A stretch of 64,000 nucleotides of DNA from Beutenbergiaceae bacterium (GCA_048594865.1 JBMDWZ010000076.1:5111-69110); one strand, 5' to 3'; shown: positions 1 to 64,000, numbered from the stretch's first letter. Numbers and translations: made by a program. The notes: generated by a model from the letters alone, not told the origin.

Positions 1-702
1 ACTTCCGCGGCCTTCGACGTCGGACAGCAGGCCCTCGAGGTAGCTCTTCAAACGGGTGCGGTAGTCACGCTCGAATACCCGCAGTTCGTCGATCTTGCGC
101 TCCAGCAGGGAACGCTCGCCCTCGAGCTGGTTCAGGGTACGGGTGCGCTGTTCCTCAGCCTCGTTGACCAGTCGCTCACCCTCGGTGCGCGCCTCGGAGA
201 GGATGCGGTCAGCCTCAGCCTTACCGTTGTTGACGTACTCATCGTGCAGACGCTGAGCCAGCTGCAGCATGCCGGTAGCCGATTCCGGCTCCCCGCCTGC
301 CTGTGCCGGTTGTGCGGCTGCCATGAACTCGGCCTCGGTCGTCTGCTCGGCAGGCTGCTCATCGGCAACGTCCTGCACCTGTGGCTCGGCTTCGACAACC
401 TCTTCGACCTCGGGCTCCGGCTCCGGTGCCGAGGCGGCCACTGGGGGCATGCTCACGGTCTGGTCGGCGCTCTGCTGGTGGTCAGCGGTCTGCTCGGCGG
501 ATTCACCGGCAACCTGGTCCCCAGCACCACCCTGTGCAGCCTGCAGCTGGGCCTTGAGCTCTTCGTTTTCCCCTTGTACGACACGCAGGGTGGCGACAAC
601 TTCATCCAGGAAGTCGTCGACCTCGTCCTGGTCGTAGCCTTCACGGAACTTCGTCGCCTGGAACTTCTTATTGAGGACGTCGTCCGCAGTCAGCAATGCC
701 AT
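1..702 (-). CDS. divIVA: DivIVA/Wag31 polar growth and division protein; 3' end runs off the window
   Basis: The minus-strand frame is open from the window edge to the ATG at 700-702. It is absent from the ORF track because no stop lies in the window. Hand translation gives MALLTADDVLNKKFQATKFREGYDQDEVDDFLDEVVATLR, the canonical DivIVA N-terminal domain. It occupies the terminal position of the dcw cluster, after yggT. Confidence 0.9.
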   Translation of the reverse strand, partial: MALLTADDVLNKKFQATKFREGYDQDEVDDFLDEVVATLRVVQGENEELKAQLQAAQGGAGDQVAGESAEQTADHQQSADQTVSMPPVAASAPEPEPEVEEVVEAEPQVQDVADEQPAEQTTEAEFMAAAQPAQAGGEPESATGMLQLAQRLHDEYVNNGKAEADRILSEARTEGERLVNEAEEQRTRTLNQLEGERSLLERKIDELRVFERDYRTRLKSYLEGLLSDVEGRGS

Positions 703-787
703 ATTCGCTACCTCGGATTCTTGTTCAGCTCGATGACGGGTGCCACCGCGCTAGGTGTACGTTATCGGAAATCGGCGCCTGCACACG

Positions 788-1078
788 CTACAGCGTGAAC
801 GGGGCGATGAGGGCCATTGCCAGGGTGGTTGCGATAAACACCACGATGAAGCCCAAGTCCAGGGATACCGCACCGATGCGAAGCGGCGGCAGAATCCTGC
901 GGACAGCCTTCAGTGGCGGATCGGTGACGGTGTACGTCACCTCCGCCAAAATGAGAACGATCCCCTTGGGCTTCCACTCACGGGCGAACTGCTGAACCCA
1001 GGACAGAACCAGCCTGGTCAACAGGAACACCATGAACAGCAGCAGGACCAAGTACAGAACGCTGAAGACGAAGCCCAA
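788..1078 (-). CDS. yggT: YggT family membrane protein
   Basis: 96-aa ORF made of hydrophobic helices flanking a short basic loop. It lies at the conserved sepF-yggT-divIVA position. Confidence 0.85.
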   Translation of the reverse strand: MGFVFSVLYLVLLLFMVFLLTRLVLSWVQQFAREWKPKGIVLILAEVTYTVTDPPLKAVRRILPPLRIGAVSLDLGFIVVFIATTLAMALIAPFTL

Positions 1079-1088
1079 CGCCTAATCC

Positions 1089-1541
1089 CTAACTCTGGTT
1101 GAAGAACCTTGCCGTAGTAGTCTCCGGCTCGCGCTCTTCGTTGGCAATCTCAACGGTGGCGGGTGAGAGCAGGAACACCTTGTTGGTGACCCGCTCGATC
1201 GCCCCGCGCAGCCCGAAGACAATACCGGCGGAGAAGTCCACCAGGCGCTTGGCTTCGGCGTCGGTCATGTCCGAGAGGTTCATGATCACCGGGGTTCCGC
1301 CGCGGAAGGCCTCACCGATGGTCTTGGCATCGTTATAGGTGCGCGGGTGCACGGTGGTGATTCGGCGCAAGCTGCCCGAGTCACGGTGCGACGCAGCACG
1401 GCTGATCGGGGTCACCTCGGCCTCCGGTTCCACAACGTCCTCGAAGTTCTCCGGCTCGGAGTACTTCTCGTATTCGTCCTTCTCGAGATCCGGCTCGGAC
1501 AGTCCCAGCCAGAGCATCGACTTCCGCAGCGTTCCAGCCAT
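1089..1541 (-). CDS. sepF: Cell division protein SepF
   Basis: 150-aa ORF with an acidic linker followed by a C-terminal domain ([29 protein letters not shown]...[11 protein letters not shown]) typical of the SepF FtsZ-binding domain. Synteny supports the call. Confidence 0.9.
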
Positions 1542-1628
1542 GGTGCTCCTCGCAATGTTTTTCGCACCTTTTACCGGCGCGCACGTTCTGTTGGTGTCGA
1601 CGCTAGACCAGGGCCCATCCGCGAAGCG

Positions 1629-2363
1629 TCAAGCGACGGCGGCGTGTCGCAGGGCGATTACCGCAGCGAACCGCCCGGTCCGCCCATCGCGGCGGTAGGA
1701 GAAGAACCGATGATCTTCCAACGTGCACATATTCAGCGCGGTTGTTTGCACGCCGGCGGTAGTGAGGATGTCGTGCGCGCCGGCCGGCAGGTCCAGCCCC
1801 GGCGTGCCCCAACTGGTGGTCGAGGCCACCGCGGGGCGGTCCCGGGCGGCCTGGTCTCGCATCTCGGCGGGAACCTCGTAACAGGACCCGCAGATCGCCG
1901 GCCCGATGACGGCGTGGGTAGCTGACTGCCCGCGCTGCGCCATCGCCTCCAGGGTCGCTTCGATCACGCCGCCGAGTAGGCCCTTGCGGCCGGCGTGCAC
2001 GGCAGCGACCATCCCCGGTCCCCGCAAGAGCACCGGCACGCAGTCCGCCACCAACACCCCGACGCCGTCGTCGGTAGCCAATAACGCATCGGCTTGACCA
2101 TCGGCACAGCCGGGGGCCAGCACGGCTTTGCCGTGCACCTGGGTGGCGAACCGCACCGGGGCGCCCACCAGCTCGTCGACCAGTTCACGGTTGCGCCGCA
2201 CCGCGGCCGCCTCATCCCCGACGGCACCGCCGAGATTGAGCGAGTCATAGGGAGTCGCGCTTACGCCACCGAGTCGGGTGGTGAAGAATGCGCAGACCCC
2301 CTCCCCGAGGTCCGCTGGAATTACTTCCGCAGGCAGGGAGGGGGTCTGATCACGAGAATTCAC
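1629..2363 (-). CDS. pgeF: Peptidoglycan editing factor PgeF (YfiH/laccase-domain family)
   Basis: 244-aa ORF with family-typical segments (FTTRLGGVS, DSLNLG, QVHG, ADCVPVLL, HAGRKG, CGSCYEV). It lies directly downstream of ftsZ, as in other actinobacteria. Confidence 0.85.
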   Translation of the reverse strand: MNSRDQTPSLPAEVIPADLGEGVCAFFTTRLGGVSATPYDSLNLGGAVGDEAAAVRRNRELVDELVGAPVRFATQVHGKAVLAPGCADGQADALLATDDGVGVLVADCVPVLLRGPGMVAAVHAGRKGLLGGVIEATLEAMAQRGQSATHAVIGPAICGSCYEVPAEMRDQAARDRPAVASTTSWGTPGLDLPAGAHDILTTAGVQTTALNMCTLEDHRFFSYRRDGRTGRFAAVIALRHAAVA

Positions 2364-2376
2364 GTGGCGCGTTTTC

Positions 2377-3666
2377 CTACTTCAGGAACTCCGGAACATC
2401 CAGATCGTCATCGCGGCGACGCTGGGATTCGGGCTCGAACACTTGCGGTACCTCCAAGCCCTGAGTCGGCGGGTTCGCCGGGGTCTGCGGCTCGGGTTCG
2501 GCCTCGACCTTGGCGGGCACCGGCTCGGGGTTCTGAGGTGCTGGCGTGGCGGGCACAGGTGGCGCAGCTGGCGCGGCAGGCCGCTGGCCAGCCGACTCTG
2601 GACGCGACACCGAACCTGCCGAGCTCTCCTGGCTCGGGGCCACCCGGGCGGCGTCCACCGGAGCGTCGGACTTGGGCTGGGGGTGCGCGATCGAGCGGCT
2701 GCCGTCGGTGGGCATAGGCGCCCCACCGTCGAAGCCGGCGGCGATCACGGTCACCCGCACCTCATCGCCCAGGGCGTCGTCGATGACGGCACCGAAGATG
2801 ATGTTGGCTTCGGGGTGCGCCGCTTCCTGAACCAACCTGGCGGCCTCGTGGATCTCGAAGAGACCCAGGTCGCTGCCACCTTGGATCGAGAGCAGCACGC
2901 CGTGCGCACCGTCGATGCTCGCCTCCAGCAGCGGCGAAGAGATCGCCAACTCCGAGGCCTGCACCGCACGGTCTTCGCCGCGCGAGGATCCGATTCCCAT
3001 CAACGCACTTCCGGCGCCCTGCATCACGGACTTCACGTCGGCGAAGTCCAGGTTGATCAGGCCCGGGGTGGTAATCAGGTCGGTGATGCCCTGCACACCG
3101 GACAGCAGCACCTGGTCGGCGGACTTGAACGCATCCAGCACCGAAACGCCACGGTCGGAGATCGACAGCAGTCGATCGTTGGGGATCACAATGAGGGTGT
3201 CCACCTCGGCGCGCAGCGCCTCGATTCCGGAGTCCGCCTGGACTCCGCGGCGACGGCCCTCGAAGGTGAACGGCCTGGTCACCACGCCAATGGTCAGGGC
3301 GCCGAGCGCACGAGCGATCTTTGCGACCACCGGTGCGCCACCGGTACCGGTACCACCGCCTTCACCGGCGGTCACGAAGACCATGTCTGCGCCGCGGAGT
3401 ACCTCTTCGATCTCCTCGGCGTGGTCTTCGGCTGCCTTCTTTCCGACCTCTGGGTCGGCTCCTGCACCCAATCCACGGGTGAGGTCCCTGCCGACGTCGA
3501 GCTTGACGTCGGCGTCGCTCATAAGCAGTGCTTGAGCGTCGGTATTGACAGCGACGAATTCAACGCCCTTCAACCCGACTTCGATCATCCGGTTGACGGC
3601 GTTGACTCCACCGCCGCCAATTCCTACCACCTTGATGACCGCTAGATAATTCTGCGGTGCCGCCAC
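2377..3666 (-). CDS. ftsZ: Cell division GTPase FtsZ
   Basis: 429-aa ORF carrying the tubulin signature [11 protein letters not shown], the N-terminal [18 protein letters not shown] segment, a P/A-rich linker and the C-terminal [10 protein letters not shown] peptide. Confidence 0.98.
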
Positions 3667-3833
3667 GTCACTTCCCTCTCCTCAAACCCTCAACCTCTAC
3701 CTGAGGTCTAGAGTTATGTCATTTTCTCGCAGCGATGACGCTAAGTGCGCACCTGGTACCTAGCAACGACATCATTGGGCGTGTCGGCGTCGGGTTTCTT
3801 TTCGGTCCGGCATCGGTGCCATCACCGCGACCG

Positions 3834-4769
3834 CTACTCATCATTTTTGGTGATCGGGTTACGTGGCGCCGAGACGTCGTAGACCTCAGCGGGCACCTGG
3901 CGAAGGGTGAGCAGCACTTCGGCCTTCAGTTCGGTCTCCTCCGCACTCCCCCAGATCACGGTGGCCGATTCACCCAGTTCAAACTCGATCCGGTCTGCGC
4001 TGGCCGCGCTGGCCGCGGTGACGTCGTCGAAGACCTCCGGCGGCAGTTCGCCCAGCACCTGCACCACCGCTTGCAGGGCACTGGCGCTGCGCTCACTACC
4101 GAGGTCCACATCGATCAAGGGCAGATCCTCGGGCGGCTCGGACACGCTGTCGAGTTCGATGCCCTCGGGGTCCATCAGCAAGAACTCCCCCTCGGACTCC
4201 ACCACGGCCACCGGTTCCCGCGGGGTCACCTGCACCGCTAAGCCATTGGGCCAGCTCCGGGATACCGAGACCTCCAGCACCCCAGCCGCGTCGGCGATCT
4301 GGTCAGACATGCCCGCCGTGTTCAACCGGATCAGCGGCACCCCGTCTTGGGCGGCAATGACGTCGTCGATCGCCTCGGTGTCGACGAACTCGTTCGCTCC
4401 CTGGACCTGGGCGTCCTGCGCCCGCAGCGCCAGCACGCTGGAGAATCCGACCACGTACACGGCGCCGCCGAGGGCGGCCAGGATCAAGACGACGACGGCG
4501 ACCGTGCGCCACCGTAGTCGGCGCAGGGCGCGGCGGCGCTCATCTAGGCGCTGCGTGAACTGACCCGAGATCCGAGACTGCGGTGCCTGTTTCTCCTCGC
4601 GCGCCGTGGTGAGGGACTTGTTGGGCTTGCTGGACTTCTTGGGCTTGCTGGTGGAGGTCTGCTTGCGCGGTCCTTGCTTTCCGGCACCCTGCTTGCCGCC
4701 AGCCTTGTTACCTGCTGCCTTTGCGGCACTAGTGCCCCCGTTTTTGCGGGGGTTGACCGGCGCCCTCAC
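3834..4769 (-). CDS. ftsQ: Cell division protein FtsQ
   Basis: 311-aa ORF with a Lys/Ser-rich basic N-tail, a single TM segment (VAVVVLILAALGGAVYVV) and an extracytoplasmic POTRA/FtsQ-like part. Its GTG start overlaps the murC stop (GTGA). It is in the canonical murC-ftsQ-ftsZ order. Confidence 0.85.
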   Translation of the reverse strand: MRAPVNPRKNGGTSAAKAAGNKAGGKQGAGKQGPRKQTSTSKPKKSSKPNKSLTTAREEKQAPQSRISGQFTQRLDERRRALRRLRWRTVAVVVLILAALGGAVYVVGFSSVLALRAQDAQVQGANEFVDTEAIDDVIAAQDGVPLIRLNTAGMSDQIADAAGVLEVSVSRSWPNGLAVQVTPREPVAVVESEGEFLLMDPEGIELDSVSEPPEDLPLIDVDLGSERSASALQAVVQVLGELPPEVFDDVTAASAASADRIEFELGESATVIWGSAEETELKAEVLLTLRQVPAEVYDVSAPRNPITKNDE

Positions 4770-6127
4770 CGTTGCTCCAGAGCCGCCAAGATGTGCTGGG
4801 GAAGCGTGGTGATGTCCCCGGCCCCAATGGTGATGATCAGGTCCCCAGCCTGCGCGCCATCGGCAGCGGCCTGCGCCAGTTCCGCCCAGGTGTTAAGCAC
4901 CCGCGCCCGCGGCAAGTGCTGCGCGATCAGAGTCGAGTCAACCCCGGGAATCGGATCCTCACGAGCCGGGTAGATCGGCGCCAGAATCACCTCATCGGCT
5001 GCGTCCAGTCCGGCGGCGAACTCCCGCGCGAAGTCTTTGGTCCGGGAGAACAGGTGCGGCTGGAACACCGCGATCACCCTGCCACCGTCGGCCGCTCCGG
5101 TCGCTGTGCGCACCGCGGCGGCCACCTTGGTGGGGTTGTGCGCGTAGTCGTCGATCACCCGCACACCGGCTATCTCTCCACGCAGTTCAAAACGACGTCC
5201 GGTGCCGGCGAAGTCCCCGAGCGCGGCCGCCATCGATGCCGGGTCGATCCCGGCCTCAACCCCCGCGCACCAGGCCGCGGTCGCGTTGTGCAGGTTGTGC
5301 TCCCCTGGCACCGCCAAATCCAGTTCGAGGGCACCGAGATCGGAGGTGAGTCTGGCTCCGGCGCTGCCGGGGCCCAACCTGGTGACCTCGATTCGCACGT
5401 CGGCACCGGGGTCGGTGCCATAGGTACGCACCCGGATACCGGCGCCGGTGGCGTAGTGCGCCAGGGCCCGGGCTCCGGGGTCATCGCTGCCGGCGATCAG
5501 GAGCCCGCCGGGCACGATCCGGTCAGCGAACCGTTCAAAGGCGCGGGCGTAGGCGGCAGGGGTGCCGTGCTGGTCCAGGTGGTCGGCCTCGACGTTCGTA
5601 ACGATCGCGGTTTGGGGCGCGTAGTTGAGGAATGAGTTGTCGGACTCATCGGCCTCGGCCACGAAGATGCTCGAGCTCCCCAGCCCGCCTCCGGAACCGA
5701 TTCCGTTGATCCGCCCGCCGACGGCGAAGGACGGGTCGGCGCCGACCTGGCGCAAGGCAAACGCCAACATCGCAGACGTGCTCGTCTTCCCGTGCGAGCC
5801 GGCAACGGCGATGAAGTCCTTGGACTGTGCCGCGAGCGCAAGTGCTTGGGACCGGTGAATCACGCCCACCCCGGCAGCTCGCGCGGTGCGCAGCTCGGGG
5901 TTGTCTTCGCGGATGGCCGTGGACGTCACGATCGTGTCCTTCGGGCCGAGCCCGGCAACGTTGGCCGCGTCATGCCCAATCCAGATGCGGGCGCCGTGGG
6001 CTTCGAGGTGTTCGGTGATGGCAGAAGAACTCCGGTCCGAGCCCTGCACACTGCGCCCCTGACTCAGGAACAACTCGGCGATCACGCTCATCCCCGCACC
6101 GCCGATACCGATGAAATGGAACGTCAT
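4766..6127 (-). CDS. murC: UDP-N-acetylmuramate--L-alanine ligase
   Basis: 453-aa ORF with N-terminal HFIGIGGAGMS and the Mur ligase P-loop AVAGSHGKTSTSAM. It has an ATGA overlap with the murG stop. Confidence 0.95.
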   Translation of the reverse strand: MTFHFIGIGGAGMSVIAELFLSQGRSVQGSDRSSSAITEHLEAHGARIWIGHDAANVAGLGPKDTIVTSTAIREDNPELRTARAAGVGVIHRSQALALAAQSKDFIAVAGSHGKTSTSAMLAFALRQVGADPSFAVGGRINGIGSGGGLGSSSIFVAEADESDNSFLNYAPQTAIVTNVEADHLDQHGTPAAYARAFERFADRIVPGGLLIAGSDDPGARALAHYATGAGIRVRTYGTDPGADVRIEVTRLGPGSAGARLTSDLGALELDLAVPGEHNLHNATAAWCAGVEAGIDPASMAAALGDFAGTGRRFELRGEIAGVRVIDDYAHNPTKVAAAVRTATGAADGGRVIAVFQPHLFSRTKDFAREFAAGLDAADEVILAPIYPAREDPIPGVDSTLIAQHLPRARVLNTWAELAQAAADGAQAGDLIITIGAGDITTLPQHILAALEQR

Positions 6128-7224
6128 TGCTCCAACACCTGCTCCACCATCTGCGCCAGACGCTGGGCCCCGTCGGTGATGCCCTCGGCTTTCGCGGCAG
6201 CAGACATCGTCTGCAGTTTTGTCTCATCGGTGATCAACGGCACCAGGTGTTCACGCAACCAGGCCGAACTCAGGTCCCGGTCGGCCACCAAAAGCGCACC
6301 GCCACCTGCCACCACCGCCGAGGCGTTCTTGGCCTGTTCGCCATTGCCGATCGGCAGCGGCACATAGATCGCCGGGATCCCCAGGGCGGCGAGCTCGCTC
6401 ACCGTCCCGGCACCAGCGCGTGCGATCACCAGGTCCGCGCAGGCCAGCGCGTGCTCCATCTGCACCAAGTATTCGCGCACGTGGTAGTGCTCAACAGGCG
6501 CACCAAGGGCGTCATGGACGCTTTGCGACTTGCCCTTACCGCTCAGGTGTAGCACCTGGGCGCCGGTCGCCAGAAGCTCGGCTGCCACGCTCGGCACCAT
6601 CTGGTTCAGCCGGGCCGCACCCAGGGACCCTCCGGTGACCACGATCGTCAAACGGTCCGGGTCCAGGCCCAACTCCACGGCCCCGCGGCGCGCGGTCGCG
6701 GACTTGTCTTCCGCGCGGGCCGCGACCAGGTCTGCTATTGATTGGCGCAGCGGCAGGCCCACGACCTTGCCACCTGCGAGGTTGGTGTCGGGGAACGTCA
6801 AGCCGATCCGCTGGGCATACCGGGCGCCGAGCCGGTTGGCGATCCCGGGCCTGCTGTTCTGCTCGTGGACCACGATCGGCACCGAGGCACTCCTGGCGGC
6901 TAGATATGCCGGAGCGGCGACGTAACCGCCGAACCCGACTACGGCGTCGGCCCCGGAAACCACAGATCTGGTGACCGCCATCGCCCGGCGCCACCGGCCG
7001 GGCAGCGAGAACCATTGCGGAGTGATGCTGCGCGGCAGCGGAACCCGTTCGATGGTGGTCAGCTTCAGGCCAGCGGCGGGCACCAGGTCTGCTTCCAAGC
7101 CTTCGGCGGTGCCCAGGACGTCGATCTGGGCCCCGGAGTCGCCGAGCACCTGGGCCAGGGCAAGTAACGGGTTGACGTGGCCGGCGGTGCCGCCGCCGGC
7201 GAGCACGATTCTGGGTGTTGTCAC
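6124..7224 (-). CDS. murG: Lipid II synthase MurG (UDP-GlcNAc transferase)
   Basis: The ORF contains LAGGGTAGHVNPLLA and the C-terminal glycosyltransferase-28 fold. I prefer the GTG at 7224, which is preceded by GAGGA and lies 8 nt after the ftsW stop. The longest ORF starts at 7263. Confidence 0.9.
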   Translation of the reverse strand: MTTPRIVLAGGGTAGHVNPLLALAQVLGDSGAQIDVLGTAEGLEADLVPAAGLKLTTIERVPLPRSITPQWFSLPGRWRRAMAVTRSVVSGADAVVGFGGYVAAPAYLAARSASVPIVVHEQNSRPGIANRLGARYAQRIGLTFPDTNLAGGKVVGLPLRQSIADLVAARAEDKSATARRGAVELGLDPDRLTIVVTGGSLGAARLNQMVPSVAAELLATGAQVLHLSGKGKSQSVHDALGAPVEHYHVREYLVQMEHALACADLVIARAGAGTVSELAALGIPAIYVPLPIGNGEQAKNASAVVAGGGALLVADRDLSSAWLREHLVPLITDETKLQTMSAAAKAEGITDGAQRLAQMVEQVLEQ

Positions 7225-7234
7225 GGTTCTATCC

Positions 7235-8689
7235 TCAGCCACGCGAAGCGGTGGCGCGACCACGCGGAGCGAGCACCGCCAGGGACTTGCGCAGGGACTT
7301 GCGGCGCGCCCGCAACGCCTCTTGGGCTCCGGGCTCGTGGCGGGCGAAGGCCAGGACGATACCCAATGCGGCCATCGTGGTCACCAGCGCCGATCCGCCG
7401 GCGCTGACCAGCGGCAGCGGCAGGCCGATGACGGGCACCACCCCGATCACGGTGCCGATGTTGATGAACGCTTGGGAGATCAGCCAGGTTCCGATGGCGG
7501 CGGTGGTGATCTTGACGAACCGGTCCGGGTGGCGGCGCACCAGGCGGGTGAAGCCGATCGCCAGGATCGTCAACAGCCCGAGCACCAGCAGCGCGCCCAG
7601 GAGCCCGAGTTCCTCGCCGATGATCGCGAAGATGAAGTCGTTGTGGGCCTCGGGCAGCCAGGACCATTTCATTCGGGACTCCCCCAAGCCCACGCCACTG
7701 ATCCCGCCGGTGCCTAGGCCCTCCAGTGCCCGGCGGGGCTGCAGCCCCAGGCCCATGGGGTCGGCCTCACCCTGACCGAAAAGCATCATGATGCGGTCGC
7801 GCCGGTTGTCCGAGGAGACCACCAGGAACGCCATCGTCGCCGCGGCTGCCATCCCGGCCACCGTGAACATCGACAGCGGCACCCCGGCCACCCACATCGC
7901 ACCGGCGATGAGCAGCACGATCACCAGGGCGGTCCCGACATCCAGGGTGTACAAAACCATGGCCAAAATAGTTGTGGCACCCAGGACCGCTGGGAATAGC
8001 ACGTGATACCAGTGCTTGAGCAGGGGTCCCTTGATCGCCAGCACCGCACCCAACCACAACGCCAGGCCGAGCTTTCCGAACTCGGCGGGCTGGAAGTTCT
8101 GCCCGGCGATCACGACCCAGCCCTCGTTACCTCCGGCGGTTGCCTGCAGGCCCGGGATGAACACCAGCGCCTGCATCGCGATCGCTAGGAACATCGCGGG
8201 CCACGCCAGGGCCCGGATCCAGTTCACCGGAAGCCGGGAGATGCCGAACGCGACCGGCAGCGCCAGGAGCGCGAACCGGGCCTGGTTGAGGAAGAACGTG
8301 AACGGGTTACCCGAGGTTCGTAGTGACATCACCGTGGAGGATGACAGCACCATCACCAGCCCCAGGCAGAGCAACATCAGCGTCGCCCCGCCAATGAGGT
8401 AGTAGGTGGTAACCGGCGAATCCCAGGCCGCGCTCAGCGTGGTGCGCTCGGCCTTATTCGCTTTGCGGGCCTCGGCCTTGGTAGTGCGCTGCGGCGGGCG
8501 GCCGGCGACCGTGGTCTTGGAGCCGGTGGCCTTGGTGCCGATCTTGCTCAGCTTCGTGCCCGGCTTGGCTGGCTTACCAGGTTTGCTGGTGTTGCCCGAT
8601 GTGGTGGTCTTGCCCGATGTGGTGGCCTTGCCCGATGTGGTGGCCTTGCCCGATTTGTCCCGCGCGGGCTTGTTGTCCAGAAGTGTCAC
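7235..8689 (-). CDS. ftsW: SEDS peptidoglycan glycosyltransferase FtsW
   Basis: Multi-TM SEDS protein (…GQNFQPAEFGKL…, …LPEAHNDFIFAIIGEELG…). The likely GTG start at 8689 overlaps the murD stop (GTGA); the longest ORF extends to 8773. It has a long K/T/S/G-rich N-terminal tail. Confidence 0.9.
   Translation of the reverse strand: MTLLDNKPARDKSGKATTSGKATTSGKTTTSGNTSKPGKPAKPGTKLSKIGTKATGSKTTVAGRPPQRTTKAEARKANKAERTTLSAAWDSPVTTYYLIGGATLMLLCLGLVMVLSSSTVMSLRTSGNPFTFFLNQARFALLALPVAFGISRLPVNWIRALAWPAMFLAIAMQALVFIPGLQATAGGNEGWVVIAGQNFQPAEFGKLGLALWLGAVLAIKGPLLKHWYHVLFPAVLGATTILAMVLYTLDVGTALVIVLLIAGAMWVAGVPLSMFTVAGMAAAATMAFLVVSSDNRRDRIMMLFGQGEADPMGLGLQPRRALEGLGTGGISGVGLGESRMKWSWLPEAHNDFIFAIIGEELGLLGALLVLGLLTILAIGFTRLVRRHPDRFVKITTAAIGTWLISQAFINIGTVIGVVPVIGLPLPLVSAGGSALVTTMAALGIVLAFARHEPGAQEALRARRKSLRKSLAVLAPRGRATASRG
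8591..8654. repeat. 18-bp tandem repeat, about 3.5 units (cttgcccgatgtggtggc), inside the ftsW 5' region
   Basis: Units read directly at 8591-8608, 8609-8626 and 8627-8644, with a partial unit at 8645-8654. They encode KATTSG KATTSG KTTTSG in the FtsW N-tail. Confidence 0.9.
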
Positions 8690-10155
8690 TGTGTGCCCCC
8701 TAGCCCTGCTACGGCATCGAGGAAGGCTTGGCCCCGGTGCCCGTAGGAAGTGAACTGGTCCTGAGACGCGCACGCGGGCGCCAGCAGCACCACATCACCC
8801 GGATGGGCGAAGTCGGCGGCGCGGCGTACGGCGAGGTCCATTGGCTCAGTTTCACTAGCGGGCACCACAAAGCGCGGGAGGTCGGGCGCGTGTCGGTCCA
8901 GAGCGGCCGTTAATGCGGTGGTGTCGGTGCCGATGACGACGACGGCACGCAGGTGCTCCACAACGTCCCGAACGAGCGGGTCAAGGTCGGCGCCCTTGGT
9001 CACTCCACCGGCGATCCACACCCCGGTGCCCTGGGGAATCGAACGCAGCGAGGCCAGCGCGGCGTGCGGGTTGGTGGCCTTGGAGTCGTTGATGTACTGC
9101 ACGCCGCCGTGAGTTCCGGCGTCTTGGATGCGGTGCTCGGTGGCCTGCATCGATTGCAGCCCGGTACGGATGTGCGCGGGCTGCAGGCCCCCGGCCAAAG
9201 CCAGGGCGCTGGCCGCCAATGCGTTGGCCACCTGATGGTGCGGTGGGGTGGCGGAGCCGAGGTGAGCAAGGTCGGCGAAGGTCGCGAGTTCTTGGGCGCT
9301 GGTTTGCCGCGACCGGGTGAACGCCCGGTCCACGAGCACATCCTCCACTAGCCCAACCTGCCCTACGCTCGGCATGCCGAGGGTGAATCCCACGGCCCGG
9401 GCACCTTCGGCGACGTCGGCTGCCGACACCATGGCCATGGTGTCAGCGTCCTGGACGTTGTAGATGCAGGCGGTGGTGGTGCGCTCGAAGATGCGGGCCT
9501 TATCGGCGCGGTAGTCCGCGTAATCGGTGTACCAATCCAAGTGGTCCGGGGCGATGTTTAAGCAAGCGCTGGCGACCGGGGCCATCGAGTGGGTGTAGTG
9601 CAGTTGGAAGCTGGACAACTCCACCGCCAGGGCATCGAGCCGCGTGCCAGATCCGTGCGCGCCCATGACCGTCTCCACCACCGAGGTGCCCACATTGCCC
9701 ACGGCCGGGGCGTTCAGCTCGGCGGCTGCCAGCATCGAGGCGAGCATGGTGACCGTCGTGGTTTTGCCGTTGGTGCCGGTCAGCGGCAACCAGGCCACCG
9801 AGCGCGGGCACACTCGCCAGGCCAGTTCCACTTCGCTCCAGATCGGAATCCGGTTCGCGGCGGCACGCGCCAGCAACGGGTTAGTCGGCGGAATACCGGG
9901 TGAGGCGACCACCAGGTCCGGCGGGTCATCCAGTGCCAGTGCGCTCAGGATTTCCCAGTCTGGGTCCGCATCCACGCGTACCGCTGCCGGGATCTTGGCG
10001 CCTGCGGCCACGTCGGGGCGGGAATCGAGGGCGTGCACGGTGGCTCCGAGGTCCACCAGCGCACCTGCTACCGCTTGGCCCGTGATCCCGAGACCCACCA
10101 CCACGGCGCGCCCAGACCGGAGTCCTTGAGGGTCCACCGCTAGGTCACCACCCAT
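8686..10155 (-). CDS. murD: UDP-N-acetylmuramoylalanine--D-glutamate ligase
   Basis: 489-aa ORF with an N-terminal Rossmann segment [12 protein letters not shown] and the Mur ligase P-loop [13 protein letters not shown]. An alternative GTG start lies at 10137, just after the mraY stop. Confidence 0.93.
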
Positions 10156-11243
10156 TCAGCGTAGAAGATGCCCACGCCGAGGGATACGAACAACGCCGCG
10201 ATGATCCAGAACCGGATCACGATCGTCACCTCACCCCAACCCATGAGTTCGAAGTGGTGGTGCAAGGGCGCCATCTTGAACACGCGTTTGCCGGTCATCT
10301 TGAACCAGCCGATTTGGATGACGTCGGAAAGCACGATCAACACGAACAGTCCACCGATGATCGCGGCCAGCACTTCGGTGCGGGTCAGGATCGACAGCCC
10401 AGCCAGCGCCCCGCCCAGGGCAAGTGACCCGGTGTCGCCCATGAAGATTTTGGCCGGTGAAGCGTTCCACCACAGGAAGCCCAAGCAGGCCCCGACGATC
10501 GCGGCGGCGATGATGGACAGGTCGCGCGGGTCACGCACCTCGTAGCAGTTCGCTGCCTCTTCGGCGATCATCTGCGCCTGGGTGACGATCTGGCAGTTCT
10601 GGTTCGCCTGCCACATGGTCACCACCACGTAAGCACCGAACACGAACATCGACACCCCGGTCGCCAAGCCGTCCAGTCCGTCGGTGAGGTTGACCGCGTT
10701 GGACCAGGCGGTGATGAGGAAGTTCGCCCAGATGATGAACAGCACCAGTCCCACACCGGCGCCGAAGAACGCGAGGTCGAGGCCGGAGATGTCACGAGTG
10801 AAGGAAATCTGGGTGGAGGCCGGCGTCCGGAACCGCTCGTTGGGGAACTGCAGCACCAGCACCGAGAAGGTGATGCCGATGACGCCTTGGCCGATGATCT
10901 TCCACAGCGGACTCAACCCCAAGGAGCGCTGCCGGGAGATCTTGATGAAGTCGTCCAGGAATCCGATCAGCCCAAGGCCCACCATTAGGAACAACAGCAA
11001 CAGTCCCGAGGCGTTGGGCATCCGCCCGGAAATCACGTTCGCCACGGCGTAGCCGATGACGGTGGCGGCGATGATCACCACCCCGCCCATGGTGGGCGTT
11101 CCACGCTTGGTGAAGTGCGCCGTGGGTCCGTCTTGACGGATGAATTGGCCGTAGTTGTGCTTCACCAGGAACCGGATGAAGACCGGTGTTCCCAGCAGCG
11201 AAACGATCATCGCGACCGCGCCGCTGGAAAGGACCGCGATCAT
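10140..11243 (-). CDS. mraY: Phospho-N-acetylmuramoyl-pentapeptide transferase
   Basis: Polytopic membrane protein with MraY motifs ([42 protein letters not shown]). The ATG at 11243 overlaps the murF stop (ATGA); the longest ORF extends to 11276. Confidence 0.95.
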
Positions 11244-12646
11244 CGGTTGCCTTCTAGTTCGGAGACAACGCGCCACAGTTGCACACCGTTGGAGGCCTTG
11301 ACCAGCACTACATCGCCGGACTTGGCCGAGCGGCGTAGTCGGCTGACCGCCTCGGTGACCCCGGTGGCCCTGGTGACCTCACGCTCGGGCATTCCGGCCG
11401 CCAGCGCCCCCTCGGCGATCGGACGTGCCTCACCCTCAACGGCGATCAGTTGGTCGACGCCAAGGTTCGCTGCGTACTGACCAACACCCGTGTGCTCGGC
11501 GGTGGAATCCGGACCCAGTTCACGCATCGGTCCAAGGACGGCGATGGCGCGGCCGCCGGAGGTTTTGGCCATGTCCGCCAGGGCCCGCAAGGCGGCACGC
11601 ATGGAGTCGGGGTTGGCGTTGTAGGCGTCATCGATGATCGTGACGCCGCTGGAGGTTTTGTGCACGTCCATACGGTGCGGGCTACGGGCGAAGGAGGTGC
11701 CCAGCAGCGCAGCGATCTGCGGCAGGTCCAATTGCAACTCCCGCGCTACCGCGGCAGCGGCCAAGGCGTTGGAGACTTGGTGCTCACCGAATAGCGCTAA
11801 CGCCACCGGCACCTGCCCGGTGGGCGTGCTGAGCGTGAATCGGGGGCGCCCGGCGTCATCGGTGCTGACATCGCTGGCTTGGACTTCGGCTCCGGAACCG
11901 GTGCCGTACACAACGGTGCGTTCACCGGCCACGAGTGGCGCCATGGCCGCGACCCGCGCGTCGTCGCCGTTGAGGATGGCCACGCCCTGGGGTCGCATCC
12001 CTTGAACCAGTTCAGCTTTGGCGGTCGCAACCGCTTCGATCGTGCCGAATCCGCCCAGGTGCGCACGACCCACAGCAAGGACGACGGCGATGTCCGGTGC
12101 GGCGATCGAGGTCAGGTAGGTGAGGTTCCCCGGTGCGTCCGCGCCCATCTCTAGAACCAGCACGGCGGTGTCGGCGGTGGCGCGCAGCACCGTCAGCGGC
12201 AGGCCGACTTCGTTGTTGTAGGACCCGGCCGGGGCGATCACTTCACCCTTGCCCTCGAGCACCGAGGCGAGCAGGTCCTTGGTGGAAGTTTTACCCACAG
12301 ATCCGGTGATGGCGACCACCACCGGCGCCTTGGGCTGCTGGCGGAGCTGGTCCAGGACGAAGCGGGCCAGGTCTCCCAGAGCCGTCTCGGTGTCGGTGAC
12401 CACGACCTGGGCCAGCGCGGCACCGTGGACTTCGCGAGAGACCAGCGCGGCGACCGCGCCACCCTCGCTGGCCGCGCCCAGGTAGTGGTGCCCGTCCACG
12501 CGCGCGCCGCGCAATGCCACGAATAGGGAGTTGTGGGCCACTCGGCGGGAGTCGGTGACGACCGGCCCGTCGAGTTGGAGCCCGGGGTCACCAACGACCC
12601 GCCCGCCGGTCGCGTCGGCGATCTGGGCCAGCGTCAGCGCGATCAT
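11240..12646 (-). CDS. murF: UDP-MurNAc-tripeptide--D-alanyl-D-alanine ligase
   Basis: 468-aa ORF with the Mur ligase P-loop [12 protein letters not shown]. It has an ATGA overlap with murE and sits at the canonical position. Confidence 0.93.
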
Positions 12647-14205
12647 GGTGTGTCCTTTGGGGTCGCAGCCTCGCCTCGCCGTGCCATCGCGCTGCGTACC
12701 TCCGCTCGGTCATCGAGGTGATGGTCCACCCCGGCAATCTCCTGCACGGTCTCGTGTCCTCGACCGGCTATGAGAACCGTATCCGCTGCGGCGGCCAATT
12801 CGATGGCACGCGCGATTGCCGCCTGTCGCGGGGCGACCTCTTGCAGTTCGCGTGGTCGGCCGGCTGCACGCTCATCTTCCAGGGCCTGGGCCGCGCCGGT
12901 GAGCACCTCCCGGCGAATCTGAGCGGCATCTTCATTGTGTGGATCGTCGTCGGTGACGATGGTCACGTCCGCACCGCGGACCGCGACTGCTCCCATATGC
13001 GGGCGTTTGGTCTTATCTCGATCGCCGGTGGCCCCGAACACGAGCAGGACCCGACCCCGAGCACCGGCGCGTGCCGCAGCCAGCGCCTGTTCCAACGCTT
13101 GGGTGTTGTGGGCGAAGTCCACGATCACCCGGGGTTCGGTGGCCACCACCTGCATCCGGCCGGGCACCACCGGGTTCAGCGTGCCGCCAAGGGCGGCGTG
13201 CACCTGCTCGCAGGTGTAGCCGGCGGTGATGACCATGACGATGGCCAGGGCAGCGTTGGCCACGTTGAAGTCACCGGGTAGCCCCAGCGACACCCGTAGG
13301 TGCTGCTCGCCCGGGCCGGTCAGGGTGAGGTCGGTTCCCGACGGCGAAGCATCGGCCCGCGTGATCATCCAGTCCGCGGTGGTGCCGTTGGTGGCGACCG
13401 TGACCATCGGCAGGCCCGAGCGCTCCGCCAGCTGGGTGCCCCACTCGTCGTCGATGAGCACCACCCCGCGGGCGGACCGCTCGGCAGTGAAGAGCGAGGC
13501 CTTGGCCTCGAAGTAGTTGCGCATGTCACCGTGCAGGTCCAGGTGATCGGGGGTGAGGTTGGTGAACCCGGCAACGTCGTAGCGCAGGCCATCGACCCGG
13601 TGCAGCGCAAGAGCGTGCGAGGAGACCTCCATGACGGCGTCACTGACGCCGGCGTCCCGCATCTGGGCGAATAGCCCATGCAGGGCCGGGGCCTCGGGGG
13701 TGGTGAGCTTGGCCGGCTCACGATGGGTGCCGACCTTGAGTTCTACGGTGCCGATCATCCCGGTGGTGGCGCCCAGAGCACTCAGGATGTGTTCGATCAT
13801 GTAGGACGTGGTGGTCTTGCCGTTGGTGCCGGTGACCGCGAACGTCGTTAACGCATCCGCTGGGCGGTTGTGCACCCATGCGGCCAGATTTCCAAGGATC
13901 GCGCGGGGCTCGCTGGCGATGAGGACCGGAACGTCCGGCACCGATCCTGCCAAGGAGGCGGCGCCGTCGTCGTCGGTGAGGATCGCGACCGCCCCACGGG
14001 CGGCCGCATCGGCAGCGAACCTGGCGCCGTGGGTGTGGGCTCCTGGGAGCGCGGCGAACAGTTGCCCGGGGCCCACGGACCGGTTGTCGAGGCTGACGCC
14101 GCGAAGTTCGGCGTCGCCCACGTCCCCGTGGCGCACCTGAAGGCCGAACTCACGGGTGAGTTCGGCCAGGGTGCGCCGGGACTCGGCACCTGACATTGCG
14201 TTCAT
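12643..14205 (-). CDS. murE: UDP-MurNAc-L-Ala-D-Glu--2,6-diaminopimelate ligase
   Basis: 520-aa ORF with the P-loop [13 protein letters not shown] and the C-terminal DDPHNED segment typical of MurE. Confidence 0.95.
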   Translation of the reverse strand: MNAMSGAESRRTLAELTREFGLQVRHGDVGDAELRGVSLDNRSVGPGQLFAALPGAHTHGARFAADAAARGAVAILTDDDGAASLAGSVPDVPVLIASEPRAILGNLAAWVHNRPADALTTFAVTGTNGKTTTSYMIEHILSALGATTGMIGTVELKVGTHREPAKLTTPEAPALHGLFAQMRDAGVSDAVMEVSSHALALHRVDGLRYDVAGFTNLTPDHLDLHGDMRNYFEAKASLFTAERSARGVVLIDDEWGTQLAERSGLPMVTVATNGTTADWMITRADASPSGTDLTLTGPGEQHLRVSLGLPGDFNVANAALAIVMVITAGYTCEQVHAALGGTLNPVVPGRMQVVATEPRVIVDFAHNTQALEQALAAARAGARGRVLLVFGATGDRDKTKRPHMGAVAVRGADVTIVTDDDPHNEDAAQIRREVLTGAAQALEDERAAGRPRELQEVAPRQAAIARAIELAAAADTVLIAGRGHETVQEIAGVDHHLDDRAEVRSAMARRGEAATPKDTP

Positions 14206-14223
14206 GATTCCTAGTATCGGGCC

Positions 14224-15996
14224 TCAGGAATCGTCTTGCGGATACAGCGGGTACAAGTCCGGCTCCTGCGTCGAGGGCGGTACCCCCATGTCCTGCAAGG
14301 TGAAGGCGGCAACGTCGTGGAACACCGGGGCGGCCACGACCGAGCCGTAGATTCCTTCGGGGTTGACCACGACCACGCCGATCGCGATCTTCGGGTCCTC
14401 CGCTGGTGCGACGCCCACGAAGGACGCGGCCCGGCCATCGAGGCCACCATTACCGTCGGGGATTTCTGCGGTTCCGGTCTTGCCGGCCACCCGATAGCCC
14501 TCCAGGGCCGCCCGGGTACCGGAACTGCCCTCACGGACACTGGATTCCAGCATGGTCACCAGTTCGCCGGTGCTTTCGGGTGAGGCAACCTGGACCGGAT
14601 CGTCCGAGGCCACCTCTTCGTACCCGTCTTCACAGGAGTACCCATCGATGATCCGCGGTGTGACCGCCATCCCCTGGTTGCCGATGGTGGCGAAGACCTG
14701 GGTGTTGGCCACCAGGTTGACGTTCACGCTCTGCCCGAACATGGTCACGTACTGGGTGCGTCCGTCCCAGTCGGAGTAGTGGCTGAGCAGACCGGCGCTC
14801 TCCCCCGGCAGTCCCATGCCGGTGCGGTCGCCCCAGCCCATGGCCCGCATGTAGTTGTAGCGGGTCTCATTGGACATCCGGTCACCGATCATCACAGTGG
14901 AAGTATTCGCGGACTCGGCGAGCACACCGGTCGCGGTGAGCTGCTGGTCGGGGTGATAGGTGTGGTCGGAGAAGGTTTGCCCGTTCGGCATGGTGTGCCG
15001 GTAGGGGTTATCGATGACTTCATCGGGTTCCACGACGCCCTCTTCCAGGGCCGAGAGCATCGTCAACACCTTGCCCGTGGAGCCGGGATCGAAGGCGGCC
15101 TGTACCGACCGGGCTCCCCGATCTTCCTCATCGGTGTCCATCGGGTTGTTGGGGTCCACGGCGCCCGAGTCGGCCAGCGCCAAGATTCGGCCGGTTCCGA
15201 TTTCGATGGCGGTCACTGCGCCCCAATCGGCGCCTTGTTCCTCGACCATGTCGTCGATGACTTTCTGGGCGTTCCACTGAACATCGGCGTTGATGGTCAG
15301 CTGCACGTCACAGCCGGGGATCGCGGGGGTGCTCTCCTGGCGGCCGGTCGGGATGATCTGTCCACCAGCACCGATCTCAACCTCGCTGGTGCCGGGGGTT
15401 CCGAGGAGTCGTTCGTTGAGGGTGGATTCCACGCCCGCGGCCCCATCGCCCTCGGAGTTCACCCACCCCAGAATGTTGCCGGCGGTGGTGCCGTTGGGGT
15501 ACACCCGCTGCGGGGAACGCTCGGGAGTGATTCCGTTGATTCCCAGTTCCCGGACCGCTTGCCAGGTCTCGGGAGTGACGTTGCGGGCGAGCCGGTGGTA
15601 GCCCTTGTCTCCTACCAGCTCGGCGCCCAAGGTGGCGGGGTCTCGGTCCAGGATGGGCGCCAATGCTTGGGCGGCGGCGACAGCGCCGACGCCCACCACC
15701 TCATCGCCATCGCGCAGGGTGAAATCTGGGATCTGCCGCTGGTCGACGATGATGTCGTAGGTTTCCACGCTGGTGGCCAGCACGGTTCCTTCGGAGTCCA
15801 GGATCTCCCCGCGCGGAGCGGACAGGGTGCTGGGTACGGTCCGCTCGCTCATCGCCGCCTCGGCGAGACCCGGACCGGCGATCGCCTGCACGTACACCAG
15901 CCGGGCAGCGAAAACCAGCACCACCACGAGGATCATGGCCAGCAGGATATTTTGACGCCGAGTGGGTGAACCGACCCCGGTCAACGATCCCGCCAT
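14224..15996 (-). CDS. ftsI: Division-specific class B penicillin-binding protein (FtsI/PbpB)
   Basis: 590-aa ORF with an N-terminal TM segment and the transpeptidase motifs STGK (FDPGSTGKV), SAN (AESANTS) and KTGT (AGKTGTAE). Confidence 0.93.
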   Translation of the reverse strand: MAGSLTGVGSPTRRQNILLAMILVVVLVFAARLVYVQAIAGPGLAEAAMSERTVPSTLSAPRGEILDSEGTVLATSVETYDIIVDQRQIPDFTLRDGDEVVGVGAVAAAQALAPILDRDPATLGAELVGDKGYHRLARNVTPETWQAVRELGINGITPERSPQRVYPNGTTAGNILGWVNSEGDGAAGVESTLNERLLGTPGTSEVEIGAGGQIIPTGRQESTPAIPGCDVQLTINADVQWNAQKVIDDMVEEQGADWGAVTAIEIGTGRILALADSGAVDPNNPMDTDEEDRGARSVQAAFDPGSTGKVLTMLSALEEGVVEPDEVIDNPYRHTMPNGQTFSDHTYHPDQQLTATGVLAESANTSTVMIGDRMSNETRYNYMRAMGWGDRTGMGLPGESAGLLSHYSDWDGRTQYVTMFGQSVNVNLVANTQVFATIGNQGMAVTPRIIDGYSCEDGYEEVASDDPVQVASPESTGELVTMLESSVREGSSGTRAALEGYRVAGKTGTAEIPDGNGGLDGRAASFVGVAPAEDPKIAIGVVVVNPEGIYGSVVAAPVFHDVAAFTLQDMGVPPSTQEPDLYPLYPQDDS

Positions 15997-16391
15997 CAGT
16001 CATCTCCGATCAGGGTGCTCGCCGGCCCCAGGATCGAGCCGTCGGACAGGTTGAGGTAGCTGGTCTCTTCGGCTTTCTCCATGCCCAGCTCCTGCGCAGC
16101 CGCGGCGAGGGTCGCGGGCGAACCCGAGGCCACCACCTGCTGCGACAGGGTCTGTTGGTGCTCGGACAGGCGCGCGAGCTCGGCCCGCTGGTCATACATT
16201 TCGTAAGCGGTTGAGGCCATCGCGGTGTTCAGCATCAGGGCCCCCAGCAACGCGCCGATGAGGATCGTCACGCATAGAAAGGCGAACGGCACGAACGACC
16301 GAGGGCTGGAGGGGCTGCGGACAATCTGCAGCCGCGGGATTCGGGAGCTGACTCCGCGGGTGGCTGGCGCTCTCAGCGGCACTGCACTCAT
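15996..16391 (-). CDS. ftsL: Cell division protein FtsL-like (single-pass membrane, coiled-coil)
   Basis: 131-aa ORF with one TM segment (FAFLCVTILIGALLGALML) followed by a heptad-like segment. It lies between rsmH and ftsI with 1- and 4-nt overlaps. The call rests on position and topology. Confidence 0.7.
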   Translation of the reverse strand: MSAVPLRAPATRGVSSRIPRLQIVRSPSSPRSFVPFAFLCVTILIGALLGALMLNTAMASTAYEMYDQRAELARLSEHQQTLSQQVVASGSPATLAAAAQELGMEKAEETSYLNLSDGSILGPASTLIGDD

Positions 16392-17374
16392 TGCTGGCCT
16401 CCCAGATGTGTCGGTGTCGGTCGCAGGCGTTGCACGGCACGGAGTTTTACCGAGGCCGACCGTGGGTTGGCTTGTTGCTCGGCGGCATCGGCCGATTCGG
16501 CGCCCCGAGTGAGGTTCTTCAGGTACGGCTCGTGGCCGGCGAGCTCGGTGGGCAAATCCAAAGGAGTGGTAGAGGTGGTGCCGGCGCGGAACGCGGACTT
16601 CACCATCCGGTCTTCCAGGGAGTGGTAGGACATCACCACTACCCGGCCGCCCACGGCCACCGACTCGATGGCCGCCGGCAGTGCGCGGCCCAGGACGTCC
16701 AGCTCGGTGTTCACCGCGATCCGCAGCGCCTGGAAGGTGCGCTTGGCAGGGTTGCCGCCGGTGCGCCGACCGGCCTGCGGAATCGCGTTGCGAATGAGGT
16801 CAACGAATTCGTCGCTGTGAGTGATGGGCGATTCTGCCCGGCGGCGCACGATTGCCGAAGCGATCCGGCCGGCGAACCGCTCCTCGCCGTAGTCGCGAAT
16901 CACTCGGCGCAGTTCACCCTCGGTGGCCTCGGCGAGGAACTGTGCCGCGCTGGTGCCGCGGGTTTGGTCCATCCGCATGTCCAGCGGGGCGTTTTGGGCG
17001 TATGCGAATCCGCGCTCGGGCCGGTCCAACTGCAGGGAGGAGACGCCCAGGTCGAACAGGATGCCCGCCGCTCCTTGCGAGCGGCTCGCCACGACGTCGT
17101 CGATCTCGTCGAAGACGGCGTGCACGGCTTCGAAGCGGTCACCGAAGCGAGCCAGGCGCGCCGAGGCGATCTCGAGCGCTTGGGGGTCGCGGTCGATTCC
17201 CACGACCGTCAGGTCGGGGTGGGCCTGGAGCATCAGTTCGCTGTGTCCGCCCATGCCCAATGTGGCATCGACGGCGAGCGCCCCGGGCGCCTGGATCGCC
17301 GGGGCCAGCAGGTCGGCGCAGCGCTGCGCTAGCACCGGTGTGTGCAGGTCACCGGCTGGGTGCTGGGAGCTCAT
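16388..17374 (-). CDS. rsmH: 16S rRNA (cytosine1402-N4)-methyltransferase
   Basis: Contains HTPVL...VDATLGMGGHSE and DLGVSSLQLD motifs. The ATG at 17374 is preceded by GGAAGGG. The longest ORF (to 17536) would overlap the mraZ stop and adds a non-conserved-looking tail. Confidence 0.92.
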   Translation of the reverse strand: MSSQHPAGDLHTPVLAQRCADLLAPAIQAPGALAVDATLGMGGHSELMLQAHPDLTVVGIDRDPQALEIASARLARFGDRFEAVHAVFDEIDDVVASRSQGAAGILFDLGVSSLQLDRPERGFAYAQNAPLDMRMDQTRGTSAAQFLAEATEGELRRVIRDYGEERFAGRIASAIVRRRAESPITHSDEFVDLIRNAIPQAGRRTGGNPAKRTFQALRIAVNTELDVLGRALPAAIESVAVGGRVVVMSYHSLEDRMVKSAFRAGTTSTTPLDLPTELAGHEPYLKNLTRGAESADAAEQQANPRSASVKLRAVQRLRPTPTHLGGQQ

Positions 17375-17532
17375 CTGCCCTTCCTGACGCTCGTTGTACT
17401 CGGTGGATCGCATGAGGTGGCCGGTCCGTGGCGCACTGTGCCGCCCAACCAGGACTCCCCCCGCTTGCTCTGGCGCCGGGGAAGTGCGCCAGAGTTGCGG
17501 TGAGAGACCTCGCTGGGCGGAAACAGTTGTCA

Positions 17533-17961
17533 TCACAGTCCGGGCACAACCTCTTCGGTGAGTTCGGCAAATGCCTGCTCAGAGGTGGCCAGGTACTCGG
17601 TCCAGGCACCCGCATCCCAGATTTCGATCTTCGATCCAGAACCGATGACCGCCAACTCCCGGTCCAGTGCTGCGTACTTGCGCAGGATCGGTGGGATCGT
17701 CAGCCGGCCTTGCTTGTCCGGGATTTCGTCGCTGGCGCCGGAGAGGAACACCCGCTGGAAGTCCCGCGCCTGCTTGGAGGTGAGCGAGGCGGACTGCATT
17801 TGGGAGTGAACCCGCTCGAACTCCGAGCGCGGGAACCCATACAGGCACCGCTCCTGGCCACGGGTAATCACGATCCCGGGGGCGAGCGCCTCACGGAACT
17901 TGGCAGGCAGGATCAGGCGGCCCTTGTCGTCCAACCTCGGTTCGTACGTACCAAGAAACAT
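17533..17961 (-). CDS. mraZ: Transcriptional regulator MraZ
   Basis: 142-aa ORF starting [24 protein letters not shown], with a second DxxGR motif ([10 protein letters not shown]). It is the first gene of the dcw cluster. Confidence 0.95.
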
Positions 17962-18004
17962 GTGCCACCCCCTCCTGCGTGTGACGCCCTATCGATCCGG
18001 ATCA

Positions 18005-18030
18005 CCCCACTTTACTCCACATCTCCCCAC
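18005..18030 (-). promoter_or_regulatory. Candidate MraZ operator: three direct GTGGRG boxes at exact 10-bp spacing
   Basis: The plus strand shows ccccac (18005-18010), ctccac (18015-18020) and ccccac (18025-18030). On the mraZ strand this reads GTGGGG-AGAT-GTGGAG-TAAA-GTGGGG, 44-69 nt upstream of the mraZ ATG. It matches the published MraZ site architecture of direct GTGGG-like repeats with a 10-bp period. Confidence 0.6.
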
Positions 18031-18313
18031 AGTCAATCGGAATCAAGGCTTTGTGGCCGCGTGTCGTAGGCGTTTTCGCAGGTCAGGAGTGGTGGTTTGA
18101 AGTGGAGGGAAAAGCCCGCTCCCTCCCTGCGTTCAGGCGCGCCGCCGCGCTTTGGCGGGACACAGATCGTGTCTACTGCCGCGATTTCGCAGATATGCTC
18201 AGCCAAAGCAGCAACCGTGGAGGAAAGTGGGGAACCCCAGTGAGAGCGACCACCAGGCCAACTCCGCGCCAGGAGCAGACACAGCCCTCGCCCAGGTGTG
18301 AAACGGTTGTCGT

Positions 18314-19261
18314 ATGACAACTTCCGCGGCCACCTCTGCTGTGCAGGTCAGCACGGCACTGACCACCAACCTGTCCGCCGTGTTGCGGGGGCGCCCGGAC
18401 ACCGTGCGTGCTGCGGTCGCCGCATTCCTCGCCCAGGGGCATCTGCTCATCGAAGACGTGCCCGGGGTGGGTAAGACCACGCTCGCCAAAGCCCTGGCCC
18501 GGGCGGTAGGCGGAACGCTAGGTCGGGTGCAGTTCACCCCCGACCTACTGCCCAGCGACCTGACCGGCGTCAGCGTCTACCGCAGCGAGTCCGGCGATTT
18601 TGAGTTCCACCCCGGACCGTTGTTCGCCACCGTAGTGATCGGCGATGAAATCAACCGCGCCTCCCCCAAGACTCAATCGGCCTTGCTGGAGTGCATGGCC
18701 GAACGGCAGGTCACGGTCGATGGCACCTCCCACCCACTCCCTAAGCCGTTCATGGTGATCGCGACCCAAAACCCGGTGGAAATGGCGGGCACCTACCCGT
18801 TACCCGAGGCGCAGCGGGACCGTTTCATGGCCCAGGTCAGCATCGGCTACCCACCCGCCGACGCCGAGCTCGATCTCCTGGCGACCGGCGGCTTCGCCGA
18901 TCCGCTCGCAACCCTGGGCGCCCCCTTGAGCATCGAGGAAGTGCGCGCTGCTCAGCGGGCGGTCGAGGGCACCTACGCCTCGAGTGCGATCGCCCGATAC
19001 GTTCTGGAACTGTTGCGCCGCACCCGTAAACACCCCGATGTTGCTTTGGGCGCCTCGCCCCGGGCTGGTCTGCAACTGCTGGCGATGTCCAAGGCCATGG
19101 CGTTGATCGGGCAACGAGACTTCGTCATTCCCGACGACGTGCAATCGGTTGCCGTTCCGGTGCTGGCGCACCGGCTTGCCTTGCGGCGTAGCGCGTCGGT
19201 GGGCGCACCAGACCTGATTGCTCAGATCCTGGCGGACGTTCCGATCCCCAGCGCGAACTGA
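18314..19261 (+). CDS. MoxR-family AAA+ ATPase
   Basis: 315-aa ORF with Walker A EDVPGVGKTTLAKA, Walker B VVIGDEINRASPKTQSALLE and ATQNPVEMAGTYPLPEAQRDRF, all typical of MoxR/RavA-like ATPases. Confidence 0.9.
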   Translation: MTTSAATSAVQVSTALTTNLSAVLRGRPDTVRAAVAAFLAQGHLLIEDVPGVGKTTLAKALARAVGGTLGRVQFTPDLLPSDLTGVSVYRSESGDFEFHPGPLFATVVIGDEINRASPKTQSALLECMAERQVTVDGTSHPLPKPFMVIATQNPVEMAGTYPLPEAQRDRFMAQVSIGYPPADAELDLLATGGFADPLATLGAPLSIEEVRAAQRAVEGTYASSAIARYVLELLRRTRKHPDVALGASPRAGLQLLAMSKAMALIGQRDFVIPDDVQSVAVPVLAHRLALRRSASVGAPDLIAQILADVPIPSAN

Positions 19262-19263
19262 CG

Positions 19264-20448
19264 ATGCGCCCGACTCCTCGCGGGATCGCGCTCGGGGCCG
19301 CAGGTGCGGTCCTGGCGATCGTGGCTGCCTCCACCTCCAGCCTGGTCCTGGCGAGGATCGCGGCGGTGCCGTTGATGGTGGTGGCGCTGGCCGCCATCTG
19401 GATCGTGGTCAGCCGTAAACAGAGCGAACGAGTGCGGCTGCAGCGACGTATCAGCCCGCCGAGGCCCACTGTCGGACAGATCGCCACCGTGCACCTGTCG
19501 GTCGCCGGTGGAACCCTTCCCACCTTCGCCCGGCTGCGCGAGCGCACCCCCTCGGGCACCGTTCACCAACGGCCCACCGCAGTGGGCAATCGGCGAAACG
19601 AATGGGCCTACAAGGTGCAGCCCGGGCAGCGCGGTTATCACCTGCTGGGTCCCTCCACTGTGCTCCATGGTGACCCGCTGGGTGTGCTCCGATGGAGCGT
19701 CCAGGGTGACGCCGGCGGACACATGTTGGTGTGGCCGCGCCGCGCGCATCTAGATCAAAGCTTGCCGCTGGCGGACCTGCAGGGCTCCGAACACTCCCCC
19801 ACCGGCACCCCGCATCGGTCGGTCGAAGACTTGACGCTGCGGGAGTACGTGGTGGGCGACGACGTTCACCGGGTGCACTGGCGGTCCTCGGCACGGCGCG
19901 GCGAACTCATGGTCAGGGCCGACGAGCCGTCCAACCCCTTCACCATCGATATGTTCCTGAGCGTGGGCCGCACCGGGATGGGCACCGAGTGGGCCACGAG
20001 CGCGTTCGCCTCGCTGGCGGTGGCAGTGATCGATTCCAATATTCCGGTCCAACTGCACCTGTGTCGTGAGGTGTGGCAGTCCACCGAGCCGGAGTTATTC
20101 AACGGACATGTCACCGACACCTTCGATGCCCTGGACCAGATTGCGCCGGCGACGCGAGCGCCCGCCGCCCTACAGGCCGAGCAACTCACCGGCCTGCGGC
20201 AGGCCGGCCCGTGCCTGGTGGCCGTGCTCACCGAACCCGACGAATCGCTCATCGAGAACTTGGTCGGGCTGGCGAACAACCGGCGCGCTTACGCCTTGAT
20301 CGTCATGGAAAAGGGGCAACTGCCTTCCGGGGCCCGCCACCTGCAGCGGCACGGGTGGATTGTCATCGGGGTACGCGCCCAGGCACACACCCAAACGATC
20401 GCGGCGGTATGGAAAGAATTGCTGGACCCGGCGATGGCGGGGCGATGA
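19264..20448 (+). CDS. DUF58 domain protein (MoxR partner)
   Basis: 394-aa ORF with two N-terminal TM helices and the DUF58 hallmark REYVVGDDVHRVHWRSSARRGELMVR. It starts 3 nt after the MoxR stop. Confidence 0.85.
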   Translation: MRPTPRGIALGAAGAVLAIVAASTSSLVLARIAAVPLMVVALAAIWIVVSRKQSERVRLQRRISPPRPTVGQIATVHLSVAGGTLPTFARLRERTPSGTVHQRPTAVGNRRNEWAYKVQPGQRGYHLLGPSTVLHGDPLGVLRWSVQGDAGGHMLVWPRRAHLDQSLPLADLQGSEHSPTGTPHRSVEDLTLREYVVGDDVHRVHWRSSARRGELMVRADEPSNPFTIDMFLSVGRTGMGTEWATSAFASLAVAVIDSNIPVQLHLCREVWQSTEPELFNGHVTDTFDALDQIAPATRAPAALQAEQLTGLRQAGPCLVAVLTEPDESLIENLVGLANNRRAYALIVMEKGQLPSGARHLQRHGWIVIGVRAQAHTQTIAAVWKELLDPAMAGR

Positions 20449-22586
20449 TGAACCGGGTGATCACCGCGCAGGCGCTGGTCGCGCTCGCAGTCGTGATCGG
20501 TGCCCTGAGCATCGGCAACCTCGTTGATCCCGGCTCTTGGTTCTGGCCCACGGTGCTGGCGGTGGGGGCAGCGCTGGGGACTTGCGGCTACCTCCGGACC
20601 CGAACTGAGTTGATCTCCACTCCGGCGGTGTGCGGACTGGTGGTCGGTGGGATCGTGCCCGTCATTGCCTACGCCCCGCCGACGATCACCGCCAACCCCC
20701 TCACGTGGCTGAGCATCCCCGGCGAAATGTTCGACCTGCTGCGCCAAGGGGCAGAAGACGCCACCCAGCGCGCCCCGGTGTTAGGCAGCGACGGCCTGGG
20801 GCTGATGGTCTGCGCGGCCACCTTGCTCGTCTTTGTGTTGGCCGAGTTGCTGGCCGTGGGTTGCCGCGCCCCGGTGTGGTCCGGCATCGCCCTGTTGATC
20901 GTGTGGACACCCGCCGCAGCGTTGTCAGCGCACGTGCCACTGTGGGTGTTCGCCGGGTCGGCGGCGTCTTTCGTGGGCTTGCTCGTGGTGAGCAACCTGT
21001 CCAATGCTCCGACCGCTTCCCGGCGTCGCGCCGCCCGATCGGCGGTCATCGTCAGCGCAAGCACCGTGGTCCTGGCGCTGATCATTGCCCCGGCGATTCT
21101 GCTCATTCCGGTGAGCCAATGGAACCTGAGCGGTGGCGGGATCGGCGGCGGTGGGGCCGGCTCGACCACCCGGCTAGACCTCGGGCTCGACGTGCGCGAT
21201 CAGCTGCGGCGGGGCCCGGAGAGCGAGATCTTTTCCTACACCACCGATATCCCCGACCTTGGCCCACTGCATGCCTACACCGTGACGGACTTCGACGGGT
21301 CCCAGTGGCACACCGATGAGGCGGCCGATGATTCCGAGGAGCCGCAGGCGGTGGAGCAGAGCCAGACGTTGTGGCCCGATGAATCCTTCGGCGATTCGAT
21401 CGGCTCGGTGCAGATCAACATTCCCGAGCTCGAGCAGGACCGTCTGCTGGTGCCGGGGCACCCACGCCAGTTGGACGTACAGGGCGAGTGGGTCTACGCC
21501 GCCGGGCGCGATGAGATCATCGGATCGGGCCCGTCCCCGTTGACCTATACGGTGCAGGTGCTCGAGCGGGACATCGACTCCTCGGTGCTAAACGGTGCCG
21601 ACAACTCCGATGCCGCCGAGCGCGTCGATCCCGAAGCGCTGGCCGTCCCGGACACCGGGCACGCCGAGCAGATCGAGGGCGTTGCGCAGCGGGTCAGCGA
21701 CGCGGCCGAAGCAGAGACCGACTACGAACGCGCGGTGGCGATCCAGAACTACCTGCGTTCGTCTTCGGACTTCACCTACGACGTCGACGTCGATCCCCCA
21801 CAGACCGACGATGCGGTGTGGGACTTCTTGGGAAGTGGACGCGGCTACTGCGTCCAGTTCGCCACCGCCATGGTGATCATGGCCCGCACCATGGACATCC
21901 CGGCCCGGATGGCCGTGGGGTTCCTGGAGGGAACCCCGGGCGCCGACGGTACCTACCAGGTCACCGGGCACCGCGCTCACACCTGGCCGCAGCTGTACTT
22001 CGAAGGCACCGGTTGGGTCCGATTCGAGCCGACGCCGGCGACCCAGTCCGGCGCAGTGCCCGACTGGGCTGCGGGCGTGGGGGCAGAATCTGCCGACACC
22101 CCCAGTGAGGTCCCAGAGGGGCAGACGATCGAGGAACCCCAGACGGCTCCCGAAACCCAGGACACCGGGGCGCAGCAGGACGAGGGCACCACCGGCCAGG
22201 GCGAGCACAGCTCCTCAAGTTTCGCCTTCTGGCTGGCCGGGCTGGCCGTCCTTGTTGCCGTGGGGCTGGGGCTGTTGTGGTGGCGCTATCGCACTCGGCG
22301 ATTCTCAGATATCGACGCGGCGTGGGCCCGGGTGACCGGTGCGCTGCGCTCGGCGGGGATCGCGAAGGACGAGGCAAGCCTCACTCCCACCAGGGTGGCC
22401 AGCGGAATGGATCTTGGCGAGGAGTCCGATCGGGCCCTGCGCGACTTGGCGCACGCCGTTCAGGCCCATCGGTATGCACGCCCGGACACTGCGGGCGTGC
22501 AGGGCAGCGACATCAGGCAGTGGCAGCAGGCGGCGATGCGCGGGATCCGCCGGAGCGCCCGCCGAACGAAGGACGGCGGGTCCTAA
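20445..22586 (+). CDS. Transglutaminase-like membrane protein (TgpA-type, C-terminal DUF4129-like tail)
   Basis: The ATG at 20445 overlaps the DUF58 stop (ATGA); the longest ORF from 20073 overlaps DUF58 out of frame. It has about 6 N-terminal TM helices, a Cys-His core (GRGYCVQFATAMV ... HRAHTWPQLYFEGTGWVRFEPT), then a TM segment and a cytoplasmic tail. Confidence 0.85.
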   Translation: MMNRVITAQALVALAVVIGALSIGNLVDPGSWFWPTVLAVGAALGTCGYLRTRTELISTPAVCGLVVGGIVPVIAYAPPTITANPLTWLSIPGEMFDLLRQGAEDATQRAPVLGSDGLGLMVCAATLLVFVLAELLAVGCRAPVWSGIALLIVWTPAAALSAHVPLWVFAGSAASFVGLLVVSNLSNAPTASRRRAARSAVIVSASTVVLALIIAPAILLIPVSQWNLSGGGIGGGGAGSTTRLDLGLDVRDQLRRGPESEIFSYTTDIPDLGPLHAYTVTDFDGSQWHTDEAADDSEEPQAVEQSQTLWPDESFGDSIGSVQINIPELEQDRLLVPGHPRQLDVQGEWVYAAGRDEIIGSGPSPLTYTVQVLERDIDSSVLNGADNSDAAERVDPEALAVPDTGHAEQIEGVAQRVSDAAEAETDYERAVAIQNYLRSSSDFTYDVDVDPPQTDDAVWDFLGSGRGYCVQFATAMVIMARTMDIPARMAVGFLEGTPGADGTYQVTGHRAHTWPQLYFEGTGWVRFEPTPATQSGAVPDWAAGVGAESADTPSEVPEGQTIEEPQTAPETQDTGAQQDEGTTGQGEHSSSSFAFWLAGLAVLVAVGLGLLWWRYRTRRFSDIDAAWARVTGALRSAGIAKDEASLTPTRVASGMDLGEESDRALRDLAHAVQAHRYARPDTAGVQGSDIRQWQQAAMRGIRRSARRTKDGGS

Positions 22587-22593
22587 GGCGGCG

Positions 22594-23007
22594 CTACTCT
22601 TCGCGCCGGCGCTTTTCCCAACGCTCTTCGAGGCGGTTCATAAACGAACTGGAACTGCCCGAACGCGGCGCCCCCGGTCCCGACGATCCTGGCTTGCCGC
22701 CGCGGATCGGGTGGACGTTGCTGGCGTCCTGCGCTTGGCCTTTGGGCCGGTACATCGCCACGATTACCCCGGCGAACATCATGACGAAGCCGACGGCGCT
22801 GAGCCACAGTTGCCCGCTTGCCGAGCCGCCGACGAGGGCGGCTAGACCACCGAGCAATCCGACGATGCCCAGACCAATGAACAATGGTTTACGGCCGGCG
22901 CGTCCGGAGATGGTTTCGGCGAGTTTGGGGTCGTCGGAGCGCAGTTGCTCCGCCAACTCATCCAGTACGCGCTGCTCATACTCGGAGAGAGGCACGGCAC
23001 CTCCCAT
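22594..23007 (-). CDS. DUF3040 domain membrane protein
   Basis: Starting at the ATG at 23007 gives MGGAVPLSEYEQRVLDELAEQLRSDDPKLA plus two TM helices, the usual DUF3040 layout. The longest ORF extends to 23100. Confidence 0.75.
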   Translation of the reverse strand: MGGAVPLSEYEQRVLDELAEQLRSDDPKLAETISGRAGRKPLFIGLGIVGLLGGLAALVGGSASGQLWLSAVGFVMMFAGVIVAMYRPKGQAQDASNVHPIRGGKPGSSGPGAPRSGSSSSFMNRLEERWEKRRREE

Positions 23008-23092
23008 GGATCGAATCCGAACGCCTCGGTCTAAGGCGTTACCCCTAGGATAAGTCCCCGACGGCGATATCGGTAGCCGAACGTGGCCCAAC

Positions 23093-24307
23093 TTACTCAC
23101 GAACCAGTGAACCGGCTTGCACGGCCCCCGTTCCGTAGCGAGCTCGGACCGTGTCCATGGCCATTTCGGCCTCGCGCCGGGCGGGCGAATCCTCCTCGAG
23201 CATCCCTTGAACCGCGGTGGTTGCGGCGGGGCTCAGCGCATCGCAGCGGACACCGAGCAACCGGACCCCATCGGCGGGAATGCTAACCCCGGCGAGCAGT
23301 TCGCGGGCACTGGTGTACAGGGCGTGCGCCACATCGGTGGCAGCGGGAAGCGTGCGGGAGCGGGTCAGGGTCGTGAAGTCCGCGTACCGGACCTTGATAC
23401 TCACGCCACCGCAGACCAACTGCGCCGCCCGCAGGCGGGCCGCGCACCGGTGCGCCTGATCCAAGAGCACGGCGTTGAGTTCGGCGGCCTCGCGCAGGTT
23501 GGTCGCAAATGTTTGCTCGTGCCCGATCGACTTTTCCTTGTGGTGCGGTTGCACCGGGCGCGGGTCGCGGCCCCAGGACAAGTCGAGCAGGCGCTGCCCG
23601 GCGGCCACCCCCAGCACCGAGTGCAACACCTGGATGGGCGTGTGGGCCAAGTCGGCGACGGTATTGATCGCCCGGGAGGCGAGCACCTGTTGGGTACGTT
23701 CCCCCACTCCCCACAGCGCACCAACCGGCAGGCTGTGCAGGAAGTCCACGGTGGAGGCTTCGGGGATCAGCAGCGTCCCATTGGGTTTGGCGTGGGTGGA
23801 GGCGACCTTGGCCACGAATTTGGTCGAGGCGATACCGACCGAGGCGTTCACCGACAGTTTCCGTGAGATCTGCGCGCGCAAGTCGTGGGCGATCTTCTTG
23901 GGCGACCCCAGCCGGCGCCTGGCACCGGAGACGTCCAGGAATGCCTCGTCGATGCTGAGTTGCTCCATCACCGGGGTGATCGAGGACAGGATGTCCATCA
24001 CCGCGGCCGACACCTCGCGATATCGACTGTGCCGTGGCTGCAAGATGATCGCCTGCGGGCACATCGCCCGGGCCCGGTGCATCGGCATCGCCGAGTGCAC
24101 CCCGCTGGCACGGGCCTCATAGGTGGCCGCGACCACCACTCCACGTTCGGCTCCGCCGACGATCACCGGTTTGCCAACCAACTCGGGATGGTCGATCAAT
24201 TCCACCGAGGCGAAGAACGCGTCCATGTCCACGTGCAGGATCGAGGTGGCCGCATCGTCCTGGCCCCAGTCCCTGCGAGCATCCGGCGATCGCACCGACC
24301 TGCTCAC
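23093..24307 (-). CDS. dinB: DNA polymerase IV (Y-family)
   Basis: 404-aa ORF with ILHVDMDAFFASVE, SIDEAFLDV and the little-finger region. Its GTG start overlaps the stop of the upstream HEPN gene (GTGA). Confidence 0.95.
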   Translation of the reverse strand: MSRSVRSPDARRDWGQDDAATSILHVDMDAFFASVELIDHPELVGKPVIVGGAERGVVVAATYEARASGVHSAMPMHRARAMCPQAIILQPRHSRYREVSAAVMDILSSITPVMEQLSIDEAFLDVSGARRRLGSPKKIAHDLRAQISRKLSVNASVGIASTKFVAKVASTHAKPNGTLLIPEASTVDFLHSLPVGALWGVGERTQQVLASRAINTVADLAHTPIQVLHSVLGVAAGQRLLDLSWGRDPRPVQPHHKEKSIGHEQTFATNLREAAELNAVLLDQAHRCAARLRAAQLVCGGVSIKVRYADFTTLTRSRTLPAATDVAHALYTSARELLAGVSIPADGVRLLGVRCDALSPAATTAVQGMLEEDSPARREAEMAMDTVRARYGTGAVQAGSLVRE

Positions 24308-24702
24308 GAGGCCATCGCCGGCTGCTGGGCTCGGGCCGCGGAGACGGCGTCGGTCACGATCCCGACGAAGTCGGTGGCCGCTTGTTCGGTGTGCACCACT
24401 TGATCCTGCCCTAGGCTCACGCCCCGGCCGGTTTCAATCGCCGCGCGGATCGCAGCTCCGGATGCAAACAGTGCGGCCCATGGCTCCCACACCTCATCGA
24501 GTTCGGAGATCTGGACCCACACACTGCGAACCGGCCCTCGCCGTCGGCCCGTCTGTGGTGATAGGGCCAGCAGCGCGGCCCCGGCCCGCAGCGCCGCCAT
24601 GTGGGCATGCAGGAAGTTGTCCTCAAGGGGCGCAGTGGCACTGAGTTGATCCAGCTCGTCGTATGCGCGGCGAAGCAACTGCTCTGGTTTGCGATCCATC
24701 AT
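24304..24702 (-). CDS. SAV_6107-family HEPN-like protein
   Basis: 132-aa all-helical ORF (…AYDELDQLSA…NFLHAHMAALRAGAALLA…WAALFASGAAIRAAIE…). It is preceded by GGAAGGAG 7 nt upstream of the ATG. I call the family from remembered sequence character and its conserved pairing with dinB. Confidence 0.65.
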   Translation of the reverse strand: MMDRKPEQLLRRAYDELDQLSATAPLEDNFLHAHMAALRAGAALLALSPQTGRRRGPVRSVWVQISELDEVWEPWAALFASGAAIRAAIETGRGVSLGQDQVVHTEQAATDFVGIVTDAVSAARAQQPAMAS

Positions 24703-24726
24703 TGGGGGGCTCCTTCCCGTTCCATC

Positions 24727-24755
24727 ATTATCGAACGTTAGTGCGACTGAGTCAA
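24727..24755 (-). promoter_or_regulatory. Sigma-A type promoter TTGACT-N17-GATAAT with a LexA (SOS) box in the spacer
   Basis: The minus strand reads TTGACT CAGTCGCACTAACGTTC GATAAT. On the plus strand, 24731-24746 is TCGAACGTTAGTGCGA, an 11/12 match to the actinobacterial SOS box TCGAAC-N4-GTTCGA. The box lies 29 nt upstream of the HEPN-dinB start. Confidence 0.7.
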
Positions 24756-24800
24756 GGGGTAGTTAGTCCTCGGCGTGCCGCGGGCGCTACATTCGTACCT

Positions 24801-25781
24801 ATGGCAGCGCGTCGGCGATCGGGGAACTCACGTTCGGCTCCCACGGCCGGGATGATCACGAATCAACGAGACCTTCCCGAACCCACTGCAACCACATTCG
24901 CCACCGTAGAGCTCACCCCTGACACCGAGGATCCGCACGGGGTACTGCTGCTCCTAGACGGGGTCCAAAGCTCCCATATCTACCTCGATGACCCCACCCG
25001 GGTGATGTTTGAGTATCTGCAGCAGATGCTCGTTGTCCTCACCGAACGCGAACCCGCCGATGCGGCCTTGAATGTGGTGCATCTGGGCGGCGCCGGTTGC
25101 GCCCTACCGCGGGCGATGGCGCATCTGTGGCCGGAGTCCCGGCATCTGGTTGCCGAGATTGACGCCAAGCTCGCCCAGTACGTGCGCCAATGGTTCGACC
25201 TGCCCCGCTCCCCTCGTTTACGGATCCGGGTCGATGACGCTCGCTCGGCATTGGCGTCGCTACGCCCTGGCGGTGGGGATGCGATTGTGCGGGACACCTT
25301 CGCCGGCGGCGCCGTGCCGCCGCACCTGCGGACAGTGGAGTTCACCACTATGGTTCGCGACCGGTTGCGCCCGGGCGGGAGCTACCTGCTGAACCTCGCC
25401 GACAACCCGCCGCTGCCGGTGGCCCGACGGGAGGCGGCCACGGTGGCACAGGTCTTTGCGCACACGGCGATCATCGCCGAACCGGGAGTGCTTCGGGGCC
25501 GCCGCTACGGCAACGTGGTGATCATCGCCAGCGACCAGCCCTGGGAGGTCGGATCGATCACTCGCGGACTTCGCCGGTTGGTTCCGCCGGCCCGGCTCAT
25601 CCACGGCGCTGACGTGCAGGACTTCATCGGCACCTCGGTACCGTTCACAGACCCCAGCGATGAGGACCAGTGGCGGGCCGGCGCCGAACCCTCGGGAGCC
25701 AGCGAGTCGAGCGAGGAGCGCCTGGCGAGCATGCTGCCCGACACCCGCGAGGATCCCGATCAGATCATTCCGATCCCGTAA
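24801..25781 (+). CDS. Spermidine synthase-like class I methyltransferase-fold protein
   Basis: The ATG at 24801 avoids overlap with the divergent gene; the longest ORF starts at 24663. The segment VVHLGGAGCALPRAM...EIDAKL...DTFAGGAVPPHL...LRPGGSYLLN resembles the actinobacterial spermidine-synthase-like family. Confidence 0.65.
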   Translation: MAARRRSGNSRSAPTAGMITNQRDLPEPTATTFATVELTPDTEDPHGVLLLLDGVQSSHIYLDDPTRVMFEYLQQMLVVLTEREPADAALNVVHLGGAGCALPRAMAHLWPESRHLVAEIDAKLAQYVRQWFDLPRSPRLRIRVDDARSALASLRPGGGDAIVRDTFAGGAVPPHLRTVEFTTMVRDRLRPGGSYLLNLADNPPLPVARREAATVAQVFAHTAIIAEPGVLRGRRYGNVVIIASDQPWEVGSITRGLRRLVPPARLIHGADVQDFIGTSVPFTDPSDEDQWRAGAEPSGASESSEERLASMLPDTREDPDQIIPIP

Positions 25782-25798
25782 CTCGCGCGCCGAGTCAA

Positions 25799-26788
25799 TC
25801 AGTCCTGGTGGGCCGCGCGCAGGTGCGCAATGATCCCTACTAGCCAGTTCCGGGCCGGCGCCCAGGACCCAGTCAGGAGCGCTGAGTCATGAAAGGCATG
25901 TGGCACTAGGCTCAGTTGGCACTCGATCCCGGCGCGCCGGAGCTGGCCGGCGAACGCGACCGCGTCGTGGCGCAGCGGGTCCTGCCCGGCCGCCACGAGG
26001 TAGGTGAGCGGGAAGGCCGTGAAGTCCTCGGCCTTGAGCGGTGAGGCCAACGGGTCAGCGGGCTGCACAAGGTCCGCGCAATACATCCGGACCAGCTCCA
26101 GCGCCGCACCCAGGTCCAGGCCAGGTTCATGGGCCTGCATGGTGGCGCCGGTGAGGTCCAACACTGGCACCCCCAGCACCAGCGTCTTTAGTGGGACCGC
26201 CGCCTCGCAGAGGCAGTAGGCGGCGGCGATATTCGCCCCGGCACTGTCGCCCCCCAAGGAGATCGAGTGCGGCGCGATACCCAGGTCCTCACCGCGGCGC
26301 TGCAGATACCGAATGGTGGCGCGAGTGTCTTCGATGGCGCTGGGCCACGGGTGCTCCGGGGCTAGTCGGTAGCCCACGCAGAGCACGGCCACTTGCCCAC
26401 CGGCGGCGATGTGGCGCGCGGCGGCGACGTTCACCTGATCGTCGATCGAGCCGGCCACCCATCCCCCGCCATGCAGGTAGACATGCACGCCGCGCGCACG
26501 ACCACCGGGATGGAAGAGACGTGCGCGCACCCGGGTGCCGGGACTGGAATGTCCGACGACGGCGTCACTGCTGTCGATTTCAATGCTGAGTTCGCGCTCG
26601 GTTGCGACCGCGTCAGCGGGCAGCCCGAAGCGAGCGAAGTTGCGGTCCAGTTGGGCGCTGATCGCGTGGCGATGCTGAGCGAGCCCGGCGTCCAATCCGG
26701 GCACTGGCGGTTCGGCCCGGTGGTGGACGCTGGCGGCTGCTAGCTCGCGCTGGCCGTGCGCGGCCTCGCCCGGTGCATCCTTCTGCAC
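25799..26788 (-). CDS. Alpha/beta hydrolase, hormone-sensitive-lipase-type esterase
   Basis: 329-aa ORF with the oxyanion motif HGGGW (YLHGGGWVAGS) and the nucleophile elbow GDSAG (LGGDSAGANIA). Confidence 0.85.
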   Translation of the reverse strand: MQKDAPGEAAHGQRELAAASVHHRAEPPVPGLDAGLAQHRHAISAQLDRNFARFGLPADAVATERELSIEIDSSDAVVGHSSPGTRVRARLFHPGGRARGVHVYLHGGGWVAGSIDDQVNVAAARHIAAGGQVAVLCVGYRLAPEHPWPSAIEDTRATIRYLQRRGEDLGIAPHSISLGGDSAGANIAAAYCLCEAAVPLKTLVLGVPVLDLTGATMQAHEPGLDLGAALELVRMYCADLVQPADPLASPLKAEDFTAFPLTYLVAAGQDPLRHDAVAFAGQLRRAGIECQLSLVPHAFHDSALLTGSWAPARNWLVGIIAHLRAAHQD

Positions 26789-26815
26789 GTTGGCCCTCCT
26801 GCCCGGGAAAGACAG

Positions 26816-26849
26816 CGGCCCGGCCGGTGCGAGTGCACCAACCGGGCCG
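26816..26849 (-). terminator. Stem-loop downstream of cspA (candidate intrinsic terminator)
   Basis: The plus strand reads cggcccggccggtgc-gagt-gcaccaaccgggccg, a 15-bp stem (two G:U pairs on the minus-strand RNA) with a 4-nt loop. On the cspA strand it is followed by CTGTCTTTCC. It starts 20 nt after the cspA stop. Confidence 0.55.
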
Positions 26850-26868
26850 TTGCCGAGGATTTACAGAA

Positions 26869-27072
26869 TCAGACCGCGCGAACGCTCTCCGCCTGCGGGC
26901 CCTTGGGTCCCTGAGTGATTTCGAACTCGACGCGCTGCGCTTCTTCCAGCGAGCGGTAGCCGTCCGACTGAATTGCCGAGAAGTGAACGAATACGTCGTC
27001 ACCGCCGCCATCTTGGGCGATGAAGCCGTAGCCCTTCTCAGCGTTGAACCACTTGACGGTTCCTTGTGCCAT
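26869..27072 (-). CDS. cspA: Cold-shock protein (CspA family)
   Basis: 67 aa from the ATG at 27072: [34 protein letters not shown], with RNP1 and RNP2 motifs. The longer ORF to 27174 is an upstream extension. Confidence 0.95.
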
Positions 27073-27285
27073 GTTGTGCTTGTCCTTCCGGGGACGTTGT
27101 GGGGCCAACCGGTGTGTCGGCCCCGTCTTGCCACATGCTTCGCCCCACGAATGCTGCTCCCCGGTATGGGTCAATCAAACAACGCAAGTGAAACACCTAA
27201 CCGAGCAAGTGTGGCACGACACCGGGCCGATCCGCCACCACTTGCGGCCGAAAAGTCTACTCGGCGTGGCGCGGGCCCCAGCAAA

Positions 27286-28212
27286 TCAGTCGTTGGTGCC
27301 GTCTCTGCCGGCGAGGTACTCGGAGAATCGGGCCGCGATTTCATCGGCACTTGGCACGTCTTCGGGCTCGGCTGAGGTGCCGCCCAGGGCGTCGTCACCG
27401 GTGGCCTCGGCGAGGGAGTCAAACTGTTCCTCCAGGGCTTTGACCACGCTTCGCACCTCGTCGGAAGCTTCGACCTGCCGGTCGATTTCGGCTTCCATCC
27501 GGGTGCCGTCGGCCTCCAAGTCACCGACGGGCAGTTGCAATCCGGTGACCTTGCTGATCTGGCGAAGCAGCTCGGCGGCGGCCTTCGGGTAGTCCGACTG
27601 GGCGAGGTAATGCGGCACGTGGGCCGCGAAGCCCATGGCGTCGTGACCCGAATGCCCTAGGCGCAACTCCATGAGCGCGGCTGCCGACCCGGGCACCCGA
27701 ACCGAGGAGATGTAGTTGGGGTAGTCCTCCACCATCTCTGGCCGAGTCCCGTGCGCGGTCACCGTGATTGGCCTGGTGTGCGGCACGCCCATCGGGATGC
27801 CGTGCACGCCCACGGTCAGCTCCACGCCGAACCAGTCGATGAGTTCGCGGACGGCCTTGATGAACCCTTCCCAGCGCAGGTCGGGTTCAGAGCCGTGCAA
27901 CAGCAAGAGTTGTTGGCCGTTGTCGTCACGCAGCAGGTCCACCACGAGCTCGGGCTGGTCGTAGTCGGTCCAGGCACCGTCTTCATACGTCATCACCGGA
28001 CGACGGGAGCGGTAGTCCATCAGCGCGTCCAGGTCGAAGCTCGCGACCCGGGTGCTCTCAAGCTTCTCGGTCAGATGCTCCACCAGAAGCGATCCGGCGT
28101 GGCCAGCGTCAATCGAGCCGCGCATGGCGTGCACCAGCACCGGAACCGGCTGGGTCGTCTCCTGCCCTTGGGGGTTTTGCAGGGTGTACAGCTCTTGCCC
28201 CCGTGCAGCCAT
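27286..28212 (-). CDS. PAC2 (proteasome assembly chaperone 2-like) family protein
   Basis: Starting at the ATG at 28212 (MAARGQELYTL…). Family-typical segments are VLVHAMRGSIDAGHAG, LLLLHGSEPDLRW and GVHGIPMGVPHTRP, with an acidic C-terminal tail. Confidence 0.78.
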   Translation of the reverse strand: MAARGQELYTLQNPQGQETTQPVPVLVHAMRGSIDAGHAGSLLVEHLTEKLESTRVASFDLDALMDYRSRRPVMTYEDGAWTDYDQPELVVDLLRDDNGQQLLLLHGSEPDLRWEGFIKAVRELIDWFGVELTVGVHGIPMGVPHTRPITVTAHGTRPEMVEDYPNYISSVRVPGSAAALMELRLGHSGHDAMGFAAHVPHYLAQSDYPKAAAELLRQISKVTGLQLPVGDLEADGTRMEAEIDRQVEASDEVRSVVKALEEQFDSLAEATGDDALGGTSAEPEDVPSADEIAARFSEYLAGRDGTND

Positions 28213-28417
28213 GAGCTCTCCTTCACCTTGTTCAAATCTTTTCACGCCCTGTACAACACCACGACGGTGTGACACATTCCCGTCCGATCAGCTGTGAAGA
28301 GGTGAGTGCGAAGTTCAAGCCTACGGGGCATAATGGACGGCTGCCGGTTCGCCCACCGGCGCGCCATCAGGCAAAGACTCGGCTCGGCCCATTGAGTACC
28401 GGAGAAGCACAACAACC

Positions 28418-30652
28418 GTGACCACTAGTGACATCCGATCCCGCGACGCGATGAATCGAGAGCAGTCATACGTTGACCTCGTCTACTCGCGTCTAGATGA
28501 GTTGCGCGCTCAGGTGCGCCAGCGCCTGCAGGCCATCCGCAGGCAGGGACCCAGCGGTTCACCCCAGAACCGGTCCGAGCGCGACGCCTTCGCCACCCTG
28601 TACGAGGACCGGATCGCGGCCCTCGACGCGGTGGAGGACCGGCTGGTGTTCGGACGCCTCGATCTACGCGACGGCGAACGCCGCTACATCGGGCGCCTCG
28701 GCATCTCCGACGCCGACCACTCCCCCGTTTTGACCGATTGGCGCGCGCCCGCCGCTCGCGCTTTCTACCAGGCCACCGCCCACAACCCCGGCGACGTCAC
28801 CCTGCGCCGCCACCTGCAGACCCGGTCGCGCCAGGTGGTCTCGGTGGAAGACGACGTGCTGGATCTGGACGCACTGACCCAAGCCGCCGGCGACGACGTC
28901 GAACTGTCTGGCGAGGGTGCCCTGCTGGCCGCGTTGAACGCCTCACGAACAGGACGGATGGGTGACATCGTCGCCACCATCCAGGCCGAGCAGGACGCCA
29001 TCATCCGCAGCGACCTGGACGGTGTGCTCGTGGTTCAGGGTGGGCCCGGCACCGGCAAGACGGCCGTCGCGTTGCACCGTGCCGCCTACCTGTTGTACTC
29101 CCACCGCCAGCGCCTGGAACGCTCCGGGGTGCTGCTGATCGGGCCCAGCCCGGTGTTCCTGCGGTACATCGAGCAGGTGCTGCCATCCCTGGGTGAAACC
29201 GGCGTGGTGTCCTCCACGATGGCGGACCTGGTTCCGGGCATTAGCGCGACAGCCACCGAGGCCCCTGCGGTCGCCCGGATCAAGGGGCGCGCGGAGTGGG
29301 GTCGAATCATCGCCCGTGCCGTGCGCAACAAGCAGCGGGTGCTGGGCGAACAGGACCTCAACGTCGAAGGCGTGCGGCTACGGCTGCGGCCCGCCGACGT
29401 CCGCGAGGCGCAGGCCAAGGCCCGCCGCACCGGACACCCGCACAACCGGGCGCGAGTCACCTTCGTGCAGACCATGCTCAACATCCTGGCGCGGCAATAC
29501 TCCGAGCAGATCGGCAACGACTGGGACGAGCCGGGCACGGTCATCGAGGAGATCCGCACCGCACGCGACGTGCGCGTTGCCCTCAACCTATGTTGGCTTC
29601 CGCTGACCCCCACCGGGCTGGTCTCAGAACTCCTCGCAAAGCCGCACAAGCTCTCCGCCGCGGCACCGCGGATGTCGGCCGCGGACCGTCGCGCCGTCCA
29701 GCGAGATGCGGGCGCCGCCTGGACGGTCGCCGACGTTCCGCTCATCGACGAGGCCGCCGAATTGATCGGCTCCGACGATGAAACCGATCGCGCCCAGGCC
29801 AAGATCGACGCCGCGCGCCGCGAAGAGGGCATCGCCTACGCCCGGGAGCTGTTGGAGGCCGGCGATGTCGGCGGCGGGATGGTGAACGCTGAGATGCTGG
29901 CGGACCGGTTCGCCGAGTTCGGCCCCCGTCTCACCACCGCCGAACGTGCCTACCGGGACCGCTCGTGGACCTACGGCCACATCGTCGTCGATGAAGCTCA
30001 GGAACTGTCGGCGATGGCGTGGCGGGCGTTGCTCCGCCGATGCCCGTCGCGTTCGATGACGGTGGTGGGCGACGTCGCCCAAACGTCCTCCACGGCCGGC
30101 ACCCGGGCGTGGGATGCGATGCTCGATCCGCTCTTGCGCAGGGGGTGGCGCACCGCGGAGTTGACCGTGAATTACCGCACCCCGGCCAGTGTGATGGATG
30201 CTGCTCGGGCCGCCGCGACCGCCGCCGATCCCGAGCATCCGCCGGCGCCGTTGCGATCGGCACGGGAGATTCCCGATGCGCTGCTCACCACGCGGACCGA
30301 TGATCTGGCCGCCGGGTTGTCTGACGTGCTGGCTTCGGAACGGAACCAGGAGCAGGCCGGCACTATCGCCATCATCGCGGCCACCCCGCGCCTGGCAGAA
30401 CTCGCCGCCGCGCTGGACCTGCCGCAGGGACCCGCCGACCTCAGCTCCCAGGTGGTGTTGCTGGATCCAGCCGGTGCCAAGGGCCTGGAGTTCGACCGGG
30501 TGATCCTTGCCGAACCGAGCGAGATCATTGCTCAGGGCGACGTCGAAAGCGGAGCCGCGGATGTCTATGTCGCGATGACCCGGCCCACTCAACGGCTGCA
30601 CGTGGTGCACACCGGGGAACTGCCACAAGGAATCGAAACGTCCACCGCGTGA
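28418..30652 (+). CDS. helD: HelD-like (HelR-type) UvrD-family ATPase, RNA polymerase-associated
   Basis: 744-aa ORF. The N-terminal part (EQSYVDLVYSRLDELR…RLVFGRLDL…RYIGRLGI…VLTDWRAPAARAFY) is typical of actinobacterial class II HelD. It has Walker A GGPGTGKTAVALHRAAYL, Walker B IVVDEAQEL and a C-terminal GLEFDRVIL segment. Confidence 0.85.
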   Translation: MTTSDIRSRDAMNREQSYVDLVYSRLDELRAQVRQRLQAIRRQGPSGSPQNRSERDAFATLYEDRIAALDAVEDRLVFGRLDLRDGERRYIGRLGISDADHSPVLTDWRAPAARAFYQATAHNPGDVTLRRHLQTRSRQVVSVEDDVLDLDALTQAAGDDVELSGEGALLAALNASRTGRMGDIVATIQAEQDAIIRSDLDGVLVVQGGPGTGKTAVALHRAAYLLYSHRQRLERSGVLLIGPSPVFLRYIEQVLPSLGETGVVSSTMADLVPGISATATEAPAVARIKGRAEWGRIIARAVRNKQRVLGEQDLNVEGVRLRLRPADVREAQAKARRTGHPHNRARVTFVQTMLNILARQYSEQIGNDWDEPGTVIEEIRTARDVRVALNLCWLPLTPTGLVSELLAKPHKLSAAAPRMSAADRRAVQRDAGAAWTVADVPLIDEAAELIGSDDETDRAQAKIDAARREEGIAYARELLEAGDVGGGMVNAEMLADRFAEFGPRLTTAERAYRDRSWTYGHIVVDEAQELSAMAWRALLRRCPSRSMTVVGDVAQTSSTAGTRAWDAMLDPLLRRGWRTAELTVNYRTPASVMDAARAAATAADPEHPPAPLRSAREIPDALLTTRTDDLAAGLSDVLASERNQEQAGTIAIIAATPRLAELAAALDLPQGPADLSSQVVLLDPAGAKGLEFDRVILAEPSEIIAQGDVESGAADVYVAMTRPTQRLHVVHTGELPQGIETSTA

Positions 30653-30694
30653 GACGATTCGGCTCAAAACTCACTCCTAGAGCACGATAGGACC

Positions 30695-31900
30695 GTGGTG
30701 AAGGCCTTACTTTTAGAGAACATCCACCCGCTCGCCGCTGACATGCTCAGCGCCGCTGGAGTCGAGGTGTCCACCAGGCGTGGCGCCTTGGACGAGGACG
30801 AGCTCATCGAAGAGCTCCAGGGTGTAACGCTGCTCGGTATCCGGTCCAAGACGACCGTCTCGCAAAAGGTGCTCGACGAGGCGAAGGATCTGCAGGCGGT
30901 GGGGGCGTTCTGCATCGGAACGAACCAGATCGACCTGGCTAGCGCGGTGGACAATGGGGTGGCCGCGTTCAACGCCCCGTTCTCCAACACCCGCTCGGTG
31001 GTGGAGTTGGCGCTGGCCGAGATCATCGCGTTGACCCGGCGCCTGACCGAGAAGGACAAGGCCCTGCACAACGGTGTCTGGGACAAATCCTCCGACGGCG
31101 CCCACGAGGTCCGCGGCCGCACCCTGGGCATCATCGGCTACGGCAACATCGGCACCCAGCTCTCCGTGGTTGCCGAAGCCTTGGGAATGCGAGTGATCTT
31201 CTTCGATACCGCGGAGAAGTTGGCGCTGGGTAACGCCCGGCGGGTCGCGACCCAAGATGAACTCTTGCAGACCGCCGATGTGGTGACCCTGCACGTCGAC
31301 GGCAGGCTCGGCAACGCCGGCATGTTCGGAGCCAAACAGTTCCAACAGATGAAGCCCGGGGCGATCTTCCTCAACCTTTCGCGCGGGTTCGTGGTGGACT
31401 ACGCGGGTCTGCGTGAGGCTATCGAATCCGGTGCGCTGGCGGGCGCCGCGGTGGACGTGTTTCCCGATGAGCCCAAAAGCAACGGCGACCCCTTTGACTC
31501 CACGTTGCGCGGCCTACCGAACGTGGTCCTGACCCCGCACGTGGGTGGATCGACCGAAGAGGCTCAACAGGACATTGGCGTGTTCGTGGCCGGTAAGTTG
31601 CGCGATTACCTTTACGGCGGGTCCACGTCGCTCAGCGTCAATATGCCCACGCTCACCCTGGGCACCCCAGAGCCCGGAAGGCACCGCCTCACGCACCTGC
31701 ACCGCAACGTGCCCGGAGTGCTGGCCGATCTTAACCAGGTGTTGTCCGCAGGCGGGGCGAACATCGATTCCCAGATGCTCGCCACCGCCGGGGACGTGGG
31801 TTACGTGGTCACCGATATTTCGGTGCCGCTACCGGCCGAGGCGCTGCGTCACCTACGCTCCTTCGACAGCACCATCCGCGTTCGAGAACTGGGTGCCTAG
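30695..31900 (+). CDS. serA: D-3-phosphoglycerate dehydrogenase (about 400-aa type with C-terminal ACT domain)
   Basis: 401-aa ORF with the NAD-binding segment GIIGYGNIGTQL and the 2-hydroxyacid dehydrogenase catalytic region (…LSRG…TPHVGGST…). It has an ACT-like C-terminus. Confidence 0.9.
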   Translation: MVKALLLENIHPLAADMLSAAGVEVSTRRGALDEDELIEELQGVTLLGIRSKTTVSQKVLDEAKDLQAVGAFCIGTNQIDLASAVDNGVAAFNAPFSNTRSVVELALAEIIALTRRLTEKDKALHNGVWDKSSDGAHEVRGRTLGIIGYGNIGTQLSVVAEALGMRVIFFDTAEKLALGNARRVATQDELLQTADVVTLHVDGRLGNAGMFGAKQFQQMKPGAIFLNLSRGFVVDYAGLREAIESGALAGAAVDVFPDEPKSNGDPFDSTLRGLPNVVLTPHVGGSTEEAQQDIGVFVAGKLRDYLYGGSTSLSVNMPTLTLGTPEPGRHRLTHLHRNVPGVLADLNQVLSAGGANIDSQMLATAGDVGYVVTDISVPLPAEALRHLRSFDSTIRVRELGA

Positions 31901-31936
31901 TAACGACAACGCTTACCGACAGCTACACCGCTTTGG

Positions 31937-32140
31937 TCAGCCCGTCTTTCGTGGCTTGAACGTGCGCTTGGCGTCACCGACCACTTCAGGTCCGTGCACC
32001 GCACCGGTGTTGCGCGCAGAATCTCCGGTGGGGTGTGAGCCGCCGGACTTGCGCTTTAGCGCCTCCCGCATCTTTGCTTTCGCCTCATCGAGCGCCTGAG
32101 CGTCATCGGCCGAGGGCTTAGAACTATCTGAAGACGGCAT
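31937..32140 (-). CDS. Small conserved protein, DUF5302-like
   Basis: 67-aa hydrophilic ORF (…DEAKAKMREALKRKSGGSH…FKPRKTG). It resembles small actinobacterial DUF5302 proteins from memory. It lies downstream of nrdR on the same strand. Confidence 0.5.
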   Translation of the reverse strand: MPSSDSSKPSADDAQALDEAKAKMREALKRKSGGSHPTGDSARNTGAVHGPEVVGDAKRTFKPRKTG

Positions 32141-32267
32141 ATCTTCCTCCTGTGCGTAGGGGCACTACTGTGCCTCGTTGTCACAGGGCGCGCCAGCGTA
32201 TTTCGTTCCCACGCCTCCCCCAGCACCAAGCACCGGCACAGCGGACATGGTGCACAGCCGTGGCGCG

Positions 32268-32738
32268 TTAGTCGAGTTCGACCTCGCGACCGGCTCGGTC
32301 TACCCGTAGCGCGGTGATCGCCGCTTCGAAGTCCTCCAATGAGGCGAAGGCCTGATACACGCTGGCGAACCGCAGATACGCCACTTCGTCCAACTCGCGC
32401 AGCGGACCCAAGATCGTCAGGCCCACCTCGTGGGCGTCGATTTCTGCGAGCCCCATCGCTCGGATCGCTTCCTCAACCTGTTGAGCCAGCAGCGCCAGGT
32501 CGTCATCGGAAACCGGACGTCCCTGGCATGCCTTGGCTACGCCGTCGATCACCTTCTCGCGACTGAACGGCTCGATCGCCCCTGAACGTTTGACCACGGT
32601 CAGACTGGTGGTCTCCAGGGTGGTGAACCGGCGCGAACACTCCGGGCACTGCCTGCGCCGGCGAATGCTTCCGCCGTCGTCCGCGGTCCTTGAATCGATC
32701 ACGCGCGAGTCCGCGTGCCGACAGAACGGGCAATGCAC
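32268..32738 (-). CDS. nrdR: Ribonucleotide reductase transcriptional repressor NrdR
   Basis: 156-aa ORF with the zinc ribbon [17 protein letters not shown]…[16 protein letters not shown], followed by an ATP-cone. Confidence 0.96.
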
Positions 32739-32806
32739 GTGAGGGTTCCCTTCGCCGAAGTCCTAGGGAACCGTAGGCCCTGCCTTCCCCGGCGCGCAAC
32801 CAGGTT

Positions 32807-33334
32807 TCACTCCCCGGGTACGGTCAGCTCCTGACCGGAGTGAATCGCCGAGGTCTGCAAGCCGTTGAGCGACTGAATCTGGGCGACTACCTCGCGCACG
32901 TCCTGGCCGGGTGCTGCGACCCCGCTGGCGATGCTCCATAGGCTCTGTCCCTGTTGCACCACCACGACATCCACGCTCGCTGGGTTCGCGGCAGGCGTGG
33001 GGCTGTAGAACGCCGCACCGAGTCCGGCACCCAGCGCGATCGAGATGACGAACCCCAGCGCGATGAGGACTCGCCGACCGCGGGTGGTCAACCGCAGGGG
33101 TGCTTGTGCCGCAGACGCACGGGCGGCGACCGGAGCATCGGGCACCGGGTTGTCGATGACCGGGTTGTCGATCACCGGCACGTCGACCACCGGAGGGTCG
33201 ATGACCGGGGTATCGATGACCGGGGCGTCGGTCGTAGGCAGGGCGGGCACCGCGCGCAGTGACCGGCGCCGGCTCGGTGCCAAGCGACCGGGCATGCTCC
33301 GGATGGGTACTGGGTGAAGGGCTAGTGCGCTCAT
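32807..33334 (-). CDS. LysM domain protein (membrane-anchored; ChiZ/Rv2719c-like position)
   Basis: The ATG at 33334 is preceded by AAGGAG 8 nt upstream (MSALALHPVPI…). The protein has a Pro-rich repeat region, a TM segment (VLIALGFVISIALGAGLGAAF) and a C-terminal LysM domain (VVVQQGQSLWSIA…IQSLNGL…IHSGQELTVP). It diverges from lexA and lies upstream of nrdR, as in mycobacteria. Confidence 0.8.
   Translation of the reverse strand: MSALALHPVPIRSMPGRLAPSRRRSLRAVPALPTTDAPVIDTPVIDPPVVDVPVIDNPVIDNPVPDAPVAARASAAQAPLRLTTRGRRVLIALGFVISIALGAGLGAAFYSPTPAANPASVDVVVVQQGQSLWSIASGVAAPGQDVREVVAQIQSLNGLQTSAIHSGQELTVPGE
33143..33232. repeat. Six tandem 15-bp units (consensus gaccgggktgtcgat) inside the LysM gene
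   Basis: Units read directly at 33143, 33158, 33173, 33188, 33203 and 33218. They encode PVIDT PVIDP PVVDV PVIDN PVIDN PVPD. Confidence 0.9.
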
Positions 33335-33371
33335 CGGGCTTCTCCTTGATCGAGCGTAGAACTGGCGTACG

Positions 33372-33434
33372 TAGAACAACTGTTGGTACAGTAACACGAG
33401 CGTTCGACGACGCGCCAGTCGAACACATGTTTTG
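33372..33434. promoter_or_regulatory. Cluster of LexA-box-like sites in the lexA / LysM divergent region
   Basis: 33419-33434 is TCGAACACATGTTTTG (left half perfect; right half matches GTTCGA at its first three bases). 33372-33387 is TAGAACAACTGTTGGT (GAAC-N4-GTT core). On the minus strand, 33392-33407 reads TCGAACGCTCGTGTTA (left half perfect). Confidence 0.5.
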
Positions 33435-33478
33435 CGTTTGGCGCTTGAGCGCCTAGAGTGGTTGGTGACATGACCGCA

Positions 33479-33500
33479 ACTTCACCACCGACCACTGACA
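33479..33500 (-). promoter_or_regulatory. RecA-NDp/PafBC-type promoter-like motif pointing at the LysM-nrdR operon
   Basis: The minus strand reads TGTCAGTG-GTCGGTGG-TGAAGT. The upstream element is a perfect match to TGTCRGTG. The -10 is weak (TGAAGT versus TAnnnT). The first 13 nt are identical to the recA copy. Confidence 0.4.
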
Positions 33501-33567
33501 TTCAGGCCGGAGCAGCCCTGAAGGCCCGTCAGGGTCCCAAATCCACAACTCGATCCAGGAGGACACC

Positions 33568-34293
33568 GTGAGCGAGAACAACACCAACTCAGCCGAACCG
33601 GCGAAGAGCAAGAAGGCCGGACAACCGCTGTCCCCTCGGCAGCGCCAGATCATGGACTTCATCCGTTCGAACATCGAAACCAAGGGTTACCCGCCCACCA
33701 TGCGCGAGATCGGATCGTCGGTGGGCCTGGCCAGCCCGTCGTCAGTGAAGTACCAGCTCCGCGTACTAGAGGAGAAGGGCTACCTGCGGCGCGACCCGAT
33801 CTCCACCCGCGCTATCGAGGTTCTGAACTCCGGTGACAAGCCAGAGACCAACGCCCCGGCGAGCGTGCGCGGCGCCCGGCAGATGTTCGTACTGGGCGAA
33901 GGGGAGCACATCGATGCCGCCCCCTCGTACGTGCCGGTCGTGGGCCGAATCGCCGCCGGCGGTCCGGTGCTCGCCGAACAGGCCGTGGAAGACGTCTTCC
34001 CGCTGCCCCGCCAACTGGTGGGAGACGGCGAACTGTTCCTCCTCAAGGTCACCGGTGACTCGATGATCGACGTCGCGATTTGCGATGGCGACTTCGTGGT
34101 CGTCCGGCAGCAGGAAGTCGCCGAGAACGGTGAGATCGTCGCCGCCATGATCGACGGCGAAGCAACCGTTAAGACGCTCAAGCGCACCAAGGATGCGGTC
34201 TGGCTATTACCCGCCAACTCCAACTACGCACCGATCGATGGCACCGAGGCGCAGATCCTCGGCCGAGTGGTGAGCGTGTTGCGCTCTCTCTAG
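33568..34293 (+). CDS. lexA: SOS repressor LexA
   Basis: 241-aa ORF with a GTG start, a winged-helix N-domain ([29 protein letters not shown]), the cleavage region [10 protein letters not shown] and the Ser/Lys dyad context (GDSMIDV … VKTLK). Confidence 0.97.
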
Positions 34294-34301
34294 CTACTGT
34301 G

Positions 34302-36305
34302 TCACTTCGACGGTGAGGTGTCCCGGAGCCGCGTGAGCGCCGAGCGCACCAGGGCACCATCGGTCGTCGGCCACAGCGGGGGCAGGGAGGCCGCCAGGTA
34401 GGACCCGTAGCGTGCGGTGCGCAGCCGCGGGTCCAAGATGGCCACCACGCCTCGGTCGCCGACTCCGCGCACCAGGCGGCCCGCGCCCTGTGCGAGCAGC
34501 AGCGCGGCGTGTGAGGCAGCGACCGCCATGAACGCGTTACCGCCAGAGGCGGCGATGACCTCCTGGCGGGCCTGCCGAATCGGGTCATCGGGGCGCGGGA
34601 ACGGGATCCGGTCGATCACCACCAGCTGGCAGGAATCTCCGGGCACGTCCACGCCCTGCCATAGCGACAGCGTCCCGAACAGGGAGGTCGCCGGGTCGGC
34701 GGCGAAGTCGCGGACCAGGGAGGCGATGGTGTCCTCACCCTGCATCAGCACCGGCGTATCGAGCCGTTCGCGCATCGCATCGGCGGCGAGTTGGGCTCCG
34801 CGGCGGGAGGAGAACAGGCCCAGGGTTCGCCCGCCCGCGGCCTCGATGAGCTCAGCGAGTTCGTCCAAGGTTTCCTCCGCGGTCCCGTCACGGCCGGGCG
34901 GTGGCAGGTGCTTGGCCACGTAGATGATGCCTTGTTTGCCGTAATCGAACGGTGAATCCACCTGCAGTGCCCGGTAGTCCCCAAAGGACATTCCGACGCT
35001 GCGGGCAGCGTGCTCGAAGCTACCGCCGAGGGCCAGGGTTGCCGAGGTCAGCACCGCTGAACGATCGGTGAACAGGTCATTGGCGATCGGGCTGGCCACG
35101 TCCAACGGGGCCAGCTTCAGCCGCGAGCCCTCCCCCGGTTGGCGGCCACGCTCACACCACAGCACGTCCACTCGGTTGCTCACGCGATCGGAGAGCAGGC
35201 GATCGGCTATCTCAAAGAGCACCAGCAGCGCCGAGTTCACCTGGGATCGGGCGCCGGCTTCCTCGGCCTTGGGCTTGCCCGAGTTCTCCGCGCGCATCGT
35301 GCTCATCGCCTCTCGGCAGGCGTCGGCGATCGACTGCACCAGCGGAACCATGGTCGCGGGCAGTCCAGCGGGCAGGCGCCCCTCGGGAACGTCGTTCAGC
35401 GCATCGCGCAGACCCACGGCGGCGTCGTCCAGGGTCTTCAGTGGTAAGCCCGCGTGCCGCCGTGCCATCCGCGCGGTCCGGTCGATGGCGGCGGCGGACA
35501 GTTCCACGGTGGCCTGGGCGGTGACCCGGTCGGCGAGCTCGTGGGCCTCATCGACGATCAGGTGGTTGTGCTCGGGCAGCACCTTGGGCGAACCGGAGGC
35601 CGCGATACCCAAAATCGCGTGGTTGGTGACCACGACGTCAGCCAGCCGGGCGTCGGCTCTGGCGCGCTCGGGGAAACACTCGGAGATCAGCGGGCACCGT
35701 TGCCCCAGGCACTCCAAGGAGGTCACCGAGACCTGCCGCCAGGCCTTATCGCTGATGCCGGGGACCATGTCATCTCGGTCGCCGGTCTGGGTTTCCTTGG
35801 CCCACTCCCGCACGGCTACCACTTGGGCACCTAGGGAGTCATCGCGGGGCGCGGGATGCTCCTGCGCATCGGAGGGCCCAGCCTCGGAGGCCGAGAACAG
35901 GGCGTTGTCGTCATCCTGGGGGTAGCCACCCTGAATCTTGTGTAGGCACAGGTAGTTATGCCAGCCCTTGAGTAGCGCCACGTGTGGGTCACGAGCCAGG
36001 TAGGGCCGCACCGAATCAGCCGCCAAGGGCAGATCATGGCCGAGGATCTGGCGTTGCAGAGCCAGGGTCGCAGTAGAGACCACGGCCCGCTCACCGGAGT
36101 TGATGGTGCGCAGCAACGCCGGCACCAGGTACGCCAGTGACTTACCGGTGCCGGTGCCCGCCTGAATGAGCACGTGTTCGGAGCCCTTCAGCGCACTGGC
36201 AACCTCGCGGGCCATCTGGTGCTGCCCCTCGCGCCGCGCACCGCCCATGGCGGCAACGACGTCATCTAGGACCCGATCGACGTCGGGTGGGCCATCCTTG
36301 CTCAT
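34302..36305 (-). CDS. dinG: DinG/XPD-family Fe-S ATP-dependent DNA helicase
   Basis: 667-aa ORF with Walker A QAGTGTGKSLAYLVPA, the DEAH box LIVDEAHEL, and four Cys in the insert (NYLCLHK, SLECLGQRCPLISEC) consistent with a 4Fe-4S domain. Its ATG overlaps the hflX stop. Confidence 0.85.
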   Translation of the reverse strand: MSKDGPPDVDRVLDDVVAAMGGARREGQHQMAREVASALKGSEHVLIQAGTGTGKSLAYLVPALLRTINSGERAVVSTATLALQRQILGHDLPLAADSVRPYLARDPHVALLKGWHNYLCLHKIQGGYPQDDDNALFSASEAGPSDAQEHPAPRDDSLGAQVVAVREWAKETQTGDRDDMVPGISDKAWRQVSVTSLECLGQRCPLISECFPERARADARLADVVVTNHAILGIAASGSPKVLPEHNHLIVDEAHELADRVTAQATVELSAAAIDRTARMARRHAGLPLKTLDDAAVGLRDALNDVPEGRLPAGLPATMVPLVQSIADACREAMSTMRAENSGKPKAEEAGARSQVNSALLVLFEIADRLLSDRVSNRVDVLWCERGRQPGEGSRLKLAPLDVASPIANDLFTDRSAVLTSATLALGGSFEHAARSVGMSFGDYRALQVDSPFDYGKQGIIYVAKHLPPPGRDGTAEETLDELAELIEAAGGRTLGLFSSRRGAQLAADAMRERLDTPVLMQGEDTIASLVRDFAADPATSLFGTLSLWQGVDVPGDSCQLVVIDRIPFPRPDDPIRQARQEVIAASGGNAFMAVAASHAALLLAQGAGRLVRGVGDRGVVAILDPRLRTARYGSYLAASLPPLWPTTDGALVRSALTRLRDTSPSK

Positions 36306-37849
36306 CCGGCGACGGCGGAATCCAAGTCTGCGGCCAACGCACCGTCGACCCGGGCGCGCAGTCGGGTGCCTTCGGGCAGGTGTTCGGTGCTGATGACCTC
36401 ACCGGCCACGTGCGCCCGGTGCACCAGGTCTCCGCGCTGGTACGGAACCACCAGGTCTACCTCGACCTGGGGTCGCGGCAGGGTCTGCGCGATGAGCTCC
36501 TTCAGTTCATCGACCCCGGCCCCGGTGCGCGCCGAAACGGCGACCGCGCCGGGCTCCTTGGTGCGCAACGCGGCCAGCGCCTCATCGGCGGCCAGGTCGC
36601 TCTTGTTCAGCGCGATGAGTTCGGGCAGGTCGCTGGTGCCCTCGATCTCCCGCAAGACGGCGCGTACGGCTTCTATCTGACCGCGCGGGTCTGGGTGGGA
36701 GGCATCGACGACGTGCACGATCACGTCACTCTCGGCGACCTCTTCCAGGGTGGAACGGAAGGCCTCGACGAGTTGGGTGGGCAGGTTGCGCACGAATCCG
36801 ACGGTGTCGGCCAGGGTGTAAGCCCGGCCGTCCGCGGTTTCACTGCGGCGGACCGTGGGGTCCAAGGTCGCGAACAGTGCGTTCTCCACCAGCACCCCGG
36901 CGTCGGTGAGCCGGTTCAGTAGGGAGGACTTACCTGCGTTGGTGTAGCCCACGATCGCGACCGCCGGTGCGTAACCGCTGCGCCGCGCGCGCCGTTGACC
37001 TTCGCGTGCGGGGGCCATCTGGTTGATCTGGCGGCGCAGCTTGGCCATTCGAGTGCGAATCCGGCGGCGATCGAGTTCGATCTTTGTTTCACCGGGTCCA
37101 CGGGAGCCCATTCCGGCACCGGCGCCGATCCGGCCACCGGCCTGCCGGGACATCGACTCACCCCACCCACGAAGCCGTGGCATGAGGTATTCCAACTGCG
37201 CGAGTTCAACCTGCGCCTTGCCCTCCCGGGACTTGGCGTGTTGGGCGAAGATGTCCAGGATCAGGGCGGTGCGGTCGATGACCTTGACCTTGACCACGTC
37301 TTCCAGGCCACGCCGTTGCGAGGGTGCGAGCTCGGTATCCACAACCACGGTGTCGGCGCCGGCGGACTTCACCAAGGACGCTAATTCGGCCGCCTTACCC
37401 GACCCGAGGTAGGTGCCGGGGTCGGGGTTAGCGCGGCGTTGGATGACCGCGTCGAGGACCTGAGATCCGGCGGTCTCGGCCAGGGCGGCAAGTTCACGCA
37501 GCGACACCTCGGCCTGCTCAACGGTGCCCTCAGTCCACAGACCCACCAGGACCACCCGCTCCAGGCGCAACTGCCGGTACTCAACTTCGGTGACGTCGTC
37601 GAGCTCGGTGGACAAACCGCCGACGCGCCGCAGGGCGTGCCGTTCGGCCACGTCGAGTTGCTCGCCGTCGTGTTCGGTGTAGCCGGCGTCTTGGTCTTGG
37701 ATGGAGGCGCTGCCACGCGAAAGGATCCGGTCGACTACTTCCCGAGCCCTGTCCTCGGTATCCGGCGCCGGTGTCTGCTCGCTGATCTGCGAGGTCTCGG
37801 CGCTGGTGCCGTGGCTGGTGCGCTCTTGCACCGGGTTCTGCTCGGGCAT
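36302..37849 (-). CDS. hflX: Ribosome-associated GTPase HflX
   Basis: G1 motif VGYTNAGKSSLLNRLT, G3 motif DTVGF and G4 motif NKSD. The HflX N-domain is present (…ELAALAETAG…). The ATG at 37849 avoids overlap with the divergent methyltransferase; the longest ORF extends to 37927. Confidence 0.93.
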   Translation of the reverse strand: MPEQNPVQERTSHGTSAETSQISEQTPAPDTEDRAREVVDRILSRGSASIQDQDAGYTEHDGEQLDVAERHALRRVGGLSTELDDVTEVEYRQLRLERVVLVGLWTEGTVEQAEVSLRELAALAETAGSQVLDAVIQRRANPDPGTYLGSGKAAELASLVKSAGADTVVVDTELAPSQRRGLEDVVKVKVIDRTALILDIFAQHAKSREGKAQVELAQLEYLMPRLRGWGESMSRQAGGRIGAGAGMGSRGPGETKIELDRRRIRTRMAKLRRQINQMAPAREGQRRARRSGYAPAVAIVGYTNAGKSSLLNRLTDAGVLVENALFATLDPTVRRSETADGRAYTLADTVGFVRNLPTQLVEAFRSTLEEVAESDVIVHVVDASHPDPRGQIEAVRAVLREIEGTSDLPELIALNKSDLAADEALAALRTKEPGAVAVSARTGAGVDELKELIAQTLPRPQVEVDLVVPYQRGDLVHRAHVAGEVISTEHLPEGTRLRARVDGALAADLDSAVAG

Positions 37850-37950
37850 GGGTTCCTTGTCTGCTTGGCTGAAGTGGACCTCAAGTTTCCCACGCTCGCG
37901 CGAATCGTCCAATGCTTTTCCGCGCACGGCTTAGTTGGTCGCGGGCCCCG

Positions 37951-38586
37951 ATGGCCTCCGGTGGCCGATATCCTCACCGGGTGCCGCATTACTTCGACTC
38001 CAGTCCCACCGGCCCCAGCCAGGAACGAACGCTCACCGTGAACCTGCGCGGGCAAGAGGTCGGTGTCACCACCGATCGGGGGGTGTTCTCCACCGACCGG
38101 CTGGACCTGGGCACCGGGGTGTTGCTGCGCATGGTCCCCGACCCACCGGCGGGCGGCACGCTGCTGGACCTGGGCTGTGGCTGGGGTCCGATCGCGCTCT
38201 CGATGGCCGCCGCATCACCCGGTGCTCGGGTGTTAGCGGTGGACGTCAACGAACGCGCCCTGTCCCTCACCCGGGACAACGCCAAGCGCCTGGGCTTAAC
38301 GAACGTGCAGACCTTCACCCCCGAGGCGCTCCTTGCCGCCGAACCGGAGTTGGCGATCGATGAGTTGTGGTCCAATCCCCCGATCCGGGTGGGCAAACAG
38401 GTACTGCATGACCTGATGCGCACCTGGATTCCACGAATCAACGACGACGGCGTAGCGCAGTTGGTGGTGCAGACGAACCTGGGATCTGACTCGCTGCAGC
38501 GGTGGCTACAGTCCGAGCTGGAGGTCGAGGTGACGCGCCTGGGGAGCTCGAAGGGGTTCCGGGTGTTGAGCGTGCGCCGCGCCTAG
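37951..38586 (+). CDS. Class I SAM-dependent methyltransferase (RsmC/RlmG-like small domain)
   Basis: SAM motif LLDLGCGWGPIAL, then VDVNERAL and the catalytic-like SNPPIRVGK. The start is uncertain: ATG at 37951, or the longest ORF at 37912. Confidence 0.75.
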   Translation: MASGGRYPHRVPHYFDSSPTGPSQERTLTVNLRGQEVGVTTDRGVFSTDRLDLGTGVLLRMVPDPPAGGTLLDLGCGWGPIALSMAAASPGARVLAVDVNERALSLTRDNAKRLGLTNVQTFTPEALLAAEPELAIDELWSNPPIRVGKQVLHDLMRTWIPRINDDGVAQLVVQTNLGSDSLQRWLQSELEVEVTRLGSSKGFRVLSVRRA

Positions 38587-38603
38587 GGCGGCGGATCGCT
38601 AGG

Positions 38604-39596
38604 TCAGTTCGCGGCGAGCACCGCGGTGCTCAATGGCGACACCTGCGCGGTCAACTCGGCGGGACCGGTGAGTTCGACGTGCCCGTTGTCCATGATGGTG
38701 ACCCGTAACTGCCCGCCGGGCACCTCAACGAACCAGGTATCAGGGGCGCCATCGCCAAACCAACTGCGCACGGCGATCGCCGCAGCGCACGCGCCAGTCC
38801 CACACGATTCGGTCTCACCCGACCCGCGTTCGTGCACGCGCATTTTCACCACACCAACGGTCTCGGTGCCGACCACGTCACCGGTCTCATCGACCACTTC
38901 GATGTCCTGTTCACCAAGCGGGACCACCAGTTCCACGTTCGCGCCGTCGGCCGGCAGCGGGTCGATGACCGGCGCCGTAGACAGATCGGCCTTTTCCAGT
39001 TCGCTGGGGTCGGTGAGGGCGATGACCGCGTGCGGGTTCGGAACGGCGACCCGCAAGCCCGGGCGAGCTCCCGGCAACCCGGCCACGTCGATGCTGACGT
39101 CGGAGCCGGCCGCGAGCGCCTCGTCTCCCCCGGGGACCGTCCATGGCCCCATGTCGACGGCAAACTGGTCACCTTCACGCCGCACAATCAACTCACCGGC
39201 GCGGGTAGCGATCGGCACCACATCGCCGTCGGGCAGGTCGATCAGGCCCTGCTGCATGAGGAAGGCGACGAACACCCGGATGCCGTTCCCGCACATCTGG
39301 GAGACCGAGCCGTCGGAGTTGCGGTAGTCCATGAACCATTGGGCGTCCACGAGTGGGACGTCCAGCAGTTCGGTCGTGGCCGATTCCACCCGGACCGCAC
39401 GGATCGCGCCGTCGGCGCCGATGCCGCGCCGGCGGTCGCACAGCGCGGCCACGTCACTCTGCGTCCAGGGCAGGTCCGCTTCGGGGTCCAGGGTGAGCAG
39501 GAAGTCGTTCCCGGTGCCGTGGCCCTTGATCAACGCCAACCCCTGCACCTGCGCTAGTCCGTGGGCGGCCGGTGCGTCCTGCTCGATGGGATCCAT
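38604..39596 (-). CDS. dapF: Diaminopimelate epimerase
   Basis: 330-aa ORF with GHGTGNDF, the catalytic Cys contexts QMCGNGIRVF and ESCGTGACAAA, and a two-domain length. Confidence 0.95.
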   Translation of the reverse strand: MDPIEQDAPAAHGLAQVQGLALIKGHGTGNDFLLTLDPEADLPWTQSDVAALCDRRRGIGADGAIRAVRVESATTELLDVPLVDAQWFMDYRNSDGSVSQMCGNGIRVFVAFLMQQGLIDLPDGDVVPIATRAGELIVRREGDQFAVDMGPWTVPGGDEALAAGSDVSIDVAGLPGARPGLRVAVPNPHAVIALTDPSELEKADLSTAPVIDPLPADGANVELVVPLGEQDIEVVDETGDVVGTETVGVVKMRVHERGSGETESCGTGACAAAIAVRSWFGDGAPDTWFVEVPGGQLRVTIMDNGHVELTGPAELTAQVSPLSTAVLAAN

Positions 39597-39605
39597 GGGG
39601 CCAGC

Positions 39606-40529
39606 CTAACTCTCGGCGACGAGCGCCAGCGTTTGCTCCAGTGCCCCCGGCCCGGCGGGCAGCCAAGTGATTCGAGGGTCGCGACGGAACCACTTGATCT
39701 GCCGGCTTGCCAACTGCCTGGTCGCCGTCGTCGTGGATTCCACGGCTTGGGCGATGGTGCACCGCTGCTGCAGGGCGTCGATGGCTTGGGCGTACCCCAC
39801 GGCCCGGCTCGCCGTTTTGCCCTGCTGTAGTCCCCCCTGCAGCAGACGTTGCGTCTCCGCCAGCAAACCGTCGTCGAACATCGCCTGGGCGCGCTGGGCG
39901 ATCCGCATGTTGAGTTCCTCCCGCGGCACCTGCAGGCCCACCTGGATCGCCGGGACGTGGTATCGATGCTGCGGCAACGAGGCCGAATATGGCTTCCCGG
40001 TGAGCTCGATTACTTCCAGGGCTCGCACGATCCGGCGGGCGTTGGCTCGGTCGATGCGCTGCGCGGCGGCGGGATCGGCGCGGGTCAACTCATCGTGCAG
40101 CACCCCGGGGCCTTGTTCGCTCGCACGTGACTCCAACGCCGCGCGAACGTCGGGGTCCGTGCCGGGAAAGGACATCTCATCTAGCAGCGCTCGCACGTAC
40201 AGTCCCGAGCCCCCGACGACGACGGCGGGTCGCCCCCGGGCGGCGATAGCGCTGAGATCTGCGCGTGCGTGCGTTTGATAGGCGGCTACCGAGGCGTCCT
40301 GAGTGACGTCCAGGACGTCGAGTTGGTGGTGGGTGATTGCGCGCCGTTCGCCGATCGGAACTTTTGCAGTGCCGATGTCCATCCCCCGGTACAGCTGCAT
40401 GGCATCGGCGTTGACGATCTCGCCACCCATTTCTTGGGCGAGATCCAGCGCAAGTTCAGATTTTCCGGTCGCGGTTGGGCCAACGACGGCGATCACAGGG
40501 GCAGACACGGACACGAACCTATCGGGCAT
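39606..40529 (-). CDS. miaA: tRNA dimethylallyltransferase
   Basis: P-loop VVGPTATGKSELALDLA, then NADAMQLYRGMDIGTAK. The ATG at 40529 was chosen so the gene does not overlap the divergent ORF; the longest ORF extends to 40634. Confidence 0.93.
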   Translation of the reverse strand: MPDRFVSVSAPVIAVVGPTATGKSELALDLAQEMGGEIVNADAMQLYRGMDIGTAKVPIGERRAITHHQLDVLDVTQDASVAAYQTHARADLSAIAARGRPAVVVGGSGLYVRALLDEMSFPGTDPDVRAALESRASEQGPGVLHDELTRADPAAAQRIDRANARRIVRALEVIELTGKPYSASLPQHRYHVPAIQVGLQVPREELNMRIAQRAQAMFDDGLLAETQRLLQGGLQQGKTASRAVGYAQAIDALQQRCTIAQAVESTTTATRQLASRQIKWFRRDPRITWLPAGPGALEQTLALVAES

Positions 40530-40542
40530 ATGCTGGGTAGCG

Positions 40543-41073
40543 ATGAGCACACCCGATGCAAGTGGCGATGACGACCTCGCCCCGGATGAACAAGCCCCCA
40601 ATAACCCCGAGTGGGACCTGTCCGAAGAGGACATCGCCGCAGCCGAGGTTCACCCCGTCAGCAAGGAACGGGTCCGTGACCTGATCAAGCGTCAGGGTCA
40701 CAACTATCTGATCCGCCCCGACGGGCAGGCCGCCGGGATTTGGAACGGGTCGCTGTTCACCTTCACCGTGACCCAGCGGGTGTTCCAGGTTCGGGGCACT
40801 TGGAACCGCAACATCACCATCGAGCGGCGCGAAGAGATGATGGCGCTGATCAACAACTTCCACGCCCGAAACCCGTGGCCGAAGTGCCTGCTGCAGGTGC
40901 TCGATGACGGCACCATGCGGTTGACCGCGGAGATGGACACCCCGATCAGTGCGGGTGCCTCCGACCAGCAACTCGGGCGCGCGATCCGGCTCGGCGTAGG
41001 CGCGAGCCTGTCGCTGTTCAAGCAACTCGGCGATAAGTACCCCGACCCACTGATGTCAGGTGAGAAGGCATGA
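40543..41073 (+). CDS. YbjN-like (type III chaperone-fold) protein, copy 1
   Basis: Starts at the ATG at 40543 (MSTPDASGDDD…). Family-like segments are FTFTVTQRVFQVRGTW, NNFHARNPWPKCLL, TAEMDTPISAGASDQQL and LFKQLGDKYPD. The family is called from memory. Confidence 0.55.
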   Translation: MSTPDASGDDDLAPDEQAPNNPEWDLSEEDIAAAEVHPVSKERVRDLIKRQGHNYLIRPDGQAAGIWNGSLFTFTVTQRVFQVRGTWNRNITIERREEMMALINNFHARNPWPKCLLQVLDDGTMRLTAEMDTPISAGASDQQLGRAIRLGVGASLSLFKQLGDKYPDPLMSGEKA

Positions 41074-41567
41074 GCGAACCCACAGATCTTCCCGGTGTCT
41101 CGGAGTGGCCCGAGCCGGTGACGTTGGAACGCGTCGCGGAACTCGCCAAGGGTGCCGGGGTCACCATGGAGAGCACCGAAAATGGGCGACTGCGGGCGCG
41201 GGTCGGCGAGAATCTCATCGAGGTGGCCCTCACCGACGATGCCAACAAGGTGCTGCGCATCCTTGGGCTATCGGGTGGGACGGTGGCCGAGGATCGGATC
41301 AACGACCTGGCCACGTTCGCCAACAACTGGCACCGTGAGCGGGTGTGGCCCACCCTGCTGTGGACCAAAGGCAAGGACGGCCAGGTGAACCTGCGCAGCG
41401 TGTTCACCATCGATGTCACCGCCGGTTCATCCAACTCGCAATTGGCAATGGTGGTGCAGACCGGTCTGGCCGCGAGTGCTAAAGGGCTGGACACGTTCCG
41501 TTCCGCAATCGCCGACGGGATCACCGAGCCGCCTCCACCGAGCGCGCCCGCTGCCGACCAGCAGTAG
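41070..41567 (+). CDS. YbjN-like protein, copy 2
   Basis: 165-aa ORF with an ATGA overlap with copy 1. It has the same architecture (…LRILGLSGGTV…ANNWHRERVWPTLLW…FTIDVTAGSSNSQL…). Confidence 0.55.
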   Translation: MSEPTDLPGVSEWPEPVTLERVAELAKGAGVTMESTENGRLRARVGENLIEVALTDDANKVLRILGLSGGTVAEDRINDLATFANNWHRERVWPTLLWTKGKDGQVNLRSVFTIDVTAGSSNSQLAMVVQTGLAASAKGLDTFRSAIADGITEPPPPSAPAADQQ

Positions 41568-41582
41568 TACGCCGGAGCTGCG

Positions 41583-42353
41583 ATGACCCCCGAGGTGCGT
41601 GACCTGCGCGAATTGATCGCCGGCGCACGGAGGATCGTGGGGTTCACCGGCGCTGGGGTGTCGACGGAGTCGGGGATCCCCGACTTCCGCTCCGCCGGTG
41701 GGGTGTGGACCAAGTACGACCCGGCCACGTTCGACTTCGACGCCTTTGTCCGTGACGCCGCCGTGCGCCGGCTCAGTTGGCAAATGCGCCGGGAGTTCTT
41801 CGACGCTGGCGCCCAGCCAAATCCGGCACATCATGCGTTCGCCGAGTTGGAGCGACGTGGCGCAAGCACCGGGGTCATCACTCAGAACATCGATGGCCTG
41901 CATCAGGCCGCCGGCTCGGTGAATGTGCTGGAGGTGCATGGCACCGCCAAGGAGGTCATGTGTATCGGCACCGACCCATCTCGCGGCACTCCGCGGGGCT
42001 GCGGGTGGCGGGTGCCGCACGAACAGGTGATGGACCTCGTGGACGCCGGTGAGGACGATCCGCACTGCCCACGGTGCGGTGGGCTGGTGAAGTCTGCGAC
42101 GATCTCCTTCGGTCAGATGCTGGATGAGCACGTGATCAGCGCCGCGATCAAGTTGGCTCAAAGTAGCGACCTGCTCATTACCGCGGGATCCTCGCTACAG
42201 GTCTACCCGGCAGCAGGGTTGCCGATGGAGACGCTCAACCATGGTGGGCAGCTCGTGATCATTAACGATGAGCCCACACCGTTGGACGCCTACGCCGACC
42301 TGGTAATCCGTGGCAAAGCCGGGGTGGTACTGGGCCAGGCGGTGGCGCCGTAG
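41583..42353 (+). CDS. cobB: NAD-dependent protein deacylase (Sir2/CobB family)
   Basis: 256-aa ORF with GAGVSTESGIPDFRS, TQNIDGLH, HG and a zinc module (C…C … CPRCGG). It starts 15 nt after the preceding stop. Confidence 0.9.
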   Translation: MTPEVRDLRELIAGARRIVGFTGAGVSTESGIPDFRSAGGVWTKYDPATFDFDAFVRDAAVRRLSWQMRREFFDAGAQPNPAHHAFAELERRGASTGVITQNIDGLHQAAGSVNVLEVHGTAKEVMCIGTDPSRGTPRGCGWRVPHEQVMDLVDAGEDDPHCPRCGGLVKSATISFGQMLDEHVISAAIKLAQSSDLLITAGSSLQVYPAAGLPMETLNHGGQLVIINDEPTPLDAYADLVIRGKAGVVLGQAVAP

Positions 42354-42395
42354 CCGCGTTCGGTTACTCGCTGGGGCCAGTTCGCCGCGCGTAGG

Positions 42396-43928
42396 CTAGT
42401 TCGCCGCGCGTAGCGTCGGGATTCCCAGGCCGACTGGCTGCGGACCCGTTGGCTTGGGCTCGCTAGCCGCGTCCTTCGCCCGCTGGCCGATCTCCCAGGC
42501 GTCCCCGGAGCGGGTTGGGCGGACCTCAAAAGTTCCGCCGTGGGCGCCGGAGTCTGCGATGAGGTGGTGCGGGGCCGAGGAGGTGACCTGCACGCTCACC
42601 ATGTCCCCCGGGCGGGGTTGATCCTCGACGGGCACATCCGCGGGCATCGCCAGGTGAACCAGCCGGTTGTCTGGTGCCCGACCCGACAGCCTGCGGGTGG
42701 CGGTGTCCTTGCGACCTTCGCTCTGGGCGATGAGCACCTCCATGGTCCGGCCCACCTGCTTAGCGTTCTCCTCTTCGGAGATCCGCTCCTGGAGCTTGAG
42801 CAGCCGGCCGTAGCGTTCGGCAACCACGTCGGCCGGGACCTGATTCTCAAGCTCGGCGGCCGGGGTGCCTGGGCGCTTGGAGTACTGGAAGGTGAAGGCG
42901 CTGGAGAACCGGGAGGCCTCCACGACTCTCAGGGTGTCTTCGAAGTCCTCATCGGTCTCACCAGGGAACCCGACGATGATGTCGGTGGTGATGGCGGCGT
43001 CGGGCATCTGGGCCCGTACCCGGTCCAGGATCCCGAGGAACTTGGCGGACCGGTAGGACCGGCGCATGGCGCGCAAGATGGAGTCCGAGCCGGACTGCAA
43101 TGGCATATGCAGTGAGGGCATGACGTTGTGGGTTTGGGCCATCGCGTCGATAACGTCGTCGGTGAACGCGGCCGGGTGCGGTGAGGTGAAGCGCACACGT
43201 TCCAGGCCTTCGATGTGCCCGCAGGCGCGCAGCAGTTTGGCGAACGCGCCTCGGTCCCCGAAGCCCACGCCATAGGAATTGACGTTCTGACCCAGAAGCG
43301 TGACCTCCAACGCACCCTGGCTGACCACGGCGCCAACTTCGGCGAGCACGTCCCCTGGCCGGCGGTCGCGCTCCTTGCCGCGCAGGCTCGGAACGATGCA
43401 GAAGGTGCACGTGTTGTTGCAGCCCACTGAGATCGACACCCAAGCCGCATACGCGCTCTCGCGCCGGGTGGGCAGGGTGGAGGGAAAGACCTGCAAGGAC
43501 TCTTCGATCTCCACTTGGGCGCTCTCGTTGTGCCGTGCCCGTTCCAGGAGCACAGGCAGCACGTCCAAGTTGTGGGTGCCGAACACCACGTCCACCCACG
43601 GCGCGCGCTCTACGATGCCCGCACGATCCTGTTGTGCCAGGCACCCGCCAACGGCGATCTGAAAGTCCGGGCGCTCCTTCTTGATCGAAGCGAGCTGGCC
43701 GAGGTTCCCGTACAGCCGCTCGGCCGCGTTCTCCCGCACGGCGCAGGTGTTGATCACCACAACGTCGGCCCGCGCGGCCTGATCGAGCAGCGATCCGGTG
43801 GTGTCACCAGAGTCGACGTATCCGGCCTGCTCAAGCATTCCGGACATGCGCTCGGAGTCGTGCACATTCATTTGGCAGCCCAAAGTGCGCACCAGGTAGG
43901 TGCGGGCTGGCTGGGTTGGAGCGCTCAC
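42396..43928 (-). CDS. miaB: tRNA-i6A37 methylthiotransferase
   Basis: N-terminal cluster [13 protein letters not shown], the radical-SAM [11 protein letters not shown] motif and a C-terminal TRAM domain. I prefer the GTG at 43928, which has TAGAAT 8 nt upstream. The longest ORF starts at the GTG at 43985. Confidence 0.94.
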
Positions 43929-44055
43929 GGGCTGCGATTCTACGCGCCAAATCCGATGACCACGAGCGCGCGGCGCAATGGGCACCTAATGATCGAGTCC
44001 GATTTGTAATGTTCTGCGTGAAGCGACCGAAACATCGAGGCAGTAGGTTGCACCT

Positions 44056-44859
44056 ATGTCAGAACAGACACCGGCCACCAGCGACCTCACCACACCGGCT
44101 TCCGAAACCGAGGCCGCCGTAGGTCAACCGTTGGTAATCCTCTCCGAGGTGCAGAAGCACTTCGGAGACCTGCACGTGCTCAAAGACATCAACCTCACCG
44201 TGCACCGGGGCGAGGTTGTCGTGGTGATCGGCCCCTCAGGGTCTGGTAAGTCCACCCTGTGCCGCACGATCAATCGGCTCGAGCCCATCGGCAGCGGCTC
44301 GATCACCTTGGACGGTAAGAACCTCCCCGCCGAGGGCCGGGCGCTGGCCCGGCTGCGCGCAGACGTGGGAATGGTGTTCCAGTCCTTCAACCTCTTCGCA
44401 CACAAATCGATCCTTGAAAACGTCACGCTTGGACCGATCAAGGTCAAGAAAATGAAGAAGGCCGAGGCCAAAGAAGTCGCCATGGACCTTCTGGAGCGTG
44501 TGGGGGTAGCGAACCAAGCCGACAAGATGCCTGCCCAGCTCTCCGGTGGTCAGCAGCAGCGGGTCGCGATTGCACGTGCTCTGGCGATGCGACCCAAGGT
44601 GATGCTCTTCGATGAGCCCACCTCGGCCTTGGACCCCGAAATGGTCAACGAGGTTCTGGACGTCATGGTGACCTTGGCGAAGGAGGGCATGACGATGGTT
44701 GTGGTCACCCACGAGATGGGCTTTGCGCGCAAGGCCGCAGACCGTGTGGTGTTCATGGCCGATGGGCAGATCGTTGAATCCAACGACCCCGAATCGTTCT
44801 TCGGAAACCCGCAAAGCGACCGGGCAAAAGACTTCCTCGGCAAGATCCTGACGCACTGA
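44056..44859 (+). CDS. gluA: Polar amino acid (glutamate-type) ABC transporter ATP-binding protein
   Basis: Walker [10 protein letters not shown], signature [15 protein letters not shown] and Walker [12 protein letters not shown]. The four-gene order and its position next to recX match gluABCD of corynebacteria. Confidence 0.85.
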
Positions 44860-44926
44860 ACTGCACGTACGGTTCCTCACCGAACCACTCACATCGCACC
44901 CGCGTGCGAGCAATGAAGGAGAAAAG

Positions 44927-45826
44927 ATGAAGAACACCCGCACAACATTGATCGCAGTGGCTGCGGCTGGACTGCTCGCACTGTCCGCCTGCACCGCCGA
45001 ACCAGGCGAGGACGACCCGGACAACGGCGGCGACACGGGCAGCGAAGACGGTGGCGGCGAGGACGACGGCGCTGACGACGGTGGCGAAGCCAGCGGCGAC
45101 GGCGTGCGCATCGGCATCAAGTACGACCAGCCCGGCCTGGGTTACCAGGACGGCGGCGACTACACCGGGTTCGACGTAGACGTGGCCCGGTACGTGGCAG
45201 ACAAGCTTGGCTACAGCGAAGACGACATCACCTGGGTTGAAGCCCCTTCGGCAAACCGGGAAACCATGCTGGAGAACGGCCAGGTCGACATGATCTTCGC
45301 CACTTACTCCATCACCGAAGAACGCGACGAGGTCGTGGACTTTGCCGGCCCGTACTTCGTGGCCGGGCAGGACCTACTCGTTCGCGAAGACGAAGACCGC
45401 ATCGAGGGACCGGAGTCACTCGATGGCCTCAACCTGTGTTCGGTCAGCGGTTCCACCTCCGCTCAGCGCATCCAAGACGAATACGCCGACCAGGTGGAGC
45501 TCATCGAGCAGCCCGGTTACGCCGAGTGCTTGGTGTACCTGCAGGGTGGCCAGGTTGATGCCGTCACCACCGACGACATCATCCTCGCCGGTTTGGCCGC
45601 CGATGAAGGCTCCGGCGCTTTCCGGGTAGTCGGAAACCCGTTCTCCGAGGAGAACTACGGCATCGGCATCCCCGAAGGCTCCGACCAGTGCGAAGCCATC
45701 AACGAAGCCGTGCAAGAGATGATCGATGACGGCTCCTGGGAGGAGTTCGTTACTTCGAACACCGACGGCACCGGCTACACGGCGAACGACAGCCTGAACC
45801 CGCCGACCCTGGTCGACTGCGGCTGA
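44927..45826 (+). CDS. gluB: Amino acid ABC transporter substrate-binding lipoprotein
   Basis: Lipobox LLALSAC, an acidic Gly/Asp-rich linker, then a family-3 solute-binding fold (…IGIKYDQPGLG…FATYSIT…RDEVVDFAGPY…). Confidence 0.85.
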   Translation: MKNTRTTLIAVAAAGLLALSACTAEPGEDDPDNGGDTGSEDGGGEDDGADDGGEASGDGVRIGIKYDQPGLGYQDGGDYTGFDVDVARYVADKLGYSEDDITWVEAPSANRETMLENGQVDMIFATYSITEERDEVVDFAGPYFVAGQDLLVREDEDRIEGPESLDGLNLCSVSGSTSAQRIQDEYADQVELIEQPGYAECLVYLQGGQVDAVTTDDIILAGLAADEGSGAFRVVGNPFSEENYGIGIPEGSDQCEAINEAVQEMIDDGSWEEFVTSNTDGTGYTANDSLNPPTLVDCG

Positions 45827-45936
45827 TTTGAGCGCGTGGCGGTTGGGTGGGTGATCCGCCCAACCGCCACGACGTCGTTTCCTCGGCCGAGCGTGGCCGT
45901 TTCCGGTGGTTGTTGAGCATCGTTAAGGAGAAGTGA

Positions 45937-46620
45937 GTGGAGTACCTCAGCCAGTTTTGGGAGGTGTTAAGTCGCTACGACATCGCAGGTGCCTACTGGA
46001 CCAACATTCAGTTGGCCATCTTCGCGATTGTCTTTTCCCTGATCCTGGGACTCTTCCTGGCGGTCATGAGAATCTCTCCCGTGCCCTCCTTCAACGTCCT
46101 GGGTAGCCTGTACGTCACCCTGGTTCGCAACACCCCGCTGACGGTCTTCGTCGTATTCGCGGTGTTGGCCCTGTGGCCGGTACTGGGAATCGAGTTCTCT
46201 TCCAGCTTCTCCACCAACTTTTTCTGGCTCGCGGTCCTGGCACTGTCGGTCTACCACGCCTCGTTCATGTGTGAGGCCTTCCGCTCCGGTGTTAACACCG
46301 TGCCCACCGGACAGGTCGAAGCCGCCCGGGCGATCGGCCTGGGGTTCGGCCCCTCGGTGCGGCTCGTGATCCTCCCCCAGGCGTTCCGTGGCGCGATCGC
46401 CCCACTGGGTAACACGGTCATCGCCCTCATTAAGAACACCACGGTCGCGGCCGCCGCCTCGGTTCCGGAGATCGCGGTGCTCATGCGCGGCATGATCGAG
46501 AACCACGGAAACTACGCCTTCATGATCTTCCTGACCGTGGCCGCCGGGTTCGTGATCTTGGTCATCCCGATCGGCCTGCTCACCACGTTCCTCTCTAGGC
46601 GTCTTGCGGTGTCCCGATGA
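45937..46620 (+). CDS. gluC: Amino acid ABC transporter permease
   Basis: 227-aa polytopic ORF with a His/Glu/Gln-type permease core (…FMCEAFRSGVNTVPTGQVEAARAIGL…). Confidence 0.85.
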   Translation: MEYLSQFWEVLSRYDIAGAYWTNIQLAIFAIVFSLILGLFLAVMRISPVPSFNVLGSLYVTLVRNTPLTVFVVFAVLALWPVLGIEFSSSFSTNFFWLAVLALSVYHASFMCEAFRSGVNTVPTGQVEAARAIGLGFGPSVRLVILPQAFRGAIAPLGNTVIALIKNTTVAAAASVPEIAVLMRGMIENHGNYAFMIFLTVAAGFVILVIPIGLLTTFLSRRLAVSR

Positions 46621-47540
46621 GCGCCCCCTCGGCCCTCTTCGACCAACTTGGTCCCAAGGGCAAACGCAACGTCCTGATCACCAACATTGTTGGGGCCCTG
46701 ATCGGGATCGCGATCATGGCGATCGTGGTCCTTCAGTTCGCCGACAAGGGGCAGCTGGAGGGCCGCCTGTGGTCTGCGGCCCTCGATGGCCGTGCGTGGC
46801 AGTTCTACTACTTACCGGGACTGCAGAACACCTTGGTAGCCGCCGCCTACTCGGTAGTGCTGGCGCTGGTGTTCGGCCTACTGTTCGGTGTCGGCCGCCT
46901 GGCTAGCAACGCGGTGGTGAGGTGGCTGTGCGGCGCCGTGGTGGAGTTCTTCCGCGCGGTGCCCGTTCTGATCATGATGATCGCCGGCTGGTTGATCATC
47001 GCCCGGTCCGGACTGGTGGCCCCCGAGGACTCCCCGCTGATCGCCGTGGTGGCAGCCCTGACGCTGTACAACGGTTCGGTCATCGCCGAACTCATCCGCT
47101 CCGGGGTCTACGGCCTTCCCAAGGGTCAACGGGAGTCCGCGCTGGCGATCGGGATGACCCGCGGGCAGTCGATTCGCACGGTGGAGTTGCCGCAGGCCAT
47201 CATTGCGATGCTGCCGTCCTTGGTGAGCCAGTTCGTGGTCATCTTGAAGGACTCCGCACTGGGCGCGATCATCACCTACCGCGAACTGCTCGAGTCGGCT
47301 CGTCTGCTGGGCCGCGGTAGTCCGTTCCCGATGCTGCAGACCCTGCTGATCGCGGCGGTGCTGTTCATCCTCATCAATTACCTGCTGACCCGCGCCGCGG
47401 AGTTCGCGGCCCGTAAGGTCGGGGCCCGCACCTCGGGCAAAGCGAAGGCGGCGGCGCCCGCTGCCGCGATCGGGGCTTCGGCGGATACGGAGCCGAAGGC
47501 CGCTAGCAGGCAAGCGGGCGGGGACCCTGGCGGAACCTAG
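46617..47540 (+). CDS. gluD: Amino acid ABC transporter permease
   Basis: 307-aa polytopic ORF with an ATGA overlap with gluC. It carries an EAA-like loop (…AELIRSGVYGLPKGQRESALAIGM…). Confidence 0.85.
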   Translation: MSAPSALFDQLGPKGKRNVLITNIVGALIGIAIMAIVVLQFADKGQLEGRLWSAALDGRAWQFYYLPGLQNTLVAAAYSVVLALVFGLLFGVGRLASNAVVRWLCGAVVEFFRAVPVLIMMIAGWLIIARSGLVAPEDSPLIAVVAALTLYNGSVIAELIRSGVYGLPKGQRESALAIGMTRGQSIRTVELPQAIIAMLPSLVSQFVVILKDSALGAIITYRELLESARLLGRGSPFPMLQTLLIAAVLFILINYLLTRAAEFAARKVGARTSGKAKAAAPAAAIGASADTEPKAASRQAGGDPGGT

Positions 47541-47559
47541 GTGCCACTGAGTTGCAAGT

Positions 47560-47600
47560 AGGCGCCACCAATAGCACGACACGCAGGCGCCACCAATAGC
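47560..47600. repeat. Two copies of the 16-mer AGGCGCCACCAATAGC, 9 bp apart, bracketed by GAACCTAGG copies
   Basis: The 16-mers are at 47560-47575 and 47585-47600. The 9-mer GAACCTAGG is at 47533-47541 (covering the gluD stop) and at 47613-47621. Confidence 0.85.
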
Positions 47601-47762
47601 GGCAGATGGCCCGAACCTAGGGCGTTTCCTCGCCCAGTTCTTCCTCGCCGAGTATTAGCGCCTAAGGGTACAGATACCGCGCACGGTCACCTGCCCACTA
47701 AAAAGCGAACATACCCTCATGCCACAGACACCCAATACGTCGATTCTCCAACTGAACTAGGT

Positions 47763-48017
47763 TCAGGAAAGAACCCGATAATGGAAGTGATAAAGGCCGC
47801 TGCCGTGCCCCGACAAGTGGCAGGCCCCCACCACTATGTGGGAGTCGCTGTTCATGATCCTGCGTTCCTGCTGGCAGTCACCGATCGAAGACGGTGCACT
47901 AGCCTGCCAACCGGCCGGAGGCGTGTCGGCTAATGCAACACCCGAACCTACGAACGCCAGCCCTACTGCTAGACCTAACGTGGCTGTAATGGACGCTAAC
48001 TTCTTTGTATTCTCCAT
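47763..48017 (-). CDS. Orphan small secreted protein (signal peptide, two Cys)
   Basis: From the ATG at 48017: MENTKKLASITATLGLAVGLAFVGSGVALA/DTPP…, a signal-peptide-like N-terminus with an ALA-D site. The mature part is about 50 aa with 2 Cys and a His-rich end. Codons are atypical for this genome (TTA, CTA, GTA, ACA) and the patch is low-GC. There is no clear RBS and I recognise no family. Confidence 0.4.
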   Translation of the reverse strand: MENTKKLASITATLGLAVGLAFVGSGVALADTPPAGWQASAPSSIGDCQQERRIMNSDSHIVVGACHLSGHGSGLYHFHYRVLS

Positions 48018-48117
48018 AGTTGCCAAACTAACACGGGCGATTTAAGCATGGCCGGTTAGCGGCCACTAATACACTCGTCGCCGCTATACCTCAAGGTGCG
48101 TCCCGACCAAAGGCTGG

Positions 48118-48687
48118 TCAGAACAGGTCGTCGCTAGGCTCGCCCTGTTCCTCTTCGCCGAGGATCTCGTTGATCAGGCGGTAACTCAGCGAGGGCGAGT
48201 AGCCCTTGCGCGCCAGCAAGCTCATCATCCGCTGGCGGCGTTTGTGTGGTTCCACGCCGGTGGTGGAGCGCGCCTTGCGACGCAGCAGTTCCCGGGCGGC
48301 GGCTTCTTCGTCGGCGGGGTCCACGGCGTCCAGCGCCGCCTGCGCATCTTCCTGCTCCACACCCTTACGGCGCAGCTCGTGAGCTAGCGCCCGGCGCGCG
48401 AGTCCGCGCTCGGACTGCCGGGTGCGCACCAGCATCGCTGCGTACTCGGCGTCGTTGATCAACCCGACCTCGGTGAGGCGGTCCAGAACCTTGTTCGCCA
48501 CCTGTTCGGGAACGTCCTTCTTGGCCATCGCCTGCGCCAGTTGGGCGCGAGACTTCGGGGAGTTAGTCAGCAGCCGCAACGCAATATTGCGGGCGAAGGA
48601 CTCGGCATCCGGTTCAGCGTCCTGGGCGGCCGCACCCGTGGCCGGGGGTTCATCCGCCCGGCCACGGGGAGCACGCGATTCGTGCAT
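48118..48687 (-). CDS. recX: RecA regulator RecX
   Basis: 189-aa helical-repeat ORF (…ARNIALRLLTNSPKSRAQLAQAMAKKDVP…INDAEYA…) lying 15 nt downstream of recA. Confidence 0.9.
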   Translation of the reverse strand: MHESRAPRGRADEPPATGAAAQDAEPDAESFARNIALRLLTNSPKSRAQLAQAMAKKDVPEQVANKVLDRLTEVGLINDAEYAAMLVRTRQSERGLARRALAHELRRKGVEQEDAQAALDAVDPADEEAAARELLRRKARSTTGVEPHKRRQRMMSLLARKGYSPSLSYRLINEILGEEEQGEPSDDLF

Positions 48688-48702
48688 GGAAACTACGTCG
48701 GC

Positions 48703-49758
48703 TCAGAAGTCGACGGCGGCGACTTCTTCCTCGGGGACCGCCTCGAGCTTCACGCCGATTCCGAGCTTGGTCTTGATCTTGGATTCGATCTCTTCACCTA
48801 GCTCGGGGTTGTCCTTGAGGAACCGGCGGGCGTTCTCCTTACCCTGGCCGAGTTGGTCACCTTCGTAGGTGTACCAAGAACCCGACTTGCGCACGATTCC
48901 CTGCTCCACGCCGAGGTCAATGAGGCTGCCCTCGCGGGAGATACCCACGCCGTAGAGGATGTCGAATTCGGCCTGCTTGAACGGCGGGGCCATCTTGTTC
49001 TTCACGACCTTGACCCGGGTGCGGTTACCGACCGAGTCGGTGCCTTCCTTCAGGGTCTCAATCCGGCGCACGTCCAAGCGCACCGAGGAGTAGAACTTCA
49101 GCGCCTTACCACCAGTGGTGGTTTCGGGTGACCCGAAGAACACGCCGATCTTTTCGCGCAGCTGGTTAATGAAGATCGCAGTGGTGCCCGAGGAGGACAA
49201 CGCGCCGGTGATCTTGCGCAGCGCCTGGGACATCAGCCGGGCCTGCAGACCCACGTGGCTGTCTCCCATTTCGCCCTCGATCTCCGCCTTGGGGACCAGG
49301 GCTGCGACCGAGTCGATGACGATGATGTCCAGCGCGCCGGAGCGGATCAGCATGTCCATGATTTCCAGGGCCTGCTCACCGGTGTCCGGCTGCGACACCA
49401 GCAGTGCATCGGTGTCCACGCCGAGCTTCTTGGCGTACTCGGGGTCCAGGGCGTGCTCGGCGTCGATGAACGCGGCAATGCCGCCGGCGCGCTGAGCGTT
49501 TGCGACCGCGTGCAGGGCCACGGTGGTCTTACCGGAGGACTCGGGGCCATACACCTCGATGACGCGGCCGCGCGGCAGGCCGCCGGTACCCAACGCCACA
49601 TCGAGAGCAATGGAGCCAGTGGGGATGACCTCCACCGGCGGACGGGTGTCATCACCCAGACGCATCACCGAACCCTTGCCGTAGGCACGGTCGATCTGTC
49701 CAAGTGCGGCCTCGAGGGCCTTGGTGCGGTCTGCTACCGGAGCAGGCATAGTTTCCAC
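48703..49758 (-). CDS. recA: Recombinase RecA
   Basis: 351-aa ORF with Walker [10 protein letters not shown], then IVIDSVAAL and the L1/L2 loop regions. No intein is present. Confidence 0.98.
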
Positions 49759-49857
49759 CTTCTACGTTGTGGGCGGTTGGTCCGCCGGTTTCCTTGGGGC
49801 TGGTCTGTGCGCCGCCACCCTCTCCGGGTGCCGTGGGCGTGAATCGAAGGCTATGTC

Positions 49858-49879
49858 CGACCACTGACATCCATGATCG
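49858..49879 (-). promoter_or_regulatory. RecA-NDp (PafBC-dependent type) damage promoter motif upstream of recA
   Basis: The minus strand reads TGTCAGTG-GTCGGACA-TAGCCT, a full match to the published tTGTCRgtg-N8-TAnnnT. The -10 ends about 100 nt upstream of the recA ATG. Confidence 0.65.
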
Positions 49880-49937
49880 GCACCCTCCACGGCTGTGGAT
49901 GGAACCGTTCTTGTCCTCGATCTGTGGACAACAGTAA

Positions 49938-49953
49938 AAGAACGGGTGTTCTA
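49938..49953. promoter_or_regulatory. LexA-box-like palindrome upstream of recA
   Basis: The plus strand reads AAGAACGGGTGTTCTA and the minus strand TAGAACACCCGTTCTT, with a perfect GAAC-N4-GTTC core. TACTGT follows 2 nt downstream on the recA strand. A second candidate, TAGAACAATCGCTCGA (10/12), lies at 50025-50040 inside the last codons of the upstream permease. Confidence 0.55.
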
Positions 49954-50017
49954 CGTAGGGACGCCGCGCCGCGACACGCCGAGCGGATTCTTTTCCTGCC
50001 CGCAGCACTTGGCTTTC

Positions 50018-50788
50018 CTACTCGTAGAACAATCGCTCGATGCGCCTGGTCGCGGCCCAGAGCCCAAAGGCCCCCAGGGCAAGGAGATACAGCACGTGCA
50101 CGGCCAAGCCCGGGCCAACCTCACCGGTAGTCAACGACCGCACCAGGGCCACCCCGTGATACAGCGGCGTGGCCTGCACCAGCCACTGCAGCACCGGTAG
50201 GTAGGTGGACAGCGGGAAGAAGGTCGCCGAGAACAAGAACAACGGCAAGATCGCCAACTGCACGTAATCGGCGTCGTTCCAGGTGCGCATGTAGGTGGTC
50301 GCCGCCATCCCGACCGCGGCAAAGGCGAAACCGATCAGGGTGCACGCCGGAATCGCCAGTACTGCCCACCAGGAGGTCACGAACCCAGCGATCGAGGCGA
50401 TGGCGAGGAATACCGTGGAGTACAGCCCGCCCCGCAGTAGCGCCCAGGTGATCTCGCCAGCGGCCACGTCACGCGCGCTCAGCGGGGTATTGAGCACCGA
50501 GTCATACAGTTTGGCGTCTTTGAGTTTGCCGAAGACGTTGACGGTGGAGTCCATCACCGCGCCGTTCATCGCCGACGTCGCCATCATCGCCGGCGCCACG
50601 AACGCCGCGTAGGACATCTGCCTGCCGTCCACGTCGATCACCCCGACCAGCGCACCTAGCCCAACGCCTAAGGCGAACAGGTAGAACAACGGCTCAAAGA
50701 AGCCCGAAACGAGCGTGAGCCACTGCTTCCCGGCGGCGGTGTAGTTGCGTTCGACCATCGCCCATGGCCGCGTCAGCGCCATGATCAT
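50018..50788 (-). CDS. ABC-2 type exporter permease (second)
   Basis: The ATG at 50788 overlaps the preceding stop by 1 nt; the longest ORF extends to 50884. Six predicted TM segments. It is DrrB/NodJ-like. Confidence 0.85.
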   Translation of the reverse strand: MIMALTRPWAMVERNYTAAGKQWLTLVSGFFEPLFYLFALGVGLGALVGVIDVDGRQMSYAAFVAPAMMATSAMNGAVMDSTVNVFGKLKDAKLYDSVLNTPLSARDVAAGEITWALLRGGLYSTVFLAIASIAGFVTSWWAVLAIPACTLIGFAFAAVGMAATTYMRTWNDADYVQLAILPLFLFSATFFPLSTYLPVLQWLVQATPLYHGVALVRSLTTGEVGPGLAVHVLYLLALGAFGLWAATRRIERLFYE

Positions 50789-51633
50789 CAGACCACCAAC
50801 CGTCTGGTCAGCTGCCGCACCGCGAGCAGGTAGCCCACGATCACGATCGCGAGCAGCACGGCCAGGTGCAGAGCGATCCGCCACGGCTCAAGCCACTGGG
50901 CGGAGTCTGGTCCAAGACCGAAGGCTCTGGTGAGGGCTACCGCGTGCGTCAGCGGCGACGCCCAAGCCAGCGCCTGCAGCCCGGCGGGTAGTTGTTCGAG
51001 GGGGAAGAAGGTCCCAGAGAACAAGAACATCGGCATCAGAATGAAGCGCTGCAACACGTTAAACCCCGCCCCCTCCCCCGAGGACGTGGCCGAGTAGGCG
51101 AAGGTGCACGTGGCGAAACCCATACCGCACAACACCGCAACCGCCACGACGGCGATGGTCCCCCATCCGCTCATCGCACCCAGGGCGGTGGCGATGAGGG
51201 TGAAAGCCACCGCCACGGTCACCACCCGGATGGCGATGTAGACCAGTTGCCCGCGCACCAGATCGACCGCCCGCAAGGGGGTGGCGAGCATCGCGTGATA
51301 CGCACCGGTCCACTTGATCGGGGCCAGCACGCTGTAGGTCGCCTCGTTGGAGCCATTGAGCATGCATTGCGCGGCCACCAGCCCGGTGGCCACAAACGCC
51401 ACATAGCTGACGCCCTCGATGGCGGTGCCCTGCGGGGAATCCAGCAGCGATCCCAGGCCGTAGCCCATGCCCACCAAGTACAACAGCGGAGCAAGGAAGG
51501 AACTGACGATCGTGGAGGGCCAGAACCGCCGGTAGCGCATCAACCAGTACGCGGTCACCGCACGCCACGGCGCTGATTGCTTGTGAACCCGCCTTGGCTC
51601 CAGGCTGGGGCCCACGTGCACCGGAGCGGTCAT
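50788..51633 (-). CDS. ABC-2 type exporter permease (first)
   Basis: 281-aa polytopic ORF with an ATGA overlap with the ATPase stop. It is a paralog-like partner of the next permease. Confidence 0.85.
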   Translation of the reverse strand: MTAPVHVGPSLEPRRVHKQSAPWRAVTAYWLMRYRRFWPSTIVSSFLAPLLYLVGMGYGLGSLLDSPQGTAIEGVSYVAFVATGLVAAQCMLNGSNEATYSVLAPIKWTGAYHAMLATPLRAVDLVRGQLVYIAIRVVTVAVAFTLIATALGAMSGWGTIAVVAVAVLCGMGFATCTFAYSATSSGEGAGFNVLQRFILMPMFLFSGTFFPLEQLPAGLQALAWASPLTHAVALTRAFGLGPDSAQWLEPWRIALHLAVLLAIVIVGYLLAVRQLTRRLVV

Positions 51634-52598
51634 TCGATGAGGCTTCGGCCGGTCAAGGTAAGGAACACGTCCTCCAGCGAGGCGCGCCGCACCAGACTCG
51701 ATTGCGGGTGCAGACCCCGGGCCGTCAACGTCTCCAGAGCACCATCGCCATCGTGCACGTACAGCAGCGTCCGGTCCGCAAGGACCTCCACGCGTTCGGT
51801 GATCTGCCGCAGTTCATCGTTCACCTCGGCGCCGTCGGCGAACCGCAACTCCAGTACCTCGCGGGTGGCGTACTGCTCGATGAGCGCCCGCGGCGACCCG
51901 TGCGCCACGATCTTGCCGCCATCCATCACCACGAGCCGATCACAGAGCTGCTCGGCCTCATCCATGTAGTGGGTGGTGAGCACCTGTGTCACGCCACGTC
52001 GTTTGAGTTCAAAGAGCCGCTGCCACAGGTTGTGCCGAGCCTGCGGGTCCAGCCCGGTGGTGGGTTCATCCAGTAACAGCAGTTGCGGGTCGTTGACCAG
52101 TGCTCGGGCGATCGTCAGGCGGCGCTTCATTCCGCCGGACAGCTTCTCCACCACCGAGTCGGCCTTGTGGTGCAGGTCCGCGAACTCAAGCAGCGGATCC
52201 ACTCGGTCGCTAGCCTCCGAGCGGCTCAGCCCGAAGTACCGGCCGTAGATGGCCAGGTTCTGCCGCACGGTCAGCTCCAGGTCCAACCAGTCCTGCTGCG
52301 GCACCACCCCGAGAGCAGAGCGAATCTTCGCGCCATCGGTGGTGGGGTCGGCACCGAGCACGCTCAACTCACCGGAGGTGGGCATCGAGGTGCACCCGAT
52401 CATCCGCATCGTTGAGGTCTTGCCCGCACCGTTGGGGCCGAGGAATCCGAAAAACTCCCCCTGCGCCACGTCCACGTCGATCCCATCGACGGCGGTGAAG
52501 TCACCAAAGGACTTGGTCAGCGACCTCGCCTGGATCGGCGGCTGCGGGCTCCCTACCGCCATGCGGGGTACCCCGGGAGGGCACGACCGTCGGGCCAT
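51630..52598 (-). CDS. ABC exporter ATP-binding protein (DrrA/NodI-like)
   Basis: Walker A GPNGAGKTST, signature LSGGMKRRLTIARAL and Walker B LLLDEPTTGLD. A C-terminal regulatory extension is typical of the DrrA/NodI subfamily. An alternative ATG lies at 52562. Either start overlaps the upstream kinase-fold gene. Confidence 0.9.
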   Translation of the reverse strand: MARRSCPPGVPRMAVGSPQPPIQARSLTKSFGDFTAVDGIDVDVAQGEFFGFLGPNGAGKTSTMRMIGCTSMPTSGELSVLGADPTTDGAKIRSALGVVPQQDWLDLELTVRQNLAIYGRYFGLSRSEASDRVDPLLEFADLHHKADSVVEKLSGGMKRRLTIARALVNDPQLLLLDEPTTGLDPQARHNLWQRLFELKRRGVTQVLTTHYMDEAEQLCDRLVVMDGGKIVAHGSPRALIEQYATREVLELRFADGAEVNDELRQITERVEVLADRTLLYVHDGDGALETLTARGLHPQSSLVRRASLEDVFLTLTGRSLIE

Positions 52599-53686
52599 TC
52601 GCGCAGTGCCCTGCGCAGCGCCTCATCGGCCGCGAGCGCCAGGTTCGGCAGGTCATCGGCCACGTGCTCAAGGACCCACCGCCACCGCTTCACCAGCAGT
52701 TGCCTGGCCGAGGGCGCGATCGCTCCGGTGGGTCCGATGCTGGGCCGGGCGGCTTGGGCCGGGGGCAGTAGCCACGCCCCGGAAGCCACAATCCACAACA
52801 CGATCGCGTGGCGTACCTGCGCCGGCCAGTTCGGGTCCTCGCCGAGGTCGGCGAACGTGCGGGCAGCGCCCTGCGTGAACGCCTGGAGCATCGCATCTGT
52901 AAGCCCGCTCGGTGGGGTGAACACGCACCAACAGCTACTGAAGGGTTCCAAGGCGTAGGCGGCGTCCACCGCGATCGGTTTCAGGCTGGTGCCTTCACAA
53001 TCCAGGAACCTCACCTGACCCTCGACAAACAGGGCGTTATCTGGGCAGGTGTCCCCCACCGACAACACGAGTCGGTCGGTTCTGCTCCACAGCCCGCTGG
53101 CCGCTTCCTCCACCTCATCCAGCGCCGCAGCAGCGGACTTTACGCCCCAATCCGCCAGCGCCTGCAGACCCTGGCCCGGCAGCGCGGCTATCTCCCGCCG
53201 GTTGCGTTCCTCGGCCTCCCCAAGCTCTCGTGACACCATCGCCACCGCACCGGCATCGGCGTCCACATGCTCACCCAACGCGCGAGCCCACTGCAGGCAT
53301 GCGTCCCACGCGGCCTGCGGGTCAGAGCCGGTGAGGAAGTCAGCGAGCGTCGGGGCGCCCCCCAGATCCTGCATGACGACGGTGGTGGCCTGTGGATCGT
53401 GCGCGAGCAGATCCGGGGTGCCGCGCAGGTAGGTCAGTCCGGCGTACTCGCGCAGATAGGCCTCGGCGGGGTTGTGCCCGGGGATGTCACTGGGCACAAA
53501 GGACTTCACCACCACGCTGCTACCCCACGACGTCGGACCCTCAAGCACGCGATGGCGGCTCACTTGGGAACGGCGCGAGCCGCCCAAGTCGATTCCGGGC
53601 GCCAAGACCGCTTGAGAAAGCGTGGGTGGGGAGATGTCTGCACCGCTCAACGCTTCTTGCCCTTCTCCGGTTGCCGGTGGTGCCAA
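52553..53686 (-). CDS. Kinase-fold phosphotransferase (APH/choline-kinase-like family)
   Basis: 377-aa ORF with an N-lobe Lys context (VVVKSF), a hinge (VVMQDLGG) and a catalytic-loop-like GDTCPDNALF followed by FLDCEG (DxG/DFG-like). The start is uncertain. Confidence 0.7.
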   Translation of the reverse strand: MAPPATGEGQEALSGADISPPTLSQAVLAPGIDLGGSRRSQVSRHRVLEGPTSWGSSVVVKSFVPSDIPGHNPAEAYLREYAGLTYLRGTPDLLAHDPQATTVVMQDLGGAPTLADFLTGSDPQAAWDACLQWARALGEHVDADAGAVAMVSRELGEAEERNRREIAALPGQGLQALADWGVKSAAAALDEVEEAASGLWSRTDRLVLSVGDTCPDNALFVEGQVRFLDCEGTSLKPIAVDAAYALEPFSSCWCVFTPPSGLTDAMLQAFTQGAARTFADLGEDPNWPAQVRHAIVLWIVASGAWLLPPAQAARPSIGPTGAIAPSARQLLVKRWRWVLEHVADDLPNLALAADEALRRALREWPDGRALPGYPAWR

Positions 53687-53874
53687 CGCACCTGCTCGGG
53701 CAACTCGTTCACTTCGCAGATCGCGGCCCAGACCTTATCTGGCCGCGCCCCATCGGCGAGCGCCTGCTCCGCCGTGCGTCCGCCCATCGGCCCCAGGGCC
53801 ATGTCCTTTGCCAATGAGGGCGCATAGGACCCGAAGGTGTCCTGCATAGCGGCCCAGAACTCGGAGTGCTTCAC
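53647..53874 (-). CDS. DUF3046 domain protein (recA-neighbourhood family)
   Basis: From the GTG at 53874: VKHSEFWAAMQDTFGSYAPSLAKDMALGPMGGRTAEQALADG…VWAAICE, which matches the DUF3046 character. The ORF-track start at 53907 is a TTG. Confidence 0.75.
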   Translation of the reverse strand: MKHSEFWAAMQDTFGSYAPSLAKDMALGPMGGRTAEQALADGARPDKVWAAICEVNELPEQVRWHHRQPEKGKKR

Positions 53875-53881
53875 ACTCTTC

Positions 53882-53903
53882 ACCCTAGTATCGAGGGGTG
53901 ACA
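53882..53903. promoter_or_regulatory. Back-to-back candidate -10 elements for divergent, apparently leaderless DUF3046 and ybaK-like genes
   Basis: Minus strand: TGTCACCC-N8-TAGGGT, with the GTG at 53874 lying 7 nt after the -10. Plus strand: TAGTAT (53886-53891), with the GTG at 53898 lying 6 nt after it. The two -10 hexamers overlap by 2 nt (accCTAGtat). Confidence 0.4.
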
Positions 53904-54440
53904 GCAAACGAACTCACCTGGTTACCCACCGCCGATCATCCCGAACTGCTGGCCGACCCGGTGCGCGCCCAGTTAGCGGGCTCCGAGCTGGGCACTCACG
54001 CTCAGGTGGCGCAGATCGACCCAGAAATCGCCGATACCGCCGCCCTGGTCCAAGCCACCGATGTAACCCTGGAATCCAGCGCCAACTGTCTCATTGTGCG
54101 TGCTCGCCGGGGCGGTGAGGAGACGTTTGCAGCGGCGTTGGTGTTGGCCACCACCAAGGCCGACATCAACTCCACCATCCGCAAGACCCTTGGCGCCCGC
54201 AAATGCTCCTTCATGTCCATGGACGACGCCGTGGAACTCACCGCCATGGAGTACGGCGGGATCACCCCGATTGGGCTGCCGGACGGGTGGCCGGTGCTCA
54301 TCGATTCGCGGGTGGTTGCCACCGAACAAATCGTGATCGGCTCGGGCCTGCGAACCTCCAAGGTGCGGATCGACGGAGCCTGCGCCGCGCAGCTGCCCGG
54401 AGCACAGGTGATTGAAGGGCTGGCGATCGAGATCGAATGA
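53898..54440 (+). CDS. YbaK/EbsC-like aminoacyl-tRNA deacylase domain protein
   Basis: 180-aa ORF with …ANCLIV…AAALVLATTKADINSTIRKTLGARKCSFMSMDDAVELTAMEYGGITPIGLP…IVIGSG, typical of the YbaK/ProX trans-editing fold. Confidence 0.78.
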   Translation: MTANELTWLPTADHPELLADPVRAQLAGSELGTHAQVAQIDPEIADTAALVQATDVTLESSANCLIVRARRGGEETFAAALVLATTKADINSTIRKTLGARKCSFMSMDDAVELTAMEYGGITPIGLPDGWPVLIDSRVVATEQIVIGSGLRTSKVRIDGACAAQLPGAQVIEGLAIEIE

Positions 54441-54453
54441 GCCGATGGCTGCC

Positions 54454-54475
54454 CTGTCGGTGCCGACTGTGACAA
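54454..54475 (+). promoter_or_regulatory. RecA-NDp/PafBC-type promoter motif immediately upstream of a leaderless lhr
   Basis: TGTCGGTG-CCGACTGT-GACAAT, then 7 nt (gggccca), then the lhr GTG at 54483. The upstream element is a perfect match. The -10 has the conserved A2 and T6. Confidence 0.6.
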
Positions 54476-54482
54476 TGGGCCA

Positions 54483-57400
54483 GTGACCGAGCCAGACCTG
54501 CCCTTCTCGCCGCCGACGCGGTCCTGGTTCGCTGACGCCTTCGATGCGCCGACCGCGGCCCAGCGTGAGGCCTGGGACGCGATCGGCTCCGGTGACCATG
54601 CCCTGGTGGTGGCCCCGACCGGTTCGGGTAAGACTCTGGCGGCATTCCTCGCCGCCCTGGACGCACTTCTCACCGGCGAAGCCAGCGAGCCCGCTGCACC
54701 CAAAGAGCGCTGCCGGGTGCTGTACATCTCCCCGCTCAAGGCCCTCGCCGCCGACGTTGAGCGCAACCTGCGCTCCCCGCTGGTGGGCATCACCCAGGCC
54801 GCGCAGAGTGCCGGTGAGCACGTTCGTGACGTTCAGGTGGGTACGCGCACCGGCGACACCCCCGCCGCCCAGCGCCGCGCCTTTGGCACCAAACCACCAG
54901 ACATCCTCATCACGACCCCCGAGTCCCTGTTCCTCATCCTTACCTCCTCCGCCCGCGAGGGGCTGGCTGGGGTGCAGCAAGTCATCATCGATGAGGTGCA
55001 CGCACTGGCCGGCAATAAACGCGGTGCCCACTTGGCGTTGTCCTTGGAGCGCCTGGACCAGATGCTTCCCGCCCCGGCGCAGCGGATCGGACTGTCGGCA
55101 ACGGTCAACCCGCCACAGGTGGTCGCGGACTACCTCAGCGGAGCGCGCCCGCTTGCCGATGGTGGACGCAAGGTGCGCATTGTCCAACCGCACATCGATA
55201 AGCAACTGCAAATCGACGTCGTCGTCCCGGTTCCTGACCTGTCTGATATTCCGAGCACGCAGGCCGATTCGGCCGATGACGCCGGTCTGGACCTGAGCGG
55301 TTCGGCGGCCGGCACCCCACCGGAACTGCGGCAAAACCAGGGCGCGTCAATCTGGCCCCACGTCACGCAGCGAGTCACCGACCTCATCGCCGGGCACCGT
55401 TCCACGATCGTGTTCACCAACTCCCGACGCGGCGCCGAACGGCTCACCTCACGGATCAACGAGGAGAACGCGCGCCGCCTCGGCCTGATGGACCCAGACC
55501 CGGCAGCGGAGGTCGCTGCGCAGGTGCCCGGGCAGTCGGGAACCAGCGCGCAGGTGCCTGCCGAAGCGATCATCGCCCGGGCGCATCACGGGTCGATGAG
55601 TCGCAGCGAACGCACCGACATCGAGTCGGCCCTGAAGTCCGGTGCCTTGCCGGCGGTGGTCGCCACCAGTTCCTTGGAGCTCGGGATCGACATGGGCGCC
55701 GTGGACCTGGTGATCCAGGTGGGCTCACCGCCGTCGGTGGCCTCGGCATTGCAGCGCATCGGACGCGCCGGGCACCAAGTTGGCGAGGTGTCCACCGGGG
55801 TGGTCCTGCCTACACACCGGGGCGACCTGCTCGCGGCGACCTCTGGCTCTGCCCGGGCTAGGGAGGGGAGGATCGAGTCGATCAAGATTCCGGCCAACCC
55901 CCTCGATGTCCTGGCTCAACAAGTGGTGGCGACGCTTGCCATCGAGGATTACGACGTTGATGACTTGGCGGCGATGGTGCGTCGCAGCGCACCGTTCGCG
56001 TCGTTGCCCGACGGGCTGTGGCGCTCGGTGTTGGACATGCTCTCCGGCCGCTACCCCAGCGAAGACTTCGCCGAGTTGCGCCCACGGGTGGTGTGGGACA
56101 GAGCGTCGGGCACCCTGCGCGCGCGGCCCGGGGCGCTGCGGCTGGCAGCAACGTCGGGCGGGACCATCCCCGACCGCGGACTATTCGGGGTATTCCTGGT
56201 CGGCGAAAGCGACCCGGCGCGCGGCGGAAAACGCGTGGGTGAACTCGATGAGGAGATGGTGTTTGAGTCCCGGGTCGGGGACACCTTCACGCTGGGCTCC
56301 TCGACCTGGCGGATCCAAGACATCACGCCCGATCGGGTGCTGGTCACCCCCGAGCCGGGGATGCCCGGCCGGTTGCCGTTCTGGAAGGGCGACGCCCCCG
56401 CGCGGCCCGCGGAACTCGGCCAGGCGCACGGGGAAATGATCCGCACGCTGATCGGCGATGATCTGTCCGAGGACTCCTCGGCGCTGGATGGGTTGGATGA
56501 GTGGGCCGCGCAGAACGTCCTTGCCTACCTGCGGGAGCAGCGTGAGGCGACCGGCGAGCTCCCGAGTGATCAGACCGTGGTGGTGGAGCACTTCCGCGAC
56601 GAGCTCGGCGACTGGCGGATCGCGATCCACTCGCCGTTCGGGGCCGCGGTGCACGCGCCGTGGGCGCTGGTGCTGCGGGCCAGATTGGAGGAACGTTTCG
56701 GCTTGGACGCTCAGACGATGCACGCCGATGACGGGATTGTGCTGCGGCTGCCGGACACCGCCTGGGACGAACCGGAGTCCACCAGTCAACTCGACCTGGC
56801 GGATCTGCTCATCGACCCCGATGAGGTCAAGGCCCAGGTGGTGGCGGCGCTGGGGGCCTCGGCGCATTTTGCTGGCCGGTTCCGGGAAGCTGCGGCCCGG
56901 TCGTTGCTGCTCCCCCGCCGGCGTCCCGATGGCCGACAGCCGCTGTGGCAGCAGCGTCAGCGCAGCGCCCAGTTACTGTCGGTCGCCTCCCGGTATGACG
57001 ACTTCCCGGTGGTGCTGGAGGCCGTGCGCGAATGCCTGCAGGACGACTTCGACATCGACGCCCTCACCGGCATCATGACCAGGCTAGACAACCGCGATAT
57101 CCGGCTCGTTGAGGTGCGCACGCCCCACCCCTCACCATTCGCCAGTTCGCTGATCTTCGGCTACGTCGCCCAGTTCCTGTACGACGGCGATGCTCCCCTT
57201 GCCGAGCGTCGTGCGGCGGCGCTCAATCTCGATGGCAAACTGCTGGCCGAGTTGCTGGGTGATGGCGCCGAGATCGCCGATCTCCTCGATCCGGCGGCAC
57301 TGGCCACCGTCGAGGCTCAAGTGGGTCTGCGCACCCGCGGCGTCACCGATGCCGAGGGGATCATCGACCTGATCCGCCGATTGGGCCCGGTGCCGACGAA

Positions 57401-59270
57401 GGAACTCGCGGCACGGTGCACCGACGACGTGGATCCCGAGGTGCTGCAGGTGTGGCTGACAGGCCTGCAGTCCGATCGCCGGATCCTGACCGTGCGGGTC
57501 GCCGGGGCGGATCAATGGATCACGGTGGAGGACGCCGGCCGGATGCGCGATGCGTTGGGGGTTGCGCTTCCCATGGGGTTGCCGCAGGAGTTCACCGAGC
57601 CGGTACCAGCGGCGCTCAGCGACCTGGTGCAGCGGCACGCGCGCACGCACGGGCCGTTCCGGGCCGGGCAGGTTGCCGCGAGATTCGGATTGGGGGTGGC
57701 GGCGCTGACCCCGGTGCTGGCCGAACTCGCCCGATCCGGGACGCTAGTGAGCGGTGCGCTGCGGCCAGCCGAGTCACACAGTCCCGAGAGCGCGGGCATG
57801 CCCGGGCCCGACTATTGCGACGCGGAGGTGTTGCGCCGGGTTCGCCGTGGCTCGTTGGCGGCGCTGCGCTCGGAGGTAGAGCCGGTGCCGCACGCGGCCC
57901 TTGGTCTCTTTGCCCCGCGGTGGCACCAGTTCGGCCGGCTGCGCGGATTGGACGGGGTGCGCAGCGCCTTGGAGCAGCTCGTGGGCACCACCATGCCGCT
58001 CAGCTCTTGGGAGTCCCTGGTGCTACCGGCGCGGGTGGCCGACTTTCGGGCAAGCATGCTCGATGAGCTCACCGGCTCCGGTGAAGTGGTGTGGGTGGGC
58101 CAGGATCAGAACGTGGCGCTGCTGCCAGCAGATGCGGTGGCTGACCTCGCCCCAGCGGTAAGGGAGAACCTTGAGGCGAACGGGGCCACGGCCGCGATCC
58201 TGGGGGCGCTGTCTGGAGGGGGCGGGTTGTTCTTCCGGGACCTGCTGACCGCCGTGCGGGAGTCCGAGGGCCTGTCGCAGATCGCGGCGGTTGACGTCAT
58301 CGACGCGATCTGGGAACTGGTGGACGCCGGCCAGGTCACCAATGACTCACTCGCCGCCCTGCGGGCCCGCGAGGCGCCGGCCGGCCGTGGCGCTCGCTCG
58401 GGTTCTGGCGCGGGTTCAGGCGCAGGTTCGGGCGCAGGTTCAGCCAGGGCGCGGGGTTCGCGGGCGGCGGGCACACGCGCCGCGGCGAGTGCGGGGGCTG
58501 CGCCGCGCACCCGGTCACTGCGGGCCACCGCACTGCGGACCGCCGGGGCGCAGGTGTCCACACCGCCGTCGGCCGCGGGGCGGTGGGCGCTGGTGCAGGA
58601 GCGCTCCAGCGCCGAGCAGCGAACCGTGGCCGCGGTGCTGTCGATGGCGGATCGTGATGGCGTGCTCACCCGTGGCGGGGTGCGGGACGTGCCCGGTGGT
58701 TTCGCGACCGCCTACCGCATTCTGGCCAGCGCGGAGGAGAACGGGCAGGTTCGCCGGGGCTACTTCGTAGAGGGACTGGGAGCCGCACAGTTCGCCCTAC
58801 CCGACGCTGTGGAGGAGTTGCGCTCGGAGTCGCGCGCGCTGGAGCGTGAGGAGGCACCCGCGGTGTTCCTCGCGGCAACCGATCCCGCCAACCCCTATGG
58901 CGCGGCGTTGCCCTGGCCACCGGGCTCCGGTGAAGCCAGCACGCACCGGCCCGGGCGTAAGCACGGCGCGGTAGTGGTGCTGGTTCGGGGAGAGCTGATC
59001 TTGTACCTGGAACGTGGCGGAAAGTCGCTGCTGTCTTTCGAGGCGGACTCTGCGGCGTCGGGAGCGGGCGGCGCGCCATCCGGTGGCTCGGCCTCCCTAC
59101 GCGCCGCATGCGAGCTCCTGGCGACCAAGCTCGGGACCGGCATCATGGGCCGAGTGACGCTCACCAAACTCAACGGGGCACAAGCGCTTGGCGACAAGAG
59201 CGCACTTGGCCAAGCGCTGAGCGACGCGGGGTTCCTCAGCACGCCCCGAGGGCTGCGGTTACGTGCCTGA
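54483..59270 (+). CDS. lhr: Large helicase-related protein Lhr (SF2 DNA/RNA helicase)
   Basis: 1595-aa ORF with motif I APTGSGKT, motif II IIDEVHAL, then HHGSMS…, the Lhr-core winged-helix region and a long C-terminal extension. It is followed by nei, as in mycobacteria. Confidence 0.95.
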   Translation: MTEPDLPFSPPTRSWFADAFDAPTAAQREAWDAIGSGDHALVVAPTGSGKTLAAFLAALDALLTGEASEPAAPKERCRVLYISPLKALAADVERNLRSPLVGITQAAQSAGEHVRDVQVGTRTGDTPAAQRRAFGTKPPDILITTPESLFLILTSSAREGLAGVQQVIIDEVHALAGNKRGAHLALSLERLDQMLPAPAQRIGLSATVNPPQVVADYLSGARPLADGGRKVRIVQPHIDKQLQIDVVVPVPDLSDIPSTQADSADDAGLDLSGSAAGTPPELRQNQGASIWPHVTQRVTDLIAGHRSTIVFTNSRRGAERLTSRINEENARRLGLMDPDPAAEVAAQVPGQSGTSAQVPAEAIIARAHHGSMSRSERTDIESALKSGALPAVVATSSLELGIDMGAVDLVIQVGSPPSVASALQRIGRAGHQVGEVSTGVVLPTHRGDLLAATSGSARAREGRIESIKIPANPLDVLAQQVVATLAIEDYDVDDLAAMVRRSAPFASLPDGLWRSVLDMLSGRYPSEDFAELRPRVVWDRASGTLRARPGALRLAATSGGTIPDRGLFGVFLVGESDPARGGKRVGELDEEMVFESRVGDTFTLGSSTWRIQDITPDRVLVTPEPGMPGRLPFWKGDAPARPAELGQAHGEMIRTLIGDDLSEDSSALDGLDEWAAQNVLAYLREQREATGELPSDQTVVVEHFRDELGDWRIAIHSPFGAAVHAPWALVLRARLEERFGLDAQTMHADDGIVLRLPDTAWDEPESTSQLDLADLLIDPDEVKAQVVAALGASAHFAGRFREAAARSLLLPRRRPDGRQPLWQQRQRSAQLLSVASRYDDFPVVLEAVRECLQDDFDIDALTGIMTRLDNRDIRLVEVRTPHPSPFASSLIFGYVAQFLYDGDAPLAERRAAALNLDGKLLAELLGDGAEIADLLDPAALATVEAQVGLRTRGVTDAEGIIDLIRRLGPVPTKELAARCTDDVDPEVLQVWLTGLQSDRRILTVRVAGADQWITVEDAGRMRDALGVALPMGLPQEFTEPVPAALSDLVQRHARTHGPFRAGQVAARFGLGVAALTPVLAELARSGTLVSGALRPAESHSPESAGMPGPDYCDAEVLRRVRRGSLAALRSEVEPVPHAALGLFAPRWHQFGRLRGLDGVRSALEQLVGTTMPLSSWESLVLPARVADFRASMLDELTGSGEVVWVGQDQNVALLPADAVADLAPAVRENLEANGATAAILGALSGGGGLFFRDLLTAVRESEGLSQIAAVDVIDAIWELVDAGQVTNDSLAALRAREAPAGRGARSGSGAGSGAGSGAGSARARGSRAAGTRAAASAGAAPRTRSLRATALRTAGAQVSTPPSAAGRWALVQERSSAEQRTVAAVLSMADRDGVLTRGGVRDVPGGFATAYRILASAEENGQVRRGYFVEGLGAAQFALPDAVEELRSESRALEREEAPAVFLAATDPANPYGAALPWPPGSGEASTHRPGRKHGAVVVLVRGELILYLERGGKSLLSFEADSAASGAGGAPSGGSASLRAACELLATKLGTGIMGRVTLTKLNGAQALGDKSALGQALSDAGFLSTPRGLRLRA
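58401..58442. repeat. 12-bp tandem repeat (ggttcNggcgcN), about 3.5 units, inside lhr
   Basis: Units read directly: ggttctggcgcg ggttcaggcgca ggttcgggcgca ggttca. They encode GSGAGSGAGSGAGS within a Gly/Ser/Ala/Arg-rich linker. Confidence 0.9.
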
Positions 59271-60048
59271 GGGTGACATCGCCAAGCGGGTATCGCGGCG
59301 CTTGACCCAGGCCCTGGACACCGGGGTCCTGATCCGCACCGACCTGCGATGGGCGGACCTCGGCGGCTCAGACCTGCGCGGGCAACGGGCCCTGGAGACC
59401 GTCAGCTACGGCAAGCACATTCTGACCCGCACCGACGCGGGCTGGACCCTGCATAGCCATCTTCGGATGGACGGGATGTGGCAGATCCGGCGCACCACCA
59501 GCCCGGCGCAGCGGCTTGCGCGCCCGAGCATCCGGGCGGTGCTCGCCACCGAGTCCTGGACCTGCTTTGGCGACCGGCTCGGCGAACTGGACCTGGTCCG
59601 CACACGGGATGAACGCCGTCTGATCGGCCACCTTGGCCCGGACCTTCTCACTGAGGACCCCGACATCGCCCTCGCCGCAGCGAACGCCGCGAAGCGGGCG
59701 ACCGAGACGATCGGCTCGGTGTTGCTGGATCAGCAGGTGGCCGCCGGTATCGGCACGATCTACATGGCCGAGAGTCTGTGGCACCACCGGATCAACCCGT
59801 GGCGGCCCACCGGCCAGGTCGACGACCTGGCCGAGCTATTCACCACCGCATCGACCTTGATGCACCGCAGCGCAGACGCCCGGCTGCCGACGGCGACCGG
59901 ACAGTTCGAGCGTGGCCGCACCACCTACGTCCATGGCCGAGGGCAACTTCCGTGTAGACGCTGCGGCGCGCTCATCGTAGAAAAGGAAGTAGGCCGGGCG
60001 CCTATGCAGCGCCCGGCCTTCTTCTGCCCGGTATGTCAGCCTTCCTGA
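59263..60048 (+). CDS. nei: Fpg/Nei-family DNA glycosylase (endonuclease VIII-like)
   Basis: 261-aa ORF with the N-terminal MPEGD catalytic start, the H2TH region (…LLDQQVAAGIGTIYMAESLW…) and a C-terminal zinc finger CRRCG…CPVCQ. It overlaps the lhr stop by 8 nt. Confidence 0.9.
   Translation: MPEGDIAKRVSRRLTQALDTGVLIRTDLRWADLGGSDLRGQRALETVSYGKHILTRTDAGWTLHSHLRMDGMWQIRRTTSPAQRLARPSIRAVLATESWTCFGDRLGELDLVRTRDERRLIGHLGPDLLTEDPDIALAAANAAKRATETIGSVLLDQQVAAGIGTIYMAESLWHHRINPWRPTGQVDDLAELFTTASTLMHRSADARLPTATGQFERGRTTYVHGRGQLPCRRCGALIVEKEVGRAPMQRPAFFCPVCQPS
59992..60018. terminator. Perfect 10-bp stem hairpin inside the nei 3' end; candidate shared terminator for convergent nei and clgR
   Basis: The sequence is ggccgggcgc-ctatgca-gcgcccggcc. 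It is followed by TTCTTCTG on the plus strand and by TACTTCCTTTTCTAC on the minus strand. It lies 30 nt before the nei stop and 48 nt beyond the clgR stop. Confidence 0.4.
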
Positions 60049-60065
60049 GGTGCAGGAATCTGAAC

Positions 60066-60389
60066 CTAGACTCGGGCGAAATCCTCGTCGTGACCGAATT
60101 CGCCGGTGATGTGATCGGCGAACGTGAACGGCACGGTGTCTGGAACGGCGATCTGTTCGGTGATCGCCACTCGGTCCGAAACCTCGCGCAGTACCAGGGA
60201 CATCGGCATGCTCAGTGCCGCGCAGATCGCGCTGAGCAATTCTGAGGATGCCTCCTTCTGGCCTCGCTCTACCTCGGAGAGGTACCCCAATGAAACCTGG
60301 GCCGCTGAGGACACTTCACGGAGCGTGCGCCCTTGACGCTGGCGCACGTCGCGGAGGACGTCACCGATCACTTGTCGTAGGACCACCAT
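60066..60389 (-). CDS. clgR: XRE-family transcriptional regulator ClgR
   Basis: The ATG at 60389 is preceded by GAGGAGGG. The product is 107 aa: [59 protein letters not shown]. It closely resembles actinobacterial ClgR and has the conserved position next to cinA-pgsA-ftsK. The longest ORF extends to 60548. Confidence 0.85.
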
Positions 60390-60639
60390 GGTGTTGCCCT
60401 CCTCTCGTTGTTGACCCGCGACGCGTTGCTGGCCGTGGGTTCGCTGCTGTGCGTTCTTACCGTACCCCGTCAATGTGTCGGGGATGTTCCTTGGTGTGGA
60501 TGTGCGGTGAAGAATGGAGTTACTTGTGGGAACTGGTCGCTGGATCATTACTACCTACAACGCACGCGGGGTCGATATTTGTTCCCGCGCCCGCTGAGCC
60601 CGCGCCGCTCACTCCCCTGCTGGCACTCGCGTCCCGCAC

Positions 60640-61200
60640 TCACTTCACGATCGGGTAGCCCGCTGCGGCCGCGCCGAACGCCAGGGCCAGCGCGGTTACC
60701 GCGCGCCGGGTCACCTCCCGGCCACCGGCCAACCGGTAGCGCTTGGTGAAGACCCTGCTCCCCAGTGCACAACCGATGTAGACCACCCCAACGTCCTGAC
60801 CACCTTGAGGCGATGGCCCGGCCACCCCGGTGGTGGCCAAGCCGACGTCCGCCCCGAAGAGGCTGGCTGCCCGTTGGGCCATTTGGGCGACGACGTCGGA
60901 GTCGACGGGGCCGCGATCGTTCAGGAGGTCGGGGTCCACGCCAAGCACCTCGGCTTTAGCGTCAGTGGCATAGGCCACGACTCCCCCGCGGTAGACCGAT
61001 GAGGCCCCGGGGACACCGACAATCTCGGCACTGAGCAAGCCGCCGGTGAGCGATTCGGCCACCGCCAAAGTCAGCCCGCGGCCCTTGAGCACGTCGAAGA
61101 GGCGCGCGGCGGCGGGTCTTATGGCGGCGTGCTCTTCCCCCGCGGCGTTTTGCGCGACGTCTGCGTTCTGCGCGACGTCTGCGTTGTGCGCCGCGACCAT
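60640..61200 (-). CDS. cinA: CinA-family nicotinamide-nucleotide amidohydrolase domain protein (PncC-like)
   Basis: Contains LAVAESLTGGLLSAEIVGVPGASSVYRGGVVAYA…GVAGP. The ATG at 61200 lies 1 nt after the pgsA stop; the longest ORF extends to 61239. Confidence 0.85.
   Translation of the reverse strand: MVAAHNADVAQNADVAQNAAGEEHAAIRPAAARLFDVLKGRGLTLAVAESLTGGLLSAEIVGVPGASSVYRGGVVAYATDAKAEVLGVDPDLLNDRGPVDSDVVAQMAQRAASLFGADVGLATTGVAGPSPQGGQDVGVVYIGCALGSRVFTKRYRLAGGREVTRRAVTALALAFGAAAAGYPIVK
61145..61191. repeat. 18-bp tandem repeat, about 2.6 units (gcgttNtgcgcgacgtct), at the cinA 5' end
   Basis: Units at 61145-61162 and 61163-61180, with a partial unit at 61181-61191. They encode NADVAQ NADVAQ NA in the CinA N-terminus. 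Confidence 0.9.
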
Positions 61201-61201
61201 C

Positions 61202-61804
61202 TCAGCTGGGCGGCGCCGCACCACGGCGCGCCACCGCAATCGCGCGAACGATGTAATCGATACCGGTGATCACCGTTACCGCGACCGCGGCGATCATCAC
61301 CACGAACGCGGCGGTCTCAAACACCGACCCGAACGTTGCGCCGAACATTCCAGCGGCCGGCAGCAGCATCATCGCGATAAACACGATCTGCAGCACGGTC
61401 TTGAGCTTGCCGCCCTTGGACGCGGCCATCACCCATCGGCGCACCATGATGAACCGCAGGATCGTGATGGCGGCTTCCCTGACAATGATCGCGATCGTTG
61501 CCCACCAGGGGAGCTCTCCGAGAATGGAGAGCATGATGATCGCCGAGCCAACGAGCATTTTGTCAGCGAACGGATCGGCCAGCTTGCCGAAGTTCGTGAC
61601 TTTGTTTTGGCTGCGGGCCAGGTAACCGTCGAGCTGGTCGGTAATTGCCGCGACCAGAAAAACCACGAGCGCTGCAATTCTGGTGCCGAGGGTGTCCTGC
61701 CAGAGCAGCACCACAAAAAAGGGCACGAGCGCAATGCGCAGCATCGTTAGTACATTCGGCAGGTTCCAGACCTGGCGAACTCCGGGTGCGGTAGCGGCTT
61801 GCAT
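61202..61804 (-). CDS. pgsA: CDP-diacylglycerol--glycerol-3-phosphate 3-phosphatidyltransferase
   Basis: From the ATG at 61804 (MQAATAPGVRQVWNLPNVLTMLRI…). It carries the CDP-alcohol phosphatidyltransferase motif DQLDGYLARSQNKVTNFGKLADPFADK. The 91-codon upstream extension of the ORF (to 62077) looks non-coding. Confidence 0.9.
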   Translation of the reverse strand: MQAATAPGVRQVWNLPNVLTMLRIALVPFFVVLLWQDTLGTRIAALVVFLVAAITDQLDGYLARSQNKVTNFGKLADPFADKMLVGSAIIMLSILGELPWWATIAIIVREAAITILRFIMVRRWVMAASKGGKLKTVLQIVFIAMMLLPAAGMFGATFGSVFETAAFVVMIAAVAVTVITGIDYIVRAIAVARRGAAPPS

Positions 61805-61852
61805 CACCTGCCCAGGGTAAGGGAGATTTCCGGGCAACGTAGACTCAACATC

Positions 61853-62400
61853 GTGAACACGCCTCCAGGGCGGGCTGGGGAGCCCGCCCCGGTGCCGTCC
61901 TTGGGGCCAGGACGGCAGAACCGCGCAAGCCGTGCCCTGCTCATTGCGCTGACTTTGGCCCTGTTGGCCTTCGTTGGTGGTGTCACCTGGCCCGCAGCAG
62001 GAGTCCCCAACAACTGGACCGGCGGCACCGACATCACCCTGTGCAACCTCCAGACCCCGCTCATTCCCCGTGGCCACAAACCCTCCGGCTACCCCACCTT
62101 CGGCGCTCCACGTGAACTCGGATACGTCCTAGCTCGCCTGGGTTCGACGGGTGCTCTACCGGCAATAGCCACTCCCTCGACCAGGGACTCACCACCCTCA
62201 ACTACACCCTCAAGGTCATGGACCGGGCCGGGCTCGGTCACGCGGGCTCGGCGCGCTCGAGTGCTGAGTCCAACGCCGCCCCTTCTATGAGCTATACCGC
62301 GGGGGCGAGGGCATGTGGGGTTGCCTATTCGCTCGGTAACTTCCTGTCCAACCAAGACTCAGCATTGGTCTACCCGCTGCGCGCCCTGCTTTCTCACTGA
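61853..62400 (+). pseudogene. Eroded CapA/PGA_cap-family (metallophosphatase-like) gene remnant: frameshifted and internally deleted
   Basis: Frame A (61799-62290) gives a TM segment, then TDITLCNLQTPL…FGAPRELGYVLARLG. A shifted frame open from 62116 (codon positions offset by 2 nt from frame A) continues GFDGCSTGNSHSLDQGLTTLNYTLKVMDRAGLGHAGSAR…GVAYSLGNFLSNQ, ending at the stop at 62400. Together these mimic CapA motifs (NLE.P, aGfD…ANNHslD.G, aGi.h.G, YSLGNF). They require a 1-nt indel near 62140, and the total is only about half the usual length. Confidence 0.5.
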
Positions 62401-62449
62401 GGACCGATGAACCCGCGGCTGGCGGAGGCTCGCGCCGGTTCTACGGCCG

Positions 62450-64000
62450 TTAACGGCCGGTGAGCTCCCAGGCATCGGTGCTCTCCTCGGCACCGTCGTC
62501 AGAGTCGTAGTAGTCCACGGCCTCCTCCAGATCCGGGCGCGCGGTAACATCCTCGGGCTGCTCAGACTCATCGGCGTCGGTGGGGTCGGCGTCGAACGGT
62601 GCGTCATCTCCCCCACCGGCACCCGGCCCGGGGCCATCGCCGCGCAGCATTGCCAGCGTGTCGGGCAGATCGTCGGGGTTGATCAGCACATCGCGCGCCT
62701 TGGATCCCTCGGAGGGCCCAACGATCTCGCGCGACTCCAGCAGGTCCATGAGGCGCCCGGCCTTGGCGAACCCGACGCGGAGCTTGCGCTGCAGCATCGA
62801 GGTGGACCCGAACTGGGTGGAGACCACGAGCTCGGCCGCCTGCAGGAGCAGGTCGAGGTCATCGCCGATGTCCTCATCGATCTGCTTCTTCGCCGCCGCG
62901 ACAGTGACGTCCTCGCGATACGTCGGCTTGAGCTGGCCCTTGACGTGGTCCACGATCTGGTGGACCTCGGACTCACTGATCCAGGCGCCCTGCACCCGCA
63001 TCGGCTTAGAGGCGCCCATCGGCAAGAAGAGCGCGTCACCCTGTCCGATCAGTTTCTCCGCGCCCGGTTGGTCCAGGACCACCCGGGAGTCAGCCAGCGA
63101 CGACGTCGCAAAAGCGAGCCTGGAGGGCACGTTGGCCTTGATCAGACCGGTCACCACATCGACGCTGGGCCGCTGGGTGGCCAACACCAGGTGAATCCCG
63201 GCCGCCCGAGCCAACTGCGTAATCCGTTGGATGGAGGACTCCACATCGCGCGGGGCCACCATCATCAGGTCGGCGAGCTCGTCGACGATTACCAGGAGGT
63301 AGGGGTAGGGCGCGATCTTGCGCTCGCTGCCCGGCAGCGGAGTTACCTTGCCAGCCTTGACCGCCGCGTTGAAGTCATCGACGTGCTTGTACCCGAAGGT
63401 GGCCAGGTCGTCATAGCGGGTGTCCATTTCGCGCACCACCCACTCCAACGCCTCCGCAGCCTTCTTGGGGCTGGTGATGATGGGCGTAATCAGGTGCGGG
63501 ATGCCCTCATACATCGTCAGTTCCACCCGCTTGGGGTCAACCAACACCATCCGCACTTCTTCGGGAGTTGCGCGCATCATGATCGAGGTGATCATCGAGT
63601 TCACGAAGATCGACTTACCGGCACCGGTGGCACCGGCAACCAACAAGTGCGGCATCTTGGCCAGGTTGGCCACGACGTAGCCGCCCTCAACGTCCTTGCC
63701 GACGCCCATGACCAGCGGGTGCTCATTGCGGCGAGCGGCGCCCGAGCGCAGCACGTCACCCAAGGCGACCGTTTCACGGTCGGAGTTCGGGATCTCGATT
63801 CCGATCGCCTTCTTGCCCGGGATCGGCGAAAGGATCCGGACGTCGGCGCTGGCCACGGCGTAGGAGATGTTCTTGCTTAGGGCGGTGACCCGCTCCACCT
63901 TGATTCCGGCGCCGAGTTCGACCTCGTATCGGGTGACGGTCGGTCCGCGAGTGAACCCGGTGACCTGGGCGTCCACGCCGAACTCCTCGAAGACCGTTGT
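62450..64000 (-). CDS. ftsK: DNA translocase FtsK (motor and gamma domains; 5' part runs off the window)
   Basis: Walker [16 protein letters not shown], Walker [11 protein letters not shown] and the gamma winged helix ([24 protein letters not shown]). The frame stays open past the listed Met at 63976 to the window edge. Confidence 0.95.

Follow-up and report, generated by a model that had tools for sequence, protein, structure and literature searches.

Why do the genes for a kinase-like protein and a membrane exporter lie between a DUF3046 gene and recA in a Beutenbergiaceae bacterium? The initial annotation of this DNA (64,000 nucleotides of GCA_048594865.1 JBMDWZ010000076.1:5111-69110, hereafter the window) explained them as one ~3.6-kb cassette of kinase and exporter placed inside the recA unit. 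We consider another history probable: a repair neighbourhood with an ancient exporter that has its own PafBC-type promoter, one later insertion of the kinase gene, and an array that would be damage-induced and would handle toxins.

The minus strand from 50018 to 53907 carries five overlapping genes, namely DUF3046, the kinase-like gene, an ABC ATPase and two ABC-2 permeases. This chain of ORFs had been described before and was recovered at the same positions, with every junction matching the raw sequence. The overlaps along the array are 4, 10, 4 and 1 nt. The DUF3046 stop (TGA 53649–53647) lies inside the kinase ORF, and the kinase stop (TAG 52555–52553) lies within the ATPase ORF, with a 10-nt overlap with the ATPase start ATG 52562. 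ATPase and permease 1 overlap by ATGA at 51633–51630, and the two permeases share 1 nt at 50788 (TGATG). The longest kinase ORF starts at TTG 53686 (377 aa). TTG 53650 is the more likely start codon, judged from its TTGA overlap, the ribosome-binding site GGAGAAGGG 9 nt upstream and a product of 365 aa, which equals the homologue lengths. The last gene, permease 2, stops at 50018, ~260 nt short of recA. No terminator-like structure was seen 3' of permease 2, so read-through into recA is possible. The earlier view of a single, closely coupled gene array with a damage-type promoter element at its head is supported.

On the plus strand, the divergent neighbours assigned by Pfam are a ybaK-like tRNA_edit gene (53898–54440), an Lhr helicase (54483–59270) and an Fpg/Nei glycosylase (59263–60048). 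The order of this block (53898–60048) is identical in the related loci L091 and L092, and Lhr is found upstream of the exporter trio in many loci. Judged by gene order, the locus is a conserved actinobacterial DNA-repair neighbourhood, in which nei, lhr and (ybaK) read in one direction and DUF3046, the ABC-2 exporter, recA and recX in the other.

The recA gene itself (48703–49749, minus strand; PF00154, E=1.6e-141; TIGR02012, 571 bits, above cut-off) most likely starts at ATG 49749 rather than at the alternative GTG 49758. It is followed by recX (48118–48687, minus strand; RecX_HTH1/2/3). PafBC acts through RecA-NDp promoters to turn on the damage response that does not depend on LexA. A perfect match to the consensus of these promoters, TGTCAGTG-N8-TAGCCT, lies upstream of recA at 49848–49869 on the minus strand, and the core of a distal-promoter SOS (LexA) box, GAACACCCGTTC, lies at 49940–49951. 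Both elements are in the intergenic region and were overlooked in the initial annotation. The RecA-NDp site was present upstream of recA in 19 of 19 loci, with an identical copy in L091, and scored 17.4 on a matrix from whose training the window's own lineage had been excluded. An SOS core was found at the equivalent upstream position in 18 of 19 loci (TCGAACACGCGTTCG in L091). With a distal SOS box and a proximal RecA-NDp promoter, the window resembles the two-promoter recA of mycobacteria. A dependence of recA on the array is contradicted by these two conserved elements of its own. The 10/12 LexA-like site noted in the last codons of the permease (50025–50040) does exist, but such sites occur at chance level (5 in the window versus 2.4 expected).

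The exporter comprises a NodI/DrrA-like ABC ATPase with similarity to ABCA-type NBDs (51630–52562, minus strand, 310 aa from ATG 52562; PF00005, E=4e-32), permease 1 (50788–51633, minus strand, 281 aa; PF01061, E=3.6e-15) and permease 2 (50018–50788, minus strand, 256 aa; PF01061, E about 4e-15). One PF00005 and two PF01061 matches bear out its earlier description as an ABC-2 (NodIJ/DrrAB-type) pump. The permeases are paralogues (~33–38% identical) that cross-match each other; together with a single ATPase, this implies a (NBD)2-TMD1-TMD2 pump. Among named families, NodIJ/DrrAB (TIGR01288/TIGR01291, TIGR01188/TIGR01247) scored highest for all three subunits. They share the ABC-2 membrane domain with a separate ATPase subunit, and trio homologues carry a NodI_C domain. 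However, all scores were below the curated NCBIfam cut-offs: the ATPase reached 325.8 bits for NodI (cut-off 521) and 276 for DrrA (312.45), and the permeases 112 and 115 for NodJ (206.65) and 81 and 49.5 for DrrB (223). Moreover, NodIJ and DrrAB have a single permease gene where the trio has two different ones, and the trio has no nodulation or daunorubicin context; in Actinomycetota and Chloroflexota alike, it is conserved as a set of core genes. The best PDB matches of the ATPase were the NBDs of ABCA7, ABCA4 and ABCA1.

The actinobacterial Rv2686c-Rv2687c-Rv2688c set of M. tuberculosis also combines one ATPase with two ABC-2 permeases. On overexpression it effluxes fluoroquinolones, so that its reported substrate is a gyrase poison, while deletion of the M. 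smegmatis homologue had no fluoroquinolone phenotype (PMC8829022). Unlike the trio in the window, the set does not adjoin recA in M. tuberculosis. The sequence comparison was limited to five published peptides of Rv2686c/Rv2687c, none of which convincingly resembled the window permeases at corresponding positions.

The trio occurs throughout Actinomycetota and also in Chloroflexota. It was present in 80 of 80 reference loci, with an ATPase identity of 60–76% in all of them. Permease 2 has >6800 homologues and is 65–78% identical across orders. DUF3046, recA or Lhr was found within 10 kb of the trio in 25 of 80 loci; DUF3046 was <500 nt upstream in 13 of 71, and recA followed downstream in 18. 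The order DUF3046, trio, recA, recX with a divergent Lhr is common to several orders. Micrococcales and Jiangellales have DUF3046-trio-recA, and Nocardioidaceae have trio-DUF3046-recA. This conservation marks the exporter as a core transporter of ancient origin and strong conservation, ancestral at the recA-adjacent position. The claim that kinase and exporter were placed together inside the recA unit does not fit an exporter that is ancestral there in several orders and also lies far from recA elsewhere. The known Rv2738c-recA arrangement likewise has a small DUF3046 gene that precedes recA and is read in the same direction. In contrast, 2.7–3.9 kb of exporter genes lie between the two here and in many Micrococcales/Jiangellales, and the intervening block in the window also includes the kinase. 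In other lineages, the trio neighbours are ndk/mreB/PBP2. These neighbours and the closeness of the NBD to lipid-transporting ABCA proteins would both fit an envelope role.

We searched for damage promoters of the exporter with a matrix trained on recA sites and a threshold at the 99th percentile of the controls. A match was found upstream of the exporter ATPase in 31 of 78 genomes (~0.8 expected by chance), while the negative controls gave 0/82, 1/82 and 0/16. The strict pattern TGTCR-N11-TANNNT preceded the ATPase in 21 of 77 loci (~0.3 expected). In all 31 matrix-positive ATPase loci, an in-frame start lies 6–9 nt after the -10 hexamer, which is the leaderless distance. Among them are Kribbella, Umezawaea, Geodermatophilaceae and Mycobacteriales MAGs, in which a long distance separates the trio from recA. 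An SOS core was found upstream of the ATPase in just 1 of 77 loci. In Chloroflexota, none of 10 loci had the PafBC-type motif upstream of the trio, and only the -10 was seen. Because 31 of 78 genomes have this canonical, leaderless PafBC-type promoter, the pump appears to belong, as a conserved member, to the damage regulon that is independent of LexA. In many Actinomycetes the ATPase looks like a gene with a predicted leaderless mRNA from its own RecA-NDp promoter, whether near recA or not. The link between exporter and damage response that had been suggested from the window is thus supported beyond its original basis. The published consensus, tTGTCRgtg-8 nt-TannnT (PMC5656591), is the one that is perfect upstream of the window recA and canonical upstream of the ATPase in those genomes, as in the mycobacterial regulon; the element heading the window array differs in being partial only. 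In the literature covered, which did not include the main regulon study (Cell Rep 2018), no ABC-2 exporter was found described as a conserved member of the RecA-NDp regulon.

This partial element, TGTCACCC-N8-TAGGGT, lies at 53882–53903 on the minus strand, upstream of DUF3046. The -10 hexamer TAGGGT ends 7 nt before GTG 53874, which makes DUF3046 (53647–53874, minus strand; PF11248, E=4e-19) most likely a leaderless gene of 75 aa and not the 86-aa ORF from 53907. Homologues are 74–76 aa long, the PF11248 score was 69.2 bits (Pfam gathering score 25), and a -10 hexamer at 6–7 nt spacing is kept in ~20 loci. The damage motif reported at the array head is present, but it is weak, and it is absent in the closest named relative. 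Although its leaderless position is correct, its score on the recA-trained matrix was as low as 0.3, which falls between the 95th and 99th percentiles of the controls, because positions 6–8 are CCC where the consensus has GTG. The element was missing upstream of DUF3046 in L091 and L007 and scored 1.0 in the relative L009. In L091, the kinase and ATPase genes each have a separate -10 hexamer. Taken together, damage induction of the window array is weakly supported by these data. An SOS box GAAC-N4-GTTC was not found upstream of DUF3046. The strict pattern TGTCR-N11-TANNNT occurs three times in the window versus 0.70 expected, always upstream of damage genes. The DUF3046 family is restricted to Actinobacteria, DUF3046 is predicted to be a GyrA partner, and depletion of Rv2738c is reported to lead to levofloxacin resistance (preprint, bioRxiv 10.64898/2026.07.15.738315). 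UV raises the level of a DUF3046 protein (PMC8965627).

The kinase has a different history from the exporter. It was found in 0 of 80 reference loci, and at the exporter locus it occurs only in one clade: the window, Pseudactinotalea sp. Z1748 and three metagenomic relatives. The gene order of L091 equals that of the window. The DUF3046-linked kinase copies are monophyletic, and the gene has been retained at the DUF3046/ATPase junction through ~40% sequence divergence. From this distribution, the insertion is confined to the 1.1-kb kinase gene; it happened once, in one lineage, between DUF3046 and the ATPase. In the neighbourhood comparison proposed earlier, it is thus the exporter that recurs between DUF3046 and recA in several orders, and not the combined kinase and ABC block. 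At the same junction, L009 has independently gained a DNA_alkylation repair gene, and a gene on the opposite strand lies between its kinase and exporter. With 790 clusters at E<=1e-30, the kinase family is a large one, and most of it is found in unrelated contexts. Homologues in other contexts had no damage motif and were never beside the trio exporter. In the sister clade, the kinase gene is coupled to genes for HD-domain dGTPase-like and NMO proteins, close to LigD-PrimPol and dnaG.

The kinase fold of the 377-aa protein had been a guess, which profile and structure searches have now verified. The protein (52553–53650, minus strand, 365 aa from TTG 53650) had no Pfam or NCBIfam match at E<=0.01, including APH (PF01636), and precomputed Pfam domains were found in 0 of 110 homologues. 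Its family profile matched ComG (8agy) over the full length (E=1.9e-32; ComG residues 22–354). The AF2 model (pLDDT 93.8, pTM 0.91) had 8agy as its top Foldseek match (TM 0.73/0.77), with the next-best at TM ~0.5. All 75 PDB matches at E<=0.001 were kinases of the APH/protein-kinase-like fold. Invariant in 42 homologues are K49 (beta3 Lys), E68 (alphaC Glu), D200-x4-N205 (GDTCPDN, catalytic loop) and D217-x-E219 (LDCE, metal-binding); Gly replaces the usual His before the catalytic Asp. The model and these residues point to an active-looking, small-molecule-kinase-like enzyme. ComG of Corallococcus coralloides (8agy/8ahd) is the sole close solved relative and the only structure with full-length homology. 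It shares the bilobal fold, the beta3 Lys, alphaC Glu, D-x4-N loop and metal-binding D-x-E, and an extra C-terminal helical region that also aligns. However, identity is ~22%, ComG lacks the invariant PFSSCWC segment of the kinase family, and according to its authors it matches Pfam APH, whereas the window kinase does not. ComG is the corramycin phosphotransferase, which inactivates corramycin (PMC10996006). Corramycin poisons DNA gyrase and sets off both the SOS and the PafBC response (PMC13455829). ComG is a self-resistance gene in a myxobacterial biosynthetic cluster; the window kinase stands in a DNA-repair neighbourhood, in a non-producer context.

Three other readings were weighed against these data. 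A whole insertion of kinase and exporter as a genotoxin modification and efflux module co-transcribed with recA would explain the five overlapping genes, the possible read-through after permease 2 and the relationship to an antibiotic-inactivating kinase. The comparative data largely refute it, as the exporter is ancestral at the site and stands without the kinase in 80/80 reference loci, kinase homologues elsewhere never adjoin the trio, the opposite-strand gene of L009 splits the two, and recA has conserved SOS and RecA-NDp promoters of its own; we regard it as highly improbable. Hardly more credible is a regulatory rather than detoxifying kinase, which would tune the damage response by phosphorylating a protein partner (for example DUF3046, gyrase or the transporter) or an endogenous metabolite. 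Its protein-kinase-like fold with an intact catalytic apparatus, its translational coupling to DUF3046 upstream and the ATPase downstream, and the coupling of its sister clade to dGTPase-like and NMO genes fit this role, but the close structural relatives (ComG, PsiK, MTR kinase and choline kinase) are all small-molecule kinases.

It is also conceivable, if on balance unlikely, that the synteny is simply frozen: the trio would be a housekeeping exporter of envelope lipids or glycolipids, the kinase an unrelated small-molecule kinase in a permissive intergenic spot, and the array not damage-induced in this genome. In the clade with the kinase, the promoter element is weak or missing, which agrees with this, as do the ndk/mreB/PBP2 neighbourhoods, the ABCA-like NBD, the retention of a motif-free trio in Chloroflexota and the size and scattered contexts of the kinase family. 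The PafBC-type motif in 31/78 genomes, with a uniform leaderless architecture and an enrichment specific to the ATPase gene, argues against it, and so do the retention of the kinase at its junction despite the divergence and the independent insertion of the DNA-alkylation repair gene there. Moreover, a housekeeping role and damage induction can coexist.

With an ancient damage-regulated exporter and a later kinase insertion as the preferred reading, DNA damage would lead to transcription of the array as one mRNA. DUF3046 would modulate gyrase, the kinase would phosphorylate and so neutralise a small-molecule or peptide toxin, and the exporter would remove the toxin, the product made from it or some other substrate associated with damage. 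A plausible candidate role is defence against a genotoxin or a gyrase poison.

A bolder version, which we hold to be speculative and rather improbable, is that damage switches the array on as a defence against natural products that poison gyrase, and that the trio is a phylum-wide effector. DNA breaks would activate PafBC, which would switch on the gyrase-binding modulator DUF3046, the ComG-like kinase and the exporter; the kinase would phosphorylate the peptide or small-molecule poison and the ancient exporter would expel it. If this were true, actinobacteria would have, in the conserved ABC-2 trio, an effector of their LexA-independent DNA-damage response that has gone unrecognised.

Five consecutive minus-strand ORFs, encoding DUF3046, a kinase, an ABC ATPase, permease 1 and permease 2, were found in the region described by the initial annotation. 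The gene order and each of the claimed stop/start overlaps were established from the junction sequences. The DUF3046 stop TGA (53649–53647) lies inside the kinase ORF, and the kinase stop TAG (52555–52553) lies inside the ATPase ORF. The ATPase and permease 1 share ATGA at 51633–51630, and the two permeases share one base at 50788 in TGATG. Permease 2 ends at 50018, which is 260–269 nt before recA. The true starts are likely downstream of those of the longest ORFs. DUF3046 likely starts at GTG 53874 (75 aa; homologues 74–76 aa), and the kinase at TTG 53650, which gives a TTGA overlap and 365 aa as in the homologues and is preceded by the ribosome-binding site GGAGAAGGG. The ATPase start is likely ATG 52562, in agreement with homologue N-termini. 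The public annotation of the kinase (P0001, 331 aa) begins at ~53548 and loses the conserved N-terminal strand region LGGSxRS, which occurs in all kinase homologues.

Pfam and NCBIfam identified DUF3046, the ABC ATPase, two ABC2_membrane permeases, recA and recX. The exporter had been described as DrrAB/NodIJ-type; NodI and DrrA were indeed the top NCBIfam matches of the ATPase, but under the cut-offs. The curated thresholds for APH, NodI/J and DrrA/B were reached by none of the parts of the array. An 87-aa minus-strand ORF (47763–48026), flanked by recX and a glutamate-type ABC permease gene, has a signal-peptide-like N-terminus and no Pfam match.

The ATPase and the two permeases (hereafter the trio) were found to be ancestral and core, and only the kinase is lineage-specific; the proposed insertion of kinase plus exporter between DUF3046 and recA thus stood for the kinase alone. 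A scan of reference genomes confirmed at least 592 loci, and the window proteins were mapped onto the best 80 for a comparison of DUF3046–recA neighbourhoods. In these 80, the trio was present at every locus, Acidimicrobiia and Chloroflexota included, and the kinase at none. Permease 2 has >6800 homologues, the best of which are 65–78% identical across orders (Pseudactinotalea, Occultella, Jiangella, Phytoactinopolyspora, Cellulomonas, Actinotalea, Kineosporiaceae). Within the best 80 of at least 592 loci, DUF3046, recA or Lhr lay within 10 kb of the trio at 25 loci, DUF3046 was ≤500 nt upstream of the ATPase at 13 of 71 testable loci, and recA was downstream of the trio at 18; at five of these 18, as in the window, the distance was within 700 nt.

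The window order minus the kinase occurs in genera including Actinotalea, Janibacter, Oryzihumus, Tetrasphaera, Ornithinibacter, Lapillicoccus and Phytoactinopolyspora. The order in Nocardioidaceae is trio, DUF3046, recA. The trio lies between ndk and mreB/PBP2 in Umezawaea and Mycobacteriales-labelled MAGs, and among MFS/SDR/APH genes in Kribbella. At L046, the only Kribbella locus inspected, a convergent gene of the APH family (PF01636; 446 aa) comes after it. This gene was rejected as a relative of the window kinase, as the two are alike in the catalytic loop only, and it may be by coincidence that a kinase-fold gene again lies next to the trio.

PafBC acts via the RecA-NDp consensus (PMC6789036), a LexA-independent damage promoter element published as tTGTCRgtg-8 nt-TannnT (PMC5656591). 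The strict core TGTCR-N11-TANNNT was found directly upstream of the ATPase at 21 of 77 loci, versus ~0.3 expected (background: 0.0044 per 270 nt). A weight matrix was trained on recA-upstream sites only, with the 99th percentile of controls as threshold. The region upstream of the ATPase exceeded this threshold at 31 of 78 loci, and the control regions upstream of permease 2, permease 1 and recX at 0 of 82, 1 of 82 and 0 of 16. All 31 matrix-positive ATPase loci have an in-frame start codon 6–9 nt past the −10 hexamer (6 nt, n=4; 7 nt, n=19; 8 nt, n=7; 9 nt, n=1), which points to a uniform leaderless architecture. Motif-positive loci with the trio far from recA were found in Kribbella, Umezawaea, Geodermatophilaceae and Mycobacteriales MAGs. 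The motif was present at 0 of 10 Chloroflexota-labelled and 1 of 14 Acidimicrobiia-labelled loci; the Chloroflexota loci retain the −10 hexamer alone upstream of the ATPase. Because the motif is enriched, leaderless and present even far from recA, this PafBC-type promoter very probably puts the exporter family among the conserved members of the PafBC regulon in the class Actinomycetes. Such membership is unmentioned in the accessible literature and supplements, a scope outside which the primary regulon paper (Cell Reports 2018) falls. At the Kribbella trio, a strong PafBC-type promoter was seen at six loci (L029, L032, L039, L045, L046 and L070).

The recA gene has elements of its own, a perfect TGTCAGTG-N8-TAGCCT on the minus strand (49869–49848) and the SOS core GAACACCCGTTC (49951–49940). 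Both are conserved across loci: the RecA-NDp motif was found at 19 of 19 and the SOS core at 18 of 19, and the RecA-NDp site is identical in the window and in L091 (Pseudactinotalea sp. Z1748). With two conserved elements of its own, recA is self-sufficient. No intrinsic terminator beyond chance was found between permease 2 and recA, so read-through is possible, though not required. The 10/12 LexA-box-like site reported in the permease codons did not hold up, as such sites are at chance level in the window. An inverted repeat at 49905–49945 (13 nt, 85% complementary, 15-nt loop) overlaps the right half of the recA SOS box, and a GTCC...GGAC palindrome, also present in L091, lies just downstream. 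These could be a second operator or a recA leader structure. At L013, L017 and L018, the recA match falls into two blocks ~1 kb apart, which suggests intein-containing genes.

In the 64-kb window, the strict core occurs three times versus 0.70 expected, each time on the minus strand with damage genes downstream: at recA, at DUF3046 (53903–53882) and at a HEPN–DinB operon (24924–24903), where SOS-like boxes are nearby. This minus-strand operon (23093–24924) encodes a SAV_6107-like HEPN protein of 132 aa (24304–24702) and a DinB/Pol IV-type polymerase (23093–24307). Its RecA-NDp site is strong (matrix score 12.7), and the two SOS-like boxes are at 24731–24746 and 24824–24835. The operon is apparently under dual damage control and combines a HEPN protein with a translesion polymerase. 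A minus-strand sequence at 33479–33500, TGTCAGTGGTCGGTGGTGAAGT, scores 9.7 on the recA-trained matrix; it has TGTCAGTGGTCGG in common with the recA site and lacks the TAnnnT −10 hexamer.

The kinase ORF (377 aa from its longest start) had no matches in Pfam or NCBIfam. The kinase fold assigned to it initially was borne out by both profile and structure. A profile of 42 homologues matched the corramycin phosphotransferase ComG (PDB 8agy) over its full length (E=1.9e-32), the sole solved protein so matched. The AlphaFold2 model was confident (pLDDT 93.8, pTM 0.91), and in Foldseek ComG (TM 0.73/0.77) was far above the next kinases, PsiK, methylthioribose kinase and choline kinase (TM ~0.5). The catalytic residues K49, E68, D200-x4-N205 and D217-x-E219 are invariant across the family, as are an unusual PFSSCWC motif and a Cys within the catalytic loop. 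ComG lacks the PFSSCWC segment and identity is only ~22%; the kinase is therefore best placed in a distinct ComG-like subfamily, not as a ComG orthologue. Three invariant or near-invariant cysteines, C202 in the catalytic loop GDTCPDN and C240 and C242 in PFSSCWC, are absent from ComG and may bind a metal or act as a redox switch. The family is large (2324 representative clusters at E≤0.001; 790 at E≤1e-30), mostly from Streptomyces, Kitasatospora, Streptosporangium and Micrococcales. It is unnamed and uncharacterised, with neither a Pfam nor an NCBIfam model.

The kinase lies between DUF3046 and the ATPase in five places only: the window, L091 and three short metagenomic contigs (L007–L009). 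A metagenome scan for DUF3046-linked kinases gave no additional copies. The order in L091 is identical (nei<-lhr<-ybaK<-|DUF3046->kinase->trio->recA->recX), with 93% identity to the window for recA and 59% for the kinase. The array genes of L091 are 55–59 nt apart rather than overlapping, and a −10 hexamer lies 6–7 nt before the start codons of both kinase and ATPase, one each. In L009, an opposite-strand gene of the DNA_alkylation repair family (PF08713, E=3e-22; 1866–2549 minus) lies between kinase and ATPase. This insertion is the second of a damage-related gene at this junction and is independent of the first. The complete fusion of the array by overlaps is therefore particular to the window genome.

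The DUF3046-linked kinases form one clade in a neighbour-joining tree. In the sister clade (Ornithinimicrobium and relatives), the kinase is downstream of HD-domain dGTPase-like and NMO genes and near LigD–PrimPol and dnaG. At L001, L006, L010 and L093, it overlaps the end of the NMO or HD-domain gene, and in L006 the HD domain belongs to a 1011-aa MFS/cNMP-binding/HD fusion. An ECF sigma factor is also near; this is a second DNA-metabolism neighbourhood. More distant homologues have unrelated gene contexts, and no damage motif was found upstream of kinase genes in other contexts. With the ancestry of each part established, the simplest history would be a single kinase insertion, retained through ~40% sequence divergence. 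A mobile kinase–exporter pair was rejected, as homologues elsewhere (Ornithinimicrobium, Occultella, Streptomyces, metagenomes) have other neighbours, and the exporter is not among them.

The damage-type promoter proposed to head the array was upheld in its −10 half. The hexamer TAGGGT, 7 nt before the GTG, is of a conserved leaderless type (~20 loci), but the upstream half is off consensus (TGTCACCC vs TGTCRGTG), and the matrix score is just 0.3, between the 95th and 99th percentiles of controls. Sites upstream of DUF3046 are strong in sister lineages (Occultella 11.2, Actinotalea caeni 7.3); in the kinase-bearing clade, L009 scored 1.0, and L091 and L007 had none. A general PafBC control of DUF3046 was dropped, as the strict upstream motif occurs only in the window and Occultella among the loci checked; broad conservation was limited to the −10 hexamer and the leaderless start. 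As the kinase overlaps the ATPase start, the window has no room for an ATPase promoter, and no −10 hexamer was found at this start. The site at DUF3046 is the sole candidate promoter of the array. The divergent ybaK-like gene starts at GTG 53898, just 23 nt from GTG 53874, which places the DUF3046 promoter within the ybaK coding start or directly against it; this gap is about 25–90 nt in relatives. No PafBC-type site for ybaK-lhr-nei was found on the plus strand.

From the sequence, damage induction of the window array is plausible. The array would be transcribed as one leaderless mRNA from 53874 through permease 2 and induced by damage. The kinase would inactivate a small-molecule or peptide toxin, and a pump of predicted stoichiometry (NBD)2-TMD1-TMD2 would export that compound or another damage-related substrate. 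The main rival, a housekeeping envelope role of the exporter with the kinase as a passenger, is reasonably likely for the window genome.

A gyrase theme is suggestive but circumstantial. ComG inactivates corramycin by phosphorylation (PMC10996006); corramycin poisons DNA gyrase, and in M. tuberculosis it triggers the SOS as well as the PafBC response (PMC13455829). For DUF3046, the M. leprae protein is predicted to bind the GyrA C-gate, and depletion of Rv2738c led to levofloxacin resistance (preprint, bioRxiv 10.64898/2026.07.15.738315). DUF3046 protein also rose after UV in Nesterenkonia (PMC8965627). The reported fluoroquinolone pump Rv2686c–2688c has the same architecture as the window ABC-2 pump; a comparison limited to five published Rv2686c/Rv2687c peptides gave no convincing match.

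Each part of the locus is of a known kind, be it the APH-fold kinase, the ABC-2 exporter, DUF3046 or the PafBC and SOS promoters. New are the gene combination in this lineage and the conserved damage-type promoter of the exporter, the latter of wider interest. Accounts of regulated DNA-damage responses usually centre on genes for repair, recombination, mutagenesis and the cell cycle. A PafBC damage promoter on a strongly conserved membrane exporter in many actinobacterial families suggests that the damage response of actinobacteria routinely includes export, an arm that has been overlooked. The cargo may be a genotoxin, a damaged metabolite or an envelope component, and the exporter is a defined target that is easy to test in genera that can be cultured, such as Kribbella, Nocardioides and Janibacter. 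In the window lineage, a ComG-like kinase, a predicted GyrA-binding DUF3046 protein and an ABC-2 pump come together and may act as environmental determinants of resistance to gyrase poisons, among them the corramycin-class compounds under development.
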